A DNA stretch of 64,000 nucleotides, from contig JBAZXR010000001.1 of the NCBI GenBank assembly GCA_041659765.1, positions 787,338 to 851,337 on the forward strand. The letters run 5' to 3'. This stretch comes from Patescibacteria group bacterium. GTDB lineage: Bacteria > Patescibacteriota > Patescibacteriia > UBA9934. The translations under genes and the position numbers were made by a program. Of this stretch, positions 1 to 64,000 are shown one piece after another; the first letter of the stretch is position 1; each line of letters opens with the position of its first letter. Below the pieces are notes generated by a model. The model worked only from the letters and a program-made list of their open reading frames with translations. It had not been told where the DNA came from and made no database searches.

Positions 1-1960
<1,960 letters not shown>

Positions 1961-2142
1961 AACTTCAACAGTTGTGGGTTTCACAGTGAGTACATTTCTC
2001 TATATATACGTTTCGTGACGTATGAAATTGTGAACGATCAGTGGCGGAATAGTACAGAAGCCTGAAAGCACTGTCAAGATTGGGCCTCCCCCACTTTTCC
2101 ACTGTTGCTACACAGCCAATTCTTGGCTAAGATCAAGGATAT

Positions 2143-2565
2143 ATGTTTAAAGTCTCTTTATTCACGGTCGGGACTATCCCCAAGGGCCCATTCCTAGAAA
2201 TAGCCCAAGAGTTCCAAAAACGCCTGGGAAAGTTCTCAGATTACGGGGAACGATCATTTAAGGACGAGGCAAAGCTGGTCGAGGCCATCCCATCCGGCTC
2301 GGTGGTCATCGTTCTCGACGCCGCGGGCAAAGAAATGACCTCAGAATCCCTCGCGGCTAAGCTCTCCTCCTATATAGACGCCGGTGACAAACTTGTCTTC
2401 GTGCTCGGCGGCCCGCATGGATTGTCGAATGACCTCAAGAAACGCGCCCACCTTTGCCTATCGCTTTCTCAGATGACGACAACGCATGATTTGGCGCACC
2501 TGTTCTTTTTGGAACAATTGTATCGAGGGTTTACCATCGTCAAAGGGATCCAATACCATTATTAA
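2143..2565 (+). CDS. rlmH: 23S rRNA (pseudouridine1915-N3)-methyltransferase RlmH (SPOUT family)
   Basis: 140 aa; overall similarity to RlmH (FVLGGPHGLS..., C-terminal knot region); typical size; divergent from the 23S 5' end. Confidence 0.8.
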   Translation: MFKVSLFTVGTIPKGPFLEIAQEFQKRLGKFSDYGERSFKDEAKLVEAIPSGSVVIVLDAAGKEMTSESLAAKLSSYIDAGDKLVFVLGGPHGLSNDLKKRAHLCLSLSQMTTTHDLAHLFFLEQLYRGFTIVKGIQYHY

Positions 2566-2776
2566 TTTGATGTCACAATGACGTGGTGTGATTCGGAAGA
2601 TGGATTCATATTCGGGCGCCACGTACGTCCACGGATAATCCCGCCGATGTTTTACAATCCCATGTTTGACGGCATTATTGGCCACATAAAGCATCCGTTC
2701 CGCGATGATGCGCGGCAACGGATCTTCAGAAATGCGTTTGTGGTATCTGAGTGACTGCATAGACAGGATGTTAAAA

Positions 2777-2815
2777 ACAAATCCAAACTCCGCATTTCTG
2801 GGGAGTTTGGATTTA
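2777..2815 (-). terminator. putative rho-independent terminator of lipoprotein gene
   Basis: Inverted repeat aaatccaaactcc...ggagtttggattt; on the minus strand it is followed by a T-rich run. Confidence 0.4.
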
Positions 2816-2887
2816 TTTGCCCGCGGATTGCTCCTTGGGATGCTTCTAAGGATGTGAATAGGTGAGAACACCCAGTCAATTCTTCGA

Positions 2888-3400
2888 CTAATTAACAACA
2901 CTTTCCGTAACCATGACCCCAGTTGGTCCGCCGTCTTCACCGGCGGAGACAATGACAGCCAGGTTTAAACTGCCGTTTTCGTACATCTTAGTAGCCATCC
3001 CGCGAGCAGAGTACGCCCCGGAAACCGTCCAACCAGCAGCCAGTAATTTTGCATCATACCAACTAGCTGCTTCCTCAACGGTCTTGTCAGTGGTCAGTGA
3101 GATCCAGGAACCTTCCTTAAGCGTCACGGCGACCCCAAGAATTTTTGCCCCATCAAGAACCGGGATCTCTTTAGGGAAGTTATCAGGCAGCTGTACGTTC
3201 TCTCCAAAGCTAGCTGAAGTGCCTTCTTCGTCGTTATTGATAGTGATACCGTTATTATCTAAATCAACGGTGGCGTCACCCTTTAACTCAGAGTTAATCT
3301 TATTCTCCACGGCTCCTTGAATAAGCGACTGCGGGGTAGGAATACAACCAGCACCAAGGAGAAGTAGTGAGGCGGAGGCAAGAACCAAAGCTTTTTTCAT
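2888..3400 (-). CDS. hypothetical lipoprotein
   Basis: 170 aa ORF; N-terminal MKKALVLASASLLLLGAGC lipobox-type signal peptide. Confidence 0.6.
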   Translation of the reverse strand: MKKALVLASASLLLLGAGCIPTPQSLIQGAVENKINSELKGDATVDLDNNGITINNDEEGTSASFGENVQLPDNFPKEIPVLDGAKILGVAVTLKEGSWISLTTDKTVEEAASWYDAKLLAAGWTVSGAYSARGMATKMYENGSLNLAVIVSAGEDGGPTGVMVTESVVN

Positions 3401-3406
3401 ATACCT

Positions 3407-4003
3407 CTACTTTATCATGTCCGCGTATTCGTCAGCCAGTGACATCCCCGGGGCATATTCAACCGGTTCGCGGGAAATATCGAGAATCGTGTCCAAGATG
3501 ACCTGATATTCCGAGCCGTCAAAATGTCCGCCAGTCTCAGGAGCGACTAATTTAGCGTGGAACACTTCAGCATATCGCTTGGCGTGCTCGAACGGAATCA
3601 CTGGATCATTCTGGGCGTGAATAACCACAAACTTACTAGCTCGCCACATGAGAACGTCATGATCGAGTTCGGTCAAAAAGAATCCACGAAACTTTTCATC
3701 TTTAATCATCCAGGGAGTAGAAATCAAGATGCAAGCATGCGGGGTTGTTCTAGCGGGAGCAGCTTCGAGGAACCGCAAAGCTGTTGCTCCGCCAAGCGAG
3801 TGACCAATAATGATGTCCTCGTGCGTTAGAGGGCCAAGGGAATCGAGCACAGCCTTTGTCCAGGCATCGCGATCTGGCTCGGCTGGGTTTGGTAATTCAG
3901 GCATCACGACCTCAAACCGACGGTCGATCAATTCGCGTTTCAACCACGGCCAAAAGTTGGACTCGGGAGAAGATTTATAACCGTGGATCAGAATTGCGCG
4001 CAT
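3407..4003 (-). CDS. alpha/beta-fold serine hydrolase, YdeN/RBBP9-like
   Basis: Start moved to the internal MRAILIHGY. GHSLGG nucleophile elbow and a later His. ORF-track upstream extension lacks an RBS-like context. Confidence 0.6.
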   Translation of the reverse strand: MRAILIHGYKSSPESNFWPWLKRELIDRRFEVVMPELPNPAEPDRDAWTKAVLDSLGPLTHEDIIIGHSLGGATALRFLEAAPARTTPHACILISTPWMIKDEKFRGFFLTELDHDVLMWRASKFVVIHAQNDPVIPFEHAKRYAEVFHAKLVAPETGGHFDGSEYQVILDTILDISREPVEYAPGMSLADEYADMIK

Positions 4004-4100
4004 AGGAATATGCGTAGAGTAAAGGATTAAAGCGTAAAGAGTAAAGCCCTGAAACAAAAAAACCCGGCCGGAGCCGGGCATTTTGTTCGAGTGGGCTCGA

Positions 4101-5267
4101 CTATTTTCCCATCATCTTACCTGCCATGTCGCTCATGGAAGGCATCTTTGGCATCTTAACCCTGTCCTTATTCTTATACATGAGGTAGCCAATCCCACCG
4201 AGGGCGAGGGCAAGGACAATCAAGAGCGCCACAACGGAGTGCAGAATTGCAGACACGACGATCGTGATGATCGCCAGCGGCAAGGCCACGGCGAGCGTGA
4301 CGATGCTGATGGCCGTCTTACCGAGACTACCCAGAATCGGGAAGAAGTCCAAAATGATCGCGATGGGCGCCAAAATCATGGAGAGGCCAATCCACATCAT
4401 CATGAAACCGACCAAGCGGAAGATCCAGAGCATCATGACAAATTCGCCATGCATGGTGGCGAGGGCAGCCGAGCGGTTGCCAGTGAAGACGCGGTAGAGC
4501 GTGTTGCCCTTAGCGTCCGTGTATTTGGTAATCTTAGCACCGTGGAGTTCACCGAATACTGTACCATCGAAGCCTGCTTCAAGTGCCGTGTAGCTGACGC
4601 GCTGATCACCGACAATCGAGTTAGAAGGGCTAGCGTTATTCAAGTACACCGCGTTGCTGGAAACTGTTGCGCCCACTGGAGCCACAATGTTCGTGGTCGT
4701 GAGAACAACCGGAGCTTCGCCAGGGAGCGAAACGGTCTTGCCATCAAGCGAGTACACTCCAACTTTCAATGTGCCAACCTGGTAGTCACCAGCTTCTGCA
4801 GTCAAAGTTGGGTTCTGATGACCAGCTGGTTCCTTAAATGAGCTGGAGTTCTGTGGAGTGGAGGTCCATTCTTTCACGTAGGTGTACGTGGTGGTGGTCG
4901 TTTCCGATCCGCCGGTGTTGCTTTGCTTCTTTTCTTCTTTCTTTTCTACCCAAGCGTACATTTCTGCTTTGCGGGAGATGGAGAGATACTTCCCGGGAAC
5001 AAACATCGTGCCGTCACCGAGCGATTCATCACTAGTCACTGTCCCGCTCGCTGAAACGAAGGCTCCATCCTGGTCCTTCGCCAATTCGGTCCCACTAATT
5101 TCAATCGACTTCTTGGCGATAGACGAAAGATCAACCCGTCCCTCGTTCCAAAACAACACACCGAACGAGACAATAAAAAGAAGGAATCCAACCAGGACTC
5201 CTTGAATAGATGACATGATGCGTGAACCGTAGCCTTGCGTGGTCACCGTGGTTACTTGGTCTACCAT
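4101..5267 (-). CDS. membrane protein: N-terminal TM anchor, large extracytoplasmic domain, C-terminal polytopic region (TMEM43/DUF1625-like architecture, tentative)
   Basis: 388 aa; hydrophobic segment at residues about 20-40 and a cluster of four or so TM helices at the C-terminus. Confidence 0.55.
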   Translation of the reverse strand: MVDQVTTVTTQGYGSRIMSSIQGVLVGFLLFIVSFGVLFWNEGRVDLSSIAKKSIEISGTELAKDQDGAFVSASGTVTSDESLGDGTMFVPGKYLSISRKAEMYAWVEKKEEKKQSNTGGSETTTTTYTYVKEWTSTPQNSSSFKEPAGHQNPTLTAEAGDYQVGTLKVGVYSLDGKTVSLPGEAPVVLTTTNIVAPVGATVSSNAVYLNNASPSNSIVGDQRVSYTALEAGFDGTVFGELHGAKITKYTDAKGNTLYRVFTGNRSAALATMHGEFVMMLWIFRLVGFMMMWIGLSMILAPIAIILDFFPILGSLGKTAISIVTLAVALPLAIITIVVSAILHSVVALLIVLALALGGIGYLMYKNKDRVKMPKMPSMSDMAGKMMGK

Positions 5268-5303
5268 AAGAAAAATTAATTACTCCTTGGGTCGTATTTT
5301 ACC

Positions 5304-6296
5304 TTAATTCTTAGAAATTACAATCATAGCCGTGGGTAAAGCCGTGAGTGGCGCGTTATCACCAGATGGATAATCGCGAAGCGCAGAAGCAACGGTTACT
5401 GCTGAATACCTATAGTGTTCACCTACCCTGGTTCCAGGATCGTTCGTTATAAACTCGTCGGTTGATTCGTCGAAGCCAGTGACAACCAACATATGACGAG
5501 CCGGCCCACCGGCAGTAAAGTTTGGATTGTTGAGTTTGGTGCCGTCGAGCGGGATCAGCACAAGCTTGCCGAGGTTCAACTCAGCCTTAATTTCTGCAAT
5601 ACCGATATTTTTCTTCACCTCGAAGTTTTCGAAACCGAGGTATCGTCGGACAAGTCGGTCAGCGGTGTCGTCGATCGACGTGTCCATGAATGCACCGAAG
5701 GTCGATTTCTCCCAGTCTGACATACTGATAATCGCCGATCTTGCTTCTTCGAGCGTAAACCTCTCTCCCCTCGCCCACTTTACCGCCATAAAGGCCGAAG
5801 CCTCTTCACAACCTTCCTGCTGACGAGGATCTGACCATTCGCCAAAAGGGGCTTGCGACGTGAACTGAACCCCCTCTATCCCCCTGGAAGGGGGAAGGAG
5901 CGAAACACTCGCGACAGGCACTTTGGCCAGGTCAGCGTTTGTAATACCGAGACCAAGCTCGGACATGACTCGGAAGGCGTCAGCAGGGCGACCGAGGTAG
6001 CGAAGTTTCAAGGTGAGCGGGTCGACGTAATACGCCTTACCGTGATCCTCGACAGCCAAGAGAATCCTACCAGCCAGGCTGACCGGCAACGGACGGGCTA
6101 GATCAGCGTCTGAAATGCCCAGCGCCAAAGAACGCATAATCAGCCAAGCATCATCCGGCGAACCCAATGAGTACCTCTGTTCATTCACCGGGTTCACATA
6201 CCAAGCCCTGCCGGAATCCTCAACTGCTAGGAGTATCCGGCCAGAAAGCTGATGCGCTAGGACAAGTGCAGCCAACGAAAAAACCATATGCACCAT
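5304..6296 (-). CDS. secreted peptidase_C39-like (predicted cysteine peptidase/amidase) protein with two tandem ~57-aa N-terminal repeats
   Basis: Start set at MVHMVFSLAALVLA (signal peptide). The ORF-track N-terminal extension runs antisense through a tRNA. C-terminal QAPFGEW...GCEEASAFM...HMLVVTGFD resembles the C39_2 Cys/His arrangement. Repeat GRILLAVEDxGxAxYVxP...RYxLGxPxDAxxxMxxLxLGIxxADLA occurs twice. Confidence 0.55.
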   Translation of the reverse strand: MVHMVFSLAALVLAHQLSGRILLAVEDSGRAWYVNPVNEQRYSLGSPDDAWLIMRSLALGISDADLARPLPVSLAGRILLAVEDHGKAYYVDPLTLKLRYLGRPADAFRVMSELGLGITNADLAKVPVASVSLLPPSRGIEGVQFTSQAPFGEWSDPRQQEGCEEASAFMAVKWARGERFTLEEARSAIISMSDWEKSTFGAFMDTSIDDTADRLVRRYLGFENFEVKKNIGIAEIKAELNLGKLVLIPLDGTKLNNPNFTAGGPARHMLVVTGFDESTDEFITNDPGTRVGEHYRYSAVTVASALRDYPSGDNAPLTALPTAMIVISKN

Positions 6297-6342
6297 TCTA
6301 GCATTGCCTAAGGTCAATTTTTCGCCTACACTCCCCAAGCAT

Positions 6343-6427
6343 GGGCGAGTGGTGAAATTGGCATACACGCATGCCTTAGGAGCATGTGGAGCAATCCGTG
6401 GGGGTTCGAGTCCCCCCTCGCCCACCA
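6343..6427 (+). tRNA. tRNA-Leu (anticodon TAG)
   Basis: GGGCGAG...CTCGCCC acceptor, anticodon stem CATGC/GCATG with loop CTTAGGA, long variable arm, GGTTCGAGTCC T-loop, encoded CCA. Confidence 0.85.
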
Positions 6428-6630
6428 ACAAGATAGTAATAAAACTTCGGCGCCAAGCCGATGTTTTTAGTTATCCCCATCGCAAAATCAGAGAACGCCT
6501 AAAAATATGGTGCAATGAATGTACAAACAAATTCCCCATGGCTTGCCTCTTCCCCAAGAGGCGAGCTGTGGGGTTTGTTGTTTGCACGATCGTTTGTTGA
6601 ATCCGGTTTGCTGATCCTTAACAATTAACT

Positions 6631-8454
6631 ATGAACCTAGCATATGGACTCTTGGGAATCCTCACCTTCATGCCCGCTTTGTCTGCTCTACCCGCCAGTG
6701 CGGAAGAGGCACCCGAAGCCGCGATCATCGAAACGGCTCCTGCCGAAGCAGTGACCACCCTGACGGAGGACGCGGGAGTGCCCGCGCCCTTAGACCACCC
6801 CCCGGCCCCCTCCTTGGCAGGAGGGGAAGTAAGCGAACCACCCCTGACTGATCCGTGCGCGATCTGCCCGATCCCAGTAGTCGCCGTTGCGCCGGCTGTT
6901 CCACTGCCAGAACCCGTCGTTACTCCTGCGCCGCCGGAACCAATCGCCGTACCGGTAGCTACCATGGCTGAAGGCACGGAGGAGCCGGCGATGACGACCG
7001 CACCTATTCCCACGCCAACACTGAAACCTGCCCCATATACCGCGCAGTCCGTACTCATCAACGAATTCGTTTCTGATCCTGTAGACGGTGTTGAATGGAT
7101 CGAAATTGTGAACACCACAGAAGATGAAATCGATCTGACCGGCTGGACGGTAAAGGACGCGACAACGAGTAAAACTGCGCTTTCCACGCAATCACTTCCA
7201 GGACACGCGTACTTCGTCCTCCAAAACCCGAAAGGCAAGCTCAATAATGACGGCGATAGCATCTTCTTGTTTGACCCGACCGGCGCCACCATAGATGCGA
7301 TCTCGTATGACAAAACAACCGCGCCACAGAAAGGAAAATCGCTCGCTCGGACAGAAGACGGATCGTGGAAATCAGGAGACCCTACCCCACTAGCACCTAA
7401 CACATTGCCGACCCCTCCATCTGCCCCAGTGGCGGATGGAGCGGCCAGCTCCGAACCTACGACGTATGAGACAACACACGACACTACAGCCACTATCACT
7501 AATCCTGAACCCAATCCGGGAACGGCTCAAGGGACTGACAATGTTACCGGAACCGCATCCCCTGTTCGGGTGGAGCGCGTCACTCCGGTGGAAGAAAGCA
7601 TAAGTGCCGCGAGTACGCGGCCCGCAACCACCGACTCCCCCGTAGCCCCCTCGGGCATAGGCCCTACGGGCGAGCCCACTTTGAAAGCGGGGGAAGTACA
7701 CCAATCCACACCAGTCATCGACGCGGCGGAGATCATTAACTACGACGCGAATTCGACAGTCACTGTCGATGGCGTGCTCGTGGCAACGCCGGGAACATTC
7801 GGCAGACAGCTCGCGTACATTGACGGACTGGAAATCTACTTCAACAAAGCTGATTGGCCAAAGCTCTCGCCTATGACGCGTGTGCGCATGACCGGAACCG
7901 TAGACGTCAAAGCCAATTACACTCGCTTAAAGATCAAAAAGCGATCAGATGTCAAAATTATCGGTGATGACGCGGTTGCTCCGGACGATCTTGAAACGCT
8001 CGACGACGCCCGGCACGGACTCCTCATGAGCCTGTCCGGTTCCGTTCTAGACGTCGCCGGCAAAAAACTCACTATCGGGCTCTCTAACGGCGAACTCATT
8101 GCAGCAACCTCGGCAAAAGACGCATTAGTCGACTTTTCAGCCCTTGCTTATGATGACCAAATCGCGGTGACAGGGATCATTCGACTCGTCAAAGAAACCT
8201 GGACGCTGACGATTCTTGATCAATCAGGTTTGACCACCCTGACTGGAGGCGCGGGGGTGTCCGCGCTTACGACCACCGACTCCCCCGTAGCCCCCTCTTT
8301 GAAAGAGGGGGAAGTTCCCCACCCGCTTGCGACAATCAAAGCACCGACGAAATCGGTTCCCTGGGTTGGCGGCGGGTTACTCACTACAAGCATTGGCGCT
8401 CTTGGCTACTGGTTCGCCAAAGCTAAAGGCATTACGCTACCTTCATTCACTTAA
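6631..8454 (+). CDS. surface protein with signal peptide, Pro/Ala/Thr-rich linker, lamin-tail domain (LTD), OB-fold-like region and C-terminal TM anchor
   Basis: 607 aa; MNLAYGLLGILTFMPALSALPASA signal peptide; LINEFVSDPVDGVEWIEIVNTTEDEIDLTGWTVKD...GHAYFVLQ...NNDGDSIFLFDP matches the LTD consensus; C-terminal LLTTSIGALGYWFAKAKG hydrophobic anchor. Confidence 0.7.
   Translation: MNLAYGLLGILTFMPALSALPASAEEAPEAAIIETAPAEAVTTLTEDAGVPAPLDHPPAPSLAGGEVSEPPLTDPCAICPIPVVAVAPAVPLPEPVVTPAPPEPIAVPVATMAEGTEEPAMTTAPIPTPTLKPAPYTAQSVLINEFVSDPVDGVEWIEIVNTTEDEIDLTGWTVKDATTSKTALSTQSLPGHAYFVLQNPKGKLNNDGDSIFLFDPTGATIDAISYDKTTAPQKGKSLARTEDGSWKSGDPTPLAPNTLPTPPSAPVADGAASSEPTTYETTHDTTATITNPEPNPGTAQGTDNVTGTASPVRVERVTPVEESISAASTRPATTDSPVAPSGIGPTGEPTLKAGEVHQSTPVIDAAEIINYDANSTVTVDGVLVATPGTFGRQLAYIDGLEIYFNKADWPKLSPMTRVRMTGTVDVKANYTRLKIKKRSDVKIIGDDAVAPDDLETLDDARHGLLMSLSGSVLDVAGKKLTIGLSNGELIAATSAKDALVDFSALAYDDQIAVTGIIRLVKETWTLTILDQSGLTTLTGGAGVSALTTTDSPVAPSLKEGEVPHPLATIKAPTKSVPWVGGGLLTTSIGALGYWFAKAKGITLPSFT
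7626..7700. repeat. G/C-rich hairpin repeat, copy 1 (in-frame inside LTD gene)
   Basis: accaccgactcccccgtagccccctcgggcataggccctacgggcgagcccactttgaaagcgggggaagtacacc; shares its 5' 26 nt and 3' hairpin with copies at 8272 and 21683. Confidence 0.6.
8272..8320. repeat. G/C-rich hairpin repeat, copy 2 (in-frame inside LTD gene)
   Basis: accaccgactcccccgtagccccctctttgaaagagggggaagttcccc; contains the perfect palindrome cccctcttt-g-aaagagggg. Confidence 0.6.
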
Positions 8455-8464
8455 TATCTAACGC

Positions 8465-8486
8465 GGGTCGACGCATGGGTCGACCC
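8465..8486. repeat. 22-nt REP-like hairpin GGGTCGACGCATGGGTCGACCC (intergenic copy)
   Basis: Perfect 8-bp stem GGGTCGAC/GTCGACCC; identical 22-mer at 11479; near-identical at 62754; diverged at 21149. Confidence 0.55.
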
Positions 8487-8510
8487 CAACCTCGAAATAA
8501 TAACTATCAT

Positions 8511-8756
8511 ATGGAAAATACAAACAAGGCTCCGAAGAAGACATGGTATGACGTTCTTGAAGAACGCTATAACACTCTCATGGTGAAATTCGACATGCCG
8601 GAAGATATTGCCCACGAGATCTACAGCTTCATCAATGAAATTGCCCGAGAACAGTATAAGAGTGGCAACAAACAAGGCATTAGCTGGCTTCTCAAGAAAC
8701 AAGCGATCGAAGGTATACGACCACGAAATCTGGCCGCTGCTCCAGTCGCTGTCTAG
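8511..8756 (+). CDS. hypothetical protein
   Basis: ORF-track 8475 start lies inside the hairpin repeat, so the start was moved to MENTNK. Confidence 0.4.
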   Translation: MENTNKAPKKTWYDVLEERYNTLMVKFDMPEDIAHEIYSFINEIAREQYKSGNKQGISWLLKKQAIEGIRPRNLAAAPVAV

Positions 8757-8822
8757 CATTTACTTAAGGAAACGGGCCGGATTTTCCGGCCCGTTTCCGA
8801 GTGCTATACTCAAATTAATAAT

Positions 8823-9143
8823 TTGAAATCTATGGAAGACGCAACAAAAAATGAAATCCTCACAAAACTTGATAGCTTCCAACAAGAGAACCGAGGGCAA
8901 TTCCACGTTATGCGTGACGAATTCCAAGTAATACGTGAGGAATTCCAGGTAATGCGTGATGAATTCCACAAGATTCATGGCGAATTGAAGGTGGTCGATG
9001 CATTGCTTCACAGCGTTTCGGAAACAGCCCAACGTACAGAGATAGCCGTTGATAGACTAAACCCCGTATCTCGAGATCACGAAGAACGCATCAGTGTCCT
9101 AGAACGCTCTACGGCACGTCTACGTCTTCTTGTAGACCGCTAA
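8823..9143 (+). CDS. hypothetical coiled-coil protein containing 3 x 21-bp in-frame tandem repeat
   Basis: 106 aa; heptad-like MRDEFQVIREEFQVMRDEFHKIHGEL. Confidence 0.5.
   Translation: MKSMEDATKNEILTKLDSFQQENRGQFHVMRDEFQVIREEFQVMRDEFHKIHGELKVVDALLHSVSETAQRTEIAVDRLNPVSRDHEERISVLERSTARLRLLVDR
8910..8972. repeat. 21-bp tandem repeat x3 (atgcgtgacgaattccaagta / atacgtgaggaattccaggta / atgcgtgatgaattccacaag)
   Basis: Read directly; encodes MRDEFQV/IREEFQV/MRDEFHK. Confidence 0.7.
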
Positions 9144-9196
9144 TCTTCCAGCTGTTTGACGCTAAAAAGGCCACATGATAATCTACTGGCCGAAAC

Positions 9197-9271
9197 GCGG
9201 CGGTAGTTCAGTGGTAGAACATCTCCTTGCCAAGGAGAGGGTCGAGGGTTCGAGTCCCTTCCGCCGCTCCA
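9197..9271 (+). tRNA. tRNA-Gly (anticodon GCC)
   Basis: GCGGCGG...CCGCCGC acceptor, anticodon stem TCTCC/GGAGA with loop TTGCCAA, GGTTCGAGTCC T-loop, encoded CCA. Confidence 0.9.
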
Positions 9272-9276
9272 CAAAC

Positions 9277-9303
9277 AACTCTCGGAAACGAGGGTTTTTT
9301 GTT
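9277..9303 (+). terminator. rho-independent terminator after tRNA-Gly
   Basis: ctctcggaaacgaggg hairpin followed by ttttttgtttt. Confidence 0.5.
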
Positions 9304-9408
9304 TTGCTAAATAGTTGACATTAGCCATTTTTTTCGCTATAAACGGGCCGTCCTTTTTGGCTCGCCCGTAGGGCATAACAATCATGGGCTACGCCCGAGG
9401 GAGGTCAG

Positions 9409-10545
9409 ATGTTACTACCCACTGTTCACGACCCGAGAACCGAGATTCACGACGACGCAATTGAGTGCCTGCTCTCGGGGCGTATCTTCCGCATCACCGC
9501 GAAGGTGCACCGCTACATGCTCAAAGAGGGCATGATCCTCATGTGGAATAAGAAGCAAAGCTTGTTCCAGCTCCACGACAACGCTGATAATGCCTACCGT
9601 GCGTGTTTCCACACCATGGGAACCTACGGCTGGAATGACGTCACCGCCACGGAGGGCGAGCTCCGGCGGATCGAGGACATTAGCGCGAAGAACATGGAGC
9701 TTTGCTACTTCCTGTTCGACTGGAAGACCATGAAACCGGCGCAACGCAAGCAGTACGAGCAGACATCTCTCGAAATCGCCGCCGAACTGAAAGACGTGAC
9801 GGACGAGCACAAGGTGCGGATGCGGGACTGGACGCTCCAGGCCGCCACCGTACGCGACAGCCTCGGGCGGACGAATCCGAACGTTGCTGGTAACCGCCAG
9901 TCCGGCAGCGCACGGGAAGGCGAACAGCGTGCAGCGAATATCCGCGAAATTTGTAAGCGATACGACCCGCGCAAAGTGGTTCTCTGGGAGGAAATCCGCA
10001 AGAACGAATCGGATCTCCGTAAGGTGCTCACCGCGGTTCGGAGCGTGCTCGACATGCTCAATCGAGGTCCGGTGTCGGCAGCACCCCTCCTTGGATCGTT
10101 GCCGCCGCTCGTGGATATCCTCGGGCGCACGCACGACCTTCAGTGGCGCCACGCGTTCCGCAAAAGCGCGAATGACCTCAAGGCGGCAACCAATGCCGCG
10201 ATGAAGCAAGATCACCGTGAGATCAAGAAACGCTTGCACTGGGTCGAGGCGTCTCTCGGCAACCTAGAAAAAGAGCGCGAGCTGGCACAGTGGCGATTGG
10301 AAACGGCGATGGCCGTATCCCGCCGTCCGCACCGGAATGACGAGCTAAAGCTCCAGTTCGACCGTCTCGTAGCATTCCGACAGAGCTGCGAGGTGACGCC
10401 CGACGGCAAGTGGAAGACGGAGGTCATGAACCGCTTCCGCGAAGGTCTCGATAATGCCATCCTCGCCTGGCCCCACGTGCACGCGAGCAACAGGTCCTTC
10501 GAACTCGTGTCTGCCTGGCTCGACGAATCTATCGTCCGACTCTAG
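9409..10545 (+). CDS. hypothetical protein, markedly G+C-rich relative to flanks
   Basis: 378 aa ORF preceded by ggagg-type RBS; no recognisable domain; many antisense ORFs typical of high-GC coding; followed by hairpin ggaccgc...gcggtcc + T-run (10550-10590). Confidence 0.6.
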   Translation: MLLPTVHDPRTEIHDDAIECLLSGRIFRITAKVHRYMLKEGMILMWNKKQSLFQLHDNADNAYRACFHTMGTYGWNDVTATEGELRRIEDISAKNMELCYFLFDWKTMKPAQRKQYEQTSLEIAAELKDVTDEHKVRMRDWTLQAATVRDSLGRTNPNVAGNRQSGSAREGEQRAANIREICKRYDPRKVVLWEEIRKNESDLRKVLTAVRSVLDMLNRGPVSAAPLLGSLPPLVDILGRTHDLQWRHAFRKSANDLKAATNAAMKQDHREIKKRLHWVEASLGNLEKERELAQWRLETAMAVSRRPHRNDELKLQFDRLVAFRQSCEVTPDGKWKTEVMNRFREGLDNAILAWPHVHASNRSFELVSAWLDESIVRL

Positions 10546-10609
10546 CCTCTGGACCGCTCTGCACCTGCAGGCGGTCCGTTTATTTTGTTATGATGGATGT
10601 AACAACTCT

Positions 10610-11314
10610 ATGCAACGCTATTCTATTTTGTTCGGGATCCTAGGATTACTCGCCGGGCTGTCGCTTCTTTTTTATATCAATCTCTTCCCCAGCTCGCCTA
10701 AAATAACGCCTCCGCTTCCACCTGAAACCCTAGTTTATAACGTCGGCCCTGCGCATCAACTGCCAGGAACTGAAGCTATGCTCTACGAGAACTCGGCCGT
10801 TGGTATCCGTTTTGGTTATCCGAAGAGCTATGGAACAGTGGTGGTCGAGAAGCGCGATGGTGGAGTGTTCTTTTCGTTCTCACCAAGCGGAGTCTCGAAT
10901 GATCCCAAGCGCGTGTACTTTATGGCTGGGGAGTACGCCGAGCCGGTAGGTCATAACGGATATTGGGGCGATCTTTCTTGGTATGTACAACCGGATCCGC
11001 GCTGGATGGCGCAACCTGACGTTTGCGCGCTCTTCAAAGAAGCAGCCAAAACAATGCCCGCCTGGACAGCCGGTTTTGCAGCCGCCCAGTGTGAAAACAT
11101 TCCGCTAGGCCCAACCACCATGATGGCCAAACTCACTACTCCCCCAAACGCCACTTTTCTCATCCCCTCGTTTCACACCGCAACTGACGGTGTGACCATC
11201 GATATGTTCACGGCCTCGGACGAGCGTCTCCTAGGTAAAGAGGGTTTTACTGATCCTGCTGTGAATATAGAGCGTCTCGTTAAAAGTATTGAATTTATCG
11301 AGCCAACCAAGTAA
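10610..11314 (+). CDS. hypothetical membrane-anchored/secreted protein
   Basis: Start set at MQRYSILFGILGLLAGLSLLFYINLF (N-terminal hydrophobic anchor). Confidence 0.5.
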   Translation: MQRYSILFGILGLLAGLSLLFYINLFPSSPKITPPLPPETLVYNVGPAHQLPGTEAMLYENSAVGIRFGYPKSYGTVVVEKRDGGVFFSFSPSGVSNDPKRVYFMAGEYAEPVGHNGYWGDLSWYVQPDPRWMAQPDVCALFKEAAKTMPAWTAGFAAAQCENIPLGPTTMMAKLTTPPNATFLIPSFHTATDGVTIDMFTASDERLLGKEGFTDPAVNIERLVKSIEFIEPTK

Positions 11315-11325
11315 GCTCACCGGTC

Positions 11326-12363
11326 ATGTCGCCGAAATCATCCTTACTTCTCATGCTTCTCGGAACCACGGTCTTAACCGGGTTTCTTGTCGTGCCCCCG
11401 TTCACGAGCGTTACATACCGAGCAACCAATCCGACCAGACATTACCTGACGCTGGCGGGGGCGCGATCCGTTGAAGGAGGGTCGACGCATGGGTCGACCC
11501 CTACCTCCGCGACTATTCAATTCGTGGGCGATATCATGCTGGCGAGAAATGTTGAACAATACATTGCGACCTACGGCCAGGATTATCCTTTTGCAAAAGT
11601 TGGCGATCTGCTTTCAAATAATGATTTATTGATTGGAAACTTCGAAGGGACAGTTCGCGCAAAGCAAAATATCGAGGGAACGAATGTCATGTACTTTGAT
11701 ACAACTCCGGATAACGTGTCCATGCTCGCAAAACAGGGTTTCGGCCTCTTATCACTATCGAATAACCACGCGGATGACTTCGGTCGGGACACACTAGTGC
11801 TAACTCGACAGACAATTCTCGACGCCGGTATTACACCCTTTGGCGATGCCTGGGAAAGCGAGAAATTCGTAGCGCATAAAACTATCAATGGAATGAACTT
11901 TGCGTTTATCGGCTACCACGAATTCAATGAGAAGACCGACGGCGTGATCGAGGCAATCAAAACAGAGAAAGCGGCGGGAAACTTTGTCATCGTCATGCCA
12001 CACTGGGGAGTTGAGTACAAACATGATCCGTCGGGTTCTCAAGTTTTTGCGGCACATCAGTTTATCGATGCCGGAGCTGACGCGATCATTGGCGCACATC
12101 CGCACATTATTGAAACCGTTGAAACGTACAAGAACGTTCCGATCGTTTACTCGCTTGGCAATTTTCTCTTTGACCAGGATTGGTCGGAAGATACGAAGCG
12201 GGGCATGGCGGTTCGGTTAACCGTCGAAAACGAAAAGCTGACGCTCAAATTCGAACCGTTGTATCTCGAAAAAAGACAAATGACCCCAGCAACGGGAACC
12301 AAGAAGCAAGAAATGCTGGATGCGCTCGGGGTGACGACGGGAGTGCTCGAACTCAGTCGATAA
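11326..12363 (+). CDS. CapA/PgsA-family metallophosphatase-like protein (poly-gamma-glutamate capsule synthesis family) with N-terminal anchor
   Basis: 345 aa; GDIMLARNV..., NNHADDFG, GAHPHII motifs characteristic of CapA family. Confidence 0.7.
   Translation: MSPKSSLLLMLLGTTVLTGFLVVPPFTSVTYRATNPTRHYLTLAGARSVEGGSTHGSTPTSATIQFVGDIMLARNVEQYIATYGQDYPFAKVGDLLSNNDLLIGNFEGTVRAKQNIEGTNVMYFDTTPDNVSMLAKQGFGLLSLSNNHADDFGRDTLVLTRQTILDAGITPFGDAWESEKFVAHKTINGMNFAFIGYHEFNEKTDGVIEAIKTEKAAGNFVIVMPHWGVEYKHDPSGSQVFAAHQFIDAGADAIIGAHPHIIETVETYKNVPIVYSLGNFLFDQDWSEDTKRGMAVRLTVENEKLTLKFEPLYLEKRQMTPATGTKKQEMLDALGVTTGVLELSR
11479..11500. repeat. 22-nt REP-like hairpin GGGTCGACGCATGGGTCGACCC, in-frame inside capA-like gene
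   Basis: Identical to 8465 copy; translated in frame as (E)GGSTHGSTP(TS) in the linker between anchor and catalytic domain. Confidence 0.6.
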
Positions 12364-12386
12364 CCTCCTCCGCGAGATCGTTACCC

Positions 12387-13706
12387 TCAAGCCGGCAATA
12401 CTCTTTGATTCCGAAAAGACTGGGTGATCAATTTTGGATCAGTTTTTATTTTTGCGACACGGTCGGTGAATCGTTTGAGGGCTCCTGGACCTCCGTAAAA
12501 CTGACTCATCTCTTGAGCCAGCTTTCCAAATTTTGGCGCTTTTTCCCCTGCTGGTGCATAGACATCCGGATTCTCAGAGGCAGCAGCATAAATCGTCTCA
12601 AGGCTCACGCCCGCATCAACGAGTTCCCAAAAAGCCATACGCTCCGCCGCATACATCACCGGCGTAACACCCTCAAGAAAAGCTGCTAATAATTCCACCC
12701 TTGCTTCATTGATAGAAGTGGTGGTGGAACGATCAAAACTGAGACCAGTTTTTTGCTGACGCACCGAAACGGCTGGAGAAAAGAGGTCGGCCAAATAGGG
12801 ATCCGTGTATTCCGTTGTGGTCTGCAAGAAGTTCATGCCGTCGGTAACGTGCACTAGCTCGTGAAATACGATGTGATGCAACGAAGCCCGCCCATCTAGT
12901 GATTTCTTTGAGTTCCCGTACTCATCACTGCGAATGCCAAATTCTCTCGCATAATAATGACCGGCCTTCCAATCATGGGCGGGATCAAGACTATCAAGTA
13001 ATACAACATCTACGCCCTTAATACGACGCTCCAAGACTTCTGGAGATATGTTCACGTACTTTCCAGCCCTCTCGGAGGTGATCGCGGTCTGGAATTCCTC
13101 GACAATCGGTGATACCGCCTCACGCATCTCAGACTGTTCTGCTTCAAATCGTTGTTTTTCTGCCTTGAGAAATGCCTGAAGAATATTTAACGGCAATTCC
13201 TTTTCACCTAATACCTCGATAAAACGTTCAGTGTTAGTAATGTCGAGCCGTTCCATCTCGGTACGAAACGAGTCATTGCTAGCCCAAATTTCATCACATC
13301 GACGAGATAGCTCCACAAAAGAAGATGAGATCGCATGTCTGCCGCTTGGAAGTTCCAGCTTTCTACGCTCAATGATGGAGGAATAAAATCCAGCAATTCC
13401 CGCCTGCATCGCAAGGAGATCTCTTGCACTTTTCTCATGCGCCACGGAAATTGTCTCCATCCTTCGTTTCACCGCTTGCCCCTCTTCTGATCCGTCATCA
13501 AGCAGAGCCATGGCGCCACGCACCTTCTCTAACCCGGCCTCCATCCTCCGATTCCATTCCACTGCCTGAGTTAGATTTTCTAACTGAAACGTACCTACGC
13601 TACGCGAGTTATGCTTTTTCAATGTCTCCATCGCTTCTGTATTCGCCTCAGTTGTGTGCTCGGTTTTCTTGCGAGTACCCAAATCAAACTCAATTTCTCT
13701 CTTCAT
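12387..13706 (-). CDS. hypothetical protein with HExxH motif (possible zinc metallopeptidase-like)
   Basis: 439 aa; HELVHV motif; otherwise unrecognised. Confidence 0.5.
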   Translation of the reverse strand: MKREIEFDLGTRKKTEHTTEANTEAMETLKKHNSRSVGTFQLENLTQAVEWNRRMEAGLEKVRGAMALLDDGSEEGQAVKRRMETISVAHEKSARDLLAMQAGIAGFYSSIIERRKLELPSGRHAISSSFVELSRRCDEIWASNDSFRTEMERLDITNTERFIEVLGEKELPLNILQAFLKAEKQRFEAEQSEMREAVSPIVEEFQTAITSERAGKYVNISPEVLERRIKGVDVVLLDSLDPAHDWKAGHYYAREFGIRSDEYGNSKKSLDGRASLHHIVFHELVHVTDGMNFLQTTTEYTDPYLADLFSPAVSVRQQKTGLSFDRSTTTSINEARVELLAAFLEGVTPVMYAAERMAFWELVDAGVSLETIYAAASENPDVYAPAGEKAPKFGKLAQEMSQFYGGPGALKRFTDRVAKIKTDPKLITQSFRNQRVLPA

Positions 13707-13746
13707 ATTGAAGACATCTTACCACCAATGACTAACTTCGAACTAC

Positions 13747-14223
13747 CTAACCCAACAACCCAAATTCTTTGAGCGACGCCTCTATCCCGGGGCGTTTTGC
13801 TTCCCAGCAATATTTGACCAAGTCGGCTGGACTTCCCCACTTTACTTGTCTGAACTCTCCGTGGCCGGCAGTGTCCAAATAAAATTGCGCCCCGAGATGA
13901 ACCTGAGCCAAGAAAAACTGTTGTTCTTGTCCCACAAAGGCTCGAAAAGGATTCACCAACTGATAAGCCTCGGTCCATTCATAGCGGTGCTTCTTGGAAG
14001 ACTCGCCAATAATCTCAAATTCCTCAGGTGCAAGACCGAGTTCTTCGCCCAGTTCACGCTCGGCGGCTTGGCGAGCGGTTTCCCCAGGGTCAATTCCTCC
14101 CTGAGGCGTTTGCCAGGTACCTTCGTACTTCAAATCATTGCGTTCACAGAGGAGAACATGGCCTTTTCCGTCCGTGACGATAATGGCGGCGTTCGGGCGA
14201 TATTTTGGATCATGCGCTTGCAT
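13747..14223 (-). CDS. NUDIX hydrolase
   Basis: Nudix box GGIDPGETARQAAERELGEELG. Confidence 0.75.
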   Translation of the reverse strand: MQAHDPKYRPNAAIIVTDGKGHVLLCERNDLKYEGTWQTPQGGIDPGETARQAAERELGEELGLAPEEFEIIGESSKKHRYEWTEAYQLVNPFRAFVGQEQQFFLAQVHLGAQFYLDTAGHGEFRQVKWGSPADLVKYCWEAKRPGIEASLKEFGLLG

Positions 14224-14257
14224 ACGCCTGGAAGTGTACTACTATTAGAGAACATCT

Positions 14258-15787
14258 ATGAAAAATTCACTGAAGATAGCGCTTTTTTCTCTGCTGTTTG
14301 GGGTAATTGTGGACGTACTGTTCTATAAAGCCTTCGGCGTTGGGATCAACGTTCTCCTCATGGAAATCTCCTTCCTGGCCATTGCTTACGCCCTAGCCCA
14401 ACTCACTCATCACAAGTTGCCAACCAGTGCCCACGTCAGCGCCGTCCTCTCACTCGGTTTTTCCTTGCCGTTCATGCTGTGGAACTCAGAAATTGGTCTA
14501 TCGGTGGCCGTCATCGGCCTATTAGTCTCAAACATCCTGTTCGTCACCTTCCTAACTGGTGAAGATGCCCGCTTCCGTCATCCGTTTGAGTTGTTCGCAA
14601 TCTACGTACCACTCATTGTAAACGTTTTCTCGCAGCTTCCTATCTTTGCCGATTTATCGTTCAAAGTATCAGCCTCTGACAAAACAAAACGTATTCTGAT
14701 TGGGGTGGCTATTCTAATCCCGATCTTCATCCTCTTCACTGCGCTATTCGCTTCAGCTGACGCCGTTTTCCAATCATATGTGAACGCGCCATTTAAAGAT
14801 CTGGGCAATTTCCTACATCTATCAGACGTAGGCGAAGCATTTACTCAAGGAATTCTCATTCTCTTTGTAGCTATCTTCTCAACTCTCATCTTTGCCGCGG
14901 CTTTTTGGAACCGTATCGCTCCCCGCGAAAAGCACGTGCCCGCCTTCATGGGCGAAACCGAAAGTGCCGTTGTCCTCTCGGGCGTGATCGCTCTTTTTGC
15001 GCTCTTCCTCTTAGTACAGGGCATGACTATGTTTGGCGGTGAAGCAGCCATGCGCTCGCTCGACATGACCTATGCGGAGTACGCCCGCGAAGGATTTAAC
15101 CAGCTGATCGTGGTCGCCGTTCTGGTTGCCTCGCTCGTCCTTACCCTGCGCTACGTACACGGCGAACATGCTAAGAAGCATCTCCTAGTGTTACATTCGA
15201 TGCTGATTGTCGAAACCTTGCTCGTACTAGTCTCCGCTTTCCTGCGTGTAAACCTCTACATCGACACCTACGGCTTCACGCCTGAACGCCTGCTCGCGAT
15301 GGCGACTATTGGCACCCTTGGCGTGCTCTTCCTGCTCTTGCTCGGCAATATTATTCAGCGCGAATCGCAAGCGCACTTTGTCGAGCGTGGCCTGGTTGCC
15401 CTCGGCATCTGTGGACTCATGTTCTCCATGAGCGGACCAGACGCCATGGCCGCTAATTTTAATGTGAAGCGCGCAGAAACAGGTAAAGCGATCGACTTAA
15501 AACAAATCGCAGACTTGTCGACCGATGCCGATCCGGCACTCCTCAATGCACTCATGCTCACAGTCACCGGCAAGATTAGATTGGAACATCCGACCGACTA
15601 TCTTGGCTTCGCGTGTCGCTCCAAGCCAATGTATAACGGCCAGTTAGTTGATGACTGGCGCCTCTGGAATCTTTCCCTACTCAAATCCGGCTATATTACC
15701 GATGACATCAACACAACCATCAGAAAAATCGATAACTCGGCTCACTGCGAAGGTACCGGACTTCAATACAATCCAGGGGTAGAATAA
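14258..15787 (+). CDS. polytopic integral membrane protein (DUF4153/DUF4173-like, tentative)
   Basis: 509 aa with about ten hydrophobic helices. Confidence 0.55.
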   Translation: MKNSLKIALFSLLFGVIVDVLFYKAFGVGINVLLMEISFLAIAYALAQLTHHKLPTSAHVSAVLSLGFSLPFMLWNSEIGLSVAVIGLLVSNILFVTFLTGEDARFRHPFELFAIYVPLIVNVFSQLPIFADLSFKVSASDKTKRILIGVAILIPIFILFTALFASADAVFQSYVNAPFKDLGNFLHLSDVGEAFTQGILILFVAIFSTLIFAAAFWNRIAPREKHVPAFMGETESAVVLSGVIALFALFLLVQGMTMFGGEAAMRSLDMTYAEYAREGFNQLIVVAVLVASLVLTLRYVHGEHAKKHLLVLHSMLIVETLLVLVSAFLRVNLYIDTYGFTPERLLAMATIGTLGVLFLLLLGNIIQRESQAHFVERGLVALGICGLMFSMSGPDAMAANFNVKRAETGKAIDLKQIADLSTDADPALLNALMLTVTGKIRLEHPTDYLGFACRSKPMYNGQLVDDWRLWNLSLLKSGYITDDINTTIRKIDNSAHCEGTGLQYNPGVE

Positions 15788-15840
15788 AAAAACGCTCCCA
15801 ACCGCGAGGTTGAGAGCTTAGACAAGACTAACCGGTCAAC

Positions 15841-16542
15841 CTAGACGCTGGTCCCAGCCTGGAGTGATTCTTTGAGGGCGTTCACGAAACTTGTTTCGTC
15901 GCCCATCACCTCACACGGTTCAAACCGGCGGAGGATGTTTTCGTTATCGTCCAGTTCCATCAAACACTCGACCTTGATCTCCCCTCGGCCAACGGGATCG
16001 ACTTGAACCCGCAAGACACGAAATGGCGGTTCAGTCTCTTCGTTCCAATCCCACTCGTCCACCACCCCGACCGCCGTAGGCATAAAAATACCGGAACATG
16101 ACTGCACGTAAACCTGGTGACGATCACCCGCCTCACGATGGCGCAGGGTGACGATAACTCCGCCCTGCGGATCTTCGAGCACTTCCTTGAGCGTACTCGG
16201 CTTCGCAAGCAGAGTCTCGAAGTTCGCGACGTGCTTGGCATGATCTGGCTGGTACACGGTGAAGTTCCTGCGGAGCCCGTGGACGAGCAAACTGTCGTCT
16301 TGATTCCGACTAATCCGCGGATGTACCAAGACCGGCGGGTAGGTACAACGCGACCAGTAATCATTTCCGCCCTTACGCCCCGCCGGGCCAAGCACGAGCT
16401 CGGTCAGCCCACCATGTCCAACGGACCGGCGCACCTCCGTAATCGTGGCCAACAGGGCATCCGACTTGGGAAAACGCGGTGACAAAAGATCAATCTGAGC
16501 CCCCACAAAGCCCGACTTCAAAAACCGCTCAACGCTTTTCAT
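15841..16542 (-). CDS. hypothetical protein, G+C-rich, immediately 3' of tRNA-Leu(TAA)
   Basis: 233 aa ORF; no recognisable domain; composition differs from flanks. Confidence 0.5.
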   Translation of the reverse strand: MKSVERFLKSGFVGAQIDLLSPRFPKSDALLATITEVRRSVGHGGLTELVLGPAGRKGGNDYWSRCTYPPVLVHPRISRNQDDSLLVHGLRRNFTVYQPDHAKHVANFETLLAKPSTLKEVLEDPQGGVIVTLRHREAGDRHQVYVQSCSGIFMPTAVGVVDEWDWNEETEPPFRVLRVQVDPVGRGEIKVECLMELDDNENILRRFEPCEVMGDETSFVNALKESLQAGTSV

Positions 16543-16639
16543 GACTCCTCCCGAAGCGATTGTTAAAGAAGCGCGGGAAATTTACCAAGATAAGCAGAAT
16601 GTTTCAATACAAAAAACCGGGCGTTAAAGCTCGGTTTTC

Positions 16640-16726
16640 TGGTACCGGGAGTGGGACTCGAACCCACGATCCATTTCTGGAAGCAGATCTTAAGTCTGCC
16701 GCGTATACCAACTTCGCCATCCCGGC
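16640..16726 (-). tRNA. tRNA-Leu (anticodon TAA)
   Basis: Reverse complement GCCGGGATGGCGAAGTTGGTA...GGCAGACTTAAGATCTGC...long variable arm...GGTTCGAGTCCCACTCCCGGTACCA. Confidence 0.85.
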
Positions 16727-16835
16727 ATGCCGGAAATACTACCAAAATACCAGAAAAACCACAAGTTCAAAACTCCGCTAACCATTGACAAAAAGCATAA
16801 AAACTGCTAGTTTAATCACATGCAAGGAGGCATGC

Positions 16836-17384
16836 ATGTCCCAATCACCTCGTGGTCAGGTTATCAATGCAAGTGATCGTTTTACCGGTAAGAACACCGG
16901 CAGAACGGAGGGCTCTGGCGAAGTGAAGGAGTACAAGGATATTCACCGGCCGTCGCCACCAGCCGAGCACCCGGGCAATATTGCCCACCGGCTCACTACC
17001 CAGCTCAGAATGGAGTGGCCCAACCTTGGGGCGCATGTCCAAGTGCTGATTGAAAAGAGCCTAACAAACAAGGCGCTCGATCAAGCACAGGCGGTACTGT
17101 TGATCGAGGCGCTCGAGGCTAGGCAGGACGAGCTGGAACTACAGGATGTGTCCGCCAACAGGCTCCTTGAAGTCAAAGATCAGCGGTATGAAATGCTCCG
17201 ACATTTGATCGGCGCACCAAGAAGGCTAGAAAGGCAAGACATGCTATTCGGGCAGCCGTGCGATCGGCACATGTGTCCCGCTGGCATTGAACTGTCCGCC
17301 TTCAGAGCATCCAAGACTGGACTCGACGCCAGGACAATCATCATGTTCGTGTACCTGTGCATCGAATCTCAGCTCGACGTCTAG
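16836..17384 (+). CDS. hypothetical protein
   Basis: Start at ATG seven nt after aaggagg RBS; 182 aa; no recognisable domain. Confidence 0.5.
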   Translation: MSQSPRGQVINASDRFTGKNTGRTEGSGEVKEYKDIHRPSPPAEHPGNIAHRLTTQLRMEWPNLGAHVQVLIEKSLTNKALDQAQAVLLIEALEARQDELELQDVSANRLLEVKDQRYEMLRHLIGAPRRLERQDMLFGQPCDRHMCPAGIELSAFRASKTGLDARTIIMFVYLCIESQLDV

Positions 17385-17402
17385 AAGACGGGAAATCGAA
17401 AG

Positions 17403-17435
17403 GCCCCACTCAGCAGAGCGGGGCAATTTTTAATA
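17403..17435. terminator. bidirectional rho-independent terminator
   Basis: ggccccactcagcagagcggggc hairpin + ttttt, between convergent genes. Confidence 0.55.
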
Positions 17436-17441
17436 AACTTC

Positions 17442-17795
17442 TTAGCCCTGTTTCTGAACCCCAGTTCCAGCCGCAGCTGCTTCTTTAGCTGCCTGCTCCA
17501 TGGCGTGTTCAGCCACCAGCTTGGCCTGAAGTCTGGCTGCGTCACGATCTGTTTCTGCATCGATTAGTGCCTTATTCTCAGCGGATGATTCATCAAATAC
17601 CGCCGGACCGGTTTCCTCATCGCTCTTGGAGGATAGCTCGCCTGCCACAAAACCTGGACGCTCGTCCGAATCACCATATTCTGGTGCCATTTGGGCGTGC
17701 TGCTCTTTTGCTTCCGCTGCCTCTCTTTTAGCCTGCAACTCTCTAGCTAGCTTGTCTGCCTCTGCCTCATAGCTGTGCCCGCCTTCTCCTGCCAT
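17442..17795 (-). CDS. hypothetical Ala/Glu-rich acidic protein
   Basis: 117 aa low-complexity ORF. Confidence 0.45.
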   Translation of the reverse strand: MAGEGGHSYEAEADKLARELQAKREAAEAKEQHAQMAPEYGDSDERPGFVAGELSSKSDEETGPAVFDESSAENKALIDAETDRDAARLQAKLVAEHAMEQAAKEAAAAGTGVQKQG

Positions 17796-17909
17796 AATAT
17801 TTGCTTAGTAAATAAATAAATTCGCATGAAATGTACCGCTTTCAGAGTAGCGCCTTCAATAGCTTATCCCCACACCCCGTCTGGAAAACTGGAGTAAACT
17901 GCAATCAGT

Positions 17910-18920
17910 ATGATCGAAATAGACGCCGAGGAACCCCGAGCGGTAGCTCCAGAAGCTGTCGAGGAAGAACAGAAAATTGAACTCGGTCTGCGCCCTGAGC
18001 GGCTTTCGGATTTCATTGGACAAGATGAACTGAAAACGAACCTTGGTATTTTTATCGAGGCCGCCATGAAGCGCAGCGAACCGCTCGAACATATTCTCCT
18101 GTACGGAAACCCTGGACTCGGCAAAACCACCCTCGCCCATATCATTGCGCGCGAGATGGGCGCGAATGTACGTATTACGAGCGGACCTGCACTTGAAAGA
18201 GTCGGCGACCTGGCGGCTATTTTATCGAACCTCGCAAAAGGCGACGTGCTGTTCATCGACGAGATCCACCGGATGAATAAAACTATCGAAGAAGTACTGT
18301 ACCCGGCCATGGAGGATTACGCGCTCGATCTCGTGGTCGGCAAAGGGCCATCGGCGCGGACACTACGTCTCGGACTCGAACCTTTCACAATTATCGGTGC
18401 GACGACGAGACTATCGCTCCTCTCCTCACCCTTACGCGACCGGTTTGGTTCAACGTTTCATCTCAACTTCTACAATGAAGAGGACATGGCACGGATTGTG
18501 GCTCGCTCGGCGGGTATTCTCGAAGTGAGCATCGACTCCCCCGCCGCTAAAGCCATTGCGGACCGCGCACGACGCACGCCTCGTATTGCAAATCGCCTTT
18601 TGAAACGAGTCCGCGACTTCGCCCAAATCAAACATGACGGCTCTATCACTGAAGCGGTGGCAAATGACGCGCTCACCATGCTTTCCATTGACCCGCTCGG
18701 CCTCGACAACGTTGATCGACACCTCCTAAAGACGCTGATCGAGAAATTTAACGGAGGGCCGGTTGGTCTCGGCACCCTCGCCGCAGCTACCCAAGAAGAA
18801 ACTGAAACGATAGAGGAAATCTACGAGCCCTTCCTGCTCCAACTTGGGTTTCTCGAACGCACACCTCGAGGTCGAATGGCCACTTCTCGCGCCTACGAAC
18901 ACTTGAAGTTGTCGAAATAA
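17910..18920 (+). CDS. ruvB: Holliday junction branch migration ATPase RuvB
   Basis: [11 protein letters not shown] Walker A, DEIHR Walker B, overall RuvB collinearity. Confidence 0.9.
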
Positions 18921-18926
18921 GATTAA

Positions 18927-19226
18927 ATGTTCCTTCATGCTACAATTGGCTCATCTATGTCCTTCCCAGTAGCGTATTTCCTGATTCCTTTTGTCATTCT
19001 CGCCTTAATTGCCGGGCTGTTCCTGTTCTTTAACGTCTATCATATCCTCAAGTTTGGCATTGAATCTACTAGCACATTCGCTCTAGTCACCATCTACGTC
19101 ATTGGTTTTGCCTTTCTCTTGCTCATCAGCATGCTGCTCTTGAGCGGGTACAACTGGAACCAACAGATTGACCCGGCAGCCATTTTGCACCTGAACAATT
19201 CGCCCGCCAATAACTTCGGCCTATGA
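18927..19226 (+). CDS. small two-TM membrane protein
   Basis: 99 aa, two hydrophobic helices; upstream of bPH_2 gene. Confidence 0.4.
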   Translation: MFLHATIGSSMSFPVAYFLIPFVILALIAGLFLFFNVYHILKFGIESTSTFALVTIYVIGFAFLLLISMLLLSGYNWNQQIDPAAILHLNNSPANNFGL

Positions 19227-19795
19227 TGCGCTTAGAAGAATTGCCTAATAGTGAACCGGAAGAGAAGACTGTTCTGATGCTCCGCCGCCACTGGATAGAC
19301 GTGGTCCGCATGTTCTTCTTTTCCGCCATGCTCCTAGTCATTCCAGTAACTATCCTCATCTTCTTTTCAATAACTCAGACGGATGTCTTTGCTGACCCGC
19401 TCTGGGGACCGCTAGCCAGCGTGCTTTTCCTTGGTTATTTCTTCATGGTATTCATGCTCAGCGTTACAGAAATGACCGATTACTGGTTGGACGTCTGGAT
19501 TGTGACCACAGAACGGGTAATCAACACCGAGCAACTTGGCCTTTTTAATCGCGTCGTGTCTGAACTCCACCTTCGCCAGATCCAAGATATTACTAGCGAG
19601 ATGAAAGGCGTCTTAGAAACATTTCTAACTTTTGGTGATGTTTACATCCAAACGGCCGCCGCTAAGGATAGGTTTCAATTTAAAAATATTGATAATCCGG
19701 ACGATATCAAGGTAAAGATTACTGGCATGGTAGAAATCTGTAAGACGAAACATACGCACCGGGACGAACATACAGGTATCGTAGTAGAAAAATAA
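19223..19795 (+). CDS. bacterial PH domain (bPH_2/YdbT-like) membrane protein
   Basis: LMLRRHW start motif, two TM helices then PH-like domain. Confidence 0.55.
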   Translation: MMRLEELPNSEPEEKTVLMLRRHWIDVVRMFFFSAMLLVIPVTILIFFSITQTDVFADPLWGPLASVLFLGYFFMVFMLSVTEMTDYWLDVWIVTTERVINTEQLGLFNRVVSELHLRQIQDITSEMKGVLETFLTFGDVYIQTAAAKDRFQFKNIDNPDDIKVKITGMVEICKTKHTHRDEHTGIVVEK

Positions 19796-19796
19796 A

Positions 19797-19826
19797 CGAG
19801 TCCCGCAAGGGACTCGTTTTTTTATG
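19797..19826 (+). terminator. rho-independent terminator
   Basis: acgagtcccgcaagggactcgt hairpin + ttttttt. Confidence 0.65.
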
Positions 19827-21654
19827 GCCACTTTGGATTGATTTCTACACCGGTATAGAAGTATTTGAGAATTGACTGCCAATCCTTCCCCTCCTTAGCC
19901 ATACAGATGGCACCGGAAGCGGACATACCTACGCCGTGGCCCCAAAGGGTCTTACCAACATCACAGGGAACCGGTACAGACTTGGCGTAAGGCACATTAC
20001 CGCCCCAGACCTCTGACCAATCGCGAGTCCTACCGTCTGAACGTGAGAAGAACGAGGTAATAGCCGTGTCTCCATTGTAAGTAACGATTAATCCGCGAGT
20101 AGCGAGCACGCCGGCAGTAATTCTCGGTGTACGCGCCTCCTGGTCGTAGCCCCAATAAACCTGATCGCGGTAAGCGTCTACGTGGAAACCCTCGGCCTTA
20201 TGCTTTGAGGCGTGTGTCCAGTGATAAAAGGCGTAGGTTCTAGCGGCCGTCATCAGCGTTTTCTGGAACTCGGGGTGTGAAAGGTCTGAAGTTTCGGCGA
20301 GTCCTCGCAGGTAAAGCTCGATAGGAAGCTCATTAATCACCCACACCCGATCATTCGGCAAGTTCCACCTGAGTTCGAGGACATTGCGAAACGTGTTATT
20401 AGCAAAAGACGTACCACGAGTGACTCGACGATCAAAATTGGTGATGGTCATGACCGCGTTCGGTGTTTTTGGCACGAATCGCAAAGGCTTAGCACTCTTC
20501 TTATGTGCGCCGTCATTATAAAGATACGTCGAGCCGTCCCACGCCGCTCTAATCTCCTTCCCTTTTGGGTATGAGCCTAGAACAGTTCCGGTTTCATCAG
20601 TCAGGTCAAAATCACTCTCGAAAGAAGTGATTGCCACCTCATCCTTAGTCTCCTCGTCGACCACTAGAACGCCTACGCGAATGGTTGGTTCGTCGATTTG
20701 TTGTAGAACCGGTGTCACGTTCTCGTTGGCCGGTGCGGAAAAAACCTCCGCCGAACCACCCGTGACCTCCACAGGAATCTCGACGAACATCCCCGGAATA
20801 CTCAGATCATCCGCCGTGATTTGGAATTTGGCCGTCTGCAAGCCATTAACATTTGGCGCGGTGAAGAAAAATTGCATGGCGGCCGTCTCGCCTGGCTTAA
20901 CTTTCTGCGAAAGCATCGCGACTTTCTGGCCCTGCCAGCTCAGATGGCGGAAATCACTTGCCCCAGAGGCCATACTGACATCCGGTGCCGTCAAACCGAT
21001 GTTTTTCCAAGTGGCAGTCCCAGTATTCTTTACAACAACGGAAAAAGACACCGTCTTTTTCGCCAGTACCTTGAGCTTGGTCGCGGATTGGGTGACGATC
21101 GAGGCCGAATACCCTGCAATGCCGGATGAAGATGGCGCAGCCGTTGTAGGGGTCGACGCCCCCGTCGATCCACCCGCGTTCGACGCCACCGTAATATTCA
21201 ACGTGAATTCCCCGCCCGTGACCCAAGCCAAGTCTTGGGAGGCCAGGGCGAAGGTCTCCTTGTACGTTCCAACAGTCTTCGGTGCCTTCAGATTGAACGC
21301 AAATGTACTGACAGCACCCGGTTTTACCGAGCTTTCGATCATCCGCTTAACCTGTGAAGGTGACAACCATGAGCCGGGATCAAAAACGCTCGCGCGATAC
21401 TTTGGGCCGTATGTATAGATAGAAATGTAACCTTTGCCGTCATTTGCCCAGGTGGATGACCCCTTATTTTGAAAAGAAATGGCGATGTTCTTCACTTCCC
21501 CTGGAGTCATCGAAATGTTTCCCCCTCCCGTCGTAGTTACTCGAAGAGCTGAATACGGGGCTGTCGAGGCTGCTGAAACCGAGAGTGGCACGCCCAAAAC
21601 TAGCGTTGCCAGCAACAAAAACCCCGAACAGGCTCTTTTAAGAAGAGAAGGCAT
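19822..21654 (-). CDS. secreted SpoIID/LytB-domain protein with N-terminal Ig-like (CARDB/NBR1-like) repeats
   Basis: 610 aa; signal peptide; C-terminal region YLRGLAE...FQKTLMTAARTYAF...AYRDQVYWGY matches SpoIID/LytB. Confidence 0.75.
   Translation of the reverse strand: MPSLLKRACSGFLLLATLVLGVPLSVSAASTAPYSALRVTTTGGGNISMTPGEVKNIAISFQNKGSSTWANDGKGYISIYTYGPKYRASVFDPGSWLSPSQVKRMIESSVKPGAVSTFAFNLKAPKTVGTYKETFALASQDLAWVTGGEFTLNITVASNAGGSTGASTPTTAAPSSSGIAGYSASIVTQSATKLKVLAKKTVSFSVVVKNTGTATWKNIGLTAPDVSMASGASDFRHLSWQGQKVAMLSQKVKPGETAAMQFFFTAPNVNGLQTAKFQITADDLSIPGMFVEIPVEVTGGSAEVFSAPANENVTPVLQQIDEPTIRVGVLVVDEETKDEVAITSFESDFDLTDETGTVLGSYPKGKEIRAAWDGSTYLYNDGAHKKSAKPLRFVPKTPNAVMTITNFDRRVTRGTSFANNTFRNVLELRWNLPNDRVWVINELPIELYLRGLAETSDLSHPEFQKTLMTAARTYAFYHWTHASKHKAEGFHVDAYRDQVYWGYDQEARTPRITAGVLATRGLIVTYNGDTAITSFFSRSDGRTRDWSEVWGGNVPYAKSVPVPCDVGKTLWGHGVGMSASGAICMAKEGKDWQSILKYFYTGVEINPKWP
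21149..21177. repeat. diverged variant of GGGTCGAC hairpin (ggggtcgacgcccccgtcgatccaccc), in-frame in SpoIID-like gene
   Basis: On the minus strand encodes GGSTGASTPT, the same peptide register as the capA-like copy. Confidence 0.45.
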
Positions 21655-21682
21655 AAGACTTTCTGATTATACCCCACCCCTG

Positions 21683-21742
21683 AGCCACCGACTCCCCCGT
21701 AGCCACTCGGGCGAGCCCCTCTTTGAAAGAGGGGAACGCAAC
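21683..21742. repeat. G/C-rich hairpin repeat, copy 3 (intergenic)
   Basis: gagccaccgactcccccgtagccactcgggcgagcccctctttgaaagaggggaacgcaacc. Confidence 0.6.
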
Positions 21743-21753
21743 CATCCCATTCG

Positions 21754-22998
21754 CTACTCTCCTCCTTTCCAAGGAGGAGTCGGAGGAGGTGCAAGGGTCA
21801 TGGCCAGCATGGCTACGGTCAGGATGGCCAAATCATTCTTGAAGAACGGCACATCGACAAGCCCATGGATCACCATGGTTGCAAGCGCACCAAAGGCCAT
21901 GAGTGTGAAGACATCGCCCCGGCGCATGAGTGTAACCCTGCTCGTCGAGACAATGAAGCCAAGAAGGGCGATAACGCCCAGAAGTCCGAGCTCGACCCAG
22001 AAGTTCAAGAGGATGTTGTGCGGGTACTGGAAAATCTCGAAGATTCTTCCGTCATGATACGGCTTGATGGCCGTTGGGTATCCGGCGAGTCCTGCACCGG
22101 TCAGCCAGTGTGACTTCAGGTACGTTGTCGTCTCGTGCCATTGGGCTAGGCGAGCCTGACCGCTGATGTCTTGAAGTAAAAGCTTCTCGTGAACCGTTGG
22201 CACGAACATGAAACAGGCAAACCCAATCAACAAAACTGCTGAACCAATGTAAGCCTTTATCTTCAGGGGCGCGGTCGAAAACATCAGTACGATCAACAAT
22301 GCTGAAGGGATCGCCACGAAGACTGCTTCGGTCTGCGACAAAAAACATGCGAGAAGACCAAAAACTGCGATGACGATTGCGGTTATTCGTCGATTCATCG
22401 CCAATGGATGGCCGAAGCACGAGGCATATACCACCGCCGCGGTCACGATGGGCGCGACGAACAGGCCGAGGGCATTTGGGAAGTCAAAGAAGCTCGTGGC
22501 CCGCAACTCGATGTCCCACGGCGCCGGGATGCCGAGGCCTGTTGCTCGCTGAACAAGGGCGAAGAGCGACAGAGCAACAACGGTCCCACCGAGTGCAAAG
22601 AAAGCGCGCTCCCAATCCTTTCTAGCGGTGAACGTGGAACGGAAGACGAAGAATAAGAGGAAAGGCTCGATGAAATAGGCCTTCCAGATACCGAGAGCGG
22701 CAAAGGTGTCAGGTTCGACAACCACCGCGAAACAAGAAGATGCAAGGAGGAGAAGCATCGGTACCCTATACGGTCCCAGCGAGCGAAGGAACTCGAGCAT
22801 TCTCCCCTTCTCCTTGAAGAACCAGAAACCGAGTATTACGAGCACGAGACACTCGAGCAGTGTTGTCGGAACAGGACCGATCGAAAAACGAATCAAGTAT
22901 GTAGGCAACAATGCCAAAAGAATTACGAGCGCGAGTTTGAAATCACGATAGGTAAGATATGCAAAAGAGAGAAGGACGAGAACGGCAAGAATCATCAT
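21754..22998 (-). CDS. polytopic membrane protein, O-antigen ligase/polymerase (Wzy_C)-like
   Basis: 414 aa, about 10-12 TM helices with a larger periplasmic loop. Confidence 0.5.
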   Translation of the reverse strand: MMILAVLVLLSFAYLTYRDFKLALVILLALLPTYLIRFSIGPVPTTLLECLVLVILGFWFFKEKGRMLEFLRSLGPYRVPMLLLLASSCFAVVVEPDTFAALGIWKAYFIEPFLLFFVFRSTFTARKDWERAFFALGGTVVALSLFALVQRATGLGIPAPWDIELRATSFFDFPNALGLFVAPIVTAAVVYASCFGHPLAMNRRITAIVIAVFGLLACFLSQTEAVFVAIPSALLIVLMFSTAPLKIKAYIGSAVLLIGFACFMFVPTVHEKLLLQDISGQARLAQWHETTTYLKSHWLTGAGLAGYPTAIKPYHDGRIFEIFQYPHNILLNFWVELGLLGVIALLGFIVSTSRVTLMRRGDVFTLMAFGALATMVIHGLVDVPFFKNDLAILTVAMLAMTLAPPPTPPWKGGE

Positions 22999-23004
22999 AA
23001 TTAT

Positions 23005-24465
23005 CTACATTCCGCTCGAAGGATTCTCCGGCAGGAACAGTTTAGCAATAGCCTTTGGTCTTGGTCCGCCGAGTGCCATGACGGCAAGAACATACACGAC
23101 GATGCCAGCGAAAACAGTAGCGGCAGTCAACAAGGGATTATCGAACTCCCCAACTTGGGACATGATCAAGCCGATAATTCCAGCCATCGCAGCCGTCGAA
23201 ACAATCGCGCGGGCCGTCATCTTGAGGTTCGGCAGGCGCTTGGTAGCCTTCGACACGACAATGAACGCGAAAAGACCGATCAACGATTCTGAGAAAAGCG
23301 TCACCCAGGCTGCTGCCCAGGCGCCGTATACGGGAATGTAGAGGACGTAGCCCGTGATGGCAACCGCGGCCACAAAAAGATAGGCCAAGACCATGATCTT
23401 CTGCTTTTTTACGGCTACTACGGCGTGACCGTAAAGCGAGTTGAAAAACACCACGGCTGCAGCCGGACCGAGCACTGCCAAGACTTGGCCAGCAAGAATC
23501 AGATCTGGTTTTACTGCAGTCATAACTGGTACGCCGAGCATGATAGCGCCGACGGCAAATGGGATGGCGATCAAGGCGAAGATATCAAACGTGTGCTGAA
23601 GATTGCGATCAAATTTCTCTCGATTCTTTTCGCTCCAGGCTAGCGTCAAAATAGGTAGTATGAGTCCCATGAAGGTGACTGGAATCATCGTCATTACATC
23701 CACCACCTTATACGCTGAACCATATTGTCCGATCTCGATGAAACGACGAGCTGGGTCAAGCAGTACGGCCATGAATAAAATATCTCCCTTCAAATATAGG
23801 AGATTAAAGAAGATGGAAATTCCAATCGGCCAACTCCGTACAAGCACCTCGCGCCACACGTGCCACTGCATCCGAGGACGAAGTTTCACGTAACGCGCCG
23901 TACCTAAAAGCATGATGGCGAGCTGAACAAATCCGCCCACAAAAAATCCGAGCGAGGCTTCGAAAAGTGAGAGATGTAACGTGCCGGCGACAATCACCCA
24001 AGTAAGGGCGATAAGTCTGTTCAACATCTCCCCCATCACCGGCGCCGCCAGCTCGAGTCTTTTCTGAAACACGCCAATATACGTTGAACCGACTGACGCA
24101 AAGAAAGATGACCCCGTGGCGATGCATACCAAAAGTACCACTTCACGAACACCCGGAATAAAGATGGCCGTTATTGGCGCAATCGCCATAAAGGCCAAAG
24201 CCGAGATCACTCGCAGAGTCAGCAAGTTACCGAGAATCTTCTCCTCATCTGCTCCCCTTTCCGAAATCATCTGCGTCGTGGTCAACGTCAGACCGAAATC
24301 GACAATCACGCCAAAAATCGCCACATGAGTCATGGCGGTAGTCAGCAAACCGTAGCCCTCCGTCCCAAAATAATTGAGCAGTAAATAAAAGGTGGCTAGG
24401 CCAAAGATTGTTCCAAATAACTTGCCTCCAATCTGTAAGGCCGAATTCTTAGCGAGGGCTGACAT
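23005..24465 (-). CDS. polysaccharide biosynthesis protein / Wzx-type oligosaccharide flippase (MOP superfamily)
   Basis: Start set at MSALAKNSALQIGGK; about 14 TM helices; Polysacc_synt-like N-terminus. Confidence 0.6.
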   Translation of the reverse strand: MSALAKNSALQIGGKLFGTIFGLATFYLLLNYFGTEGYGLLTTAMTHVAIFGVIVDFGLTLTTTQMISERGADEEKILGNLLTLRVISALAFMAIAPITAIFIPGVREVVLLVCIATGSSFFASVGSTYIGVFQKRLELAAPVMGEMLNRLIALTWVIVAGTLHLSLFEASLGFFVGGFVQLAIMLLGTARYVKLRPRMQWHVWREVLVRSWPIGISIFFNLLYLKGDILFMAVLLDPARRFIEIGQYGSAYKVVDVMTMIPVTFMGLILPILTLAWSEKNREKFDRNLQHTFDIFALIAIPFAVGAIMLGVPVMTAVKPDLILAGQVLAVLGPAAAVVFFNSLYGHAVVAVKKQKIMVLAYLFVAAVAITGYVLYIPVYGAWAAAWVTLFSESLIGLFAFIVVSKATKRLPNLKMTARAIVSTAAMAGIIGLIMSQVGEFDNPLLTAATVFAGIVVYVLAVMALGGPRPKAIAKLFLPENPSSGM

Positions 24466-24562
24466 ATATGAGTAAGCATACCCCACCAAATATCTCTCGT
24501 AAAAAAAGCGACCGGCGCACAGTGGGTTTGAAACCCACCGCACACCGGCCATTACGAGTCAC

Positions 24563-26128
24563 CTAGTCACAGGTACAGGTCTTGAACTCCGGGTGCCGAG
24601 CACAGTAGCCCGGCCGGTCGTTCTCCATCTGCACTTTGTCTGCCAGGCACAGGCTTTGTGCCTGTGACCGCGCAATCAGCGGGAGCCCTCCAGACGACAG
24701 GCTGTAAGTGTTCCGTCCGGAATCCGCTTCCAGCATGTTGTCCGTGTACGCGTGCAGGTTGCCCACCAGCTTACGCTGTCCGGCCTGGCTGAAGAACAAG
24801 GCAAAGAAGAGCGCCACACCAGCCATCCCCACAATGGCCTTCGGGGAACCGCCGAGCAGAGCAGTGATCAGGTCCTGCACGAGTACTGGCAGAATGTAAC
24901 CATTGAAGTACTGAGCGACCGTCAGGATGGTCAGGAGAAAGAACCACGCCGCCACGAAGAGCCCCTTGTCCAGGACCACCTCACCGGTCATGGCCCAAAA
25001 AACGTTCACCGCAAGCCCAACGAGCGTCGCGCCCATTGAAACCTTCAGGTTGGCCGCCCGGGTCTCGCCCTGAACGGTCAGGTACTGCTTGTTCTGCCGT
25101 TCCTCGATCAGGTGGGCCGTGCTGGCTCCTGCCGAGGGTGAGGCTTCCTTAGCGTGACCATGAGCGTCTTTAGCGGCTGGCTTTGCTTTCGGCTCATCGT
25201 GAGCCGTGGGCAACACCACCTTCTTTCCGTCTTCGCCGACGTAGATGTCCTTCACCTGCACCGTCCACGGATCATCCACGAGGACGAAGAAGATGGAAGC
25301 CCAAACGGCGAAGAAGCTGACATCGCCCCAAAAGGCCAAGGGGCTGAAGCCCGGCCTAAGCCAGGTCGCCAGCACAATCACGCCAACCGTGAGGCTAGAC
25401 GCTTTGAGGAGCTGACCGAAGGCCTGGGTCAAGCTGAACTTCTTCTTCTTTCCTTCCGAGCTGGTTCGACCAGTGCGGAAGGCGAGGTAAGCCACGACGC
25501 CAGTCACGCAGAGAGGGGCGCCCACAACGACGAGCGTCGCAATAGCCGCCACCCACCACCATTTGCCGGTAGACGGAGCAACCTTGGCCGGCACACTGGC
25601 CGGAGCGCCAAAGATGGTGTGTTTGGCCCACTCCACCTTGGCCTTCATGCCGTTGGTCACCACGTTGTCATCAATCCAGTCCTTCATCTCGAGCGAAGCC
25701 TGCTCAGCCATCGGGACGTTCTTGAACCCTTCGTCGAGCGCTGCCTCCAGAAACGGAGCCAACTCATCGAGCACACCGTGCAGGAACATGGTGGACTCTT
25801 CCCGCTCGGCCTTGCTCGGCCGAGCAGTCGGATCAGGATCGATCACTCGGGTCAAACGGACCGCGTGATCGTGCGCCAGGTCGGCACGCGCCTCAGTCAT
25901 GTCCGGCAATTTGCCGTACGGCTGAGCGCCTTCCGTCAAGGCCAGAATGGCCCGGCGGAGCTGACGCCGCTCTTTGGGGCGTTCAATGATCTCTTCCTGC
26001 TCGTTGTTACGGAGCATGAAGATCTCAGTCCACGCCAGGAGGGCGCGCTTCTGGCCTTCCTTCAGAACCACCGGCTTGGGCAGTTCAGGAGTCTTGGCCG
26101 GATCAGGGGTAGCAGATGCAGTAGACAT
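24563..26128 (-). CDS. hypothetical membrane protein, G+C-rich (cytoplasmic N-domain + about 8 TM helices)
   Basis: 521 aa; no recognisable domain. Confidence 0.55.
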   Translation of the reverse strand: MSTASATPDPAKTPELPKPVVLKEGQKRALLAWTEIFMLRNNEQEEIIERPKERRQLRRAILALTEGAQPYGKLPDMTEARADLAHDHAVRLTRVIDPDPTARPSKAEREESTMFLHGVLDELAPFLEAALDEGFKNVPMAEQASLEMKDWIDDNVVTNGMKAKVEWAKHTIFGAPASVPAKVAPSTGKWWWVAAIATLVVVGAPLCVTGVVAYLAFRTGRTSSEGKKKKFSLTQAFGQLLKASSLTVGVIVLATWLRPGFSPLAFWGDVSFFAVWASIFFVLVDDPWTVQVKDIYVGEDGKKVVLPTAHDEPKAKPAAKDAHGHAKEASPSAGASTAHLIEERQNKQYLTVQGETRAANLKVSMGATLVGLAVNVFWAMTGEVVLDKGLFVAAWFFLLTILTVAQYFNGYILPVLVQDLITALLGGSPKAIVGMAGVALFFALFFSQAGQRKLVGNLHAYTDNMLEADSGRNTYSLSSGGLPLIARSQAQSLCLADKVQMENDRPGYCARHPEFKTCTCD

Positions 26129-26274
26129 TGATGTTTCCTCCAGGGGCAGGCTTGCCCCAATTCAGTTGTTTTTCGGTTGTAAAAGGACAAATGAGTTTAA
26201 CTGAAACGACCAAGAAAGTCAATGGTTTAAGGTATTAGATTTCATGTTTTATTGGTCTTTTTCACTAAAAACAT

Positions 26275-26308
26275 TGACAAAACCCCTTTTTTATGCTATT
26301 ATTGTTAG
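26275..26308 (+). promoter_or_regulatory. sigma70-like promoter (TTGACA - 17 nt - TATTAT) in AT-rich divergent spacer
   Basis: ttgacaaaaccccttttttatgctattattg upstream of 26379 gene. Confidence 0.35.
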
Positions 26309-26378
26309 TTGAGTAACGATCGGGGAAGGTCCCTGAAACGTGCTCAGACGCTTGAGAAAACCCAATGTGAGGTGACTA

Positions 26379-27152
26379 ATGTTGACCCTTATCCTGTCCT
26401 TGTTCGTTTCCAGCGCCAACGCTGGTGACTCCGTCTACGTCCCCCGCGCCACGCTCGGCAGTCGCCCGGCGGTGGTCAGCGTGTGCCCGGACGGCGTGAG
26501 TGTGGTCGGGCGCATCCGCGCCGGCACCATGCTCCCGTACGCGGAGCTGTGCGCTGATCACCAGGAGGCCATGGCGAGCATCGCCACGGACCGCGCCCTG
26601 GTGGACGGCCAGGTCGACGTTGATCGCATCGACGCGGTCACGCGCCGCCAGGAAGTCGAAAGTGACCGCACGATCGGCGTGATCGACGCCAACACCCGGC
26701 GCGAGGTGTCCCTCCAGGGCATCGAGCACGGCGTGGCGACCTACGCCCGCGGTGACATGGTGGTCACGGGTGACAAGCCCGCCGCCATTGCCGCGGAGTT
26801 TGACAACCTGCCGGCCGGCGGTGGCTACAGCTTCTACGATCGCCGGGTCGGACAGTCGTTTACGGCGTTCGACACGCTGAACGCACTGGACGGCAACGGC
26901 GGGTACTCCGGTGGCCTGGTCGGACAGACGACGCAGTCGACCTCGTCGACCAGCGCCACCACCGCGACGGTGAACTCGACCGAGCTCCAATCCGACCTGC
27001 AAAAGGCGGACGAACAGAGCGCCAGCCTGCGGACACAGGTGGGCGGTCTGCAGGGCCAGGTCTCGGTCCAGGAAGCCGAGCTCAAGGCGAAGCAAGCCGA
27101 GATCGACAGGCTGGCCCCGCTCGCCGATGAGTCCTGGTGGCCCGGCTACTAG
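26379..27152 (+). CDS. hypothetical secreted protein with C-terminal coiled coil, G+C-rich
   Basis: 257 aa; MLTLILSLFVSSANA signal peptide. Confidence 0.55.
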   Translation: MLTLILSLFVSSANAGDSVYVPRATLGSRPAVVSVCPDGVSVVGRIRAGTMLPYAELCADHQEAMASIATDRALVDGQVDVDRIDAVTRRQEVESDRTIGVIDANTRREVSLQGIEHGVATYARGDMVVTGDKPAAIAAEFDNLPAGGGYSFYDRRVGQSFTAFDTLNALDGNGGYSGGLVGQTTQSTSSTSATTATVNSTELQSDLQKADEQSASLRTQVGGLQGQVSVQEAELKAKQAEIDRLAPLADESWWPGY

Positions 27153-27270
27153 GAACACGTGACTGGTCTCCTCAAATACACGCAAGTGTGTTTGAGGAGA
27201 CCGGATCTACTGAGTGACGAACGGAATTTTCCGTTGGCCACTCACAAGTCCCTGTTCGGAGGTAATTCAC

Positions 27271-27918
27271 ATGCGTTCCTTTCTCATGGTCATGCAGTTC
27301 ATGATTGTCTTCTTCACGGGCATGGCCCGCGCGGAGGACAGCCGCGTCCTGCCACACGCCGCGGACATCGCGTCCCTGGGCTGCGTGAACGGAGACGTTC
27401 CCGTGCCCGTGGGCGTCATCCTCACCTGGCGTCCGCCCAACTGTACGGCCGCGGACGGCCTGGTAGAGATCACGAATGACACCCCCGGGTGCATCGTGCC
27501 GAACATCTCCGGGGTCTCCAAACCGAAGGTCGTGGAAGCCTTCGGAATGAATCTCGCGGTCATTGGCTTCTACAAGTCGGACGGCCGGTTCCTGCCCTGT
27601 ATCCCCCAGCGGAAGAAGGACCAGAACACCGGCAACACGACCATCGGTCACTACTGGATGTTTCTCCCGACGCCGATCGTCACGATCTCCGGGTCGGGGT
27701 ACACGGTGCCGCGAGACTGGCACATCACCGATGTCACAATCGACGCCACCACGGACGTTCCCGTGGTTGCGTTGAACGGCAGCATTGGCGGTCTGACGAA
27801 GACGGCCCCGCTCGCCTTCACCTGCTCCACCGTTGAGTTCAACTCGGCGAGTGACAGTGAACTGTGGAGCAACGGACTCCCGGTCTTCAACTTCCAGTAC
27901 ACGAACTGCCCGCACTAA
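27271..27918 (+). CDS. hypothetical secreted Cys-containing protein, G+C-rich
   Basis: Start at MRSFLMVMQFMIVFFTGMARA after ggagg RBS. Confidence 0.5.
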   Translation: MRSFLMVMQFMIVFFTGMARAEDSRVLPHAADIASLGCVNGDVPVPVGVILTWRPPNCTAADGLVEITNDTPGCIVPNISGVSKPKVVEAFGMNLAVIGFYKSDGRFLPCIPQRKKDQNTGNTTIGHYWMFLPTPIVTISGSGYTVPRDWHITDVTIDATTDVPVVALNGSIGGLTKTAPLAFTCSTVEFNSASDSELWSNGLPVFNFQYTNCPH

Positions 27919-27981
27919 AGCAGTTCAGCTACATCTGCGCCGGTCCTTGGGAACATCCCCTGGATCGGCGTTTTGCTTTAC

Positions 27982-28012
27982 ACAAACAAAAAACCGCCCG
28001 AAGGCGGTTTTT
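27982..28012. terminator. bidirectional rho-independent terminator
   Basis: aaaaaaccgcccgaaggcggttttttt. Confidence 0.65.
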
Positions 28013-28018
28013 TTAGTC

Positions 28019-28405
28019 TTAGACGTTGCCCGTAGCCTTACTGAGGTTATCGATCACGAAACTGCTGATGGCGTAAGCTGAGAGGAGAACCACTAGACCA
28101 ACCACTGCCGAGATCAAAATGTTCTTTGCGGAATCAACTTTCTTAGAGTCACCAGCGGCCGTCATCCAAGTGAAACCGGCGTAGATGGTCAGAACCAAGA
28201 ACACGATACCGAGGATGCCCAAGAAAGTTTGGATTAGCGATCCAACAGTCTGAGTTAAATCCTGCTTCTGTTGACCAGAGCTGGTACCGACGGCATCAAG
28301 GTTATCGTTTAAGTTAATTGCATGCACCGTAAGCACGGATGGTAACAATGTCATTGCGGCCAAACCAGCACCGAAGGCAAACTTTTTGAATTTGTTCATA
28401 GACAT
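28019..28405 (-). CDS. pilin-like small protein 1 (signal peptide + two-helix VirB2/TrbC-like core)
   Basis: Core YAGFTWMTAAGDSKKVDSAKNILISAVVGLVVLLSAYAISSFVI. Confidence 0.6.
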   Translation of the reverse strand: MSMNKFKKFAFGAGLAAMTLLPSVLTVHAINLNDNLDAVGTSSGQQKQDLTQTVGSLIQTFLGILGIVFLVLTIYAGFTWMTAAGDSKKVDSAKNILISAVVGLVVLLSAYAISSFVIDNLSKATGNV

Positions 28406-28469
28406 ATTAAATGTTGAATAAAGTATACATCGCCCATAACTCATGTGAAATAACTATACACACCCGTGC

Positions 28470-28856
28470 CTAACAATTGGGTGGAATACATCCCGGCGTG
28501 CTAGTAGGACTAAGGCTTCCCGAGTATGACGAGTCTGATGTGGCCGACTGCGACTGCTGTAGTGCGTTGATAATGAACGAAGAAATAGCGAAAGCCGAAA
28601 GAGTGATAACAAGACCAACGGTTGCACTGATTAGCATACCCTTAGCTCTATCCACTAACTTTGAATTCCCCGCAGAGGTCATCCAGATAAAACCGGCGTA
28701 GACCACAAGTATAAGAAAAACAACTCCCAAGATACCAAAGACCGCACTGATAATGACACCAATCAGCTGAGGCAAGGTTTGCGAAACCGTATATCCGGCG
28801 TTACCGCCGGCCTGGGAGAGCCCCGTGGTTGTCACAATCGCCAAAAGCCTGGTCAT
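28470..28856 (-). CDS. pilin-like small protein 2
   Basis: Core YAGFIWMTSAGNSKLVDRAKGMLISATVGLVITLSAFAISSFII. Confidence 0.6.
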   Translation of the reverse strand: MTRLLAIVTTTGLSQAGGNAGYTVSQTLPQLIGVIISAVFGILGVVFLILVVYAGFIWMTSAGNSKLVDRAKGMLISATVGLVITLSAFAISSFIINALQQSQSATSDSSYSGSLSPTSTPGCIPPNC

Positions 28857-28857
28857 A

Positions 28858-29250
28858 TTATCCTCCCTGTGGATTTCCTGAAATTCCGCCCGTAGAAAGT
28901 GCGGTGAAAAGTGCGCTAGTCACCGCATAAGCAGCTACAATGATAACCGCGCCAATAACTGCGCCGGTCATAATGTCTTTTGCTTTAGCTACTCGCTTAT
29001 CATTTCCGGCAGCCGTCATCCAAAGACCACCAGCGTAAACCATGAGACAGAGAAAAGTAAGTCCTAGAAGACCAAGAACCGGCTGAATAACGCGAGCCCC
29101 AATAAACTGGGCGATATTCATGTTCGAATCAATCTTCGCGGCTACTCCGGTCTGAGATAGGCCAGAATCCCCAACGCTAAATTGTGCGGATACGCCAAGA
29201 GGAAGCAGGAAGGACAACGCCATGAGCCCAGTTACTACCAGTTTTCGCAT
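28858..29250 (-). CDS. pilin-like small protein 3
   Basis: Signal peptide MRKLVVTGLMALSFLLPLGVSA; core YAGGLWMTAAGNDKRVAKAKDIMTGAVIGAVIIVAAYAVTSALF. Confidence 0.6.
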   Translation of the reverse strand: MRKLVVTGLMALSFLLPLGVSAQFSVGDSGLSQTGVAAKIDSNMNIAQFIGARVIQPVLGLLGLTFLCLMVYAGGLWMTAAGNDKRVAKAKDIMTGAVIGAVIIVAAYAVTSALFTALSTGGISGNPQGG

Positions 29251-29297
29251 ATCGTGCCCGCACCTTCAGAGAAGATGCGGACTTCGATAGGTGACAA

Positions 29298-29708
29298 CTA
29301 ACCTTGAGTAGCGGTGAGGAAAGAAGAAATAACGAACGTGGTGATAGCGTAGGCTGACAGGATGATCGCCAGACCAATGATACCGCTGATGATGAGCTTC
29401 TTAGCTTCACCAACTTTCTCATCGTTACCACCGGAAACCATCCACTTGAAGCCACCGTAGAGCACAATGACTACAGCTACTACTCCGAGGAAACCAAGGG
29501 CTACCTTAATGAGGTTGCCGATGGTCTGCTTCAGGTCACCCTGGCCAAGACCAGTGGAATCACCGAAGTCAGAGCTGATGATATCCTCAGCGCCCAGTGG
29601 CTGAGCATGGGCTACTGGCGCAAATGACGGAACTAAGCGCATGAACGGAAGTGCGAGCGCGAGCCCGAGCACGGCGCTCATCCCAAATCGTACCAAGGAT
29701 TTCACCAT
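29298..29708 (-). CDS. pilin-like small protein 4
   Basis: Start set at MVKSLVRFGMSAVLGLALALPF; core YGGFKWMVSGGNDEKVGEAKKLIISGIIGLAIILSAYAITTFVI. Confidence 0.55.
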   Translation of the reverse strand: MVKSLVRFGMSAVLGLALALPFMRLVPSFAPVAHAQPLGAEDIISSDFGDSTGLGQGDLKQTIGNLIKVALGFLGVVAVVIVLYGGFKWMVSGGNDEKVGEAKKLIISGIIGLAIILSAYAITTFVISSFLTATQG

Positions 29709-29764
29709 AGGAATGGTAAGTAATAAATTAAAAATGAGAAATCTCCTGAACATTATACACCAGA

Positions 29765-30349
29765 CTAAGTACCGAGGACTGATCCTGTGGTCAACCCAGT
29801 AATGACCGCCTGGGTCAGCGTATAGGCTCCGGCAATAACCGCCAAACCTACAACCGTCCAAACTAATACCGCCTTACCTTTAGCCACCATTTTGTCATTA
29901 CCCATGGAAGTAATCCACAGCACTCCGCCGTAAATGAACATGAGCAAGGTGACGGAACCAATGATTGATAGAATGGCCTTGATCAAGTTACCGATAATGA
30001 CCTGCGGGTTTGCGGTGCCGAGAGGATTAATAAGCGAGACCGACGCGCCTGTGGCAGAACCAGAGGTTAGAGCATTTGAAGTCGTTGATGGAAGCGTTGA
30101 TTCATTGGCGGCGAAACAGGCTCTTCGCTGATCAAAACAGCCCTGAGTGTCACGGTCAAAGTTTGCCACACAATCTGGACAAGCGTTGCCAGTACACTGT
30201 GCATCAATACAGGTCTGCTGAATAAGTTCCGCAGGCGCAATACACGTATCGTATTGTGCGGCACAGTCTACAGCGGCAAAAACATGTGCCTTAGGAGCCA
30301 GGAACAGACCCAGGGCCGCAGTAAAAAGAAGAAACGCTTTGATTCGCAT
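29765..30349 (-). CDS. pilin-like small protein 5 (Cys-rich mature N-terminus)
   Basis: Core YGGVLWITSMGNDKMVAKGKAVLVWTVVGLAVIAGAYTLTQAVI; 10 Cys in N-terminal region. Confidence 0.6.
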   Translation of the reverse strand: MRIKAFLLFTAALGLFLAPKAHVFAAVDCAAQYDTCIAPAELIQQTCIDAQCTGNACPDCVANFDRDTQGCFDQRRACFAANESTLPSTTSNALTSGSATGASVSLINPLGTANPQVIIGNLIKAILSIIGSVTLLMFIYGGVLWITSMGNDKMVAKGKAVLVWTVVGLAVIAGAYTLTQAVITGLTTGSVLGT

Positions 30350-30350
30350 A

Positions 30351-30887
30351 TTACTGGGTATTGATAATATTTTCTGCTCCTACTCCGCTTGGGGTACAAC
30401 CTGTTGTTTGCCCAGGTCTACAGGTAGTTGAAGAATTAACAGTGTCTTCAATGGTGGCTCCAGGGGCAACGCCGGAAATAGCGGCGATCAAGAAGTTAAC
30501 AAAAGCGTAAGAGCCGAAGATTATAGCGAGGCCAATCACGGCGCGGACGATAATTTCTTTGCCTTGTTCAATCTTCTTTGGATTACCCATAGAGGTCACC
30601 CAAGTGAAACCGCCGTAAAAGAACATCAGAAGCGCGACTGAACCACTGATAGCTAAAATGCCAATAGAGATGTTAACGAAGATCTGCAACATGTCAGAGA
30701 GCTGGCACTGTCCTGAGTCTCGACAGGGACAAGGGGCTGAAGCGGATGAGCAAATGTTCGCAAAAATAAGACCCTGGCTCATGATGCTTGAGTATCCCCC
30801 GCTCACTGTCTGCGCATGCGCTACTGCCGGCAACCAAAAAGAAACAACTAGACCAAGTGCTAAAAAAGCGTTGCGAAGAAAACGCAT
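30351..30887 (-). CDS. pilin-like small protein 6 (Cys-rich)
   Basis: Core YGGFTWVTSMGNPKKIEQGKEIIVRAVIGLAIIFGSYAFVNFLI. Confidence 0.6.
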   Translation of the reverse strand: MRFLRNAFLALGLVVSFWLPAVAHAQTVSGGYSSIMSQGLIFANICSSASAPCPCRDSGQCQLSDMLQIFVNISIGILAISGSVALLMFFYGGFTWVTSMGNPKKIEQGKEIIVRAVIGLAIIFGSYAFVNFLIAAISGVAPGATIEDTVNSSTTCRPGQTTGCTPSGVGAENIINTQ

Positions 30888-30906
30888 ACTCACAAATAAT
30901 ACCACG

Positions 30907-32292
30907 CTAATAGGTCTGTCCCACTACTCGAGCTGCTTGAGAAACGGCTTTCTTAGGATCATCAGTGCCAACTAGAATAGTTGTCGATAGATCGCTCAGG
31001 GCTTTAAAGGCCGCGTCTGAGTCTGAACCATGATACCAACTTTGGGAAGTTAGCAGCTGGCTAGCAAAGACACCCAGGGTTTCGTCTTCTAGTTCCGCGC
31101 CAATCAAACTGCGGACAGCTGTGGGGTGTCCTGACTTAGCCAAGAAAGAAGTAACGTTTTTGGGATTAGAGGCGAAGTCCAAGAAATTCCAGGCGTAATC
31201 ACCAAATTTTGAGGTTTTAGATACGCCCTGCAACCAGTAGTTGGGGTAGTTAACAATTCGTCCGCCGGCGATTTGCGGGAGAGGAGCAATACCGTAATTC
31301 AATTTTGGAGCAGCCGCTGTCAGGATTGGCACGTCATAACTGTACCCGAGCATGAACGCTGTTTGACCGCGGGCAAAGGCGCTAACCGAATTTGGAAAGC
31401 CATCATTCCAGGTGTAAACCTCTTTTACTGGATTAGCAAAGTCCGTGTAGAAAGTCACGGCATCAAGCGCTGGAAACACGCCCTGTGGCGTGCCCTTTGG
31501 TACGCCATCAAAGGTTGGGTTGCCGTTTTCATCAGTCATCTGAGCACCATTTTGCATCATGAGAACGGAAATAATATCGCCGGAACGGTCAACGTTCTTC
31601 ACCGTTCCGAGAGCTGCTCCTGACTGAGCTACTCCCCCGGTAGCATCATACTTAGTCAGTTTTTTCACGGCCTCGTTAAACTGATCCCAAGCTGCGGGCG
31701 GCTCAGCAATACCGGCTGAGTTCAGTAGATCCTTGTTATAAAACAAGGCCAGCGTGTCCATAGAGAACGGGAAGCCGTAAATCCTGGGCGTTGCTGCCAT
31801 CTTAGGATCAGCGGTGTAGTTCAAAATAGCATCTGAAGAAACAACATCAACAAACTGTGACTTAAAAGTTTTCTGTGACATGGTGGCTTCCTGCTTGGCT
31901 ACCAGCGCTGTTTCTTTTCTGAGTGTTCCTTGGGTCACCAAATAGCTAATATTGAGCTGTGGCGGCATGGGCGAAAGCAAACTCTGGAATTCGGACATCT
32001 TAGTATTATGAACTGAGAAAATATCCGGCCCGGTACCATCGGCCAGCGCTCGGATCAGTTCTTTTTCATATTCTTCTGGGCGAAACTTTCTATACTCGAT
32101 GGTCACGTTAGGATGAGCCGCTCTATAGGCTGAAAAAAGCTCGCGGTAGGCTGTTTCATCATCAAACACGCTCCAAAATTTAAGCGTTACTTTTTGTTGT
32201 ACTGGAGCAGATGAGCTGCCACCGGAACAACCGGCACCCACCATAACCAACGTAGAAAACAGGAAGAAAATTGAGAGTAAGCGCTTAATCAT
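30907..32292 (-). CDS. extracellular solute-binding protein (ABC transporter, family 1, sugar-type), lipoprotein
   Basis: Start at MIKRLLSIFFLFSTLVMVGAGC; SBP_bac_1-like; no permease/ATPase adjacent. Confidence 0.65.
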   Translation of the reverse strand: MIKRLLSIFFLFSTLVMVGAGCSGGSSSAPVQQKVTLKFWSVFDDETAYRELFSAYRAAHPNVTIEYRKFRPEEYEKELIRALADGTGPDIFSVHNTKMSEFQSLLSPMPPQLNISYLVTQGTLRKETALVAKQEATMSQKTFKSQFVDVVSSDAILNYTADPKMAATPRIYGFPFSMDTLALFYNKDLLNSAGIAEPPAAWDQFNEAVKKLTKYDATGGVAQSGAALGTVKNVDRSGDIISVLMMQNGAQMTDENGNPTFDGVPKGTPQGVFPALDAVTFYTDFANPVKEVYTWNDGFPNSVSAFARGQTAFMLGYSYDVPILTAAAPKLNYGIAPLPQIAGGRIVNYPNYWLQGVSKTSKFGDYAWNFLDFASNPKNVTSFLAKSGHPTAVRSLIGAELEDETLGVFASQLLTSQSWYHGSDSDAAFKALSDLSTTILVGTDDPKKAVSQAARVVGQTY

Positions 32293-32845
32293 AGATATAA
32301 AGAGTGGTTCCGCGTTTGAGTCCGGCGAGTTGTTGTTCAACGGTTCTCGTAGGTTTTCTGTGCTCGAGGGGGAAATCGATCGCGACAATACGAGTTCCAG
32401 GCTTCAATTCTTGGTCTAGCTTAGCTTCAACCCGTTCCATGAGCGTCGGAAAGAGGTAGGTTACGACGTGAGTCGCCTCAACGAGGTTTTCTTTGAAGAA
32501 ATCGCGCCTAAGTATTTCGATCCGTGTCCCTCTGGTCCGGTATTTCGCTATGAGGTACGGCAAAAGAGCTTTCTCAAGGCCAACTGCGCGGATATTCAGA
32601 TTTCGCCGAATGACCGCGAGCAAAACCCGGCCGTCTCCACAGCCCATATCATACACCACAGCGCCATCAGCGAGTTCGAGTGCGTCGACAATGCCCTGAA
32701 CAGCCTTTGATGGTACTGGCACGAACGGCGCACCGCTGCCAACAATACTAACGAACCAAAGAATGACCAACGGCAATACAAAAAAAGTGAGAAAAATGGC
32801 AAAGACTACAAGGAGAATCGTAGCGATTGTAGAAGTGATCAACAT
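32285..32845 (-). CDS. membrane-anchored class I SAM-dependent methyltransferase
   Basis: N-terminal TM helix; MGCGDGRVLL motif I. Confidence 0.55.
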   Translation of the reverse strand: MLITSTIATILLVVFAIFLTFFVLPLVILWFVSIVGSGAPFVPVPSKAVQGIVDALELADGAVVYDMGCGDGRVLLAVIRRNLNIRAVGLEKALLPYLIAKYRTRGTRIEILRRDFFKENLVEATHVVTYLFPTLMERVEAKLDQELKPGTRIVAIDFPLEHRKPTRTVEQQLAGLKRGTTLYIYD

Positions 32846-32853
32846 GCCATTAT

Positions 32854-32928
32854 GTCATTCTGAGGAGCTTCGAGCGACGAAGAATCTGATTGGTTACCAT
32901 TCAGATCCTTCGCTATGCTCAGGATGAC
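32854..32928. repeat. ~75-nt long-palindromic MITE/REP-like element, copy A
   Basis: gtcattctgaggagcttcgagcgacgaagaatctgattggttaccattcagatccttcgctatgctcaggatgac; nested inverted repeats. Confidence 0.65.
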
Positions 32929-32931
32929 TGA

Positions 32932-33816
32932 CTACTCGCGAGACTTCAAATACTCTGCTAAACCTTCTTTCACCTCCGGATGCAAGAGGCCGAGTTCAAT
33001 CTGGGCGATAATGAATTGGAGTTTATTACCGCAATCGTAGCGTTTGCCGGACAAAACATGACCGTACAGCTGCTTGCCGGCATCAACATAAGTAGTAAAA
33101 GCGTCGGCCAGACGAATCTCTCCGTCCTTACCCGGTTTCTGTTTCTCAAGTAGGCGCAAAATTTCTGGCGTAACAATATATCTGCCAACTGAGGCCAGGT
33201 TAGACGGTGCGTCCTCCGGGGCTGGCTTTTCGACGAATCTTTTTACTTGCCAAGTATTCCCAGCAATTTCTACGCCATCGATGATTCCATAGCTAGAAAC
33301 CTTCTCGTGCGGTACTTCCTGCACGCCAACCACTGGTGCACCGAACTTTTCGTAGGTTTCGATCAGCTCGCTAATAGCCGGACGCTCGCCGGAAAAAATG
33401 TCATCACCGGTAAAAATCGCCACCGTTTCATCGTCACCCACAAATGGAGCGGCGGCTAGAATGGCATGGCCATCGCCAAGCGGTTTCTGCTGACGCACGA
33501 ACGCAAACTTAGCAAGCTTACCGATGGCTTGAATGGCTTTCAGCTCGGCCATCTTCTTCTTTTGCTCCAGGCGATACTCAAGCTCAAAATTGCGATCAAA
33601 ATGATCTTCGAGCGCCCTCTTGCCCATGGCGGTGACGAAAATAACTTCCTCAATGCCTGCAGCCACTGCTTCTTCGACGATGTACTGAATCACTGGTTTG
33701 TCGACAACCGGCAGCATTTCCTTTGGCTGTGCCTTGGTGGCTGGCAAAAAACGCGTACCCATTCCAGCTACTGGAATAATTGCTTTTCTAATCTTTTGCG
33801 ATTTTTTGGGGGGCAT
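32932..33816 (-). CDS. galU: UTP--glucose-1-phosphate uridylyltransferase
   Basis: AIIPVAGMGTRFLPATKAQPKEMLPVVDKP N-terminal signature; full-length collinearity. Confidence 0.85.
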   Translation of the reverse strand: MPPKKSQKIRKAIIPVAGMGTRFLPATKAQPKEMLPVVDKPVIQYIVEEAVAAGIEEVIFVTAMGKRALEDHFDRNFELEYRLEQKKKMAELKAIQAIGKLAKFAFVRQQKPLGDGHAILAAAPFVGDDETVAIFTGDDIFSGERPAISELIETYEKFGAPVVGVQEVPHEKVSSYGIIDGVEIAGNTWQVKRFVEKPAPEDAPSNLASVGRYIVTPEILRLLEKQKPGKDGEIRLADAFTTYVDAGKQLYGHVLSGKRYDCGNKLQFIIAQIELGLLHPEVKEGLAEYLKSRE

Positions 33817-33835
33817 AGTGGTTCAGTCATCCTGA

Positions 33836-33901
33836 GCGTAGCGAAGGATCTGATTGATCAACCATTCAGATCCTTCGTCGCTAAAAGCTCCTCAGGATGA
33901 C
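33836..33901. repeat. ~75-nt palindromic element, copy B (inverted relative to A)
   Basis: gtcatcctgagcgtagcgaaggatctgattgatcaaccattcagatccttcgtcgctaaaagctcctcaggatgac equals the reverse complement of copy A over its asymmetric parts. Confidence 0.65.
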
Positions 33902-33910
33902 TACAGTTTA

Positions 33911-34813
33911 TCACTTCTTAGCAATGACGATAAAACTCAGTACCCCCAGCGTTGGGTCTTTACGGTATCTTCGACGAACATGAGGACGGTCGCGCTTGAG
34001 CTTAGCTTCGTCCATCACAATCTCCGGGATGATGTCGATCAGCGTAAAGCCGAGGTCGCTTAATGTCTTCTCGTACACGCTCGGACGAACGCGATTGGGA
34101 ATTCCCGAGAACTTGGCGAGTCTGTAGAGCAAACGAGGGTAGCGATAAATGTTCAATGGGTCGCGGTCACGAATCACTCGCGTATGTGTTTGCAAATCAA
34201 CATGAGCCACGAGTGCTCCGCCGGGAGCGAGAACTCGACCAACCTGCGCCAAAATTTCAGGCACATGGTCAAAATGCTCAAAAGCGGCGTTACTAACTAC
34301 GAGATCAACACTTTCAGCTGGCAACCAGTTAAATGAAAAGGACTGATCCTGCTTGAAGATCAGGGTAGTTGGCTGCTTAATTTCATAAGCCAACAACGCT
34401 TCTTCCGCACGCTTCCTGGCGCCAGCGTCATTGATCGAGGCGATGACCGCATTATGCAATTCCTTCGGCGCGCGGTCAGCGAGTGGATTCTTATCATAGG
34501 CCGTATACGACTCGGCGCCCTTGGCAACCAAAATTAAGCCGACGCCCAGGTCTGCGCCAGGGCCAAGCTCGAGGATGCGCTTGCCCGCAAATGGTTGAGA
34601 GCCGAAGCCTTTCTCGATGAGCGCCCGTTCCCAACGTTCCACCACTTCATGGTCGTATTTCACGGCTCGACGCGTGTCGTCCACCGAAAATTCGCGCGGG
34701 CGGTGATAGCCCGTTACCCGATATCTAAACTTATTAGCAAAGAGGATTCCAAGCCCCAGCCACCAAAAAAACCATTGTCGCAACATATACGAATAGTGTA
34801 ACATCCTTTGCAT
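33911..34813 (-). CDS. class I SAM-dependent methyltransferase
   Basis: ILELGPGADLG motif I, VSNAAFEHF motif. Confidence 0.6.
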   Translation of the reverse strand: MQRMLHYSYMLRQWFFWWLGLGILFANKFRYRVTGYHRPREFSVDDTRRAVKYDHEVVERWERALIEKGFGSQPFAGKRILELGPGADLGVGLILVAKGAESYTAYDKNPLADRAPKELHNAVIASINDAGARKRAEEALLAYEIKQPTTLIFKQDQSFSFNWLPAESVDLVVSNAAFEHFDHVPEILAQVGRVLAPGGALVAHVDLQTHTRVIRDRDPLNIYRYPRLLYRLAKFSGIPNRVRPSVYEKTLSDLGFTLIDIIPEIVMDEAKLKRDRPHVRRRYRKDPTLGVLSFIVIAKK

Positions 34814-35423
34814 GTCCTGGCTTTTTGAACGGAAACTTTATCAATCTGAGAAAAACGGCTTGATTCTCTGTAAGAAACTTTTCGGCCACTGGGAAGTCTT
34901 TGTAGACGGCTTCTATCAGTCCGCGCCCTACATCAAAAAAATGTGGCGAACCGGTCTGCGCCAAGTTTCGTCGATGCCAGCCGTGTCGAGGATCCTCGTC
35001 CTCGGGCTCGGCGCTGGCAGTATCATCAACGATCTGCACTCGAGATATCCCGACGCGTTCATCACCACTATCGAGTACGATCCGACCATGGTGGTAATCG
35101 CCAGACAACTAGAAATGTTCGATCAAAAACTCCCCGTAAATATCATTGTCGCCGATGCAGTCACGGCAGTTCCAGCCCTCGAAGGCTCCTTCGATCTAAT
35201 AATCGTGGACCTCTACAAAGGCGGAGTAACAGCCGAGGCGCTCCAGCATCCTGACTTTGTCGAATCGATTACGCAGAAACTTTTACCGAACGGAACTCTA
35301 ATCCTGAACGTCTTTAAGAACGTCGAATTATTTCCGCTGTTCGACCGATTCCTAACCAGACAGAACACGTGGAAGTATTCGTTCAATGCATTGGCAATGT
35401 ATAAAAAATCGACCCCCCGTTAA
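34812..35423 (+). CDS. spermidine-synthase-like methyltransferase-fold protein
   Basis: ILVLGLGAGS...IIVDLY pattern of spermine/spermidine synthase-like family. Confidence 0.45.
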   Translation: MSWLFERKLYQSEKNGLILCKKLFGHWEVFVDGFYQSAPYIKKMWRTGLRQVSSMPAVSRILVLGLGAGSIINDLHSRYPDAFITTIEYDPTMVVIARQLEMFDQKLPVNIIVADAVTAVPALEGSFDLIIVDLYKGGVTAEALQHPDFVESITQKLLPNGTLILNVFKNVELFPLFDRFLTRQNTWKYSFNALAMYKKSTPR

Positions 35424-35451
35424 GCGGAGGGCCGAACGAGTCACGTGAGAA

Positions 35452-36513
35452 CTAGAAGAGCGGGAGGTTGCCGAGCGAGATCACGTCCGGGCGAACGTCC
35501 GGGCCTTCCGTGAAGACCGCAAGCGTGCGCTCGTAGATCGCACCGACCTTCTCGAGCAGCTGCTTCATGGCATCGAGCGTTCCACCAGTGGAGACCACAT
35601 CATCCACGATCACCACGTGCTTGCCACGGAGCATTTCCGCGTCGCTGACGGAGATGTACAGCGTCTGCACGCGGTCCGTGGTGATGCTCTTCACCTGCAC
35701 GGACACGCAGTCGCCCATGTAGGGCTTCTTCTCCTTGCGCGCAACCACGGTGGGCAGCTTGAGTTCGCGACCGATGACGTGGAGGAGTGCCTGCGCCTTG
35801 CCATCCGGCATGATGAGCACGTCCACTGGTGGCATGAGCTTGGCCGCCAGCTGCTGCCCCAAGAATTCGGTCAGCTCCCAATCTCCGAGGAGGTTGAAGA
35901 GCGCAACGGAGATGCCAGGAGCGACCTCCCGGATGGGGAGCTCGAGCGTGCGCGAACCGATCTGCACCTTGTGAACACGAGACACGGTCACCTCCTTTTT
36001 GCCGTTGAACACCTGATCGAACAGTTTGATGAGTGCTTCTTCCAAGAACTGCGCGCGCGACTTCTTCCCATCGGTCAGGAAGGAGTGTGGATCCGAGCTG
36101 GAGCATCCATACCGCTCCGCCATCACAGCCCCTACCGTTGTGTTGAAGAACCCGATCGCCAGGGCTTCCTCGACCGCTTCGGCCGGGAGAACTACGTACT
36201 CGGTCCGGGCTTCGTACTCACGACCGTTCGGGTCCACGAGGACGATGTCCGCGGCATCCCGCCACACGCCATTCCCCAGGAACGCTCCGTTCTCGATCCC
36301 CAAGCCCCACGAGCCGGGCCTGGTCTTCTGCGCTCCGATGGCACGGGTGCGGGCTCCTCTGCGCGTCTGGCCCTCGAGGGGCTGACAGTTTTCGCCTGAA
36401 TCCATGTTCTCTTGGTAGAGCTTGAACACCTTAGGGCCAACAGCCAGCAAGGCGTTGGTCGTGCCCAGGAACTTCTCTTGGCTATGTGAGCCAACCACGA
36501 TCTCCAGAATCAT
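35452..36513 (-). CDS. fusion protein: YjjX/ITPase-XTPase-like NTP phosphatase domain + type I phosphoribosyltransferase domain; G+C-rich
   Basis: N-terminal TRRGARTRAIGAQK and GLGIENGAF resemble YjjX TRAGARNRV.NA / IEAG; C-terminal VVIVDDVVSTGGTL PRPP-binding motif. Confidence 0.5.
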   Translation of the reverse strand: MILEIVVGSHSQEKFLGTTNALLAVGPKVFKLYQENMDSGENCQPLEGQTRRGARTRAIGAQKTRPGSWGLGIENGAFLGNGVWRDAADIVLVDPNGREYEARTEYVVLPAEAVEEALAIGFFNTTVGAVMAERYGCSSSDPHSFLTDGKKSRAQFLEEALIKLFDQVFNGKKEVTVSRVHKVQIGSRTLELPIREVAPGISVALFNLLGDWELTEFLGQQLAAKLMPPVDVLIMPDGKAQALLHVIGRELKLPTVVARKEKKPYMGDCVSVQVKSITTDRVQTLYISVSDAEMLRGKHVVIVDDVVSTGGTLDAMKQLLEKVGAIYERTLAVFTEGPDVRPDVISLGNLPLF

Positions 36514-36522
36514 GTTCTCCCC

Positions 36523-37458
36523 CTAACCGTCCATGACGGCGTTGATCATTGATTTCACGAGGCTCAACACCTCGAACGGCGGCTGATCCTTCACGAGTCC
36601 CGCAGTGACCGGACACGAGTCCGTGATCCACACGCGGTAGAACCCGGCGTTCAGAAACCGCTTCCAGGCGTCCTTTTCCATGACGCCGTGCGTAGCAAAG
36701 GCACTGACCTTCACCGCGCCTGCCGCCTTCATAGCATGCATGCACTCGATGGTCGTTCCGCCGGAATGCACGAGATCATCCACGATGACCACGTTCTTCC
36801 CCGCGGGATCGCCCTCAATCACCGTCACGATCCGTTTGTCGCCGTGCCGCTGCTTGCGGCAGATGACAAACGGAAAGAGCGGTTTGCCCTGGTCGTCCGA
36901 GAAAAGCACCTTGAAGCGCTTCCACGCCCCCTCGTCCGGAAACGCGACAGTGACGTCGCCCTCCTGTTCGAGCCGGGCCTTGAGCACCTTCGTGCCAGTC
37001 TTGAACCGCGGCGCGATGTTCGCCCCGAAGTAATGCCGGATCGGCAGGGCATGAACGTCCCACATGTAGAGCGGGATCGGTCCAGGACCAGACGGCGGCA
37101 ACGCAGAGAGGAGCCGGGCGAGCGTACTTGCCGTGGCAACTTGTCCTTCCATGTCGATGCGTTCCATGGTTCCCGTCGGGAAGTACGGAAGCAGGAGGCG
37201 AAAGGACTTCGGACGGGCCTCGGCAATGGCGAGCATCACGCTCCACTGTTCGAATACCGTTTCCGGGGAATCGAGCGAGGCAAGATACGCGACGTCGCGG
37301 TTGCGGAGGTCATCGAACCCCCGGATCATGATGTTCGGCCAGGCATCGGGGAACCGTTTCCAGTCCACGACGCCGAGCTCAATGCGCCCATCGAGCTCGG
37401 CCATCTGGCGAGCAATCGTCATGGCCTGCGGGCAGTGAAAGAGCAGTCGCTTGTCCAT
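36523..37458 (-). CDS. prs: ribose-phosphate pyrophosphokinase (PRPP synthetase)-like
   Basis: Start at MDKRLLF; VVIVDDLVHSGGTTIECMHAMKAAGAVKVSAFATHGV aligns to Prs C-terminal PRPP-binding region; G+C-rich. Confidence 0.6.
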   Translation of the reverse strand: MDKRLLFHCPQAMTIARQMAELDGRIELGVVDWKRFPDAWPNIMIRGFDDLRNRDVAYLASLDSPETVFEQWSVMLAIAEARPKSFRLLLPYFPTGTMERIDMEGQVATASTLARLLSALPPSGPGPIPLYMWDVHALPIRHYFGANIAPRFKTGTKVLKARLEQEGDVTVAFPDEGAWKRFKVLFSDDQGKPLFPFVICRKQRHGDKRIVTVIEGDPAGKNVVIVDDLVHSGGTTIECMHAMKAAGAVKVSAFATHGVMEKDAWKRFLNAGFYRVWITDSCPVTAGLVKDQPPFEVLSLVKSMINAVMDG

Positions 37459-37601
37459 GTGATGTGTCCTCCCGGATAACAAAGTAACTTGCCGGGCAAC
37501 TTTTGTACACTCTATGTCGTAGATGCATGGTGACACTTTAATCACTATTGCTAATATTAGTGATATTATTTATTCTATAAACAACGAATAACGTCGTTGA
37601 T

Positions 37602-38378
37602 ATGAAATTGAGCCCCGCCGAGCATAAAGAAGTGAGCGAATCTTTAGAGGTGTTTGGCATGGCTGCTTCCGAGCAAAAGGCCTACACTGCCCTCCTCGGC
37701 ATGGGTCAAAGCACCGCTACCCCGCTCGCAAAGTCGCTGCAATTGCCGACGACGACCATTCAATCCATCCTTCACCGCCTCGCCAAACGCGGAACCGTGC
37801 ATGTGAGCAAGCGTGGCTCGCGGTCCGTTTACGAAGCAAAGGATCCGCGCGTTCTAAAACAACTCGCTGAGCAAACGTTGCGTGAAGTGACGCAAGCTAT
37901 TCCCCTTCTCGAACGATTGCGATCCGAAGCGCCGACGAGTGCCAAGATTCGTATCTACGGACGCGGGCGGGCAACGGATGTTTTTCTGCAGGCACTCAGT
38001 GCCAAAGACAAAACCATTTACGAAATTGTTTCCGCACGTGATTTACAGACCTGGCTTGGTGAAAAGCTTCACTTTAGCCAGCGCCGAATCTCTGCTGGCG
38101 TTCATCTGAAGAGTTTGCGAGTAGAGGCGCACGAAATTAAAAAATATAGTCGAGAAACCCACGTCAAAGAGTTACGCGAAGCGAAATTTCTGCCCCACGA
38201 AATGAATTTTCGCTCGTCGATTCTCTTCTGGGACGACGAATGGGTCGCCTTCTTCAGCGACTCCGGCGAAGGCCAAATCATCCTGGCCCACAGCAAAAGC
38301 ATGGCGCTCATGATCCACCAGTTGTTCGATCTCCTTTGGAGTGTTAGTCGAAGAATGGAAACGGGAGACCAGAAATAA
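37602..38378 (+). CDS. TrmB-family transcriptional regulator
   Basis: N-terminal HTH (KAYTALLGMGQSTATPLAKSLQLPTTTIQSILHRLAKRG) and TrmB-like C-domain. Confidence 0.6.
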   Translation: MKLSPAEHKEVSESLEVFGMAASEQKAYTALLGMGQSTATPLAKSLQLPTTTIQSILHRLAKRGTVHVSKRGSRSVYEAKDPRVLKQLAEQTLREVTQAIPLLERLRSEAPTSAKIRIYGRGRATDVFLQALSAKDKTIYEIVSARDLQTWLGEKLHFSQRRISAGVHLKSLRVEAHEIKKYSRETHVKELREAKFLPHEMNFRSSILFWDDEWVAFFSDSGEGQIILAHSKSMALMIHQLFDLLWSVSRRMETGDQK

Positions 38379-38387
38379 CACTCGATA

Positions 38388-38855
38388 TCATTTCGCAAAC
38401 CACTCTCGTAACTTTCGAGCGTACTCGACTCGCTCCTCCGGTTCTGACTTTCGTGTTTTCCAAAGCGCTTCGTGGAAATTATCGCCGGTAAAACGCGGAA
38501 TGACGTGCATGTGATAGTGAAAGGCGTGCTGATCGCCGGCGGGTTCATTGAATTGGGCCGTCGTGACTCCGTCGCAGGTGCGAATTTCCTTTAGCGCGAT
38601 CGCTGTTCGCTTCGCGAGATCAAGAACCCTGCCGCCAAGTTCGCTCGGCAGATCATAGAGGTTCTCAACGTGTGCAATTGGCACGATCAGCGGATGGCCC
38701 TCGTTGCCCTCGATAAATTTTGAACTAATAAATCCCAATACAAGTTCATCTCGATAAAAAATGTCGGCCTGCTTGATCCACGTAGCATCATTTTCGACAC
38801 CTTGTATCGCCAAACAAATGGGACACTTGTATTCCTCGTCTGCGTGATTAAACAT
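38388..38855 (-). CDS. HIT-family nucleotide hydrolase/transferase
   Basis: HYHMHVIPR histidine triad. Confidence 0.75.
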   Translation of the reverse strand: MFNHADEEYKCPICLAIQGVENDATWIKQADIFYRDELVLGFISSKFIEGNEGHPLIVPIAHVENLYDLPSELGGRVLDLAKRTAIALKEIRTCDGVTTAQFNEPAGDQHAFHYHMHVIPRFTGDNFHEALWKTRKSEPEERVEYARKLREWFAK

Positions 38856-38888
38856 ATTTCAACGCTCATTCAGTTCGTAATCTCTAGC

Positions 38889-39299
38889 TTACAAGATAGC
38901 TTGATGGAAATTGGTGCCGGCAAGCATGACCAAAAATGCATGCGTAGCTGGATACGCTGGAAGATTCACAGCCTCAACCAATGAGAACCAGCCTGATTCA
39001 GCGATTTCTGTCTGCTGGATCTTGAATTCCGCCCCCTTTGGCACCCGTGCAGTAAAACAATGCACCTCACCTTCACCAAAATCAAACGGAACGACCGAAA
39101 TCTTCTGTAGGTCACTCGCCTGAAGGTCGAGACCGGTCTCTTCTAGAACTTCACGAACAGCCGCAGCTTCTGCAACCCCATCCTCTGGTTCTATTCCTCC
39201 CCCAACTGGCTGCCACTTATCAGGATAATCGTGCGTTCTAACCAAAAATATCTTCCCCTCCTCGTTCATCAAAGCCACAATCGCTACATCTCTTTTCAT
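38889..39299 (-). CDS. NUDIX hydrolase
   Basis: GGGIEPEDGVAEAAAVREVLEETG Nudix box. Confidence 0.75.
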   Translation of the reverse strand: MKRDVAIVALMNEEGKIFLVRTHDYPDKWQPVGGGIEPEDGVAEAAAVREVLEETGLDLQASDLQKISVVPFDFGEGEVHCFTARVPKGAEFKIQQTEIAESGWFSLVEAVNLPAYPATHAFLVMLAGTNFHQAIL

Positions 39300-39652
39300 A
39301 GATTTTCAGCAATCTTGCTCACAAGCTCCTCACTAGTCGAGTACTCAATAAACGTTTTCGACACAGCCCTCAACGAGCCGGCGACTTTGGTTCCGGATTT
39401 CGAAATGCAAATGATTGGCACTTCGAATACGTCTGCCCAGCCGAGTTCGATGCCGACGCCGGTGGCGGGATAGGAAACTTCGGCAATGACGAGGTCGCAG
39501 TCGCCCAGAAGTAATCGCTTAGAATCAAACTCCTCCGCACCATCGTGCGGGAAAACAAAGGTATGCTCTTTGGCTAGCGCGCTCTTTTTCAGCGGTTCGT
39601 ACAGGTCTTGTTGGTAGTCAAAACTCACTGAATGGGCAATGTAGATAACCAT
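39296..39652 (-). CDS. nucleoside 2-deoxyribosyltransferase-like protein
   Basis: ATGVGIELGWADVFEVPIICIS resembles the catalytic-Glu region DSGTAFEIGYAYALGKPV of the NDT family. Confidence 0.5.
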   Translation of the reverse strand: MVIYIAHSVSFDYQQDLYEPLKKSALAKEHTFVFPHDGAEEFDSKRLLLGDCDLVIAEVSYPATGVGIELGWADVFEVPIICISKSGTKVAGSLRAVSKTFIEYSTSEELVSKIAENL

Positions 39653-39670
39653 AGTTCTCCAAAAATAACC

Positions 39671-39910
39671 CTATCGAACAATCTCCCCAGGACACGCATC
39701 AAACTCGCAGTTGGGGCCGTGGCGAGCAACGTAAGAACCATCTGGGCATTGTTTGGCATCTTGCGTACAGAAGACGGGTTCTTCTGGGGGCATCGGTGTT
39801 GGCGACGGAATAGGTGTCGGAGTCGGTCTCGGTGTTGGCGTCGACAACGACATGCAGCCCGCGCCCATGAGAAGCATCGATCCAATGGCGAGCGCGAGAA
39901 TCTTTTTCAT
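39671..39910 (-). CDS. small Cys-containing lipoprotein with Pro/Thr linker
   Basis: MKKILALAIGSMLLMGAGC lipobox; 79 aa. Confidence 0.45.
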   Translation of the reverse strand: MKKILALAIGSMLLMGAGCMSLSTPTPRPTPTPIPSPTPMPPEEPVFCTQDAKQCPDGSYVARHGPNCEFDACPGEIVR

Positions 39911-39983
39911 ATATGACTATCGTAACACACGCTTGCAAAGACTCCTCAAAAAAGCTACCCTTTTACTGGTTTTTACCACGCCT

Positions 39984-40073
<90 letters not shown>

Positions 40074-40181
40074 CGAAAATGTCTTATCGGATAACCCGCT
40101 CGCCTCAGGGCAGACGGAGCGATCCATAGGATCTTATCGATGCAAAACAACCCTTCGCGGGGTTGTTTTGTTATCACAGGT

Positions 40182-40901
40182 CTACTGTACAGGTATTGCG
40201 AGCGACCAACGTTCCTCGAAGTTTTTTCGTGTGATCATTGAAATGTCTTCACTAAGGCTAATGAGCATACTTTCTTTCTCGCCAAGATGGTTCAAACTAT
40301 TTCCTGAAAACCAGAAATGCTTTTTATCGGTGAAGTATCTGTCGTGCAAGTCGCCAGCTGCGTTAGTTCTAACTTCAATGGTGTAGCCCTCCTTTTTTAA
40401 GTCTTGAAGGGCTCTTGCGAATGAACCGCTGGGTTTGTCCGCAATCTTTTGGGTTAGGAGCTTAACAACAACTGCTTTCTTTAATCCTGCAATCACAACA
40501 TCTAAGGTATGGCAGTCCACGTACGGATCACAGACATATACGTTTCCGGATAGCTCAGAGATCATCGCTGCAAGAGACCTTTTGGCTGTGAAGGGTTTAT
40601 TTGGCTCAATAAAAGTAGCCTCGGCCCGGTCATTTTTAGTAGCCTTGAGCTGATTTTTGCCTGCCTCCATCAACCGATAACCCTCGCGATTTTTATGCAC
40701 CGCATGCCTTGCTGTCTTCAAAGCGTATTCAACAGCCTGATACGAAGTATTGATGCCGTGCGAATCTACAAGGTACTTTGCAATACCGACCGCCGTTAAC
40801 CGTCCGCTACCATGGTCTCCAATTTTGTCTAGTACCCAAAGAGCCTTCAAACGAACGGAACTGAGACTGTGCACATCAACCTGCTCGCTAATTCTTGGCA
40901 T
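40182..40901 (-). CDS. hypothetical protein (possible wHTH N-terminus; C-terminal HDRYFxD...FSGNSLN motif loosely PLD/HKD-like)
   Basis: A+T-rich ORF in islet 3' of tRNA-Ser; start uncertain (40952/40922/40901). Confidence 0.4.
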   Translation of the reverse strand: MPRISEQVDVHSLSSVRLKALWVLDKIGDHGSGRLTAVGIAKYLVDSHGINTSYQAVEYALKTARHAVHKNREGYRLMEAGKNQLKATKNDRAEATFIEPNKPFTAKRSLAAMISELSGNVYVCDPYVDCHTLDVVIAGLKKAVVVKLLTQKIADKPSGSFARALQDLKKEGYTIEVRTNAAGDLHDRYFTDKKHFWFSGNSLNHLGEKESMLISLSEDISMITRKNFEERWSLAIPVQ

Positions 40902-40905
40902 AACT

Positions 40906-41571
40906 TTACTTATAGACAACATAGAGCCACCGAGACTTCCCCTTCCCATCATTTTTTACCCTCGTCAGTATTTTCCGAGCAATAAAAGAGTCACGAATGG
41001 TTTTATCAATTACTCGAGAGTCACGAAAGACGTTGTTTTTTTCTAACTCGCTTACGACATCAAACATCGGTTTTGGAGTCGAGAAAAAGCCGTCATTAAC
41101 CAGTGTCTGAATATGGGAACCAATACCGGTGAATGCTTTTGATGACCTCGTTTTCTTTTTCATGGTCCGCACACCCCCTTCAGTGTCAGCGCTCTTCTCC
41201 AACTCGGACAGGAATGCGTCAATTTTGTAAGTATAAACAGAATACTCACCGTGACCCTCCTTTTTAACAAATCCTTCACTGGCCAATTTGCTTAGCCCCG
41301 AACCAATGGCCTCCATTCGCTGCCCGAGCACCTTAACAAGTTCACTCGGGCGAACTGTCCCAGGAATTTCCTCCTGAAAACAATGGGCAATGTGCCGGAT
41401 CACCAGACAAAGCCGCAATTGCTGAACTTTTGACAAATTCTTTGCATCAACAACAACCGTACCGTCACTAGTTATTCGGCCGAACTTAATCGCCCTGGTC
41501 GCCTGTTCTTCTGCGGTTTGTTTGTTGAAATCACCTTTGACAATAAACAAATTTTTAATATCGTCAGACAT
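40906..41571 (-). CDS. hypothetical protein (possible winged-helix region)
   Basis: 221 aa A+T-rich ORF, first gene of the two-gene islet. Confidence 0.4.
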   Translation of the reverse strand: MSDDIKNLFIVKGDFNKQTAEEQATRAIKFGRITSDGTVVVDAKNLSKVQQLRLCLVIRHIAHCFQEEIPGTVRPSELVKVLGQRMEAIGSGLSKLASEGFVKKEGHGEYSVYTYKIDAFLSELEKSADTEGGVRTMKKKTRSSKAFTGIGSHIQTLVNDGFFSTPKPMFDVVSELEKNNVFRDSRVIDKTIRDSFIARKILTRVKNDGKGKSRWLYVVYK

Positions 41572-41821
41572 ATCTTATCGGTTAGTTTTATTTCTTAGTT
41601 CGTATAATAGTCCTATTCTACAAGACATATTACGTTACGTCAATAAGGTAATATCGTATGGGATGAATATGAAATGACCGAGCTGGCCCACATGCCCTAA
41701 AATCTCCGCCCGATGAATCTTCAAAAACTCTTTCAAAGACCCTTGTGAATTTGGTGCTAAACCCACAGACACCGCCAACAAAACCCCATTTTGGGGTTTT
41801 GTTGTATCATCCTAACATTAT

Positions 41822-42733
41822 ATGCACACGTTCCTTCTCGCCCTCATCTCCCCCGCGCTCTGGAGCATGAGCAATCACATTGATAAGTACCTGGTCAGTA
41901 AATACTTTAAAGGCGGTGGCACAGGAGCACTCATTATCTTTTCTTCGATCGTTTTTGCCTTTCTTCTCCCCGTCATCTATCTGTTTAACCCGAGCGTAGT
42001 GGACGTGACCATAAGTCAGGCTCTTTTCATGATGCTTGCGGGAATTGTCTGGGTGTTTTCGGTTCTTTTCTACCTCTATGCCATGCAGGAGGGCGAGGCA
42101 ACATATGTTGCGATGCTTTTTCAAACCATTCCCGTCTTCAGTTTTATTCTTGGTACGATTTTTCTCCATGAAATCCTATCTGGGCGACAAATCACCGGTG
42201 CAACAATCGTGCTCCTTGCTGCGATCGGTCTCTCCCTGGAGCTCGGTGGAAGATTGCCGAGGTTAAAATCCAGGATGCTCCTGCTCATGCTGGGATCAAG
42301 TTTCCTCGTCTCACTCGGCTGGCTTATTCTGAAAATGGGTGCCATTGATGCCGGTTTTTGGACCGCCATGTTCTGGACGTATGCGGGCGATACAGTTGTC
42401 GGCGTGTGCTTCATCACACTCATACCGCGATGGAGAAAAGAATTCGTGATGAATATCCGGAGCAACTCGCTGCCGGTTCTGGGACTCAATATGTTTAACG
42501 AAGGCATTACCATCATTGCCGGGCTGAACTTTGCCTATCTCAGCCTCTCCATTCCCCTCGCCATTCTTTCAACATTGAATGGTTTTCAACCATTTTTCCT
42601 CTTCTTGTACGGCATTATCCTGACCGTTTTCTTTCCCCACATCTCCAAAGAAAGCTTGGCAACTCGTCATATCATCCAAAAAATTATTGCCGTCATTATC
42701 ATGATCATTGGAACGTACATTCTCAACACATAA
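41822..42733 (+). CDS. DMT-superfamily (EamA-like) transporter
   Basis: 303 aa, 10 TM helices in two EamA-like halves. Confidence 0.65.
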   Translation: MHTFLLALISPALWSMSNHIDKYLVSKYFKGGGTGALIIFSSIVFAFLLPVIYLFNPSVVDVTISQALFMMLAGIVWVFSVLFYLYAMQEGEATYVAMLFQTIPVFSFILGTIFLHEILSGRQITGATIVLLAAIGLSLELGGRLPRLKSRMLLLMLGSSFLVSLGWLILKMGAIDAGFWTAMFWTYAGDTVVGVCFITLIPRWRKEFVMNIRSNSLPVLGLNMFNEGITIIAGLNFAYLSLSIPLAILSTLNGFQPFFLFLYGIILTVFFPHISKESLATRHIIQKIIAVIIMIIGTYILNT

Positions 42734-42736
42734 CCT

Positions 42737-43546
42737 ATGAAAATCATCTCCCTCAATACCTTCGGCGGCAATGTTTTCGAGCCTTTAATGCAGTTTGTCG
42801 AGAAACTTGCGGCTGATACGGATGTTTTCTGCTTCCAAGAAATCATGAATGATGCGCACGGCGAGTTTCCGCAGCCAGAGAAGGGAGCGCGGCTTACCCT
42901 TTTGAAGGAACTGGTAAAGCGGCTGCCGGATTTTCAGATGTCGTTTATGGTTGCACAGGAGAAATATGATTTCGACGCGAACGAGAAAGGAAGTTCGGAT
43001 GAAGGCCTGGCAATCTTTGTAAGAAATGGGATTAGCATCGTGGGCAGAGGAAACTTTTTCATCATGAACGGCCTCAACACGTTTGTGCCTCATGACTATT
43101 CCACACTCGGCTCCCCCGCGATGTTTGTCCAGATCCCCTTTGGCGATACGATGCTAACCATTTGCAACGTCCACGGCAACTCTGAACCAGCCAACAAGCT
43201 CGACTCCCCCGCTCGCCTTCTGCAGTCGAAAAAGATTATCGACACGCTCGCGCATTTTAAGGGCGAAAAAATGGTGATGGGCGACTTCAATCTGTTTCCG
43301 GATACTGAAAGTATAAAAATGTTTGAACCCGCCGGTTACAAAAACCTCATCAAGGAATACGAAATCGCCACCACTCGCGGTTCACACATGCGCAAACTAC
43401 ATCCTCAGTTTGAGCACGGTAAATATGGTTTTCAAGACTTCGCTGACTACACCTTTGTGACCCCAGGAATCAACGTAAAGTCTTTTGAAGTTCCCGATGA
43501 ACCAATCTCCGACCACTTGCCGATGATTATAAAGATCGAGGGCTAG
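42737..43546 (+). CDS. endonuclease/exonuclease/phosphatase (EEP) family protein
   Basis: FCFQE, GDFN and C-terminal SDHLP motifs. Confidence 0.65.
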   Translation: MKIISLNTFGGNVFEPLMQFVEKLAADTDVFCFQEIMNDAHGEFPQPEKGARLTLLKELVKRLPDFQMSFMVAQEKYDFDANEKGSSDEGLAIFVRNGISIVGRGNFFIMNGLNTFVPHDYSTLGSPAMFVQIPFGDTMLTICNVHGNSEPANKLDSPARLLQSKKIIDTLAHFKGEKMVMGDFNLFPDTESIKMFEPAGYKNLIKEYEIATTRGSHMRKLHPQFEHGKYGFQDFADYTFVTPGINVKSFEVPDEPISDHLPMIIKIEG

Positions 43547-43628
43547 CGGAGAAAAACTTGCCGACTAATTAAAACTCCGCTAACATGCGCCCTTGTCTAG
43601 GAAACCCCCTGGATAAGACCCGCCTCAA

Positions 43629-44066
43629 ATGCCGCGTTTTGGAGAGTTCATGCGCCTTATTGCCGCCGCGTTCACTGGTCCTTGTCCGCTGTTTGACCTC
43701 TTTCCTGGTCAGAAGCGCCAGGACCCCGTCATGGACAACGCCCTGTGGTTCAATCACCGCGGGATGTTCCTCCAGAAGGGCGCGCTCGACGCCGCGGACA
43801 TCCGCCGCATCCAGGAGAACCTCGCCCTCGGCGAAGCGTTCGTCATCATGCGCCCCCACAAGTCCTTGGACGCCGCCGCCCAGGACCTCGAGTACGTGGC
43901 CAGTCATGCTGCGTACATCCTCACGCATGACCGCCTGATCCACGTGGACCCCGACGCCACGGCCGAGGACGAGAACTTCTTCCGGCGCAATGGCCTCGTC
44001 TTCGAGGTGATCTGTCTGACGGAAGCATTCGTGCTCCTCGATGAGATCGAGGTCGTTCCGGTCTAA
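43629..44066 (+). CDS. hypothetical protein, G+C-rich orphan
   Basis: 145 aa ORF with strong third-position G/C bias; start uncertain. Confidence 0.35.
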   Translation: MPRFGEFMRLIAAAFTGPCPLFDLFPGQKRQDPVMDNALWFNHRGMFLQKGALDAADIRRIQENLALGEAFVIMRPHKSLDAAAQDLEYVASHAAYILTHDRLIHVDPDATAEDENFFRRNGLVFEVICLTEAFVLLDEIEVVPV

Positions 44067-44092
44067 CGAGCGATTCGCGCGCGTTCAAACGC

Positions 44093-44122
44093 AAAACCCC
44101 CTACCGCAAGGCAGGGGGTTTA
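44093..44122. terminator. bidirectional rho-independent terminator
   Basis: aaaccccctaccgcaaggcagggggttt + T-run. Confidence 0.55.
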
Positions 44123-44124
44123 TC

Positions 44125-45189
44125 TTATTCATTCATTCTTTTCTTGAACTCGAACACGGTGGCGGTGTCTGTGGTTACGACACTGTTCAGAAGCGCGAGG
44201 TACAAACCAACGTAGCTGCCAAACTGGAGGACTTCGCCTACTTCGTCGAGTCTGGATTCACCTTTCGCGCCATATTCGATCACCGTAATGCCTTTTTTCT
44301 CCAAAATGTCGGCCGTGATGTCACATCTCTTTTGCGTCCTTGCATGATAATGGTTCGAACGTAGAAGAATGACCGTTGTATTTTGTGCTTGACCGACGGG
44401 ATATGAGAGCCCTTCCAAGAAATGATGGTTCAACTCGGGTAGTAATTGATATGTTGCAAACTGTTTAGCTGACTCATTCATTTGATTCTGCAGTATGTGA
44501 GCGTTGCCGGAAAGATGTTCTGCGGCAATGATGACAATCGAACGGTTTACAATTTCTTTAGCCACTTCTTTGGCCGGATTCTCAGTTGCCGGTACATCAG
44601 TTGCGCAGTTATCGATCACCTCGCCCATGGCCGACATCATGGAGGTCACTTCGGACTCTTTGATTTTCAAGATGCTCATTCTTTCAAGCATGCCCACGAT
44701 CCCGACGAGTGAAAACCCGGTGCCGTAACGCGGCTGTTTAGCCAAATCGCCTGGTTCAAAAATATAAGCTGGCCAGTTTTCTGCCTTGGCTAGCTCGGCA
44801 AGGGCACCGCCCGTGCAAATAACCGCCACTTTTGCTCTAAGTGCCTTAGCCTGTTCAGCGACAGCCAGCGTTTCTTCTGTCGTTCCTGAATAGCTCGACA
44901 AAATTACGAGCGTGTCTTTGTTTACAAAATTTGGCAGGGTGTAATCACTGAGCAGTTCGAATGGCACTGACAAACGGTCTGCTAAAACACACTTCAACAT
45001 GTGCGGACCAAGAATCGAGCCGCCCATCCCGGAAATCACGATGTTAGAGATTTCGCTGTAATTTTTAGGAAAAGTCAGTTCGCGCGTGTCATGCCAAGCC
45101 AACCGTGCCTGCTCTGGCAAGTGCTCAATTCCGTACCCAATATCCTCGGGGTCAAATTTTTTATAAACCTCGTCTTGATCAAGCAACAT
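44125..45189 (-). CDS. bifunctional phosphoglucose/phosphomannose isomerase (SIS-domain, PGI/PMI type)
   Basis: ISGMGGS and SYSGTTEE SIS motifs; start placed at MLLDQDEV to limit overlap with upstream gene. Confidence 0.6.
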   Translation of the reverse strand: MLLDQDEVYKKFDPEDIGYGIEHLPEQARLAWHDTRELTFPKNYSEISNIVISGMGGSILGPHMLKCVLADRLSVPFELLSDYTLPNFVNKDTLVILSSYSGTTEETLAVAEQAKALRAKVAVICTGGALAELAKAENWPAYIFEPGDLAKQPRYGTGFSLVGIVGMLERMSILKIKESEVTSMMSAMGEVIDNCATDVPATENPAKEVAKEIVNRSIVIIAAEHLSGNAHILQNQMNESAKQFATYQLLPELNHHFLEGLSYPVGQAQNTTVILLRSNHYHARTQKRCDITADILEKKGITVIEYGAKGESRLDEVGEVLQFGSYVGLYLALLNSVVTTDTATVFEFKKRMNE

Positions 45190-46342
45190 AGGCTGAACCA
45201 ATATTTTTTGTGAGCGCTGCTCGGTTAGAAACGTCACCGATCAAAATCGCTCCAACTAGCTTGCCGGCACGAATAAAGTGTTCCTCGTGCGGATTTAATT
45301 GTTTAATCTCATCAGCTAATTCACGGCTCGTATCGCCAATGAAAACAATCTGTAAGCCTAGGAAATTAGTGGAGTATGACGAGGTCAGCGCGAATTTAGT
45401 TCGCTCGCCAGCCATAGTCTTTCCTACTGCTCTACCTTGCATGAGCGCGTTCATCCAGTTGCCGTAGCGGATGCGCCGGCCGACCGTGGTGTCATCAAAT
45501 TCAGCCGCATCACCTGCAGTATACACATGGGCAATGCCGGTTTCGAGATACTCATTAGCCAAGATGCCACTCTTCGTGGGGATGCCAGCTTCCATAACCG
45601 TCTTCTCCGTGGCTCTAGCGCCGATTCCTACGCCTAGCAAACCGCACGGAATAGTTTGGCCATTTTTCAACTTCACGCCCATCAGTTCCTCGTCTCCTAA
45701 GAGCTCCGGCATGGGTTCGTCAAAATAAAGCGGGATATTGTGCTTCTTAGCCTGGTCAGCGAGCACTTGCTGGCTTTCGACTGAAAGTAACTTGGACCAA
45801 AAGCCGTGGCCGCGCATGGCAATCCCAAAAGGAATTTCAAAATGAGCAAAAATGCCCGCGTACTCCAAGGCGATAAATCCCCCGCCGTAAATAAATGCCC
45901 GGCGCTCCTCAACTGGCCGAGTTTTTAACTCGCTAATGAGGGCGATTAGATTATCAGCATCATCGACCGTTGATAAATACGACACGCCGCGCCGGTCATC
46001 GGGCAAGAGATCTATATCCGTACCGGTTGTTACCAACAAATCATCAAACGGCAACTCTCGCCCTTCGCTCGTGCGTACGAACTTATTTTTCAAATCAATC
46101 TCCTCAGCTCTAACCCCCAGCATCACTTCTATTTGGTGATCGTAATACCACTGCGGTTGTTTTAGAAATACTTTCTCGCGTCCAACCTTGCCTTTCACAT
46201 AATGCGGCAACAGGACGCGTGAGTAACATGGGTGCACTTCCGCGGACAAAATAATAATCGAACATTCTTTGTCGCGTGCTCTAAGCTCCTCGGCTGCAGT
46301 GGTGCCGGCAATTCCTCCGCCGATTATGAGTACGTTGCGCAT
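45179..46342 (-). CDS. FAD/NAD(P)-dependent pyridine nucleotide-disulfide oxidoreductase (ferredoxin/rubredoxin reductase-like)
   Basis: Start at MRNVLIIGGGIAGTTAAEEL (dinucleotide-binding GxGxxG), second GGGFIALE site. Confidence 0.7.
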   Translation of the reverse strand: MRNVLIIGGGIAGTTAAEELRARDKECSIIILSAEVHPCYSRVLLPHYVKGKVGREKVFLKQPQWYYDHQIEVMLGVRAEEIDLKNKFVRTSEGRELPFDDLLVTTGTDIDLLPDDRRGVSYLSTVDDADNLIALISELKTRPVEERRAFIYGGGFIALEYAGIFAHFEIPFGIAMRGHGFWSKLLSVESQQVLADQAKKHNIPLYFDEPMPELLGDEELMGVKLKNGQTIPCGLLGVGIGARATEKTVMEAGIPTKSGILANEYLETGIAHVYTAGDAAEFDDTTVGRRIRYGNWMNALMQGRAVGKTMAGERTKFALTSSYSTNFLGLQIVFIGDTSRELADEIKQLNPHEEHFIRAGKLVGAILIGDVSNRAALTKNIGSAYVA

Positions 46343-46343
46343 G

Positions 46344-46610
46344 TTAAACGTTCGGGTAAAGCTGAGCTCCGCTCTCGTCAAAGATAGAAATTGCGAGCGT
46401 TGGGCAAGACTGAGCAGAAACAATCAGATTTTCTTTCTCGGCCTCGGTCATTTCTACCGTTCGCTCGTAAGTAGGCCCGTCCGGAGACCGGCCCTGGTCT
46501 AGCACTTCGGCTTTATTTTCAGTATTTATTACAAACGAGTCCGGCGCCACCGTGACGCAGCTGGCCGCACCAATACACAAGTCTGGATCAACAACGATAC
46601 GAAGTTTCAT
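46344..46610 (-). CDS. ferredoxin (single [4Fe-4S]/[3Fe-4S] type)
   Basis: Start at MKLRIVVDPDLCIGAASC...CP; 88 aa; 3' end overlaps reductase start by 1 nt. Confidence 0.6.
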   Translation of the reverse strand: MKLRIVVDPDLCIGAASCVTVAPDSFVINTENKAEVLDQGRSPDGPTYERTVEMTEAEKENLIVSAQSCPTLAISIFDESGAQLYPNV

Positions 46611-46727
46611 ACGGGGGAAAGAATACAAGACTGCTATACTTTGAGCAATATATGCGCACACTCCTCACCCTGCTTCTTATTCATCTTTTATAGAAAGGGG
46701 GCATCAGACCCTGACGCCAGGAAGGGT

Positions 46728-47360
46728 CTAGAGATGGCTGCTATTAGCTTTCTCGACAATGAATTCTAGAACATCCGCTCGCTCGTACTCAGATGCTATT
46801 CTTGGAGAAAAATCGACTATCTCAAACCCAGCTTCGACAAGCAATGATCGGAACTCTTCTTCAGTAAAATATGTGTAGTATTTTTCGGCGCCCTCAAAAC
46901 GTTCATCTTTCACAAGTCCTTCTTCTGTACCAAGATAGATTGACCCGTAGAGCTTTCCCTTCTCAGCTAGCGCACCATTAAGTTTCTCTAATAAAGCAGA
47001 GATATCCTGCTTTGGGATATGGACAAACAGTCCTGACGCCCACATTCCATCGTATTTCTGCTCCTCCAAAGGAACGGATCGAATGTCACCAGTGAAAAAT
47101 TTACCCTCCGGAACAAGCTTCTGAGCTTTCTCGACCATAGCTTCCGAACCATCGATGCCCTCCACTCTCATTCCAGCGTCCGCAAAAGAACGGGAATCTC
47201 TTCCGTATGCGCAACCGATATCCAGGATCTGACCATGCTCCGGCACCAAGGAAGTGAAGCGATCAACCCAAGCATGTTTCTGGAGGTCTTTCGTCTTTGC
47301 CTCGAATGCCTCTGCCTGTTTGTTGTAAAAATCCGTCGTCTTTCTAAAGGCTTCATCCAT
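46728..47360 (-). CDS. class I SAM-dependent methyltransferase
   Basis: ILDIGCAYGRD motif I. Confidence 0.65.
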   Translation of the reverse strand: MDEAFRKTTDFYNKQAEAFEAKTKDLQKHAWVDRFTSLVPEHGQILDIGCAYGRDSRSFADAGMRVEGIDGSEAMVEKAQKLVPEGKFFTGDIRSVPLEEQKYDGMWASGLFVHIPKQDISALLEKLNGALAEKGKLYGSIYLGTEEGLVKDERFEGAEKYYTYFTEEEFRSLLVEAGFEIVDFSPRIASEYERADVLEFIVEKANSSHL

Positions 47361-47399
47361 ATTGACGGCATCCTACCACATGACGACATTAGCGATCCA

Positions 47400-48545
47400 C
47401 TAATGCAACTGAGTAGCTTTAAGGATTTCCTGCGCCAAATGAAGAACATCTTTTCTCTTTGTTCCGTGCCCAAAAGATACTCGAATACTCGCCTTCACCT
47501 CGTCTTCTGAGAATCCCATCGCTCGAAGGACATGACTTCTTGCTCCAGGGTTGGTGCAAGCACTCGCCGAGGAGATGAAAATACCCTTTGCATCGAGTCT
47601 GAGAACAATTTCTTCAGAATCTTTTCCTGGAATTTGGATATTTACAATGTGCGGAGCCGTAAGTTTCTTGTCGCCATTAATAACGACCCCAGGAATTGCT
47701 CGGGTGACTTCACGAATGAAGGCCTTGCGAATGCGGGCGAGCTTTTTTGACTCTTTCTCGCGTTCGGCTAAGGCGAGTGATGCGGCGACACCAAAGCCGA
47801 CAATGCCGGGAACGTTTTCCGTGCCGGCGCGAAGGCCATGTTCCTGGTTACCACCAAAAAGTAGCGCCTCGATGCGCGCATTCGGTCCGATAACAAGCGC
47901 GCCAACGCCCTTTGGCCCGCCAATTTTTGCTGCGCTGAAGCTGACGAGATCAAGATGGTCGCGCTCAACGGAAAGATCAAGATAGCCAACAGCCTGTGCA
48001 GCGTCAACGTGAAAAAGCGGCGTCTTTGGGGGCGGCAATCCGTCTTTTGGCTTTTTTAGTCGAAGAATTTCTCGGCCGATTTCGTTGATGGGATTGATGG
48101 TGCCGACTTCGTTGTTCACGGCCATGATGGAGACGACAACTGTATCCGGTCTGATCGCAGCGACAACATCCTCGACCTTCACCAGCCCGGCGTAGTCAAC
48201 AGGAACGAGAGAGACCTCGAAACCTTCGTTCTTAAGCGCCTCGAGCGTAGCTTTGTGTTCTACGGCAGAAGCAACAACATGCCGGCCAGTCCCTCGGTGA
48301 GCCTTCAAGGCACCGAAGAGTGCGAGGTTGATCGACTCGGTCGCACCAGAGGTGAACACGACGCCATCGGCACGTGCACCGACGAGTGCCGCGACATGCC
48401 CGCGAGCCTCCTCAATCGCTTTCTTCACCTCTACTCCCATTTTGTGGATGCTCGATGGGTTGCCGAAAGACTTCGAAAAATACGGCAACATAGCCCTTAA
48501 GGCTTCCTTGCGAACAGGCGTGGCGGCGGCGTGGTCTAAATACAT
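47400..48545 (-). CDS. cysteine desulfurase (NifS/IscS family, class V aminotransferase)
   Basis: Start at MYLDHAATP; full-length collinearity incl. PLP-Lys region SFSAAKIGGPKGVG and C-terminal SSASACT active Cys. Confidence 0.85.
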   Translation of the reverse strand: MYLDHAAATPVRKEALRAMLPYFSKSFGNPSSIHKMGVEVKKAIEEARGHVAALVGARADGVVFTSGATESINLALFGALKAHRGTGRHVVASAVEHKATLEALKNEGFEVSLVPVDYAGLVKVEDVVAAIRPDTVVVSIMAVNNEVGTINPINEIGREILRLKKPKDGLPPPKTPLFHVDAAQAVGYLDLSVERDHLDLVSFSAAKIGGPKGVGALVIGPNARIEALLFGGNQEHGLRAGTENVPGIVGFGVAASLALAEREKESKKLARIRKAFIREVTRAIPGVVINGDKKLTAPHIVNIQIPGKDSEEIVLRLDAKGIFISSASACTNPGARSHVLRAMGFSEDEVKASIRVSFGHGTKRKDVLHLAQEILKATQLH

Positions 48546-48556
48546 AATGCCCCACC

Positions 48557-49552
48557 CTACTCCACGCACCCTCCAAACGTAAAGGCGAACATTCTCAGGT
48601 TCCCGCTCGCCGTTTTCAACTTTAGCGTTCCTTTATGATACATCTTCGCGTTCACGACGCGGTACATCCGCGCGTCCTTAACAACGAGCTCGGCAGTACC
48701 GTCCTTCGCGATGTGAACATCCGGACCGGCGAAGTCTTTGGGGATAGGCTTGCCATCAAGTTCGACGATAACCGTGGCCGTCTTCCCGTTTGTCGTGCTC
48801 ATGACAAGATTAACCGAAAAAGCATTATACTTAAGCGCTAGATATTCGTTCGGCGTCGGTAATGTCTTGGTATGTTCAACAAATTCGGAACCAATTTTCC
48901 AATGTCCGTGCAAATACGGAACATCGTCCTTCATTTCACCGATGGCCGTAAACGCCTCCTCCATGTCCGGCAAGTTCTCGCTCATGTTGCCAATGTGCCC
49001 GCGTAAATAACCGAGATAGGTTTCAGGAGTCGTTCGATAACAGACACTGCCGCCAACCGAATCATCGGGTCCGATCGCTGGCAAGTCTTTCGCGCCAGAT
49101 TCCAGCAACGCCTTCTGAATTTCATGCTCAGTCTGCGCATAGGAACCCTCGCCTGCGTGGTCGTAGACAATATTCCCCAGCTTATTGATGAGATATTTAT
49201 GCGGCCAGTAGCGATTTGCGAATAAGCTCCACACTTTATTATCAGGATCAAGAACCACGGAATACTCAATTCCTGCCTCGGCAATTGCAGCCTTCACATT
49301 CTCCTCAACCTTTTCAAATGCGAACTCCGGCGTGTGCACACCAATCACGACCAAACCCTTGTCCCGGTATGTTTTGTCCCACCGCGTCACATGCGGGAGC
49401 GTCCGTTGGCAATTAATACAGGAATACGTCCAAAAATCGATGAGTACTACTTTCCCGCGCAAATCCGCCATCTTCAAAGGCTTCCCGTTCAGCCACGTAA
49501 GGCCGAGAGGAAATTCTGGCGCCCGAGTTTTTGCGAATCGCTTCAAAAACAT
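48557..49552 (-). CDS. thioredoxin-fold thiol:disulfide oxidoreductase (TlpA/redoxin-like N-domain + C-terminal extension)
   Basis: VLIDFWTYSCINCQ CxxC motif. Confidence 0.6.
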   Translation of the reverse strand: MFLKRFAKTRAPEFPLGLTWLNGKPLKMADLRGKVVLIDFWTYSCINCQRTLPHVTRWDKTYRDKGLVVIGVHTPEFAFEKVEENVKAAIAEAGIEYSVVLDPDNKVWSLFANRYWPHKYLINKLGNIVYDHAGEGSYAQTEHEIQKALLESGAKDLPAIGPDDSVGGSVCYRTTPETYLGYLRGHIGNMSENLPDMEEAFTAIGEMKDDVPYLHGHWKIGSEFVEHTKTLPTPNEYLALKYNAFSVNLVMSTTNGKTATVIVELDGKPIPKDFAGPDVHIAKDGTAELVVKDARMYRVVNAKMYHKGTLKLKTASGNLRMFAFTFGGCVE

Positions 49553-49553
49553 A

Positions 49554-50258
49554 TTAGGAAGCTGCTATTCCCGTGTACGCTGAGACAAAATGTCCAATAA
49601 CGATGCCCAAAAATGCAGCAGCCAAAGAAACAAGCACCATTTCAATACCACTGCGAACCGGTTTCACATTGGCCACGCTCGCCTTCCAGAAACCAAGCAA
49701 GAAGAGAGCAACGATGGTAACTAAAATCGCTGATGGCAAAGCATAAATGATTGGCAGGAAGATGTACGGTGACAACACGAGTAAACCGCCGAACACATAA
49801 CAGATGCCCATAATAAACCCTGCAAAAAGCGGTGTACCGGAAGCCGAGGGAGAAAGCCTGAACTCAGAACGATGAGCTTCATCAAGCCAGAGCCTCCGTT
49901 CTCGACCTATAGCCTTAAGGGCAATCCCCATTTCGACTTTAGAAAACCCTTTTCGGATGAAAAAATCACGCAGAGACTCAGTATCCGTTACTCGTTCAGA
50001 CAGAACTCGAGCCTCATCCTGTTTAAATCGCTCGGTATAAACTTCAGTGGCTGCTTTTGAAGACAAGTAGCTGCCGGCCGCCATGGAAATTGCTTCAACC
50101 CCCACCAACACAAACCCGGAAAGAAGTACGATCGATGAATTTCCGCTGCCAACGGCAATGCCCGAAACCGCCCCCATAGTAGAAACAAAACTATCTTCAA
50201 GGCCGAAAACGACCTCGCGGACACTACCCGAAAGTATTTCCCCCAATCTAGAGCCCAT
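49554..50258 (-). CDS. VIT1/CCC1-family iron/manganese transporter
   Basis: Start at MGSRLGEIL; VIT-family N-terminal region + C-terminal TM helices. Confidence 0.6.
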   Translation of the reverse strand: MGSRLGEILSGSVREVVFGLEDSFVSTMGAVSGIAVGSGNSSIVLLSGFVLVGVEAISMAAGSYLSSKAATEVYTERFKQDEARVLSERVTDTESLRDFFIRKGFSKVEMGIALKAIGRERRLWLDEAHRSEFRLSPSASGTPLFAGFIMGICYVFGGLLVLSPYIFLPIIYALPSAILVTIVALFLLGFWKASVANVKPVRSGIEMVLVSLAAAFLGIVIGHFVSAYTGIAAS

Positions 50259-50354
50259 ATAGGAAGCAGTATACCTGAAGAGCAGTGGGTTAATGAGTAG
50301 GTTAATGTGTGGGTTGTGGCGTAGACCAGGCCTTCGTGCTAAACTCTCATTAAT

Positions 50355-50765
50355 ATGCACATCAGCGACCATTACACGCCTTTTGAAAAGAAAACCTTGA
50401 TCGTCGTGACAAATAACGAAAAGGCTCGCCTCTTCAAGGCTGAAGACCGAGACGTTGAGGAGATTGAATTAGTGAGTTCGCCTGAAACAGCCGAAACCGA
50501 CCGCGTCACTGAAATTGACGTGGACTTTGACCAGATGAAGATTAACCGTTTAAAGGAGCTCTATCACGCCCTTTCTAAGCGTTTACTAGAAATGATCGAT
50601 CACGAGGGCTACGAAACCATCGTCGCCTGCGTGCCAGAGGTGAACAAAACCCATTTCGCCTCAGACATGCACACCGATGTCCTGAAACACATCAGCGAAA
50701 CCATCCCCAAGAACCTGGCTAGCATGGATATTAACAACATTGTCCGCATCCTGGTTGAGGGTTAA
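50355..50765 (+). CDS. hypothetical protein
   Basis: 136 aa ORF. Confidence 0.4.
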   Translation: MHISDHYTPFEKKTLIVVTNNEKARLFKAEDRDVEEIELVSSPETAETDRVTEIDVDFDQMKINRLKELYHALSKRLLEMIDHEGYETIVACVPEVNKTHFASDMHTDVLKHISETIPKNLASMDINNIVRILVEG

Positions 50766-50769
50766 ACAA

Positions 50770-50803
50770 AAAAGACCTTCGAGAAACCTCGAGGGTCTTT
50801 TTT
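50770..50803. terminator. bidirectional rho-independent terminator
   Basis: agaccttcgagaaacctcgagggtct + tttttt. Confidence 0.6.
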
Positions 50804-52622
50804 ATTCTGGAAGGTAACCACCGGACTGCAACCTCCATAACTTTTCGTACAATCCGCCTTCTGCGAGGAGCTCATCATGTGTGCCGAGCTCGACGACTGA
50901 GCCTTTTTCGATCACGGCAATCTGTTCGGCCATGTATACCGTCGACAACCGGTGCGCGATGATGACCGTTGTTCTGCCCTTCATGGCGGAAGTGAGTGCG
51001 GCCTGGAGTTTGGCCTCTGTTTCGGAGTCGAGGGCGCTTGTAGACTCGTCGAGGATCAAGATTGGCGCGTCGGCCAGGAAGACGCGGGCTAGAGCGAGGC
51101 GTTGGCGTTCACCACCTGATAACCGAGCTCCACGTTCGCCGACAATGGTGTCGTAGCCGTTCGTCATCCTCGTAATGAACTCATGGGCCTGGGCTTTTTT
51201 ACAGGCGGCTATCACGTCGTCCTTGCTCGCCGAAGGTTTAGCAAACTTAATGTTCTCGAGAATTGATTCGTTGAACATGACGGTGTCCTGATGCACAACA
51301 CCGACTGACCGGCGGAGCTCGTCTATGTCTGCGTCCTTTACATTTACACCGTCCAAGAACAACGCGCCGGACGTTGGATCTAGGAAACGGTTAATCATGC
51401 GCACCAACGTACTCTTGCCGCCGCCGGACGGGCCGACAATGGCCAAGCTGGTCCCCGCTTTAACATGAAGCGAGACATTCGACAGTACGTCAGTGTTCGA
51501 GCCTTTGTAACGGTAGGATATTTTATCGAAAACTAACTCGCCTTTTGGTTCTTTGAGGTGAATTGGGCGAGCAATCTCGGCCACTTTACGTTCTGCGTAC
51601 CAATCATCTTGTAGGCGAGCAAAGGCGTTCTTTGTTTCGCTCGTGCGGCGCAGAATGTCAGCCAACAAGTAATCGAACGGCGCCAAGATGTACGTCATCA
51701 TGCCGAGAAACGCAACAAGAACGCCGAGTGAAAGCGAGCCCTCCGAAATAAATAAAATACCTGCACCGAGGGTTAAAAAGCGCGCTACAAAACGCGTCGC
51801 CGAGTTCAAAAAGTCGAGCGTTGTCCAAACGGTGTTAAGGCGAGTCTGTCTGACAAGGCCGACGTCGATCAGCGTAGCGTACTCGCGCAACATGCGTTTT
51901 TCTGCGACAAACGATTTAATCGGCACAATGTTCGCGACGATTTCATAAAGCTTACGAGACACATCCTCCCAAGCTTCATTCAATTGCTCTTGCCGCTTAT
52001 CCGCCCACCGATATGCGAAGATCGTCAGCGCGAGGAGAACGGGAACTGTCGCCAGTGAGATCAATGTCATGCGCCAGTCGAGAACGAGGCCGACGACAAA
52101 AAAGACGACGAACGTGACGAGCGTCGGCACAATGTCGACAACTGCGCGGGCTGCAATTTCCCATGAGGCTTCGCCGGCCCTGTCGAGCCGCTTTGCGAGC
52201 GCGCCCAGGGACACTCGTCCAAAACGTTCCGGGTCCCAATCGAGAATCCGTTTCAGCGCTACGTGCGAGAACTGATCCCACACTTTATTACCGGCTTTAT
52301 AGCTCAGCCACTGGCTAAACTCTTTTGCTGCCGCACCAAGAATGGCGGCGCCACCCCAAAGGAAGACAACGATAATGAGGCTCTCAAAAAGGCGTTCTGG
52401 TAGAACATTAGTCTGCCCAGAGAGAGAGCCAACTATCCCGTCCACGATCATTCCGTAAAGTAGGGGCTCTGCTACCTGGCCGATTGCCGCCAAAAGAATG
52501 AAAAACAAAATGCCGACGTAAAAACCGCCGGTCCCTCGGAACGAACCGCGGAGCATGCCCCACGCCTCCCTCCAGCCGAATTTTTCCTCCTTATTAGCCA
52601 TTACGGTTGAATTATAGCGCAC
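50802..52622 (-). CDS. ABC transporter, fused permease/ATP-binding exporter (MsbA-like)
   Basis: Six-TM ABC_membrane domain then GPSGGGKST Walker A, LSGGERQR signature, ILILDE Walker B. Confidence 0.8.
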   Translation of the reverse strand: MRYNSTVMANKEEKFGWREAWGMLRGSFRGTGGFYVGILFFILLAAIGQVAEPLLYGMIVDGIVGSLSGQTNVLPERLFESLIIVVFLWGGAAILGAAAKEFSQWLSYKAGNKVWDQFSHVALKRILDWDPERFGRVSLGALAKRLDRAGEASWEIAARAVVDIVPTLVTFVVFFVVGLVLDWRMTLISLATVPVLLALTIFAYRWADKRQEQLNEAWEDVSRKLYEIVANIVPIKSFVAEKRMLREYATLIDVGLVRQTRLNTVWTTLDFLNSATRFVARFLTLGAGILFISEGSLSLGVLVAFLGMMTYILAPFDYLLADILRRTSETKNAFARLQDDWYAERKVAEIARPIHLKEPKGELVFDKISYRYKGSNTDVLSNVSLHVKAGTSLAIVGPSGGGKSTLVRMINRFLDPTSGALFLDGVNVKDADIDELRRSVGVVHQDTVMFNESILENIKFAKPSASKDDVIAACKKAQAHEFITRMTNGYDTIVGERGARLSGGERQRLALARVFLADAPILILDESTSALDSETEAKLQAALTSAMKGRTTVIIAHRLSTVYMAEQIAVIEKGSVVELGTHDELLAEGGLYEKLWRLQSGGYLPE

Positions 52623-52648
52623 TATCTGTTACATTTCTTGGCGTTCAC

Positions 52649-52724
52649 GGCCGCGTGGCGAAGTGGTTAACGCGGGAGTCTGCAAAACTCTTATGCGCCG
52701 GTTCAACCCCGGCCGCGGCCTCCA
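52649..52724 (+). tRNA. tRNA-Cys (anticodon GCA)
   Basis: GGCCGCG...CGCGGCC acceptor, anticodon loop CTGCAAA, GGTTCAACCCC T-loop, CCA encoded. Confidence 0.85.
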
Positions 52725-52877
52725 CATATCCCCCAAATTTGGGGGTTTTGTGTTTTTACGTTACAACCGCGTACTTCACCTCGGAAGACGCGGCGACGAC
52801 GGAGCTAGAAAAGACCATCACGTACATGATCGCCGCACCAATCAAAGATGCTCCGAACTGACAGGCGAGCGAACACA

Positions 52878-52908
52878 AAAGGAGCCGCGACGCGCGCGGC
52901 TCCTTCTT
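52878..52908. terminator. bidirectional terminator hairpin
   Basis: aaaaggagccgcgacgcgcgcggctccttctttt. Confidence 0.5.
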
Positions 52909-53457
52909 TTATTTCACCTCAACCGTTGGTAAATCTGTATAGTGAGTTACAACCTTCGCGGATTTGATGATGGATTCAACATCCTGCGCGTCGCCTCCGT
53001 AGCTGAATGTGAAGTTGCCCTTTTCTGTCTCTAGATAATAGGTGTAGTTACCCTGATTACCAATCTGACATTCTCCGCCTGCCTCGCAAAGCTTAACACG
53101 AGAGAGACCGTTCTTCAGATCCTCGCGTTCTTTGGGCAGTGTCCGGTGAGAATCGAGCTGGGAAGCGCTGATCAGCGTGCCCTCAGTGACTGATCCCTCA
53201 GCGCACGGTCCGCCAGAGGTGAAACAGATCGGCTTATCAGTGCTCTGCAGATACACCTCTGTGTCATTCCGACGAACAGCCTCATTCACTGGCTTGATCT
53301 TGCCTTCTCCAGAGGCTTCATATGGGGTAACCATGACCCAACCCTTGGGAAGGTCAAAGGCCAACTGCCACTTGCCGTCAACGGGTTTGTTCGCGATTGG
53401 CAGACAACCAGCACCGACCAAGAGAAGACCGAGGAAACCAACAAGTATTTTTTTCAT
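52909..53457 (-). CDS. hypothetical lipoprotein
   Basis: MKKILVGFLGLLLVGAGC lipobox. Confidence 0.55.
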   Translation of the reverse strand: MKKILVGFLGLLLVGAGCLPIANKPVDGKWQLAFDLPKGWVMVTPYEASGEGKIKPVNEAVRRNDTEVYLQSTDKPICFTSGGPCAEGSVTEGTLISASQLDSHRTLPKEREDLKNGLSRVKLCEAGGECQIGNQGNYTYYLETEKGNFTFSYGGDAQDVESIIKSAKVVTHYTDLPTVEVK

Positions 53458-53469
53458 ATATTTGTATTT

Positions 53470-53543
53470 GCATCCACTCTGAGCCTTGCGAAGAGTCCGA
53501 CCCTCAGAGGAGAAAGTCGGATCCTTCGCTCTCGCTCAGGATG
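53470..53543. repeat. degenerate copy of the ~75-nt palindromic element
   Basis: catccactctgagccttgcgaag...cggatccttcgctctcgctcaggatgg shares both outer arms and inner arm fragments. Confidence 0.3.
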
Positions 53544-53557
53544 GGAACAGAAATGTT

Positions 53558-56419
53558 TTAGGGAATAATCACTGCCGACACGGGATCTCGTACGTAGACC
53601 TTCACGGGGGTGGATTCGAGCACCTGGCCGGTAGTGCTCGTGGCTTCAGCCTCCAGAGTGTAGTCGCCGGCTGAGGGTAATGTCCAGCTGATTGAAGAGA
53701 TGGAAGGGGGTGATGAAATCGCCCCGACTGGAACCGTGGTTCCAGTCAACAAGTTTCGAGCGGTCAAGGTCAGGCTTGAGTAATCGCTAGCATGAGGAAC
53801 CTCAACAATCACGGCGTAGGTGGGCGCGGAACGTTCAATCGTTTGTCCGTTAAACGGGTTAGTGATCGTGAAAGATCCCTGACTACCTGCCTCTAGAACA
53901 TTGATGATGGCGGTCGCCGTGGCGTTATTGTCTACGTCGTCATACACCGTGGCGGCAAACGAGTGACCGCCCTGCTTGACCCAACCCGGGAGCGTGATCG
54001 AAGCTCCGTTAGTTGAAAACGAGGTAGCAATATAGACGCCGTCAACCGTATATTCAACCCGGGAGAATGATCGATGAATCTCTACGGCGATCAGAGTATT
54101 GAACGTTCGGCCAAGCGCCAGATCATTTACCGGTGACATCATGGAAATGGCCGGCTTATTAGCGAGCGTATGCACGTCGTCGAGCTCGGTCGGCGCGGTG
54201 CAATTTTCCAGCGGTTTCTCGCCGTCCTTTAGTTTTGCATTATGGCGCGTTATGTAGTCGAGGAGATTTGCTTCCCAAACTTTATAGTTTGGATCATTTT
54301 CTGGGCGCTCGGGGATTGGGTCGGTTGGATGATCCTTGTCTACATAATGCAGGATGTCATGATAAGTTCCACAAATAACTTCTTTTCGGAAACGATCTGG
54401 TGTGAGCTCGGTGGCGAGCTTGCCGCTTGAAGTATCGATTGTCACTGGCGTACCAGTCATCTTGCCATCAAGCACATCTTTGCCCGTCTGCGGAATATCT
54501 GCCTTCGGGAAGCCCTCAACCGGCGTCCCGTTAAGCGCTGACTTCATGTACTGGTTCCAAATTGGCGCGGCGATCTGCGAGCCATCTGCCCGTTTCATCT
54601 TCGTGCCGTCAGCATTACCCACCCAAACGCCAGCTACAAGGGACGGCGTATAGCCCATGGTCCAGGCATCTTTATACTCATTGGTCGTTCCCGTTTTAGC
54701 GGCCACTGCACGCCCAGGCACAACTAGCCAATTATTTGAGCCAAAAACGTAAGAGCGAGCCTCGTTATCAGACAACACATTGCTCATAATCGCGGCCAGG
54801 TTTGAATCTATCACTCGTTCCCCCTGGTGCTCTTCGTCCTTCCATTCTTCGAGGACTGAACCATCAGCGTTTTCGACGCGAAGAATACCGGTCGGTTCAT
54901 GATACGTTCCACCGTTAGCAAACACTCCGTACGCAGCCGCGTGATCGATCAGTTTCACCTCGGCGCCACCGAGCACCATGGACAGACCAATCTTAGACGG
55001 ATCATTGAGCGTAGAGTAACCCAGACGCTTAGCAAAGCGTACAGCGTTGTCTATGCCTACCAAGTACAGTGTTTTCACCGCCGGAATGTTGAGCGAGCCC
55101 TGCAACGCCTTACGCATGGACACGGAACCGTGTTCGCCAAGGTCATAGTTCTTCGGCGAATACGGACCAGTTGGTGTAGCAAATGTGGTGTTGTCATCCC
55201 ACAAAAGCGTATTTGGCGTGTAGCCCTTCTCAAAGGCGGCCGCATAAATAATCGGCTTCATGCTAGAACCCGGCTGAAGTGGCTGAATGGTCACGTTTAC
55301 CTGTCCATCAATCTCGTTATTTGAGTAGTCCGGTGAACCAACCATGGCTAAAATCTGTCCGGTCTTTGGATCTAGAGAAAGCAAACCAGCGTCGGTAAAG
55401 TTATAGAGCTTACCGTTCTTCTCCACGCCGTCAGTCACAGCCTTTTCCGCTAACACCTCTTTGTCATAATCAAGAGTGGTGATGACCTTCAAGCCGCCGG
55501 TTTCTACCAGCTTTGTAGAATACTTATCTTCAAGGATACCCTTCACCCACAAAACAAAGTGCGGACCGACGCTAAGATTCGTCACCTTGGTCGTCAAAGT
55601 AGTGTCCTCTTTTAGAGCCACATCGGTTTCTTCGCGCGTCGCATAACCCAAGTCCACCATGCCATTTAATATCCAGTCGCGGCGCTCTTTTAGCAGGTCT
55701 GGGTTGTTAACGTAGGTGGTCGGCCGCTGAGGAATGGCGGCAAGCGTAGCGCTTTCTGCCAAGGTTAAGTCCTTAGCCGACTTACTAAAATACTGCTCGG
55801 CCGCTGCCTCAATGCCATAGTTCGCGGAACCATAAGCAATTTCATTCAGATACATCTGCAAAATCTGATCCTTGGAATAAATTTGTTCCAAGGCAACGGA
55901 TAAGATCAACTCCTTGAGCTTACGGATCAAACTCCGTTCATTCGTCAAAATAGCATTTTTCACCAGCTGTTGAGTGATGGTAGACCCACCGCCGCGCTGA
56001 CCAGCAAATAACACCGCGCGAGCAGTTCCTTTTAATGTAAATCCATGATGGGTATAAAACGCGCGATCTTCAGCGGCAATAGTCGCGTTCTTAACATAAT
56101 CCGGAATTTCGTCCAGTGTCACCAACGTGCGTTTACCGTTTAAAGCAATTTGATAGAGCAGGTGCGTGCCGGTTCGGTCATAAATCTTGGTCGATTGGGA
56201 GATATCCCTGTTAGCTAGCCCGTTTGGGTTAGGCAAATCCTTGGCATACCACGCGAACGTTCCAGCAATTACGATTATAAAAAATAAACAAAACGCTAAA
56301 GATGCTAAAAATACGTTCTTCAAGAGAGCCTTTTTATTTGTGTTGCGCCAAAGCTTCTTTAAGCGTTCGGGAACAGCTTTCAAACCTCTTTTAAGCTGTC
56401 CCTGGATAAATTTCTGCAT
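53558..56419 (-). CDS. class A penicillin-binding protein (glycosyltransferase GT51 + transpeptidase) with ~270-aa C-terminal Ig-like extension
   Basis: N-terminal TM; EDRAFYTHHGF and GGSTITQQLVKN GT51 motifs; transpeptidase SxxK/SxN/KTG pattern; 953 aa. Confidence 0.85.
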   Translation of the reverse strand: MQKFIQGQLKRGLKAVPERLKKLWRNTNKKALLKNVFLASLAFCLFFIIVIAGTFAWYAKDLPNPNGLANRDISQSTKIYDRTGTHLLYQIALNGKRTLVTLDEIPDYVKNATIAAEDRAFYTHHGFTLKGTARAVLFAGQRGGGSTITQQLVKNAILTNERSLIRKLKELILSVALEQIYSKDQILQMYLNEIAYGSANYGIEAAAEQYFSKSAKDLTLAESATLAAIPQRPTTYVNNPDLLKERRDWILNGMVDLGYATREETDVALKEDTTLTTKVTNLSVGPHFVLWVKGILEDKYSTKLVETGGLKVITTLDYDKEVLAEKAVTDGVEKNGKLYNFTDAGLLSLDPKTGQILAMVGSPDYSNNEIDGQVNVTIQPLQPGSSMKPIIYAAAFEKGYTPNTLLWDDNTTFATPTGPYSPKNYDLGEHGSVSMRKALQGSLNIPAVKTLYLVGIDNAVRFAKRLGYSTLNDPSKIGLSMVLGGAEVKLIDHAAAYGVFANGGTYHEPTGILRVENADGSVLEEWKDEEHQGERVIDSNLAAIMSNVLSDNEARSYVFGSNNWLVVPGRAVAAKTGTTNEYKDAWTMGYTPSLVAGVWVGNADGTKMKRADGSQIAAPIWNQYMKSALNGTPVEGFPKADIPQTGKDVLDGKMTGTPVTIDTSSGKLATELTPDRFRKEVICGTYHDILHYVDKDHPTDPIPERPENDPNYKVWEANLLDYITRHNAKLKDGEKPLENCTAPTELDDVHTLANKPAISMMSPVNDLALGRTFNTLIAVEIHRSFSRVEYTVDGVYIATSFSTNGASITLPGWVKQGGHSFAATVYDDVDNNATATAIINVLEAGSQGSFTITNPFNGQTIERSAPTYAVIVEVPHASDYSSLTLTARNLLTGTTVPVGAISSPPSISSISWTLPSAGDYTLEAEATSTTGQVLESTPVKVYVRDPVSAVIIP

Positions 56420-56508
56420 AAAAAAAAGCTCTTGCCGAGCATCATACCTGAGCGATAGTTTTTCGACAAAGTGTTCTGTTTAAACTTTGGCTAGGGTTAG
56501 CCATAAAA

Positions 56509-57084
56509 GTGCCATTTTTGCTTGACAAAAAGGCCATTTTCTGCTATACTAGACCTCTTATGATCAACACTCTCCGCCACATTCCTATCTACCTTAAGGC
56601 TTCCCCGGTTGAATCCGGTGTAGTAGCTGTTATGATCTTGGCGCTTGGCTATTTTGCCCTCCCCTTGAACGTAGACGCTACCACTAACCTTGGTATCAAT
56701 GCGGATAAAACCGTTGCCCTTCAGGTGGCTGCTATGCAGAACCAGACGAAGAATTTTGGTGCCTTGCCTGAAAACAAGGACCGTGACGGTGTTTCGGTGC
56801 GTTATATGCAGGTTTCTGCATACACGTCCCGTGTTGAGGAGTGTGATTCTACCCCGTTTATCACAGCGTCCCAGACGCATGTGCGTGACGGCGTAGTTGC
56901 CACCAACCAGCTCCCGTTTGGTACGCGTATCAAAATGCCGGAAATCTACGGCGACAAGGTCTTCATCGTTGAGGACCGTATGAATACGCGCTACAAGAAC
57001 AATATGGACATCTGGATGGATGATCTCGCTACTGCGCGCCATTTTGGCCGCAAGACGGTAAAGATCGTCGTCTTCAAGAAATAA
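56509..57084 (+). CDS. 3D-domain (MltA-like) cell-wall-associated protein
   Basis: VSAYTS...ECD...TAS...VA....PFGT......V.DR 3D-domain pattern; start uncertain (56509 or 56563). Confidence 0.55.
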   Translation: MPFLLDKKAIFCYTRPLMINTLRHIPIYLKASPVESGVVAVMILALGYFALPLNVDATTNLGINADKTVALQVAAMQNQTKNFGALPENKDRDGVSVRYMQVSAYTSRVEECDSTPFITASQTHVRDGVVATNQLPFGTRIKMPEIYGDKVFIVEDRMNTRYKNNMDIWMDDLATARHFGRKTVKIVVFKK

Positions 57085-57089
57085 CAGAA

Positions 57090-57118
57090 AAGACTCCCGA
57101 TTTCTCGGGAGTCTTTTC
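57090..57118. terminator. bidirectional rho-independent terminator
   Basis: aagactcccgatttctcgggagtctt + ttcattt. Confidence 0.5.
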
Positions 57119-57120
57119 AT

Positions 57121-58254
57121 TTACTGGCGGATCGGCATCACGATATACAAGTATTTCTCATCAGCTTGTTCATGTGGGACGAGGAGACAGGGGTTTGTGG
57201 CATCGATAATTTTTACGATTACCTTCTCGCTCGTCATGGCGTTGATACCGTCGAGCAAATAACGGAAGTTCAGCGTCACCGAGTTATCGATTCCCGTCAC
57301 GTCGCCTTCGACCGCAACGGTATGGTCGCCGCGGCCAGCATCTGTAGCCGAGAGAACGATCTCATTCACGCCCGCCTTTACTTCAAGCTTCACGTCGAAC
57401 AATCCCGCTTTCGAGAAAAGACTGGCGCGCTTTACGGCCTGGCCAAAAACAGTCTTGTTTACAATGATTTCCGTAGCGCTTGTCTTGGGGATAATCTGTC
57501 GATAATCGGGATAAACTCCGTCGATCGTCCGTGAAGAAAGTTCGACTGACCCGTAACGGAAAGCAACCTGGTTGTCAGTGATCTCGATCTCGAGTGTTTC
57601 TGGGATTTCGACCGCGTCGCGAAGGACACCGAAGATTCTGCGTAGCTCGGCCAATGTTCTGCTGGGGACAACTACCTTTCTTTCCCCCATGATATCCCCA
57701 GTTAAGGCAATCTGGCGCTCGCCGAGGCGGTAAGAGTCAGTCGCGGCAATTGTCAGCAGCTTTTTGTTGCCATCGAACTCCAAATAACATCCAGTAAGTA
57801 CCTGGCGAGCCTCGCTTGTCGACACCGAAAACAGGGTCTGTGCGAGTGCAGCATCAAAAGGAGCAACAGGAACAGTGAATTTTACCCCGCCGGTTACCTG
57901 AGGTACCAACGGAAACTCGCTTGGAGCTAAACCGTTGATCTTGGTCTTGGATGAACCACAAACAACAAGCAAAGAGGTGTCGAGCAGGTCGAGATCGACC
58001 CGTTCGTCCGGAAGTAATGAAACGTAATCTGCGATAAGTTTAGCGGGAACGGTGTATTCACCTGCTTGGTCGACCTTACTACGAACGGTACAGATCACCG
58101 TCATGTCGAGGTTTGTGGCCGTCAGCTTGAGTCCAGCCACTTCTGCCCTTAAGAGCACGTTATTCAAAATGGGAAGGTTCGCGCTCTTCCCGCTAATGTG
58201 ACTCACGATGGTCAGTCCCTGGTGGATGTTTTCTTTTGTACAGGAGAGTTTCAC
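57121..58254 (-). CDS. dnaN: DNA polymerase III beta sliding clamp
   Basis: 377 aa, three-domain collinearity with DnaN, immediately downstream of dnaA. Confidence 0.9.
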   Translation of the reverse strand: MKLSCTKENIHQGLTIVSHISGKSANLPILNNVLLRAEVAGLKLTATNLDMTVICTVRSKVDQAGEYTVPAKLIADYVSLLPDERVDLDLLDTSLLVVCGSSKTKINGLAPSEFPLVPQVTGGVKFTVPVAPFDAALAQTLFSVSTSEARQVLTGCYLEFDGNKKLLTIAATDSYRLGERQIALTGDIMGERKVVVPSRTLAELRRIFGVLRDAVEIPETLEIEITDNQVAFRYGSVELSSRTIDGVYPDYRQIIPKTSATEIIVNKTVFGQAVKRASLFSKAGLFDVKLEVKAGVNEIVLSATDAGRGDHTVAVEGDVTGIDNSVTLNFRYLLDGINAMTSEKVIVKIIDATNPCLLVPHEQADEKYLYIVMPIRQ

Positions 58255-58261
58255 AGGTGCT

Positions 58262-58501
58262 TCTGATATTTATATATAAGATAACTAGTAGTAACAGTGA
58301 GTCTGTGGATGAAGTGGATAACGCTTGTTGTCCCCGTCCCATTTGAGTTCCTGACGATTTCACCTGTGTGAAAAGTCTGTGAACAGCTGTGAGGACGTTT
58401 GGGATAACTGGCAGTAGTCTACACCATTTAACTCTGTCCCCGTTTTATCCGCAATCCTATCCCCAGACTTATCCATCCCCATATCAACAGACTTATCCAC
58501 A
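58262..58501. promoter_or_regulatory. oriC candidate part 1: AT-rich DUE-like stretch + DnaA-box cluster in dnaA-dnaN spacer
   Basis: ttctgatatttatatataagataactagtag (58262-58292); boxes ctgtggatg 58303, agtggataa 58313, ttatccgca 58443, ttatccatc 58468, perfect ttatccaca 58493. Confidence 0.55.
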
Positions 58502-58525
58502 TTATGTGCACCTCGGGTGGTCGAA

Positions 58526-58601
58526 ATCATCCTGAGGAGCTCTTAGCGACGAAGGATCTGATTGGTTGACCATTCAGATTCTTCGCTACGCTCAGAATGA
58601 C
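58526..58601. repeat. ~75-nt palindromic element, copy C (inside origin spacer, abutting dnaA stop)
   Basis: atcatcctgaggagctcttagcgacgaaggatctgattggttgaccattcagattcttcgctacgctcagaatgac. Confidence 0.65.
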
Positions 58602-58609
58602 TCAACGAA

Positions 58610-60013
58610 TTACGCTCCCGTGTACATCTTCTGCTTGATGAGTTCCAGGTCTTTCTGAAGTTTCTCGTCAGAATCAATGAGATTCTTAATCTTTGAGTGC
58701 GCGTGCATAGCGGTAGTGTGATCTCGGCCGCCAAGCTCAGCGCCAATAGTAGGATAGGAGCTCTTCATTTCTTCGCGGAGCAGGAACATGATGATTTGGC
58801 GTGGGAAAGCCAGGCGTTTCTCACGGCTCTTACCGAGAACGTCCTCGATCTGAATATCGAAATACGCTGCAACGACGATAATAACTTGGCGAGGAGTCAC
58901 GGTTTTCTTCACATTTTCGGATTCGAAGCTTGAGATAATCGGTTTGATGGTATCGAGCGTCGCTTCCATGTTCCTAAACTGGTGAACGGCGATGATTTTA
59001 TTCAAAGCGCCCTCAAGTTCGCGAACATTCGAGAAAACGGTCGAAGCCACATACTGAAGAACGTCCTTTGTTAGTGGGAACGCCTTTTCAATACACTTCT
59101 TTTCGAGAATCGCGATCCGTGTTTCGAGATCGGGAGTTCCGACGTCGACCAACATTCCCCATTCGAGGCGGGACTGTAGACGCTTTTCAAGGCCAGCGAT
59201 CGATTTTGGCGGTCTATCTGACGAGATGACGATCTGTTTGTTGTCCTGATGGAGCGTATTAAAGGTATGGAAGAATTCTTCCTGCGTTCCCTCTTTGCCG
59301 GTAATGAACTGAATGTCGTCAATCAAGAGAAGGTCGACATTGCGATAGCGATCTTTGAACTCCTTACCCTTACCAGTGCGAACCGAGTGAATAAAATCAT
59401 TAGTAAAGTGCTCGCAGGTGACGTACATGATGCGTGCGCCCTGCCACTTACGACGAATCTCGTTGGCGATAGCATGCAACAAGTGAGTTTTACCGAGTCC
59501 AACACCGCCGTAAATGAAAAGCGGGTTATATGTGCCTCCTGGTTGCGAGGCGACGGCCTGGGACGCAGCGTGCGCTAGTTCGTTTTGCTTGCCGACTACG
59601 AACGTATGGAAAGAATAGGAAGGATTCACCGTAATGTTGCCCGTTGGTGGCAAACTTGGCGCTCCGCCATCTGTAGTTGTGAATCCGTAGTCCTCGGCTC
59701 CAGCAATCTTTGGTGTCACAATCTGAATTGGCTGATATGCCGCGGGTTTTGCCTCAATTCGACATTTTAAGCTCCTAATCGGGTTCGGTGTGAGGGTCTG
59801 TAAGGCTTCGAGAATCTCTTTGTTAAACTTTTTCTCTAACCAAGTTTGGGAAAGGCTATTGGGGACGCCAATAACGTACGCGCCCGGCTGGTAGTCACAA
59901 ATAAAGGTGTTCTTGAACCACGTACTAAAATGCGCTCGGCTTATCTTAAGCTCTACATGGGCAAGGACTGCTTGCCAGAGCTCATGAGTATCCATGGGAG
60001 TACCAATCTCCAT
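58610..60013 (-). CDS. dnaA: chromosomal replication initiator DnaA
   Basis: GGVGLGKTHLLHA Walker A, LLIDDIQF, C-terminal DNA-binding domain ...DHTTAMHAHSKI; start could be 59995. Confidence 0.9.
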   Translation of the reverse strand: MEIGTPMDTHELWQAVLAHVELKISRAHFSTWFKNTFICDYQPGAYVIGVPNSLSQTWLEKKFNKEILEALQTLTPNPIRSLKCRIEAKPAAYQPIQIVTPKIAGAEDYGFTTTDGGAPSLPPTGNITVNPSYSFHTFVVGKQNELAHAASQAVASQPGGTYNPLFIYGGVGLGKTHLLHAIANEIRRKWQGARIMYVTCEHFTNDFIHSVRTGKGKEFKDRYRNVDLLLIDDIQFITGKEGTQEEFFHTFNTLHQDNKQIVISSDRPPKSIAGLEKRLQSRLEWGMLVDVGTPDLETRIAILEKKCIEKAFPLTKDVLQYVASTVFSNVRELEGALNKIIAVHQFRNMEATLDTIKPIISSFESENVKKTVTPRQVIIVVAAYFDIQIEDVLGKSREKRLAFPRQIIMFLLREEMKSSYPTIGAELGGRDHTTAMHAHSKIKNLIDSDEKLQKDLELIKQKMYTGA

Positions 60014-60058
60014 AGCGCGAAGCGTTTAGGAATAGACGACAAGGCGCATCATAGTGAA

Positions 60059-60116
60059 TATATCCACAGCCCACAAGCACCCGCAACCATTGGTCTATCT
60101 TCACAACTGTGGATAA
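60059..60116. promoter_or_regulatory. oriC candidate part 2: DnaA boxes between dnaA and rpmH
   Basis: atatccaca (60060-60068, 8/9) and perfect tgtggataa (60108-60116) in inverted orientation. Confidence 0.5.
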
Positions 60117-60314
60117 CTTGGGGGCAAGTCGGTTAGCCATCGCGAGACTGGCAGTCAGGCTAACGGATTGAAGCAACTTTGTGGGGCCTCTTACTTGATG
60201 GCAGGCCGGCCTCTGATTTTCGTCGAACAGACTCGTCACAGGAACTGGTCGGTGTATACTGCCCCTAGGATTTGACTGTTTTAGCGAACTTCGCTATCCT
60301 CACGCTACTTTTAT

Positions 60315-60467
60315 ATGCCCAAGCGAACATATCAACCCAAGAAGAAGCGTAGAGCTAAAGTCCATGGTTTCCGCCAGCGGATGAAGACCAAGGATGGCCG
60401 CAACGTTGTTGCCCGCCGCCGCCTAAAGGGCCGCAAGAAGCTGACGCTGAAGAAGCGCCCACGTTAG
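60315..60467 (+). CDS. rpmH: 50S ribosomal protein L34
   Basis: [50 protein letters not shown]; under the 60-aa ORF-track cutoff. Confidence 0.85.
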
Positions 60468-60521
60468 AAAGTTGAAACCCCCGCCGTCCAGCTATCGCAG
60501 GACAGGCGGGGATTTTATTCT

Positions 60522-60863
60522 ATGCTGAAAAAGCCTAACAGATTGCGCAACGATAAAGACATTAACGACGTCCTCAAAGGCAAGAAGGGCGTTTTCGACG
60601 CGGTCTGTGGGATTAAGTACACAAAGACTAAACTCGAGGTCACTCGAATTACTGTAGTGGTCGGCACAAAGGTGAGTAAGAATGCCGTCGACCGTAACTG
60701 GGTGAAGCGACAGTATCGTGAGATTACGAAAGTATTGTTACCTCGAATCGCACCAGGCTATGACATTGTTCTCCTCGCCGGTAAAGGAGCGCTGGATCTC
60801 GACTTTGCAGAAAAAGCACAGCGCCTTGAAGGCATTTTCAAAAAATCCGGGCTTTTATCGTAA
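60522..60863 (+). CDS. rnpA: ribonuclease P protein component
   Basis: 113 aa basic protein directly after rpmH with RnpA-like RNR..R...R pattern. Confidence 0.8.
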
Positions 60864-60867
60864 CGCC

Positions 60868-61098
60868 TTGCGGACAGCGGCAACCGTGCCCATTTTGGCG
60901 TACCAGAAAACATTTTCCTTCGACCATGGCCCGATGAAAATCCTGTATCCCAACGGATACTGTCCCTTCTATCCGTCTTGCTCAGAGTACACGCGGCAAT
61001 CCATTTTAAAAGACGGAGTTATTGTGGGGATTGCAAAAGGCGGCTGGCGTATCTGTCGGTGCCACCCATTTACAGAAGGCGGGGTTGATCTTCCCTAA
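60868..61098 (+). CDS. yidD: membrane protein insertion efficiency factor YidD
   Basis: [10 protein letters not shown]...[10 protein letters not shown]...[16 protein letters not shown]; likely TTG (60868) or GTG (60886) start. Confidence 0.65.
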
Positions 61099-61339
61099 GC
61101 GCGTCGATCTTGGCCGAATCAGGCAGTTCGACGCGTTTTAGTTTGGCCATGGTGCCGGACACAATCGAGATCGAGGTTTTCGACGTATCGAGCTTGTCCG
61201 CGAGAAAGCGAATGAGTTCCGCGTTGGCCTTTCCCTCTTTCGGCGGTGCGTGAATAGCAATTTCGACGGTTTTCTCGTCGAGCCACTTAGTTACTTTTGT
61301 AACTTTCGCGTTTGGTTTTACTTTGACCCAAAGAAACAT
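61070..61339 (-). CDS. DUF167/YggU-family protein
   Basis: KVKPNAK...EGKAN..L..FLA..L pattern; 89 aa. Confidence 0.55.
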
Positions 61340-61340
61340 A

Positions 61341-62189
61341 TTACCGGAAGCTCTTCAGGAGCTTCATATCATCGACTCTTCCTGGATCGTCGCCTCCCCC
61401 GCCTTCGTAGGGGGTTTCGAGGATGAGGTCGATGTGTTTCAAGAGTTTGTTTTTGACGATAGCCTCGAAGGATTCTGCGCCCATGAAGCCTTTTCCGAGA
61501 TGCTCATGGCGGTCTTTGTGGCCGTCGAACTCGATTTTGCTGTCGTTACAATGACTGGCGACGAGTTTCTTAATGCCGATGATTTTGTCGAACATTTTAA
61601 AGGTCTTATCGACGTCCTCCTTCGTTCTCAAATCGTATCCGCTCGCGAAAGCGTGCTGCGTATCAAAACAAACGCCGATTTCCTTTCCGCGCTCGGCTCC
61701 GTCGATAAATGCTGCAATTTCTTCGAAAGAATCGCCCATGATCTCTCCCGCCCCCGCCGAAATCTCGATGAGTAGCTGGGTCGAACTATCATATCCGTCG
61801 AGAACCTTGTTTAATGCCGCCGAAACCATTTCAATCCCCTTCTCGCGACCAATGTCTTTGGCCGAGCCCGGATGGAACATGATTGCTTTTGCTCCGAGTT
61901 GAGTTCCGCGATCGAGTTCCTGGCGGATCATGTTGATCGAGCCGTGATAGACGCGATTATTCGCGGACGCGAGGTTAATCAGATACGGTGCATGAATATA
62001 GACGTCCTCGATCTTATGTTCCTTCATGGATGCCTTGAACTTGTCCGCATCCTCGTCCGTAATCGGTTTAACCGAAAAACTTTGCGGAGGCCGAGAAAAT
62101 ATCTGAATTACCTCGCATCCCAACTCTTTGCCGTAAATGCCGGACTTCCATAATCCTCCCGCTGCCGATACGTGTGCGCCGAATCTCAT
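61341..62189 (-). CDS. nfo: deoxyribonuclease IV (endonuclease IV, AP endonuclease family 2)
   Basis: MRFGAHVSAAGGL start, HAPYLINLAS, metal-binding His/Glu/Asp pattern. Confidence 0.85.
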   Translation of the reverse strand: MRFGAHVSAAGGLWKSGIYGKELGCEVIQIFSRPPQSFSVKPITDEDADKFKASMKEHKIEDVYIHAPYLINLASANNRVYHGSINMIRQELDRGTQLGAKAIMFHPGSAKDIGREKGIEMVSAALNKVLDGYDSSTQLLIEISAGAGEIMGDSFEEIAAFIDGAERGKEIGVCFDTQHAFASGYDLRTKEDVDKTFKMFDKIIGIKKLVASHCNDSKIEFDGHKDRHEHLGKGFMGAESFEAIVKNKLLKHIDLILETPYEGGGGDDPGRVDDMKLLKSFR

Positions 62190-62291
62190 ATAGGGAGAGT
62201 GTAGCTGAAAAAGTTAAAAAGGTTAAAAAAGCTGTAAAGCATAAAAAGAACTCGCCCGCCGGATAGCCGGTCGGGCGCGAAAGTTTCGAAT

Positions 62292-62633
62292 TCATTTGCG
62301 GTCGTGGCCTTCGGATCTCTCCACTTCCGGCACAAGGGCCTTGATGGCGATGGCGAGCGAGTGCGGAAGTCCCGGCATGTTGCGGAACTCCTCGGTGCCG
62401 TCGTACGTGATGTAGTAGCTCTGGCGTTCACGGCCATCTCCCCCAGCTGCGGATGGGGGCTGGAGCAGACGCCAGCCAGGCACCGGACCAATATTCCAGA
62501 CGTGATAGCGTTCCGCGTCAGCCCGCACGACGGTCGAGCCCTCGCCAATGAGGATCAGTGCAAGCCGTTCAGCGAAGTGCTGACCCGGCACACCAGGCTT
62601 CAGCGTGAAGTCCACAATAAAATCACGAGCCAT
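62292..62633 (-). CDS. hypothetical protein, G+C-rich orphan
   Basis: Start set at MARDFIVDF; 113 aa. Confidence 0.4.
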   Translation of the reverse strand: MARDFIVDFTLKPGVPGQHFAERLALILIGEGSTVVRADAERYHVWNIGPVPGWRLLQPPSAAGGDGRERQSYYITYDGTEEFRNMPGLPHSLAIAIKALVPEVERSEGHDRK

Positions 62634-62753
62634 GTATTCCTCCTGCCAGAGGGTATATCGACACAAAGATGCTTGGCAAATGAAAAAGCCCTCGACCTGA
62701 GTCGAGAGCCATTCCAATAACCACCACCTCCAAGCCCCTCCTAACGTCGGGGC

Positions 62754-62775
62754 GGGTCGACGCAGGGGTCGACCC
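62754..62775. repeat. REP-like hairpin variant GGGTCGACGCAGGGGTCGACCC abutting tig stop codon
   Basis: One loop substitution versus the 8465/11479 copies; likely acts as tig terminator stem. Confidence 0.5.
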
Positions 62776-64000
62776 CTACTTCACCATCATCTTCTTGAGG
62801 AACTCGACTACTTTGCGGTTGCGGACCTGGTGTTCGATGCGGTCGCGGAAGGCTGGGGAATAGACGTATTCCTTTGCTTCCTTGTTTTCGCCAACGGTTT
62901 TCGCTACCTCATCGACTTCGTTGTCGATTTCTTGAGAGGCAGGATCGATCTTTTCGATTTTAGCCACTTCGTTCAGGACAAGAGCGACTCTTAGGCGCGT
63001 AATGGCCTGTGGGGTGAAGTCTAACTTCATCTCTGTTTCTGATTTTCCGATCGAGGAGATGTACTTTTCCCACTCCATGCCCTGGTCAAAAACCCACTGC
63101 TTGAGTTCTGAAACCATCTTGTCAATCTCCTGGTTAACGAGGAGATCGCTGAACTCATCAAAATTAGATTTTTCGGCGAGTAATTCGAGCAACGCTTTTT
63201 CCTGGCGACGTGATTCTTCAACGGCCTTTTCTGCGCTCAAATTTTCCGTCAGTTTCTTTGTCAGTTCGTCCACAGATCCAATGCCGAGTGATTTGGCGAA
63301 CTCGTCATTATAATCAGGGAGTTGAATCGCGAAAATTTCGTTCAGCTTCACGGTGAAGTCCACATTTTTTCCGGCAATGTGCTTCTGATAATGATCCGTT
63401 GGGAACATGAGCGCGAAGGTTCGTTCCTCGCCCTCCTTTGCTCCGAGGATCGCCTCGACAAAGCCCGGAATGTAATGCGGCTCATTTGTGTACACCGCAT
63501 GGTTTTGTGCTTCGCCTCCCTCAATCGTTACGCCGTCTTTCTTCATCGTCAAATTGACGACTGCCTTGTCACCCTTCGCGAGCGGGCGACCAGCCTCGGC
63601 CTTCGTCTCCTTCATCTTCATGGTCATGAGATCGGACTTGGCCTTTTCGACCATCTCTGGAGTTGCGCCGGCTGGTTCGGCCTTGATTGACAGCGTCTTG
63701 TAGTCTGCAAGTTTGGTTACTGCTGGCATGAGAGACATTTCTGCCGTAAACACGAGATCATTACCCGGCGCCATCTTTTCTACGCCAAAATATGGCTGGC
63801 CAACAGTTTCTAAATCTTCCTCGATCATGGCTTTGACGAACGCGTTCCTTATAAGTTCCTCGGATGCGGCTTCGAGCAGTTTCATCTCGCCCATACGCTT
63901 CACGACCGTTTCATACGGGGCCTTCCCTGGGCGGAAACCCGGGATGCTGGATTCCTCACTGACGTGTTCAGCGGTATGTTTCATTCCGGCGAGCACTTCT
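62776..64000 (-). CDS. tig: trigger factor, partial (N-terminus beyond window end)
   Basis: GFRPGKAP PPIase-region motif and trigger-factor C-terminal domain. Confidence 0.85.
   Translation of the reverse strand, partial: EVLAGMKHTAEHVSEESSIPGFRPGKAPYETVVKRMGEMKLLEAASEELIRNAFVKAMIEEDLETVGQPYFGVEKMAPGNDLVFTAEMSLMPAVTKLADYKTLSIKAEPAGATPEMVEKAKSDLMTMKMKETKAEAGRPLAKGDKAVVNLTMKKDGVTIEGGEAQNHAVYTNEPHYIPGFVEAILGAKEGEERTFALMFPTDHYQKHIAGKNVDFTVKLNEIFAIQLPDYNDEFAKSLGIGSVDELTKKLTENLSAEKAVEESRRQEKALLELLAEKSNFDEFSDLLVNQEIDKMVSELKQWVFDQGMEWEKYISSIGKSETEMKLDFTPQAITRLRVALVLNEVAKIEKIDPASQEIDNEVDEVAKTVGENKEAKEYVYSPAFRDRIEHQVRNRKVVEFLKKMMVK

Follow-up and report, generated by a model that had tools for sequence, protein, structure and literature searches.

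The 22-nt sequence GGGTCGACGCATGGGTCGACCC, which recurs in the 64-kb stretch of Patescibacteria DNA analyzed here (the window), most likely represents the hairpin core of a GTAG-type REP that forms a small dispersed population in Ca. Uhrbacteria, is partnered by a RayT, and occurs within genes as a 27-nt unit in linkers and loops (probability about 0.85). The initial annotation had described a palindromic, REP-like element of 22 nt. The REP hairpin core is real, but the unit, here called REP-1, is an oriented element of 26-27 nt with a GTAG/GTTG foot, GGGTCGAC-GCATGG-GTCGACCC-CWAC, rather than a symmetric 22-mer, since an oriented C[A/T]AC 3′ extension is common to the copies. The reverse complement of the unit reads GTWG followed by an 8-bp hairpin, which is the signature of GTAG-tagged REPs.

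The window contains three to four REP copies per 64 kb. As had been annotated, the 22-mer is found exactly on the plus strand after a Lamin-tail-domain (LTD) gene (8465-8486) and in a CapA-like gene (11479-11500), and it is found with one mismatch (loop T to G) at 62754-62775 (+); at up to three mismatches it gave no match in 100 dinucleotide-preserving shuffles of the window. The first copy (GGGTCGACGCATGGGTCGACCC+CAAC, 8465-8490, plus strand) is intergenic, 10 nt past the stop codon (8452-8454) of the LTD surface protein gene (6631-8454, plus strand; Pfam PF00932) and 20 nt before the ATG at 8511, in the 5′ untranslated leader of an 81-aa ORF (8511-8756, plus strand; no Pfam match), the start of which was placed by comparison with the L012 orthologue, whose hairpin-loop ATG does not lie in frame. 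The third copy (62754-62779, plus strand; loop GCAGGG) lies in the 3′ UTR of the trigger factor gene tig (62776-64000, minus strand; Pfam Trigger_N, FKBP_C, and Trigger_C), which runs off the window and ends in the REP foot. Its placement next to the tig stop was confirmed, and its CTAC tail (62776-62779), GTAG on the minus strand, even forms both the third base of the last Lys codon and the TAG stop itself (62778-62776). A terminator scan detected an intrinsic-terminator-like hairpin with a T-run downstream of tig (62710-62687, minus strand), beyond the third copy, which therefore falls within the transcribed tig 3′ UTR. This terminator-like site is separate from the element, and no T-run follows any copy in the window, so that REP-1 was rejected as an intrinsic terminator.

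The second copy (11479-11505, plus strand; 27 nt, nine codons) lies in frame in the CapA/PGA_cap-family gene (11326-12363, plus strand; Pfam PF09587, E 4.7e-56), where codons 52-60 are read as GSTHGSTPT in the context E-G-GSTHGSTPT-S. In an AlphaFold model of the protein (mean pLDDT 89.7), a helix at residues 3-22, presumed to be a membrane anchor, is followed by a linker and then by the catalytic domain from residue 62. Residues 52-60 fall within the predicted coil 23-61; pLDDT is below 50 at residues 38-56 and averages 52 over the block 51-60. The model places the copy in an unstructured, low-confidence linker preceding the catalytic domain, in agreement with its earlier assignment to the region between anchor and catalytic domain. 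An AGGAGG sequence followed by the loop ATG (11471-11491) was considered as an internal start and rejected, as this ATG is not in the CapA reading frame and the loop ATG in L012 leads to a stop.

A more diverged sequence, GGATCGACGGGGGCGTCGACCCCTAC, located in a SpoIID/NBR1-Ig-like gene (19822-21654, minus strand; Pfam PF08486 and PF16158), probably represents a decayed copy, judging from the sequence comparison. It is read in frame as GSTGASTPT, as had been noted, lies within the inter-domain linker, and is better placed at 21146-21171 on the minus strand than at 21149-21177. Five of 26 positions differ from the 26-mer consensus and seven of eight stem pairs are retained; the consensus at up to seven mismatches had no match in 10 shuffled windows. 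This origin is graded as probable because the linker is no longer than that of its orthologues and GST.GSTPT is found in none of the 25 closest, which have a different S/T/P/A-rich sequence of equal length at the REP position.

The REP-1 hairpin has an 8-bp stem with GGG/CCC at its bottom and a 6-nt loop, with a predicted folding energy of -8.3 kcal/mol as single-stranded DNA (z = -3.2). In the alignment of REP copies, 97.9% of stem cells are paired, compensatory (double) changes are seen at four of the eight stem pairs, one-sided changes of the G:U type are absent, and the observed covariation was reached by none of 500 shuffles. An alternative hairpin that involves the tail, GCAGGGGTCGACCCCTAC, follows from the GTCGAC core and was set aside; both the minimum free energy prediction and the covariation favor the 8-bp stem. 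Every copy has a 4-nt foot in a fixed orientation. The C[A/T]AC tail is found in 23 of 26 subfamily-A copies, giving GTAG or GTTG plus the hairpin on the opposite strand, and the foot types in these 26 copies are GTAG (13), GTTG (10), GTCG (2), and GTAC (1). The G-T-N-G frame is conserved with a third position that is looser than the canonical A/G, and in about 40% of copies the noncanonical GTTG replaces GT[AG]G. At gathering score, Rfam 15 gave no match to the REP in the window, where only an LSU rRNA and five tRNAs matched. At least 120 metagenome loci have the stem-plus-foot design, which is shown by this to be widespread, but most of these are from unrelated organisms with other loops and add little on Uhrbacteria.

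In the related Ca. Uhrbacteria MAG CAWGHH01, for which three of the four listed contig sizes sum to ~0.9 Mb, at least 20 exact 22-mers were detected in five contig records, with loop and stem variants also present at the loci examined; MAG CAYGEQ01 has three exact copies. Exact copies occur about once per 30-45 kb. In a census limited to the loci examined, at least 15 of the ~27 copies at CAWGHH01 loci and two of the four in the window are read in frame within long ORFs backed by Pfam matches or homology, so REP-1 does not share the mainly extragenic location of GTAG REPs. This large intragenic share is attributed to the scarcity of intergenic space together with the frame-preserving 27-nt unit. 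Many non-coding copies precede a start codon by 8-20 nt or lie right at a stop codon, upstream of a terminator. The tail strand is on the locally C-rich strand at a ratio of 19:5, in a test based on local GC skew, the loci being short and in part not independent of one another.

That the element occurs both intergenically and in frame, encoding a Gly/Ser/Thr/Pro linker, was borne out, and identical DNA is also present in non-coding and antisense contexts. The sense frame 0, encoding GSTHGSTPT, is used at ~11 sites versus two and one in the other two sense frames, and all three unique antisense coding sites (the RayT N-terminal region, the L003 nuclease, and the L013 LeuRS-like gene) are in the GVDP/GVDF frame, with GVDPCVDP the favored antisense peptide; VDAWVDP and GRHRSRP, from other frames, are also found. 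The genes hosting REP-1 in the relatives encode the ATP synthase gamma subunit (AtpG), in which the copy occupies a variable loop on alignment to PDB, a putative leucyl-tRNA synthetase, a RecB/RNase-H-like nuclease, a polytopic membrane protein, and RayT. The specificity for secreted or exported proteins that was originally suggested does not hold, since AtpG, the LeuRS-like protein, the nuclease, and RayT also carry the REP.

Comparison of orthologues, which had been recommended as a way to distinguish insertion from a convergent linker, revealed orthologues in which the insert is absent at the DNA level (L142/P0122 and P0128) and others that differ by exactly the unit length, the difference between the LTD genes of the window and L012 being 27 nt (nine codons). 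REP-1 is found inside the coding sequence of LTD orthologues (the 27-nt indel in L012 and copies in L017 and L140), and the LTD gene of the window lacks these copies. In a five-way DNA alignment the CapA linker site holds REP-1, a REP-1 variant, a second REP family (REP-2), or is empty, and a C-terminal CapA copy is found in L012 only. At one orthologous intergenic site the REPs of L008 and L016 are in opposite orientations. Independent MAG assemblies from NCBI, ENA, and JGI share the element at orthologous sites, and the orthologous elements are identical at 153 of 156 nt versus about 78% in the flanks (69-91%). The L012 orthologue of the first copy is identical at 26 of 26 positions (flanks ~80%), the L006 and L015 orthologues of the third copy at 25 of 26, and the synonymous sites of coding copies, including those in CapA and AtpG, are conserved between orthologues. 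In a third genome, Ga0376277, all five CapA/LTD-locus copies found and one RayT-internal copy have the variant GGGTCGAT-ACATGG-ATCGACCC, and the other RayT-internal copy has one further loop base changed (ACACGG); the variant sites include orthologues of the CapA linker and RayT-internal sites.

A RayT gene is present in CAWGHH01 (L010:5490-6206, minus strand) and a second in L138 (Ga0376277). The Pfam family Y1_Tnp (PF01797) is matched at 29.5 bits (L010) and 23.8 bits, both above the threshold of 23, and the best NCBIfam match is REP_Tyr_transpos, but at 48-53 bits, below the 80-bit equivalog cut-off. Across 31 homologues the HUH motif (PNHFH) and the tyrosine of the C-terminal EYIxxNP are aligned, and in most of these the loop after the HUH reads GSTHGSTPT, GSIHGSTPT, GQTHGSAPT, or similar. 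The L010 RayT coding sequence holds two inverted REP copies, in frame and 236 nt apart, and two internal copies are found at matching alignment columns in homologues P0241-P0246. Terminator-like hairpins lie on both sides of the L010 gene and no REPs flank it, unlike a REPtron; in L138 a single variant REP is located 41 nt upstream of RayT. REPIN doublets were not found among the window and Uhrbacteria copies, which are mostly singletons, the sole close inverted pair being that inside RayT. A six-frame motif scan of the 64-kb window detected no RayT gene and the 120 best RayT homologues include none from the 897,219-nt contig to which the window belongs, so that the REP-RayT partnership is shown only in relatives. 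By published description, as distinct from the profiles of the authors concerned, this RayT fits TnpA-REP subclass 2.4 and RAYT group 4.

GTAG-tagged REPs are G+C-rich palindromes of 20-40 nt with a conserved tetranucleotide foot and many dispersed copies (Nunvar 2010, PMC2817692; Di Nocera et al. 2013, PMC3733652). They are situated near gene ends and transcribed in UTRs, and some lie in frame in ORFs, including DNA-metabolism and tRNA-synthetase genes, where they have been proposed to be neutral when in flexible linkers or loops (PMC3733652). REP-1 shares with them its palindrome, foot, dispersal, gene-end and UTR sites, and in-frame ORF copies. It differs in that at least half of the copies examined are intragenic, whereas published GTAG REPs are mostly intergenic; in that its copies are singletons rather than dimers or BIMEs; in its foot, GTAG or GTTG; in a copy number of tens versus hundreds (>100) in classical families; and in its host, a Patescibacteria genome of ~0.9 Mb. 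A full-text literature search combining "REP-associated tyrosine transposase" with CPR/Patescibacteria terms gave no such pairing among the matches listed.

In subclass 2.4, tnpA-REP genes contain REPs between HuH and Y, and GGG/CCC forms the bottom of the stem (Quentin et al. 2018, PMC6006769), while RAYT group 4 has about 14 associated repeats (Bertels et al. 2017, PMC5581495). The RayT of the relatives resembles both in its HUH and Tyr motifs and in an enlarged, variable HuH-to-Y spacing. Further points in common are REPs that have a GT[AG]G foot and whose stem ends at the bottom in three G-C pairs, an in-frame REP between HuH and Y, a low repeat count, and a patchy taxonomic distribution. 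Points of difference are a second conserved in-frame copy (GVDPCVDP) in the N-terminal region of RayT, so that an inverted pair encloses the HUH segment, the absence of REPs flanking the L010 RayT, and an NCBIfam score below cut-off. The occurrence of REPs within coding sequences, regarded at first as an uncommon situation, is indeed uncommon, but the literature already holds precedents both for in-frame intragenic REPs and for REPs within tnpA-REP genes (Di Nocera 2013; Quentin 2018). REP-1 is a further example of a phenomenon described in other phyla and no new kind of element.

Members of IS200/IS605 (IS608, ISDra2) encode a Y1 HUH enzyme that acts on a subterminal single-stranded DNA hairpin and a short guide or foot, use the lagging-strand template, and generate no target duplication. 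REP-1 fits this pattern in its clean 27-nt indel and its strand bias. The REP-1 unit, however, contains no transposase and has a single hairpin instead of distinct left and right ends, and its mobility is deduced. Among the Rickettsia palindromic elements (RPE), RPE-1 is roughly 100-150 bp and encodes ~30-50 residues. As cited in PMC3733652, RPE are selfish palindromes that lie in frame in functional genes of a reduced genome, with surface positions tolerated (Ogata et al. 2000), and the short RPE-4 and RPE-6 are filed there by Di Nocera under CGTC REPs, a class apparently without a dedicated transposase. REP-1 is likewise an in-frame palindrome in functional genes of a reduced genome but has no sequence similarity to RPE.

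By analogy with E. coli TnpA-REP, single-stranded REP-1 DNA would fold into the 8-bp, G+C-rich hairpin with a GTAG/GTTG foot that is the type of substrate bound and cut by an HUH/Y1 RayT, and the 27-nt unit would be inserted, removed, or overwritten whole. Since 27 nt correspond to nine codons and five of the six frames through the unit contain no stop codon, insertion would never break the reading frame. Selection would then retain only harmless copies, namely those in short 5′ and 3′ untranslated regions, surface loops, and inter-domain linkers, and the retained frames would be those giving a hydrophilic, flexible peptide (GSTHGSTPT in sense, GVDPCVDP in antisense). RayT is the presumed agent of this mobility, its reaction would take place on single-stranded DNA at replication forks, and the frame bias would reflect selection. 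The case for mobility comes from the comparison of sites, no transposition event having been seen directly; to our knowledge, RayT-driven REP mobility in vivo has been demonstrated for no system, the available demonstrations being of cleavage and joining in vitro. Of the two earlier proposals for coding copies, that they are tolerated is supported and that they were domesticated is not.

A host function could likewise account for the near-perfect conservation of copies at orthologous sites. An improbable reading is that the hairpin is primarily a host-functional nucleic-acid signal maintained by selection at fixed sites, with coding copies incidental; candidate functions are a protein-binding site, a stability or translation element of mRNA 5′ or 3′ UTRs, and a chromosome-organization or uptake signal, and a RayT origin would be compatible with it. 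The 98% identity of orthologous copies against ~78% in the flanks, extending to synonymous sites in CapA and AtpG, and the many non-coding copies close before starts or at stops upstream of a terminator are in its favor, and published arguments hold that RAYT/REP systems are domesticated and passed on vertically (PMC5581495; PMC6006769). A position-specific signal would not, however, be expected to show presence and absence, swapping of REP families, and the orientation flip between L008 and L016, and the copies have no shared distance or orientation to genes. The exclusively Watson-Crick compensation of the stem, without G:U intermediates, points to DNA recognition and not to a structure of RNA only, and a hairpin without a T-run is no terminator. 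DNA uptake sequences (DUS/USS) of Neisseria and Haemophilus occur roughly once per kb, and a REP-1 density of one per 30-45 kb is far too sparse for that function, which was rejected.

Convergence at the protein level, in which GGSTxGSTPT would be a linker favored in exported proteins and the DNA likeness a consequence of codon usage, is very improbable overall and already refuted for the three near-exact copies in the window. The SpoIID linker, S/T/P/A/G-rich in all orthologues and not lengthened by the window variant, would agree with it. Against this, the same DNA occurs in non-coding and antisense (GVDPCVDP) contexts and is read in other frames (VDAWVDP, GRHRSRP), every synonymous position is conserved between orthologues, the peptide is wholly absent from some orthologues, and the hosts include the cytoplasmic AtpG, LeuRS-like protein, nuclease, and RayT. 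The chance of a fortuitous similarity or of an assembly or binning artefact is negligible: the shortness of the motif, and nothing else, speaks for it, whereas the 100 shuffles gave no match and orthologous-site copies recur in independent NCBI, ENA, and JGI assemblies. A RayT-partnered GTAG-type REP thus remains the preferred reading.

Within this REP reading, it is conceivable, if doubtful, that copies at orthologous sites may be rewritten in place to a genome-specific master sequence, through RayT-dependent or gene-conversion copy replacement at stable landing sites, with the host keeping a hairpin function. The sites considered for rewriting include atpG, the leuS-like gene, and the RayT gene. 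If such rewriting occurs, it would incidentally diversify the linkers of surface proteins in a cassette-like manner. For annotation, gene callers split or truncate REP-bearing genes, as in the JGI call for this CapA (279 aa, 81% of the 345-aa ORF), and the REP-encoded GSTHGSTPT, GVDPCVDP, and VDAWVDPY are mistakable for motifs. The findings place a REP/RayT system in the Patescibacteria (CPR), whose genomes are among the smallest and most gene-dense of free-standing bacterial genomes, and the conservation at orthologous sites, combined with genome-specific compensatory variants, constitutes a compact natural data set on REP homogenization and the role of RayT.

The exact 22-mer GGGTCGACGCATGGGTCGACCC, which the initial annotation had placed at two positions as an identical hairpin, was found unchanged at 8465-8486 (+) and 11479-11500 (+), and a third copy at 62754-62775 (+) differs from it by one loop change (T to G); shuffled windows contained no match to the 22-mer at three or fewer mismatches. 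The 22 nt represent the hairpin core and not the whole element, since a C[A/T]AC tail is read 3′ of the three window copies and of 27 further copies in public genomes (23 of 26 in the subfamily-A tally), and this oriented extension makes the REP-1 unit longer: GGGTCGAC-GCATGG-GTCGACCC-CWAC, or, on the reverse complement, a GTWG foot followed by the hairpin. A fourth, probable and decayed copy, with five mismatches in a 26-mer scan of the window, lies at 21146-21171 (-) and not at 21149-21177 as first reported; ten shuffled windows gave none at seven or fewer mismatches. Copy 1 follows the stop of the lamin-tail-domain (LTD) gene (6631-8454) and precedes an 81-aa ORF whose ATG is at 8511; copy 2 forms codons 52-60 of a PGA_cap/CapA-family gene (peptide GSTHGSTPT); and copy 4 is read in the anticipated register, as GSTGASTPT, where a linker joins Ig-like domains in a protein of the SpoIID family. 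Copy 3 is located between the trigger factor gene tig and its terminator-like site, and does more than abut the tig stop codon, as its foot (62776-62779) supplies the TAG. A REP GTAG foot likewise forms the TAG stop of an unrelated gene, that of a RecB/RNase-H-like nuclease (L003:6167-6192), and in relatives (L006 and L015) tig has its own TAA stop 11-12 nt before the element.

Folded as single-stranded DNA, REP-1 has a free energy of -8.3 kcal/mol. Among 18 distinct variants from these genomes, double compensatory substitutions occur in four of the eight stem pairs (G1:C22 to T:A, G3:C20 to A:T, T4:A19 to C:G and C8:G15 to T:A), one-sided G:U-type stem changes number zero, and the observed covariation was reached by 0 of 500 shuffles. 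That Watson-Crick pairing is fully restored for both strands argues for DNA-level recognition of the hairpin. REPs of the GTAG class are G+C-rich hairpins with a GT[AG]G foot (PMC2817692; PMC3733652); REP-1 departs in part from the strict REP definition, since its copies are not predominantly extragenic, REPtron flanking is absent, and the foot is GTTG, not GT[AG]G, in ∼40% of copies. In 19 of 24 copies the strand with the tail is the one locally richer in C, a weak test of strand bias because skew is noisy over pieces of 8 kb and the copies are non-independent. The GTAG-foot strand would thus be on the G-rich strand, that is, lagging-strand-template sequence, as would be expected of IS200/IS605-type Y1 enzymes (IS608, ISDra2; summarised in PMC6006769).

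Comparison of orthologues, proposed initially as the test for insertion, supports the view that REP-1 is inserted DNA rather than a motif evolved in place. The LTD orthologue in comparison locus L012 carries a copy absent from the window, the gap being exactly 27 nt (nine codons), and a further L012 copy lies just before the CapA stop, where the window has none. At the CapA linker, five states were recorded among five orthologues. The window and L012 each carry REP-1 there, and L140 carries a variant of it. In L141, which is closely related to L012, the site is taken by REP-2, an unrelated palindrome that has a GTAG foot, and in L142, whose protein is nearest to the window CapA, it is empty. 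CapA orthologue P0133 holds a related REP in the same linker, read in another frame (VDTGVDPY). Between L008:1588 and L016:306, orthologous intergenic sites that precede the same gene in two genomes, REP orientation is reversed, implying re-insertion or in-place inversion. REP-2 is a second palindromic family (consensus ∼GACTCCCCCGTAG-CCCCCTCTTTGAAAGAGGGGG), most copies of which have a GTAG foot. Its window copies lie in the LTD coding sequence at 8278-8312 (+; in-frame peptide TDSPVAPSLKEGE), at ∼7662-7692 (decayed) and, intergenically, at 21716-21734; others are at L013:6833, L140:760, 14054 and 14093, and L141:3078.

Where two or three of the genomes share a site, namely in the LTD downstream spacer, the linker of CapA, the 3′ end of tig and AtpG, the 26-mer is identical at 153 of 156 nt over six pairwise comparisons, the flanks are 69-91% identical (mostly ∼78%), and each site keeps its own A or T in the foot. 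In genome Ga0376277, all CapA/LTD-locus copies and one copy internal to the REP-associated tyrosine transposase (RayT) gene read GGGTCGAT-ACATGG-ATCGACCC, and the second RayT-internal copy has one additional loop change; the sites concerned include orthologues of the CapA linker and of the two RayT-internal positions. Three bases have changed together, a compensatory pair among them, and this cannot have happened separately at every site, from which we infer that copies are replaced or homogenised within a genome, RayT or gene conversion being candidate agents.

Evidence for RayT comes from genomes of relatives (e.g., CAWGHH01 and Ga0376277) and not from the window's own. The Candidatus Uhrbacteria MAG CAWGHH01 encodes a RayT-like protein (L010:5490-6206 (-)) that scores above the Pfam Y1_Tnp cut-off and has the REP-associated tyrosine transposase as its best NCBIfam model, at a score under that model's cut-off; its HUH motif is PNHFH and its C-terminal Tyr lies in EYIxxNP. 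The gene holds two inverted in-frame REP-1 copies, encoding GVDPCVDP in the N-terminal region and GSTHGSTPT in the loop after HUH, both kept at the same alignment columns in homologues of other Patescibacteria (44-69% identity), and the wider family (3,535 matches) has other REP-encoded peptides at these two places (e.g., VGADLRVCP and GQTHGSAPT). Cognate REPs also lie within the RayT genes at L138:10001-10618 (+), in Ga0376277, and L005:1429-2121 (-). In L010 and L138 the inverted pair, feet outward, brackets the HUH-motif segment, and in L005 there is one copy in the post-HUH loop and a variant shortly past the 3′ end of the gene, with the N-terminal copy absent. The same behaviour is known from TnpA-REP subclass 2.4 (RAYT group 4), to which assignment is by published description only: its REPs have three G-C pairs at the stem bottom (PMC6006769; PMC5581495) and its tnpA-REP genes carry in-frame REP insertions between HuH and Y (PMC6006769). 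Conservation of the partner copy in the N-terminal region, and the way the pair brackets the HUH segment, may represent, for example, an autoregulatory or self-excision feature.

The 27-nt unit is stop-free in five of six frames, the sixth having a TAG only with a GTAG foot. Use of frames is uneven among unique coding sites in these genomes, and the favoured frames avoid arginine-rich readings: the sense frames GST.GST.T, VD..VDP and GR..R.P account for ∼11, two and one sites, respectively, and the antisense frame GVDP.VDP for three. Hosts of the sense GST frame are CapA (twice), LTD, AtpG, the RayT loop, SpoIID and one polytopic membrane protein (five sites), and those of antisense GVDP are RayT, the RecB/RNase-H-like nuclease and a LeuRS-like protein, the last probably LeuRS from its motifs. 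The proposal that hosts are exported proteins fits CapA, LTD and SpoIID and not AtpG, RayT, the nuclease or the LeuRS-like protein, which extend the range to non-exported proteins. The copy in this putative leucyl-tRNA synthetase, a minus-strand ORF, is a subfamily-B REP at L013:7439 (+), read antisense as VGVDFNVDP. In ATP synthase gamma the insert is in a loop whose length also differs among solved structures. The linker reading in CapA is borne out by a structure model (mean pLDDT 89.7), in which REP residues 52-60 are predicted as coil between an N-terminal helix (3-22), presumably a membrane anchor, and the catalytic domain (from 62), pLDDT being <50 for residues 38-56. A public JGI call for this gene (11326-12363) gives 279 aa, 81% of the 345-aa ORF, and from the lengths would start near V67, just after the REP; orthologues and the model support the 345-aa form with its predicted N-terminal helix, and start-site prediction may be misled by REP copies. 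Seven in-frame REP copies, of two subfamilies (loops GCATGG/GCGGGG and AT[CTA]GAA) and in three different frames, lie in a 672-codon ORF for a polytopic membrane protein (L011:2302-4317 (-)) that had no Pfam match; most of the copies adjoin hydrophobic segments.

Beyond the window, five contig records of CAWGHH01 (three of four contig sizes given sum to ∼0.9 Mb) together hold 20 exact copies of the 22-mer; CAYGEQ01, a MAG labelled Gammaproteobacteria whose tig locus is 90% identical to that of the window, holds three, and two further bins hold one each. A metagenome scan for stems and foot with any loop detected at least 120 loci, some with tandem arrays; loops were diverse, ACATGG being the commonest among the matches listed. 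The many loops on the same stems and foot indicate that the stem-and-foot design is widespread, the GCATGG loop marking the Uhrbacteria subfamily. Regular tandem arrays of related REPs with other loops (periods ∼45, 118 and 163 nt) lie on contigs of other organisms at L057:6071-6187, L084:10942-11058, L091:10921-11182 and L131:1009-1197. Separately, at 1-1945 (-) of the window, 1,945 nt are taken up by the 5′ 1,810 positions of the 23S rRNA model, suggesting ∼135 nt of extra sequence (expansion or insertion), which is often seen in CPR rRNA genes.

Precedents exist for every main feature of the REP-1 system: GTAG REPs close to gene ends, as well as REPs lying in frame within genes for repair, replication and tRNA synthetases and suggested to sit in linkers (PMC3733652), REPs inside subclass 2.4 tnpA-REP genes (PMC6006769), and the RPEs of Rickettsia. 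What had been described as an uncommon coding-REP situation is indeed uncommon, and in-frame intragenic REPs had been published before (PMC3733652; PMC6006769); with unit boundaries and host range corrected, the initial reading is supported. Among the papers listed by a full-text literature search, none linked REP-associated tyrosine transposases to CPR terms. To these precedents the present analysis adds Patescibacteria as a host lineage, a high intragenic share and clean 27-nt indels, together with a site that different REP families occupy in different genomes and a concerted compensatory variant at orthologous sites.

Follow-up and report, generated by a model that had tools for sequence, protein, structure and literature searches.

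The pilin arrays of Patescibacteria are thought to mediate host contact. In polycistronic mRNAs, intercistronic hairpins such as the malE-malF REP element and those of the puf operon serve in stabilization or processing. Arrays of VirB2 paralogues are found in Bartonella and Anaplasma (cited in PMC12102498), genes of type IV secretion systems (T4SS) can be origin-proximal, and VirB6 has been reported difficult to detect in some Patescibacteria classes (PMC12102498). Recombination has been linked to gene G+C across bacteria (Lassalle et al. 2015, PMC4450053).

Here, a G+C-rich block of three orphan genes (isl1, isl2, and isl3, together the trio) adjoining a VirB2-like pilin array was analyzed in a 64,000-nucleotide stretch of a Patescibacteria contig (the window). 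It was compared across six full related loci, comprising the window itself and L001, L003, L004, L006, and L007, with a further fragment (L002). We consider it probable that the trio constitutes a clade-specific, vertically inherited, and fast-evolving envelope module of a narrow, Uhrbacteria-like Patescibacteria lineage. On this reading, its high G+C is a maintained equilibrium at synonymous sites, confined to the trio coding sequences, and not a fading foreign mark.

Composition and products of the three genes

The G+C content of the block (24563–27918) is 0.605, compared with 0.508 in the remaining window. A preliminary description had put the block by eye at roughly 60% and its flanks at 45–50%; the first figure holds, while the flanks compute to approximately 47–53%. 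Among all sliding windows of 3356 bp (mean 0.514, sd 0.027) the block ranks top, with the runner-up (34101–37456) reaching 0.572, and 300-bp windows range over 0.58–0.70 inside the block versus 0.44–0.55 in the flanks. Third codon positions are the seat of this excess: GC3 is 0.745, 0.876, and 0.856 in isl1, isl2, and isl3, compared with 0.41–0.66 in ordinary genes, and the G+C of the block spacers is 0.39–0.51. As codon-usage outliers, the three genes rank 1, 2, and 5 among 52. G- or C-ending codons are favored for all amino acids, and the rise in GC3 is uniform across the domains of the encoded proteins.

As initially described, one minus-strand gene diverges from two plus-strand genes, encoding proteins of 521 and 257 residues and a third of 215 residues, rather than approximately 216. 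isl1 (24563..26128, minus strand; NCBI MFA5947229.1, WC813_04395, annotated as hypothetical), with the RBS GGAGGA 7 nt 5′ of its ATG, encodes a predicted polytopic membrane protein. Hydropathy suggests a soluble N-terminal region of about 189 residues followed by approximately six hydrophobic spans and, together with the family alignment, delineates a variable, His- and Lys-rich loop of 75 residues. The C-terminal tail contains four conserved Cys (C…GYC…CxC). The topology is ambiguous, since a Lys-rich loop after the first span clashes with an N-in orientation. The N-terminal domain has no second coding copy elsewhere in the window, and its alignment found no matches in metagenome contigs.

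The isl2 product (26379..27152, plus strand; MFA5947230.1) opens with a signal peptide assigned by inspection, MLTLILSLFVSSANA/GD (the slash marks cleavage), followed by a Thr/Ser-rich linker, a coiled-coil-like C-terminal segment, and a terminal SWWPGY; its Pfam matches are weak and to coiled-coil families only. Orthologues are 28–43% identical. The isl3 product (27271..27918, plus strand) is predicted to be strand-rich, with a signal peptide (…GMARA/ED) and five to six conserved Cys. Its mechanical ORF opens at GTG 27214, whereas ATG 27271, with GGAGG ahead of it at 27258–27262, is the conserved start; orthologues are 80%, 55%, and 29% identical. By inspection, a hydrophobic N-terminus and an A-x-A cleavage site (for example SANA/GD, ASA/QD, and ARA/ED) occur in six of six orthologues of each protein, and neither protein has a lipobox. 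Both are thus predicted to be exported through Sec and cleaved by signal peptidase I. AlphaFold2 gave no confident fold for isl1 (pLDDT 38, three-sequence alignment) or isl3 (pLDDT 35, two-sequence alignment).

Promoters, terminators, and intercistronic hairpins

Promoters and terminators of its own set the trio apart, and it is transcribed separately from the pilin genes. An intrinsic terminator 3′ of isl1 (24509..24551, minus strand), formed by a 20-pair stem and a T-run, separates isl1 from the flippase gene, the true start of which lies at approximately 24465 (the orthologue alignment begins at residue 30 of the mechanical ORF). This terminator is the true left border of the block. The spacer at 26129–26378, first taken for a border, is indeed A+T-rich (G+C 0.39) but falls within the block, where it separates the divergent genes. 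At the right, the strong terminator originally given as 27982–28012 was located at 27988..28013 and is bidirectional, being common to isl3 and the last pilin gene; it was detected by a terminator scan on the minus strand, and the plus strand reads CCGCCCGAAGGCGG followed by T7.

A consensus scan placed a promoter-like site for isl1, TTGACT-17-TAAACT, at 26194..26222 (minus strand). The near-consensus TTGACA-17-TATTAT promoter noted previously was recovered at 26274..26302 (plus strand) upstream of isl2-isl3 as TTGACA-17-TGcTATTAT, with 11 of 12 consensus matches and an extended −10 TG. Both hexamers of the isl1 site, and the TTGACA and −10 box of the isl2-isl3 promoter, are kept across four aligned loci. 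These two conserved, divergent sigma-70-type promoters would drive the module, one serving isl1 and the other an isl2-isl3 operon.

A stem-loop in the 5′ UTR of isl2 (26310..26346, plus strand; fold z-score −1.96, single sequence) is kept in sequence and pairing in three of four loci, with little covariation. Between isl2 and isl3, hairpin 1 (27164..27203, plus strand) comprises an 18-bp stem, the base of which (GGTCTCC/GGAGACC) is invariant, and is found in all six full loci. In a four-locus alignment 95.8% of its cells are paired and both sides have changed in 8 of 18 pairs; the observed score was reached by none of 500 shuffles, and slid controls were 32–49% paired. Its G-U pairs are compatible with the sense strand only. 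A dispersed repeat was rejected given a single occurrence in the window, as was a Rho-independent terminator, since GGAUCUACUG comes after the stem and all six loci lack a U-run there. Hairpin 2 (27212..27243, plus strand) has 12 pairs, with 83% of cells paired and four pairs changed on both sides; L003 and L007 carry a different hairpin sequence in its place. The best Rfam matches to the hairpins were microRNA models with E of 0.24 or worse, far under gathering cut-offs. Like the malE-malF and puf hairpins, hairpin 1 is a long, G+C-rich stem without a U-tract between two cistrons, kept by compensatory changes and specific to the sense strand; unlike dispersed REP elements, it is single-copy. 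Hairpin 1 probably sets differing mRNA stabilities of the isl2 and isl3 cistrons.

Conservation of the locus and persistence of high GC3

In all six full loci the trio is flanked by the VirB2-like pilin array on one side and by the flippase gene on the other; the order runs SBP, six or seven pilin genes, isl3 and isl2 on a common strand, isl1 on the opposite strand, and flippase. In the L002 fragment, isl1 is likewise joined to the flippase gene. As all loci belong to one clade, this adjacency to the pilins amounts to a single evolutionary event. When 1.84 billion representative proteins were scanned all-against-all with HMMER, only eight relatives were identified, with none outside the clade, and the seven with readable context are all at the trio locus. 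Word-index searches had returned only the query itself and one or two relatives and missed the isl2 orthologues; these were identified from synteny. A flippase query of metagenome contigs found only a distant outgroup, L005 (flippase 45% and RuvB 73% identical), the flippase gene of which has neither the trio nor a pilin array next to it.

The trio has been vertically co-inherited, and its proteins diverge fast. Identity to L001 is 83–94% for flank proteins, and 36%, 33%, and 80% for isl1, isl2, and isl3. Between the window and L002, isl1 has a dS of 0.79 and a dN of 0.20, and the flippase fragment (63 codons) a dS of 0.72 and a dN of 0.014. The similar dS values therefore indicate equal divergence time, yet isl1 dN is 14 times that of the flippase, with a dN/dS of approximately 0.25. 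In the sole unsaturated pair dN/dS is 0.18–0.33, and divergence is spread over the entire genes. The trio proteins evolve many times faster than their neighbors while remaining under net purifying selection. With most pairs saturated synonymously, and dN/dS below 1 in the pair that is not, no claim of positive selection is made. A diversity-generating retroelement target was also rejected, with no reverse-transcriptase domain in the scanned window ORFs and gene-wide divergence. Flank identity to the window is 0.82–0.90 for L004 and 0.79–0.86 for L003, while isl3 identity is 0.29 and 0.55, respectively, an incongruence suggestive of allele replacement and not of vertical descent alone.

High GC3 persists in every full locus. 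Trio values compared with those outside are 0.80–0.93 against 0.47–0.68 (flank) in L001, 0.73–0.91 against 0.47–0.50 (flippase and SBP) in L003, 0.70–0.87 against 0.46–0.51 in L004, 0.80–0.89 against 0.50–0.64 in L006, and 0.64–0.81 against 0.34–0.56 in L007. Between the window and L001, 35–52% of the four-fold sites of the trio differ, mostly by G/C interchange and not S-to-W change, and GC4 is 0.73–0.90 in both; flank synonymous sites are nearly randomized between loci. A two-state decay model fitted to the flanks, which takes flank four-fold sites as neutral and supposes the same mutation process in the trio, sets ceilings of 0.75, 0.64, and 0.66 for present GC4 even from an ancestor of 100% G+C. 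Observed trio GC4 is mostly 0.85–0.92 (range 0.71–0.94): isl2 and isl3 have 0.85–0.92 in the window, L001, and L003, and isl1, at approximately 0.72–0.75 in the window, is close to the ceiling for the L001 comparison. Values over the ceiling for a relic indicate that the bias is maintained.

The horizontal acquisition that the preliminary description read from the compositional contrast is not supported, as a GC3-rich trio lies at the same position in every full related locus. Atypical composition and codon usage and the orphan status of the genes would suit a recent island in this genome, but the same locus recurs in the six full loci and the L002 fragment, dS equals that of the flank, and neither tRNA, direct repeats, nor integrase accompanies the block; such an origin is very improbable. 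tRNA genes come no closer than 16640 and 39984, repeats spanning the block borders are at chance level (19 nt or less), the flanks encode the flippase and pilins and no mobility genes, searches with the block found no phage, plasmid, or IMG/VR similarity, and donor relatives are absent from the 1.84 billion proteins. A single acquisition by the clade ancestor from a G+C-rich donor, leaving an incompletely ameliorated relic, would accord with the confinement of the family to one clade and with the state of L005. We regard this as unlikely, given that GC4 of isl2 and isl3 exceeds the model ceiling (0.64–0.75), synonymous changes are mostly G/C interchanges, and no donor is known; it would also leave the undecayed GC3 unexplained. 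That the block is an assembly chimera, or its genes spurious ORFs in G+C-rich DNA, is barely conceivable: long antisense ORFs do overlap all three genes, but the same junctions occur in six independent assemblies (NCBI, ENA, JGI, Logan), GC3 is far above GC2 in the chosen frames, and the genes retain their signal peptides, Cys residues, and RBS, with dN/dS below 1.

The force that holds GC3 high may be selection for G/C-ending codons or GC-rich mRNA, or else GC-biased gene conversion in a locus that recombines. Very high expression, with GC3 set by translational codon selection, might be suspected from the near-consensus isl2-isl3 promoter, the location approximately 31 kb from dnaA, and NAY codons that are 72–100% C-ending. 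However, the codon preference is general and includes G-ending codons, and the bias is missing from the pilins and trigger factor, presumably abundant proteins. GC3 is moreover equal at conserved and variable residues, on which ground selection for translational accuracy was rejected, and we give an explanation by expression little credence. A somewhat better, though still tentative, candidate is a recombination hot spot that swaps divergent alleles within the clade, as at capsule and O-antigen loci, with GC-biased gene conversion keeping GC3 high. The incongruent isl3 distances, the uniformity of GC3 over domains and over conserved and variable sites, and the reported recombination-G+C link (PMC4450053) are consistent with it; the equality of trio and flank dS in the closest pair speaks against it, as do spacers that are not G+C-rich, though these are constrained as promoters and terminators.

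Possible function and comparison with known systems

Searches of Pfam, NCBIfam, PHROGs, PADLOC, and PDB sequences found no known domain or family in the trio proteins, in agreement with the preliminary description. The adjoining array is present as described, comprising six genes outside the G+C-rich block (28019..30905, minus strand; GC3 0.41–0.56), but all six match PF18895 (T4SS_pilin; E 1e-6 to 1e-10, 28.7–41.7 bits against a cut-off of 26.6) and encode VirB2-like T4SS pilins, not type IV pilins. None of the trio proteins matches PF18895 above its gathering score. A surface module of membrane anchor and secreted parts, also suggested at the outset, is plausible from the polytopic isl1 and the conserved A-x-A sites of isl2 and isl3; the pilin adjacency, though invariant, is one event, and the transcription units are separate. 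In the module that we favor, the isl1 product would be a polytopic anchor with the two Sec-exported proteins as its exposed parts, together making up a complex of the envelope or surface that meets host cells or phages and that may work alongside the VirB2-like pilus.

The trio could instead supply unrecognized parts of a T4SS or pilus assembly, with isl1 VirB6-like and isl2 and isl3 VirB8- or VirB5-like. The array adjoins the trio in six of six full loci, the predicted polytopic isl1 has a large loop (this and its approximately six spans by hydropathy are a resemblance to VirB6/TrbL/PrgH-type membrane proteins that does not establish homology), and VirB6 is reportedly elusive in some Patescibacteria classes (PMC12102498). 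In contrast, no TrbL, VirB6, or VirB8 match was found for any member in Pfam at E up to 0.1 with six family members, no VirB4-like or VirD4-like ATPase is among the scanned ORFs of the window, the trio has separate transcription units, and it is confined to one small clade while pilin arrays are widespread. The assignment is accordingly doubtful.

It is interesting to speculate that the trio, with the VirB2-like pilus, determines host range or the phage interface at a recombination hot spot, the GC3 plateau being the footprint of local GC-biased gene conversion. We consider this rather unlikely; if true, the locus would give an exceptionally clean case of that process in bacteria, as the plateau persists where neighboring synonymous sites are randomized. 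More generally, atypical G+C does not by itself mark a block of a reduced candidate-phyla genome as foreign. As the bias is heritable and maintained in fast-evolving genes, composition-based island callers would mislabel the block. If biased gene conversion or selection on G+C maintains it, the locus offers a compact natural test with the same genes and neighbors in six lineages. The trio, its promoters, and its RNA hairpin are candidates for components of the poorly understood Patescibacteria cell-surface interface.

Like a classical genomic island, the trio is a compact, terminator-bounded block of orphan genes with atypical G+C and codon usage. Unlike one, it keeps its position in every sampled relative, lacks mobility genes, att repeats, tRNA, and a known donor, and combines flank-like synonymous divergence with a composition that is not decaying. 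As in the reported cases of GC-biased gene conversion (PMC4450053), GC3 is raised in particular genes, uniformly across sites and regardless of codon optimality; the effect here differs in being extreme (+0.15 to +0.45 GC3), limited to three genes, and stable across lineages with synonymously saturated flanks. The trio resembles Patescibacteria VirB2-like arrays and T4SS (PMC12102498) in abutting six or seven PF18895 genes close to dnaA, and departs from them in lacking a T4SS profile match, nearby virB4 or virD4, and a distribution beyond one small clade. Compared with hypervariable surface loci (O-antigen, capsule, and the Bartonella and Anaplasma VirB2 arrays), the trio consists of syntenic orthologues, not of cassettes of differing content that replace one another, its G+C is above and not below that of the genome, and it lacks adhesin or glycosyltransferase domains. 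In common with such loci, the trio occupies a fixed site between conserved genes, beside variable pilin paralogues and envelope polysaccharide genes, and its predicted exported and membrane products diverge far faster than their neighbors.

Proteins encoded by the island

The G+C-rich island (24563–27918) consists of isl1 (24563–26128, minus strand, 521 aa), isl2 (26379–27152, plus strand, 257 aa), and isl3 (27271–27918, plus strand, 215 aa). All three ORFs claimed in the preliminary description exist; the start of isl3 is the ATG at 27271, which is preceded by GGAGG, and not the mechanical GTG at 27214. Long antisense ORFs cover all three genes (25154–26131, plus strand, 325 aa; 26376–27185, minus strand, 269 aa; 27172–27915, minus strand, 247 aa). 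These were rejected as by-products of high G+C at third codon positions (GC3), since the chosen frames have GC3 far above GC2 and conserved signal peptides.

NCBI annotates hypothetical proteins (MFA5947229.1, MFA5947230.1) on this 897-kb contig of a “Patescibacteria group bacterium” MAG. Sequence and profile searches of Pfam, NCBIfam, PHROGs, PADLOC, and the PDB with the trio proteins and their relatives returned nothing significant, so that the earlier statement that none has a recognisable domain holds, and neither AlphaFold2 model was usable (pLDDT 38 and 35). With indexed searches each protein yielded only one to two relatives; an isl1 profile run with HMMER against all 1.84 billion representative proteins matched eight in all.

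The isl1 protein comprises a soluble N-terminal region, approximately six hydrophobic spans that form its best-conserved part, a variable 75-residue loop, and a tail in which four cysteines are conserved. The first span is followed by a lysine-rich loop, which is at odds with a cytoplasmic N-terminus and leaves the orientation in the membrane ambiguous. The isl1 of the window lacks two parts, a conserved N-terminal domain of approximately 140 residues and a low-complexity linker, that are present in the five other full-length relatives (P0003, P0007–P0010; 757–808 residues); no remnant of the domain is encoded elsewhere in the window. Signal peptides with A-x-A sites are present in all six orthologues of both isl2 and isl3. 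In isl2 the linker is rich in T/S/P and the C-terminus resembles a coiled coil; three of the six orthologues end with the aromatic motif SWW…GY (SWWPGY, window 27129–27149; SWWDRFWGY; SSWAYWFLSLLPGY), possibly an anchoring or sorting signal at the C-terminus. The other loci with this ending are L004 (6496–6774) and L007 (8753–9652). The isl3 protein, predicted to be rich in strands, conserves five to six cysteines, in keeping with an extracytoplasmic protein. To regard the trio as a putative “surface module” is a reasonable reading.

Gene order and chromosomal setting

Contigs were read for seven of the eight isl1-profile proteins, namely the window, five full related loci (L001, L003, L004, L006, L007), and L002, a fragment with isl1 and the flippase gene. 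Gene order is the same in every full locus: a solute-binding protein (SBP), six to seven PF18895 pilins, isl3 and isl2 on one strand, isl1 on the other, a flippase, Wzy, a SpoIID-like protein, and onward to RuvB. One of the genomes carrying the locus is named Candidatus Uhrbacteria. The distant outgroup locus L005 (flippase 45% and RuvB 73% identical) has neither trio nor pilin array beside its flippase gene. L003 (CAYGEQ010000019.1) was deposited in a MAG labeled “uncultured Gammaproteobacteria bacterium”; with the pilin array of Patescibacteria, the trio, and a flippase sharing 82% identity with that of the window, it is probably mis-binned. In L004, from an Uhrbacteria MAG, the reading frames of the flippase, isl2, and RuvB are broken (10001–11460, 6496–7337, and about 16051–16617), more likely through frameshift assembly errors than as pseudogenes.

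The array described previously as pilin-like does adjoin the island, and its six genes (28019–30905, minus strand) can now be identified as VirB2-like type IV secretion system (T4SS) pilins (PF18895); the neighbor on the other side is a Polysacc_synt flippase. The six paralogues are unevenly identical to their L001 orthologues (57–96%), and the array comprises seven genes in both L004 and L007. VirB2-like arrays of 2–11 variable pilins have already been described in Patescibacteria; a role in adapting to different hosts has been proposed for them, and T4SS genes there are in some cases located near the origin (PMC12102498). In the window no VirB4-like or VirD4-like ATPase was found. The replication origin is probably near 60–61 kb, because dnaN and dnaA lie at 57121–60013 (minus strand). 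Together with the predominance of minus-strand genes between 20 and 60 kb and a GC skew that is negative throughout, this places the trio approximately 31–35 kb, and the pilin array and trio together approximately 28–35 kb, from the likely origin. From strand bias and skew, isl1 would be co-directional with replication and isl2–isl3 head-on.

Further along the locus, three small genes near RuvB (94% identical between window and L001) compare poorly with L001: 15841–16542 (minus strand, 37%), 16785–17384 (plus strand, no detectable match), and 18927–19226 (plus strand, 38%). L001 and L007 have an AAA_28 gene at the place of an unrelated 199-residue ORF in the window.

Conserved intergenic signals

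The near-consensus promoter noted earlier was confirmed at 26274–26302 (plus strand, for isl2–isl3), as was the terminator following the block (27988–28013); a second promoter-like site (26222–26194, minus strand) would serve the divergent isl1, and a second terminator lies at 24509–24551. When the divergent intergenic regions of four loci are aligned, both promoters prove to be conserved (TTGACA…TGnTATTAT for isl2–isl3; TTGACT…TAAnCT for isl1), and three of these loci share a conserved stem-loop in the isl2 5′ UTR.

Between isl2 and isl3 lies a hairpin (27164–27203, plus strand) with an 18-bp stem and an invariant GGTCTCC/GGAGACC base, present in all six full loci and maintained through compensatory changes. 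Across the four aligned loci, 95.8% of cells are paired, and both sides have changed in 8 of 18 pairs; no shuffle out of 500 attained its score, and slid controls were only 32–49% paired. Its G-U pairs are compatible with the sense strand only. The hairpin occurs once in the window, no U-tract follows it, and an Rfam search matched no family. A shorter hairpin (27212–27243, plus strand) lies 3′ of it. We infer that the longer hairpin may be an mRNA processing or stability element, which would uncouple the amounts of isl2 and isl3. Elsewhere in the window, the palindromic motif GACGCAnGGGTCGACCCCnAC occurs three times (8468–8495, 11484–11507, 62759–62782) and may be a dispersed repeat, or a shared terminator or operator.

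The G+C excess and the descent of the island

The higher G+C claimed for the block is borne out by computation: 60.5%, against 50.8% for the remainder and 51.3% for the whole window, the highest value among all 3356-bp windows (mean 0.514, sd 0.027). In 300-bp windows G+C is 0.58–0.70 within the block, with a dip to 0.43 at the internal spacer, and 0.44–0.55 outside. The sliding-window and codon-usage computations proposed in the preliminary description both mark the block as atypical. The excess is located at third codon positions, with GC3 of 0.745 (isl1), 0.876 (isl2), and 0.856 (isl3) versus 0.41–0.66 for ordinary genes and a preference for G- or C-ending codons for all amino acids, while the four non-coding spacers reach only 0.39–0.51 G+C. 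The same blanket usage is found in three further genes of the window (35452–36513 and 36523–37545, minus strand; 9409–10545, plus strand; GC3 0.77–0.80), which encode an NTPase_I-T and phosphoribosyltransferase fusion, a PRPP-synthetase-like protein, and a 378-residue protein without a Pfam match. The second most G+C-rich stretch is 34101–37456 (0.572).

The horizontal acquisition proposed from this contrast is rejected in the form put forward: the synteny comparison also suggested there found trio and pilin array together in the same order in every full locus read, and in each the trio is at the same place and GC3-rich relative to its own flanks. Island and flank GC3 are 0.80–0.93 and 0.47–0.68 in L001, 0.73–0.91 and 0.47–0.50 (SBP, flippase) in L003, 0.70–0.87 and 0.46–0.51 (SBP, flippase, SpoIID) in L004, 0.80–0.89 and 0.50–0.64 in L006, and 0.64–0.81 and 0.34–0.56 in L007. 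Window and L001 are 75–78% identical at the DNA level in the flanks, and likewise in the isl3 region. At degenerate sites of conserved residues, 46–66% of flank four-fold sites differ between the two (GC4 0.36–0.64); in the island 35–52% differ, mostly by G/C interchange, with GC4 of 0.73–0.90 in both genomes. A two-state model (G/C vs. A/T) fitted to flank sites, under the assumption of neutrality at these sites and of one mutation process for island and flanks, gave a turnover of 0.89–1.23 per lineage and, for an ancestor of 100% G+C, present-day ceilings of 0.75 (vs. L001), 0.64 (vs. L003), and 0.66 (vs. L004). Because observed GC4 is 0.71–0.94 (0.85–0.92 for isl2 and isl3 in the window, L001, and L003) against ceilings that grant even such an ancestor, the model indicates that the island composition is an equilibrium being held and not a relic.

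Selection for translational accuracy is countered by nearly equal GC3 at conserved and variable residues (0.80 vs. 0.78, 0.87 vs. 0.87, 0.89 vs. 0.89) and by the absence of the bias from the pilins and trigger factor, both expected to be abundant. GC3 is also even along isl1 (0.72–0.78). The pattern fits either a regional G+C-favoring process or general selection for G+C in island messages; across bacteria, recombination has been reported to be linked to gene G+C irrespective of codon optimality (PMC4450053).

Between window and L001, flank proteins are 83–94% identical, versus 36% for isl1, 33% for isl2, and 80% for isl3. In the closest pair (window and L002), dS and dN are 0.79 and 0.20 for isl1, and 0.72 and 0.014 for the adjacent flippase fragment, which spans only 63 codons. 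The similar dS implies equal divergence time, with amino-acid change 14 times faster in isl1. Its dN/dS of 0.18–0.33 in all regions indicates a protein that is constrained, but weakly. One sign of more than vertical descent is seen in isl3 of L004, which is 29% identical to that of the window compared with 55% for L003, although the L004 flanks (0.82–0.90) match the window no less closely than the L003 flanks do (0.79–0.86); either a lineage-specific burst of change or allele replacement would account for this. On balance the evidence best supports a putative envelope module that is confined to one clade, inherited vertically, and evolving fast, whose regulation is conserved and whose GC3 bias is actively maintained. 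As a fixed-position, fast-evolving surface-protein locus it would be of an already known kind; the unusual part here is the stable G+C plateau.

What the first reader, a model, noticed from the sequence alone, without database searches (positions are those of the whole stretch)
28019..30905. Operon of six paralogous VirB2/TrbC-pilin-like small proteins with no recognisable secretion machinery
Six consecutive minus-strand genes (about 128-194 aa) are spaced 1-60 nt apart. All share the same build:
- a cleavable-looking signal peptide;
- a variable mature N-terminal segment, with two members carrying 8-10 cysteines;
- a conserved core Y[AG]G..WM[TV][SA].G[ND].K.V..[AG]K followed by a second hydrophobic helix [AG].[IV]GL.[IV]....[AS]YA...F.
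Two hydrophobic helices joined by a short basic loop after a signal peptide is the topology of conjugative or T4SS pilins (VirB2/TrbC). Nowhere in the 64 kb is there a VirB4/VirD4 ATPase, VirB6 channel, relaxase or type IV pilus (PilB/PilC) gene. The array lies between a G+C-rich island of unknown secreted and membrane proteins and a lone solute-binding lipoprotein. This could be an uncharacterised multi-subunit surface filament or adhesion system (for example for an episymbiotic lifestyle), or a paralog set for surface variation. This is the best candidate in the window for an undescribed system.
Basis: partly seen in the sequence, partly recalled or inferred. Interest (0 to 1): 0.8.

Follow-up and report, generated by a model that had tools for sequence, protein, structure and literature searches.

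The report
Patescibacterial VirB2-like pilin gene array
Six neighbouring genes encode diverged copies of a small type IV secretion pilin-like protein; such arrays are already described in the ultra-small Patescibacteria, so this is a typical new example and not an undescribed system.

Summary
Six tandem minus-strand genes (28019-30905) encode paralogous proteins with a signal peptide and a two-helix hairpin. No T4SS ATPase, channel, relaxase or type IV pilus gene was found in the 64 kb.

The pilin reading is right, but the novelty claim is not. All six score above the curated cut-off of Pfam PF18895 (T4SS_pilin). The window comes from an NCBI Patescibacteria MAG (897-kb contig), where PGAP already names one of them "pilin". 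Tandem arrays of 2-11 diverged VirB2-like pilins in Patescibacteria are published (McLean 2018/2020; Wang 2023, where the array is essential; Quinonero-Coronel 2025: 441 arrays, often far from virB4).

What I add:
- Among 80 related loci, six is the commonest array size.
- Each array position has its own ortholog across 15 genomes, so these are old, distinct subunits and not recent duplicates.
- In 39 of 46 assessable arrays a carbohydrate-type solute-binding protein gene sits just upstream or inside the array.
- A strong terminator ends the operon.
- In relatives the same pilin module heads giant adhesin-like proteins.

The T4SS machinery is inferred to lie elsewhere in the genome: five of six named relatives have VirB4. 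I could not show this for the source genome.

The parts
30351..30887 (-). Pilin A (array position 1). 178 aa from the ATG; the ORF can extend to a GTG at 30905. Signal peptide, 6 Cys, and a C-terminal Cys/Thr/Pro-rich tail after helix 2.
   Evidence: PF18895 29.6 bits (cut-off 26.6) and weak TrbC PF04956, E 0.056. Best hit is position 1 in all 15 relatives tested.
29765..30349 (-). Pilin B (position 2). 194 aa, with an ~90-residue N-terminal segment carrying 8 Cys ahead of the hairpin.
   Evidence: PF18895 33.6 bits. NCBI names it 'pilin' (MFA5947236.1). Best hit is position 2 in 15 of 15 relatives.
29298..29753 (-). Pilin C (position 3). 151 aa from the ATG at 29753; the mechanical ORF start (TTG at 29861) overlaps gene B. 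This is the most conserved member.
   Evidence: PF18895 40.7 bits. 87-90% identical to its counterpart in the two closest relatives and 47-74% in the 13 more distant ones.
28858..29250 (-). Pilin D (position 4), 130 aa.
   Evidence: PF18895 28.7 bits. The exact protein is on record as MFA5947234.1. Best hit keeps its place in 13 of 15 relatives (position 4, or 5 in L002, which carries one extra gene).
28470..28856 (-). Pilin E (position 5), 128 aa, with a short weak leader and a Ser/Pro/Cys C-terminal tail.
   Evidence: PF18895 29.1 bits. 51% local identity to F, its closest paralog.
28019..28399 (-). Pilin F (position 6, last gene), 126 aa.
   Evidence: PF18895 41.7 bits. NF045849 43.9 bits (cut-off 40). 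The AF2 model shows a helical hairpin, residues 48-80 and 85-122, with pLDDT 84-93.
27988..28013 (-). Intrinsic terminator closing the operon: an 11-bp stem (AAAAAACCGCC TTCG GGCGGTTTTTT) followed by a T-rich tail, 5 nt after the stop codon of pilin F.
30907..32292 (-). Orphan carbohydrate-type solute-binding protein. 461 aa from the ATG, with a lipoprotein-like leader ...VGAGC. Its stop lies 19 nt upstream of pilin A. It is a conserved upstream partner of the array.
   Evidence: SBP_bac_1, E 1.7e-24; weak GanS/MalE/UgpB-type hits. Its homolog lies directly upstream, within two genes, or inside the array in 39 of 46 assessable arrays. No ABC importer permease was found in the window.
32932..33816 (-). 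GalU (UTP-glucose-1-phosphate uridylyltransferase). It usually precedes the SBP gene in relatives. Whether it belongs functionally to the cassette is not shown.
   Evidence: TIGR01099 341.5 bits, above its cut-off of 326.8. Its homolog cluster is present in 37 of 86 loci, typically as GalU-SBP-pilins.
24563..27918 (.). G+C-rich (60-68%) three-gene segment just past the terminator:
- a 521-aa polytopic membrane protein (24563-26128, minus strand)
- two secreted proteins (26379-27152 and 27214-27918, plus strand)

Its position next to the array is conserved in close relatives, but the sequences are hypervariable. Any link to the pilins is unproven.
   Evidence: No Pfam or NCBIfam hit. Same position and same G+C excess in L002 and L010. 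The membrane protein has only 8 relatives among 1.8 billion representative proteins.

Best explanation
The six genes are the pilin set of the Patescibacteria-type type IV secretion system, a relative of the conjugation machinery of single-membrane bacteria.

How it most likely works:
1. Each product is exported by Sec and its leader is cut by signal peptidase I (inferred from AXA sites).
2. It sits in the membrane as a two-helix hairpin with a short Lys-rich cytoplasmic loop and both ends outside (inferred from hydrophobicity and the AF2 model).
3. It is then drawn out of the membrane and assembled into a surface filament or conduit by a VirB4/VirB3/VirB6-type machine. That machine is encoded elsewhere on the ~0.9-Mb chromosome (inferred; not shown for this genome).

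The six are old, position-specific paralogs and not recent copies. I therefore read them as non-redundant subunits: a conserved core subunit (C), and decorated ones carrying extra Cys-rich or tail segments (A, B, E) exposed on the outside.

They are co-transcribed with an orphan sugar-type solute-binding lipoprotein. The evidence for this is tight spacing, one strand, and a single strong terminator after the last gene.

The likely role is contact with, or uptake from, a host cell in an epibiotic lifestyle. This rests on analogy with Saccharibacteria, where the pilin array is essential.
For: Family:
- All six exceed the PF18895 gathering score. F exceeds the NF045849 cut-off.
- 60 homologs all carry PF18895, and some are named 'pilin' by NCBI.

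Organism:
- The exact proteins belong to an NCBI 'Patescibacteria group bacterium' MAG (WC813_04395-044xx) on an 897,219-bp contig.
- The nearest named relatives are Candidatus Uhrbacteria, Magasanikbacteria and Falkowbacteria. These are GTDB class ABY1 (Table S1 of PMC12102498).

Fold: a confident helical hairpin and matching hydrophobic segments.

Known kind:
- Literature as listed above.
- Within-array identity is 23% over full length and 34-51% locally. The published mean is 25% and maximum 54%.

Array statistics: among the fetched loci and the window, tandem arrays of 4-11 genes are the rule and six is the commonest size (28 of 88).

Ancient, distinct subunits:
- Positions 1 and 2 best-hit the same position in all 15 relatives. 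Positions 3 and 4 do so in nearly all, once the extra gene in L002 is allowed for.
- There is no DNA repeat of 18 nt or more among the genes.

Operon: the terminator and SBP adjacency in 39 of 46 arrays.

Machinery elsewhere:
- VirB4 is present in 2417 of 3035 Patescibacteria assemblies, and pilins often lie away from it.
- Five of six named relatives whose array loci I fetched have VirB4 in Table S1, yet no T4SS ATPase lies in the fetched flanks.

Outside-facing C-terminus: relatives fuse the same pilin module to Ig-like, TIG and VWA adhesin domains.
Against: - No pilus made of these proteins has been seen in any Patescibacterium. The reviews speak only of a 'potential' to make pili.
- I could not show a VirB4, VirB6 or VirD4 gene in the source genome. 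A homolog search with a relative's VirD4-like ATPase listed only the top 120 of 3202 hits, and none came from the 897-kb contig.
- The sequence link to canonical VirB2/TrbC is weak. PF04956 gives at best E 0.056. Profile-profile comparison with Agrobacterium/Acetobacter VirB2 gives 15.5% probability.
- Fold searches cannot tell a helical hairpin from thousands of others.
- Non-redundancy of the six is inferred from conservation, not tested.
Confidence: 0.6

Rival explanations
1. The proteins are T4SS parts but do not form a long pilus. Instead they build a short membrane- or wall-spanning stalk or channel, as a single-membrane envelope might need, or they act as membrane-embedded assembly factors.
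For: - Gram-positive-type T4SSs generally lack pili.
- The best NCBIfam match is a Mycoplasma ICE 'pilin-like conjugal transfer protein'. That family comes from wall-less bacteria; from my own knowledge, no conjugative pilus is described for them.
- No Patescibacteria T4SS pilus has been imaged.
Against: - The hairpin with a basic loop and outward-facing ends is the pilin build.
- Fusions to giant adhesin-like proteins suggest surface display.
- Six conserved distinct subunits are many for a simple channel.
Confidence: 0.2
2. The six genes are interchangeable major-pilin variants kept for surface variation or host-range switching. This is the Bartonella/Anaplasma-like reading suggested in the literature and by the first reader.
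For: - Within-array identity is low, and the mature N-terminal segments vary.
- The idea is proposed in PMC12102498.
- Array size varies from 4 to 11 among relatives.
Against: - Each position has its own ortholog across 15 genomes, mostly more similar across genomes than paralogs are within one genome.
- No DNA repeats or conversion tracts were found.
- All six lie in one operon with one terminator, so there is no sign of one-at-a-time expression.
- E and F, the last two genes, are the only pair that looks like a younger duplication.
Confidence: 0.12
3. The SBP-pilin cassette works without a T4SS. The small two-helix proteins would form a membrane or surface assembly that partners the orphan sugar-binding lipoprotein, as a capture or uptake device replacing the missing ABC permease.
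For: - The SBP gene is tightly linked to the array in 39 of 46 cases, with a median gap of about 10 nt.
- No importer permease lies nearby.
- The arrays in this clade are never next to a T4SS ATPase.
- One of six named relatives is listed without VirB4.
Against: - Five of six named relatives do have VirB4.
- In Saccharibacteria the same family sits inside the T4SS cluster.
- L058 has a single pilin next to a VirD4/TraG-like ATPase.
- Gene linkage may reflect only co-expression of surface proteins.
Confidence: 0.07
4. They are unrelated small membrane proteins (holin-like, or fragments of a transporter) that match a pilin profile through hydrophobic composition alone.
For: - Several weak hits to unrelated membrane-protein families appear at E 0.001-1.
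- JGI labels some homologs as transporter subunits.
Against: - All six pass the curated PF18895 threshold, while every other family is far below its own cut-off.
- Non-hydrophobic residues are invariant (Y, W, K and several G).
- The gene set is conserved in hundreds of genomes.
- There is no phage context.
Confidence: 0.01

Closest known systems
VirB2-like pilin arrays of the Patescibacteria T4SS (Southlakia epibionticum ML1, SEML1_0006-0019 cluster; Nanosynbacter lyticus TM7x 'array of small signal-peptide proteins'; the 441 arrays of Quinonero-Coronel et al. 2025)
   Same: - Same Pfam family (PF18895).
- Same build: signal peptide plus hairpin.
- Tandem array of six sequence-divergent members with about 25% mean identity.
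- Chromosomal, not on a mobile element; no relaxase was found in the 64 kb examined.
- Same phylum.
   Different: - Here the array is detached from any T4SS gene. It is instead fused into an operon with an orphan solute-binding protein, downstream of GalU. In S. epibionticum the array lies inside the T4SS cluster.
- The host is an ABY1/Uhrbacteria-like lineage, not Saccharimonadia or Microgenomatia, where arrays were reported as most abundant.
Canonical VirB2/TrbC pilins (Pfam PF04956; Agrobacterium T-pilin, RP4 TrbC)
   Same: - Size and long leader.
- Two hydrophobic helices joined by a short basic loop.
- A collinear weak profile match that includes the W-M motif at the end of helix 1.
   Different: - The Pfam threshold is not reached (best 14.1 bits against 27.9).
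- There is no adjacent virB3/virB4.
- The host has one membrane.
- Six paralogs instead of one major pilin.
- No evidence for cyclisation or a VirB5 tip protein.
Mbov_0395/MMCAP2_0565 family pilin-like conjugal transfer proteins of Mycoplasma ICEs (NCBIfam NF045849)
   Same: - Best curated NCBIfam match: F scores 43.9 bits (cut-off 40) and the others 13-34 bits.
- Host envelope has a single membrane.
- The T4SS is of the MPF-FATA lineage.
   Different: - Those are single genes inside mobile conjugative elements.
- Here six genes lie in a housekeeping chromosomal region about 28 kb from dnaA, with no match in 72,556 plasmids.
Tandem VirB2 paralogs of Bartonella and Anaplasma T4SSs
   Same: Several diverged pilin paralogs in tandem, linked to a host-associated lifestyle (cited in PMC12102498).
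   Different: - Those are read as antigenic variants in Gram-negative pathogens.
- Here position-specific orthology across genomes points to fixed, distinct roles.

Membership tests
Pfam PF18895 T4SS_pilin | Whole-protein score at or above the curated gathering score (26.6 bits) | tested here: met
   The six proteins score 41.7, 29.1, 28.7, 40.7, 33.6 and 29.6 bits.
Pfam PF18895 T4SS_pilin | Leader peptide followed by two hydrophobic helices joined by a short charged loop | tested here: met
   Hydrophobic segments in all six. AF2 hairpin 48-80 / 85-122 at pLDDT 84-93. Leader cleavage sites were read from the sequence only.
Patescibacteria 'VirB2 array' (PMC12102498) | Two or more pilin genes in tandem, or separated by one non-pilin gene | tested here: met
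   Six contiguous genes with gaps of 1-70 nt.
Patescibacteria 'VirB2 array' (PMC12102498) | Host genome is a Patescibacterium | tested here: met
   The exact proteins are in an NCBI 'Patescibacteria group bacterium' MAG. The closest named loci are Uhrbacteria, Magasanikbacteria and Falkowbacteria, which are class ABY1.
Patescibacteria 'VirB2 array' (PMC12102498) | High divergence within the array (published mean 25%, maximum 54% identity) | tested here: met
   Mean 23% over the longer protein; 34-51% over local alignments.
Patescibacteria T4SS (as a functional system) | VirB4 ATPase, with TrsD, VirB3 and VirB6, encoded in the same genome | not testable with these tools
   Only 64 kb of the 897-kb contig is available. 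None is in the window. A homolog search could not reach the source genome. Indirect support: five of six named relatives are VirB4-positive.
TrbC/VirB2 (Pfam PF04956) | Score at or above the gathering score (27.9 bits) | tested here: not met
   Only protein A hits, at 14.1 bits and E 0.056.
TrbC/VirB2 (Pfam PF04956) | Profile-level homology to bona fide VirB2 | tested here: inconclusive
   hhalign of the 37-sequence pilin alignment against four annotated VirB2/TrbC proteins gave probability 15.5%, E 0.0017 and 57 collinear columns.
TrbC/VirB2 (Pfam PF04956) | Structural match to solved conjugative pilins | tested here: inconclusive
NCBIfam NF045849 (Mbov_0395 pilin-like conjugal transfer protein) | Score at or above the cut-off of 40 bits | tested here: inconclusive
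   Met by F only (43.9 bits). The other five score 13.1-34.5 bits.
NCBIfam NF045849 (Mbov_0395 pilin-like conjugal transfer protein) | Located within an integrative conjugative element | tested here: not met
   The context is housekeeping and syntenic across genomes. No plasmid match was found.
Type IV pilins (T4P, PilA-like) | Class III leader (G|F/M-x-x-x-E) cut by prepilin peptidase, with one N-terminal hydrophobic helix | tested here: not met
   The sequences show Sec-type leaders with AXA sites and two hydrophobic helices. No T4P family appeared in the Pfam output.

The most novel reading that the evidence does not exclude
In this ABY1-like clade the array has been uncoupled from the T4SS gene cluster and fixed in an operon with an orphan sugar-binding lipoprotein. 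The most novel reading still open has two forms. Either the six ordered subunits build a heteromeric surface filament that displays or cooperates with the binding protein to capture host-derived carbohydrate, or the cassette works without any VirB4 machine at all. The related pilin-headed giant adhesins would be another output of the same assembly route.
Probability: 0.1. Interest if true: 0.7.

Novelty: new member of a known kind. Interest (0 to 1): 0.3.

Why it matters
As filed, this is a routine new example of a published feature of Patescibacteria, so it does not open a new system.

Its value lies in the details. No function is yet known for the Patescibacteria T4SS, although it is essential in the one species tested. 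Three observations give concrete handles for experiments on how these ultra-small epibionts touch or feed on their hosts:
- The six pilins are ancient, position-specific paralogs.
- In a whole clade they travel with an orphan sugar-binding protein and not with the secretion ATPase.
- The same pilin module carries giant adhesin-like proteins.

I found no paper combining Patescibacteria, pilin, solute-binding protein and type IV secretion. That search covers open-access text only.

Tried and rejected
1. A profile search of solved-structure sequences with the pilin alignment returned only artefactual hits to designed 'Pizza' repeat proteins, through a 19-residue stretch.
3. I tested the 521-aa membrane protein downstream as a diverged VirB6.
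   - No Pfam or NCBIfam hit.
   - Three word-based homologs and eight relatives in 1.8 billion representatives.
   - The AF2 model had pLDDT 38, which is unusable, so no fold search was run.
   - No claim is made about this protein.
4. I tried to show a T4SS ATPase in the source genome.
   - I found a VirD4/TraG-like 844-aa ATPase next to a single pilin in L058 and searched its family for a member on the 897,219-bp contig.
   - Only the best 120 of 3202 hits were listed, and none came from that contig.
   - I also looked 10 kb around dnaA in the closest long relative; there was no T4SS gene.
5. tblastn of pilin F against 72,556 plasmids found no match, so this is not a plasmid-borne family at BLAST level.
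6. A DNA repeat search within the array found none, which argues against recent duplication or gene conversion.
7. The two small secreted proteins downstream show no significant similarity to their positional counterparts in L002.
8. The exact-protein look-up returned only a 4-kb Logan contig and not the long contig.
Full report
**1. The observation**

The six minus-strand ORFs exist as described. With the most plausible ATG starts they are:
- A 30351-30887
- B 29765-30349
- C 29298-29753
- D 28858-29250
- E 28470-28856
- F 28019-28399

F's start matches the independent gene calls in NCBI and Logan. The gaps between genes are 1, 11, 47, 1 and 70 nt.

The proteins align over a shared core with invariant Y, G, W, G, K and G. 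Each has an N-terminal hydrophobic leader ending in an AXA-type site, and two long hydrophobic segments joined by a short Lys-rich loop. B and A carry 8 and 6 cysteines.

The negative claim also holds. Pfam scans of 46 ORFs, including every ORF of 300 aa or more, show a housekeeping chromosomal region near the replication origin. It contains dnaA, dnaN, PBP1, RuvB, trigger factor, SpoIID, flippase and Wzy. It has no T4SS ATPase, channel or relaxase gene and no type IV pilus gene.

**2. What the proteins are**

All six score above the curated threshold of Pfam PF18895, T4SS_pilin (28.7-41.7 bits against 26.6). F also passes NCBIfam NF045849, the pilin-like conjugal transfer protein of Mycoplasma ICEs.

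The canonical TrbC/VirB2 family PF04956 is reached only weakly, by A at E 0.056. I fetched four annotated VirB2/TrbC genes from Agrobacterium, Ensifer and Acetobacter plasmids. A profile-profile comparison gave a collinear but weak match: 15.5% probability over 57 columns.

An AlphaFold2 model of F built on 37 sequences shows a confident helical hairpin. Fold searches cannot tell this hairpin from thousands of others.

So membership in PF18895 is met. Membership in PF04956 is not met by score. The deeper VirB2 relationship remains plausible but is not shown here.

**3. Where the window comes from**

The exact proteins belong to an NCBI MAG named 'Patescibacteria group bacterium' (locus tags WC813_04395 onward) on an 897,219-bp contig. 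PGAP already calls protein B 'pilin'. The closest named loci in a scan of species-representative genomes are Candidatus Uhrbacteria, Magasanikbacteria and Falkowbacteria. These are GTDB class ABY1.

**4. Comparison with the literature**

This kind of array is published.
- Wang et al. [quoted passage not shown]
- Quinonero-Coronel et al. 2025 (PMC12102498) searched with PF18895 and PF04956.
  - They found 441 arrays of 2-11 pilin genes in 383 assemblies, with a mean identity of 25%.
  - VirB4 was present in 2417 of 3035 genomes.
  - The pilin gene was near virB4 in only 1135 of 1948 assemblies.

The window's array has six genes at 23% mean identity, which fits this description. Being far from virB4 is common.

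**5. What I add**

*Array size.* With a local HMM, tandem arrays are the rule among 80 related loci. Six is the commonest size (28 of 88 sources, the window included) and the range reaches 11.

*Distinct, ancient subunits.* Window positions 1 and 2 find their best match at the same position in all 15 relatives tested. Positions 3 and 4 do so in nearly all, allowing for the extra gene in L002. Position 3 is the most conserved, at up to 90% identity. Only the last two genes blur into each other. No DNA repeat of 18 nt or more links the genes. These are therefore ancient, distinct subunits. They are neither recent duplicates nor a conversion-driven variation cassette.

*A conserved binding-protein partner.* The 'lone' solute-binding protein is a conserved partner. 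Its homolog lies on the same strand directly upstream (30 arrays), within two genes (4) or inside the array (5), which is 39 of 46 assessable arrays. The median gap is about 10 nt, and GalU usually comes before it. This sample is biased toward relatives of the window's pilin F.

*Operon end.* A strong intrinsic terminator lies 5 nt after the stop of F. The transcription unit most likely runs from the SBP gene, or further upstream, through F.

*No nearby T4SS ATPase in this clade.* None of the array loci has a T4SS ATPase within the fetched flanks. Yet five of six named relatives are VirB4-positive in Table S1 of the 2025 paper. This supports machinery encoded elsewhere. I could not verify it for the source genome.

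**6. Mechanism**

*Shown:*
- family membership
- hairpin build
- operon structure
- conservation pattern

*Inferred:*
- Sec export and signal peptidase I cleavage
- membrane insertion with the basic loop inside and both ends outside
- extraction and polymerisation by a distant VirB4-type machine into a surface filament or conduit made of non-redundant subunits
- a role in host contact or uptake

The outward-facing C-terminus is supported by relatives. In these, a complete pilin module heads proteins of ~590-770 aa and giant proteins of 2250-3480 aa that carry Ig-like, TIG, DUF4215 and VWA domains.

*Main rivals:*
- a short channel or stalk instead of a pilus
- interchangeable variants for surface variation
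- an SBP-linked device independent of the T4SS

**7. Verdict**

The pilin interpretation is right and the claim of an undescribed system is wrong. This is a new member of a known kind. It comes with some new comparative detail and with an unresolved, G+C-rich, hypervariable neighbour segment.

Noticed in passing
L045:471-11623; also L021, L022, L030, L035, L040, L044, L046, L049, L061, L064, L065, L074: About 17 of the 80 related loci show a different arrangement. A complete PF18895 pilin module (residues ~1-135) forms the N-terminus of a ~590-770 aa protein, and also of the next gene, a giant protein of 2250-3480 aa. The giant proteins carry TIG/IPT, Big_5, DUF4215 and VWA domains. One contig (CAYVLY010000001.1) has both such a pair (L030) and a six-gene array (L047).
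   Followed up: partly
window 24563-27918: A three-gene segment lies just past the pilin terminator: a 521-aa polytopic membrane protein and two secreted proteins. Its G+C is 60-68%, against about 50% around it. Position and G+C excess are the same in relatives L002 and L010, but the proteins are almost unalignable. The membrane protein has only 8 relatives among 1.8 billion representatives. Function and the reason for the composition are unknown.
   Followed up: partly
window 32285-32845 (-): A 186-aa methyltransferase with an N-terminal membrane anchor lies between GalU and the SBP gene. It resembles archaeal protein-lysine N-methyltransferase NF041081 (E 4e-21, below cut-off). A positional counterpart of similar size lies between GalU and the SBP gene in L010 and L015, though homology was not tested. 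The pilins have an invariant Lys in the loop; any link is speculation.
   Followed up: no
L058:10001-12986: A single pilin gene is followed directly by an 844-aa VirD4/TraG-like ATPase (TrwB_AAD_bind, T4SS-DNA_transf, TraG-D_C, DUF87). Its family is unusually conserved: the 120 best-scoring hits listed are 62-100% identical (62-72% apart from four close relatives) and include proteins NCBI names as Falkowbacteria and Parcubacteria. 3202 hits had E <= 1e-10.
   Followed up: partly
loci L014-L086 (record titles): Many species-representative genome records that carry these Patescibacteria-type pilin arrays are titled 'uncultured Gammaproteobacteria bacterium' (TPA assemblies). Single ones are titled Nanoarchaeia, Acutalibacteraceae or Kapaibacterium. 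The record names look unreliable, or the contigs are mis-binned.
   Followed up: no
window 57121-60013: dnaN and dnaA lie about 28 kb from the pilin array, so the array is in the origin-proximal part of the chromosome. This fits the published remark that Patescibacteria T4SS genes tend to lie near dnaA. No virB4 lies within 10 kb of dnaA in the closest long relative (L006).
   Followed up: partly
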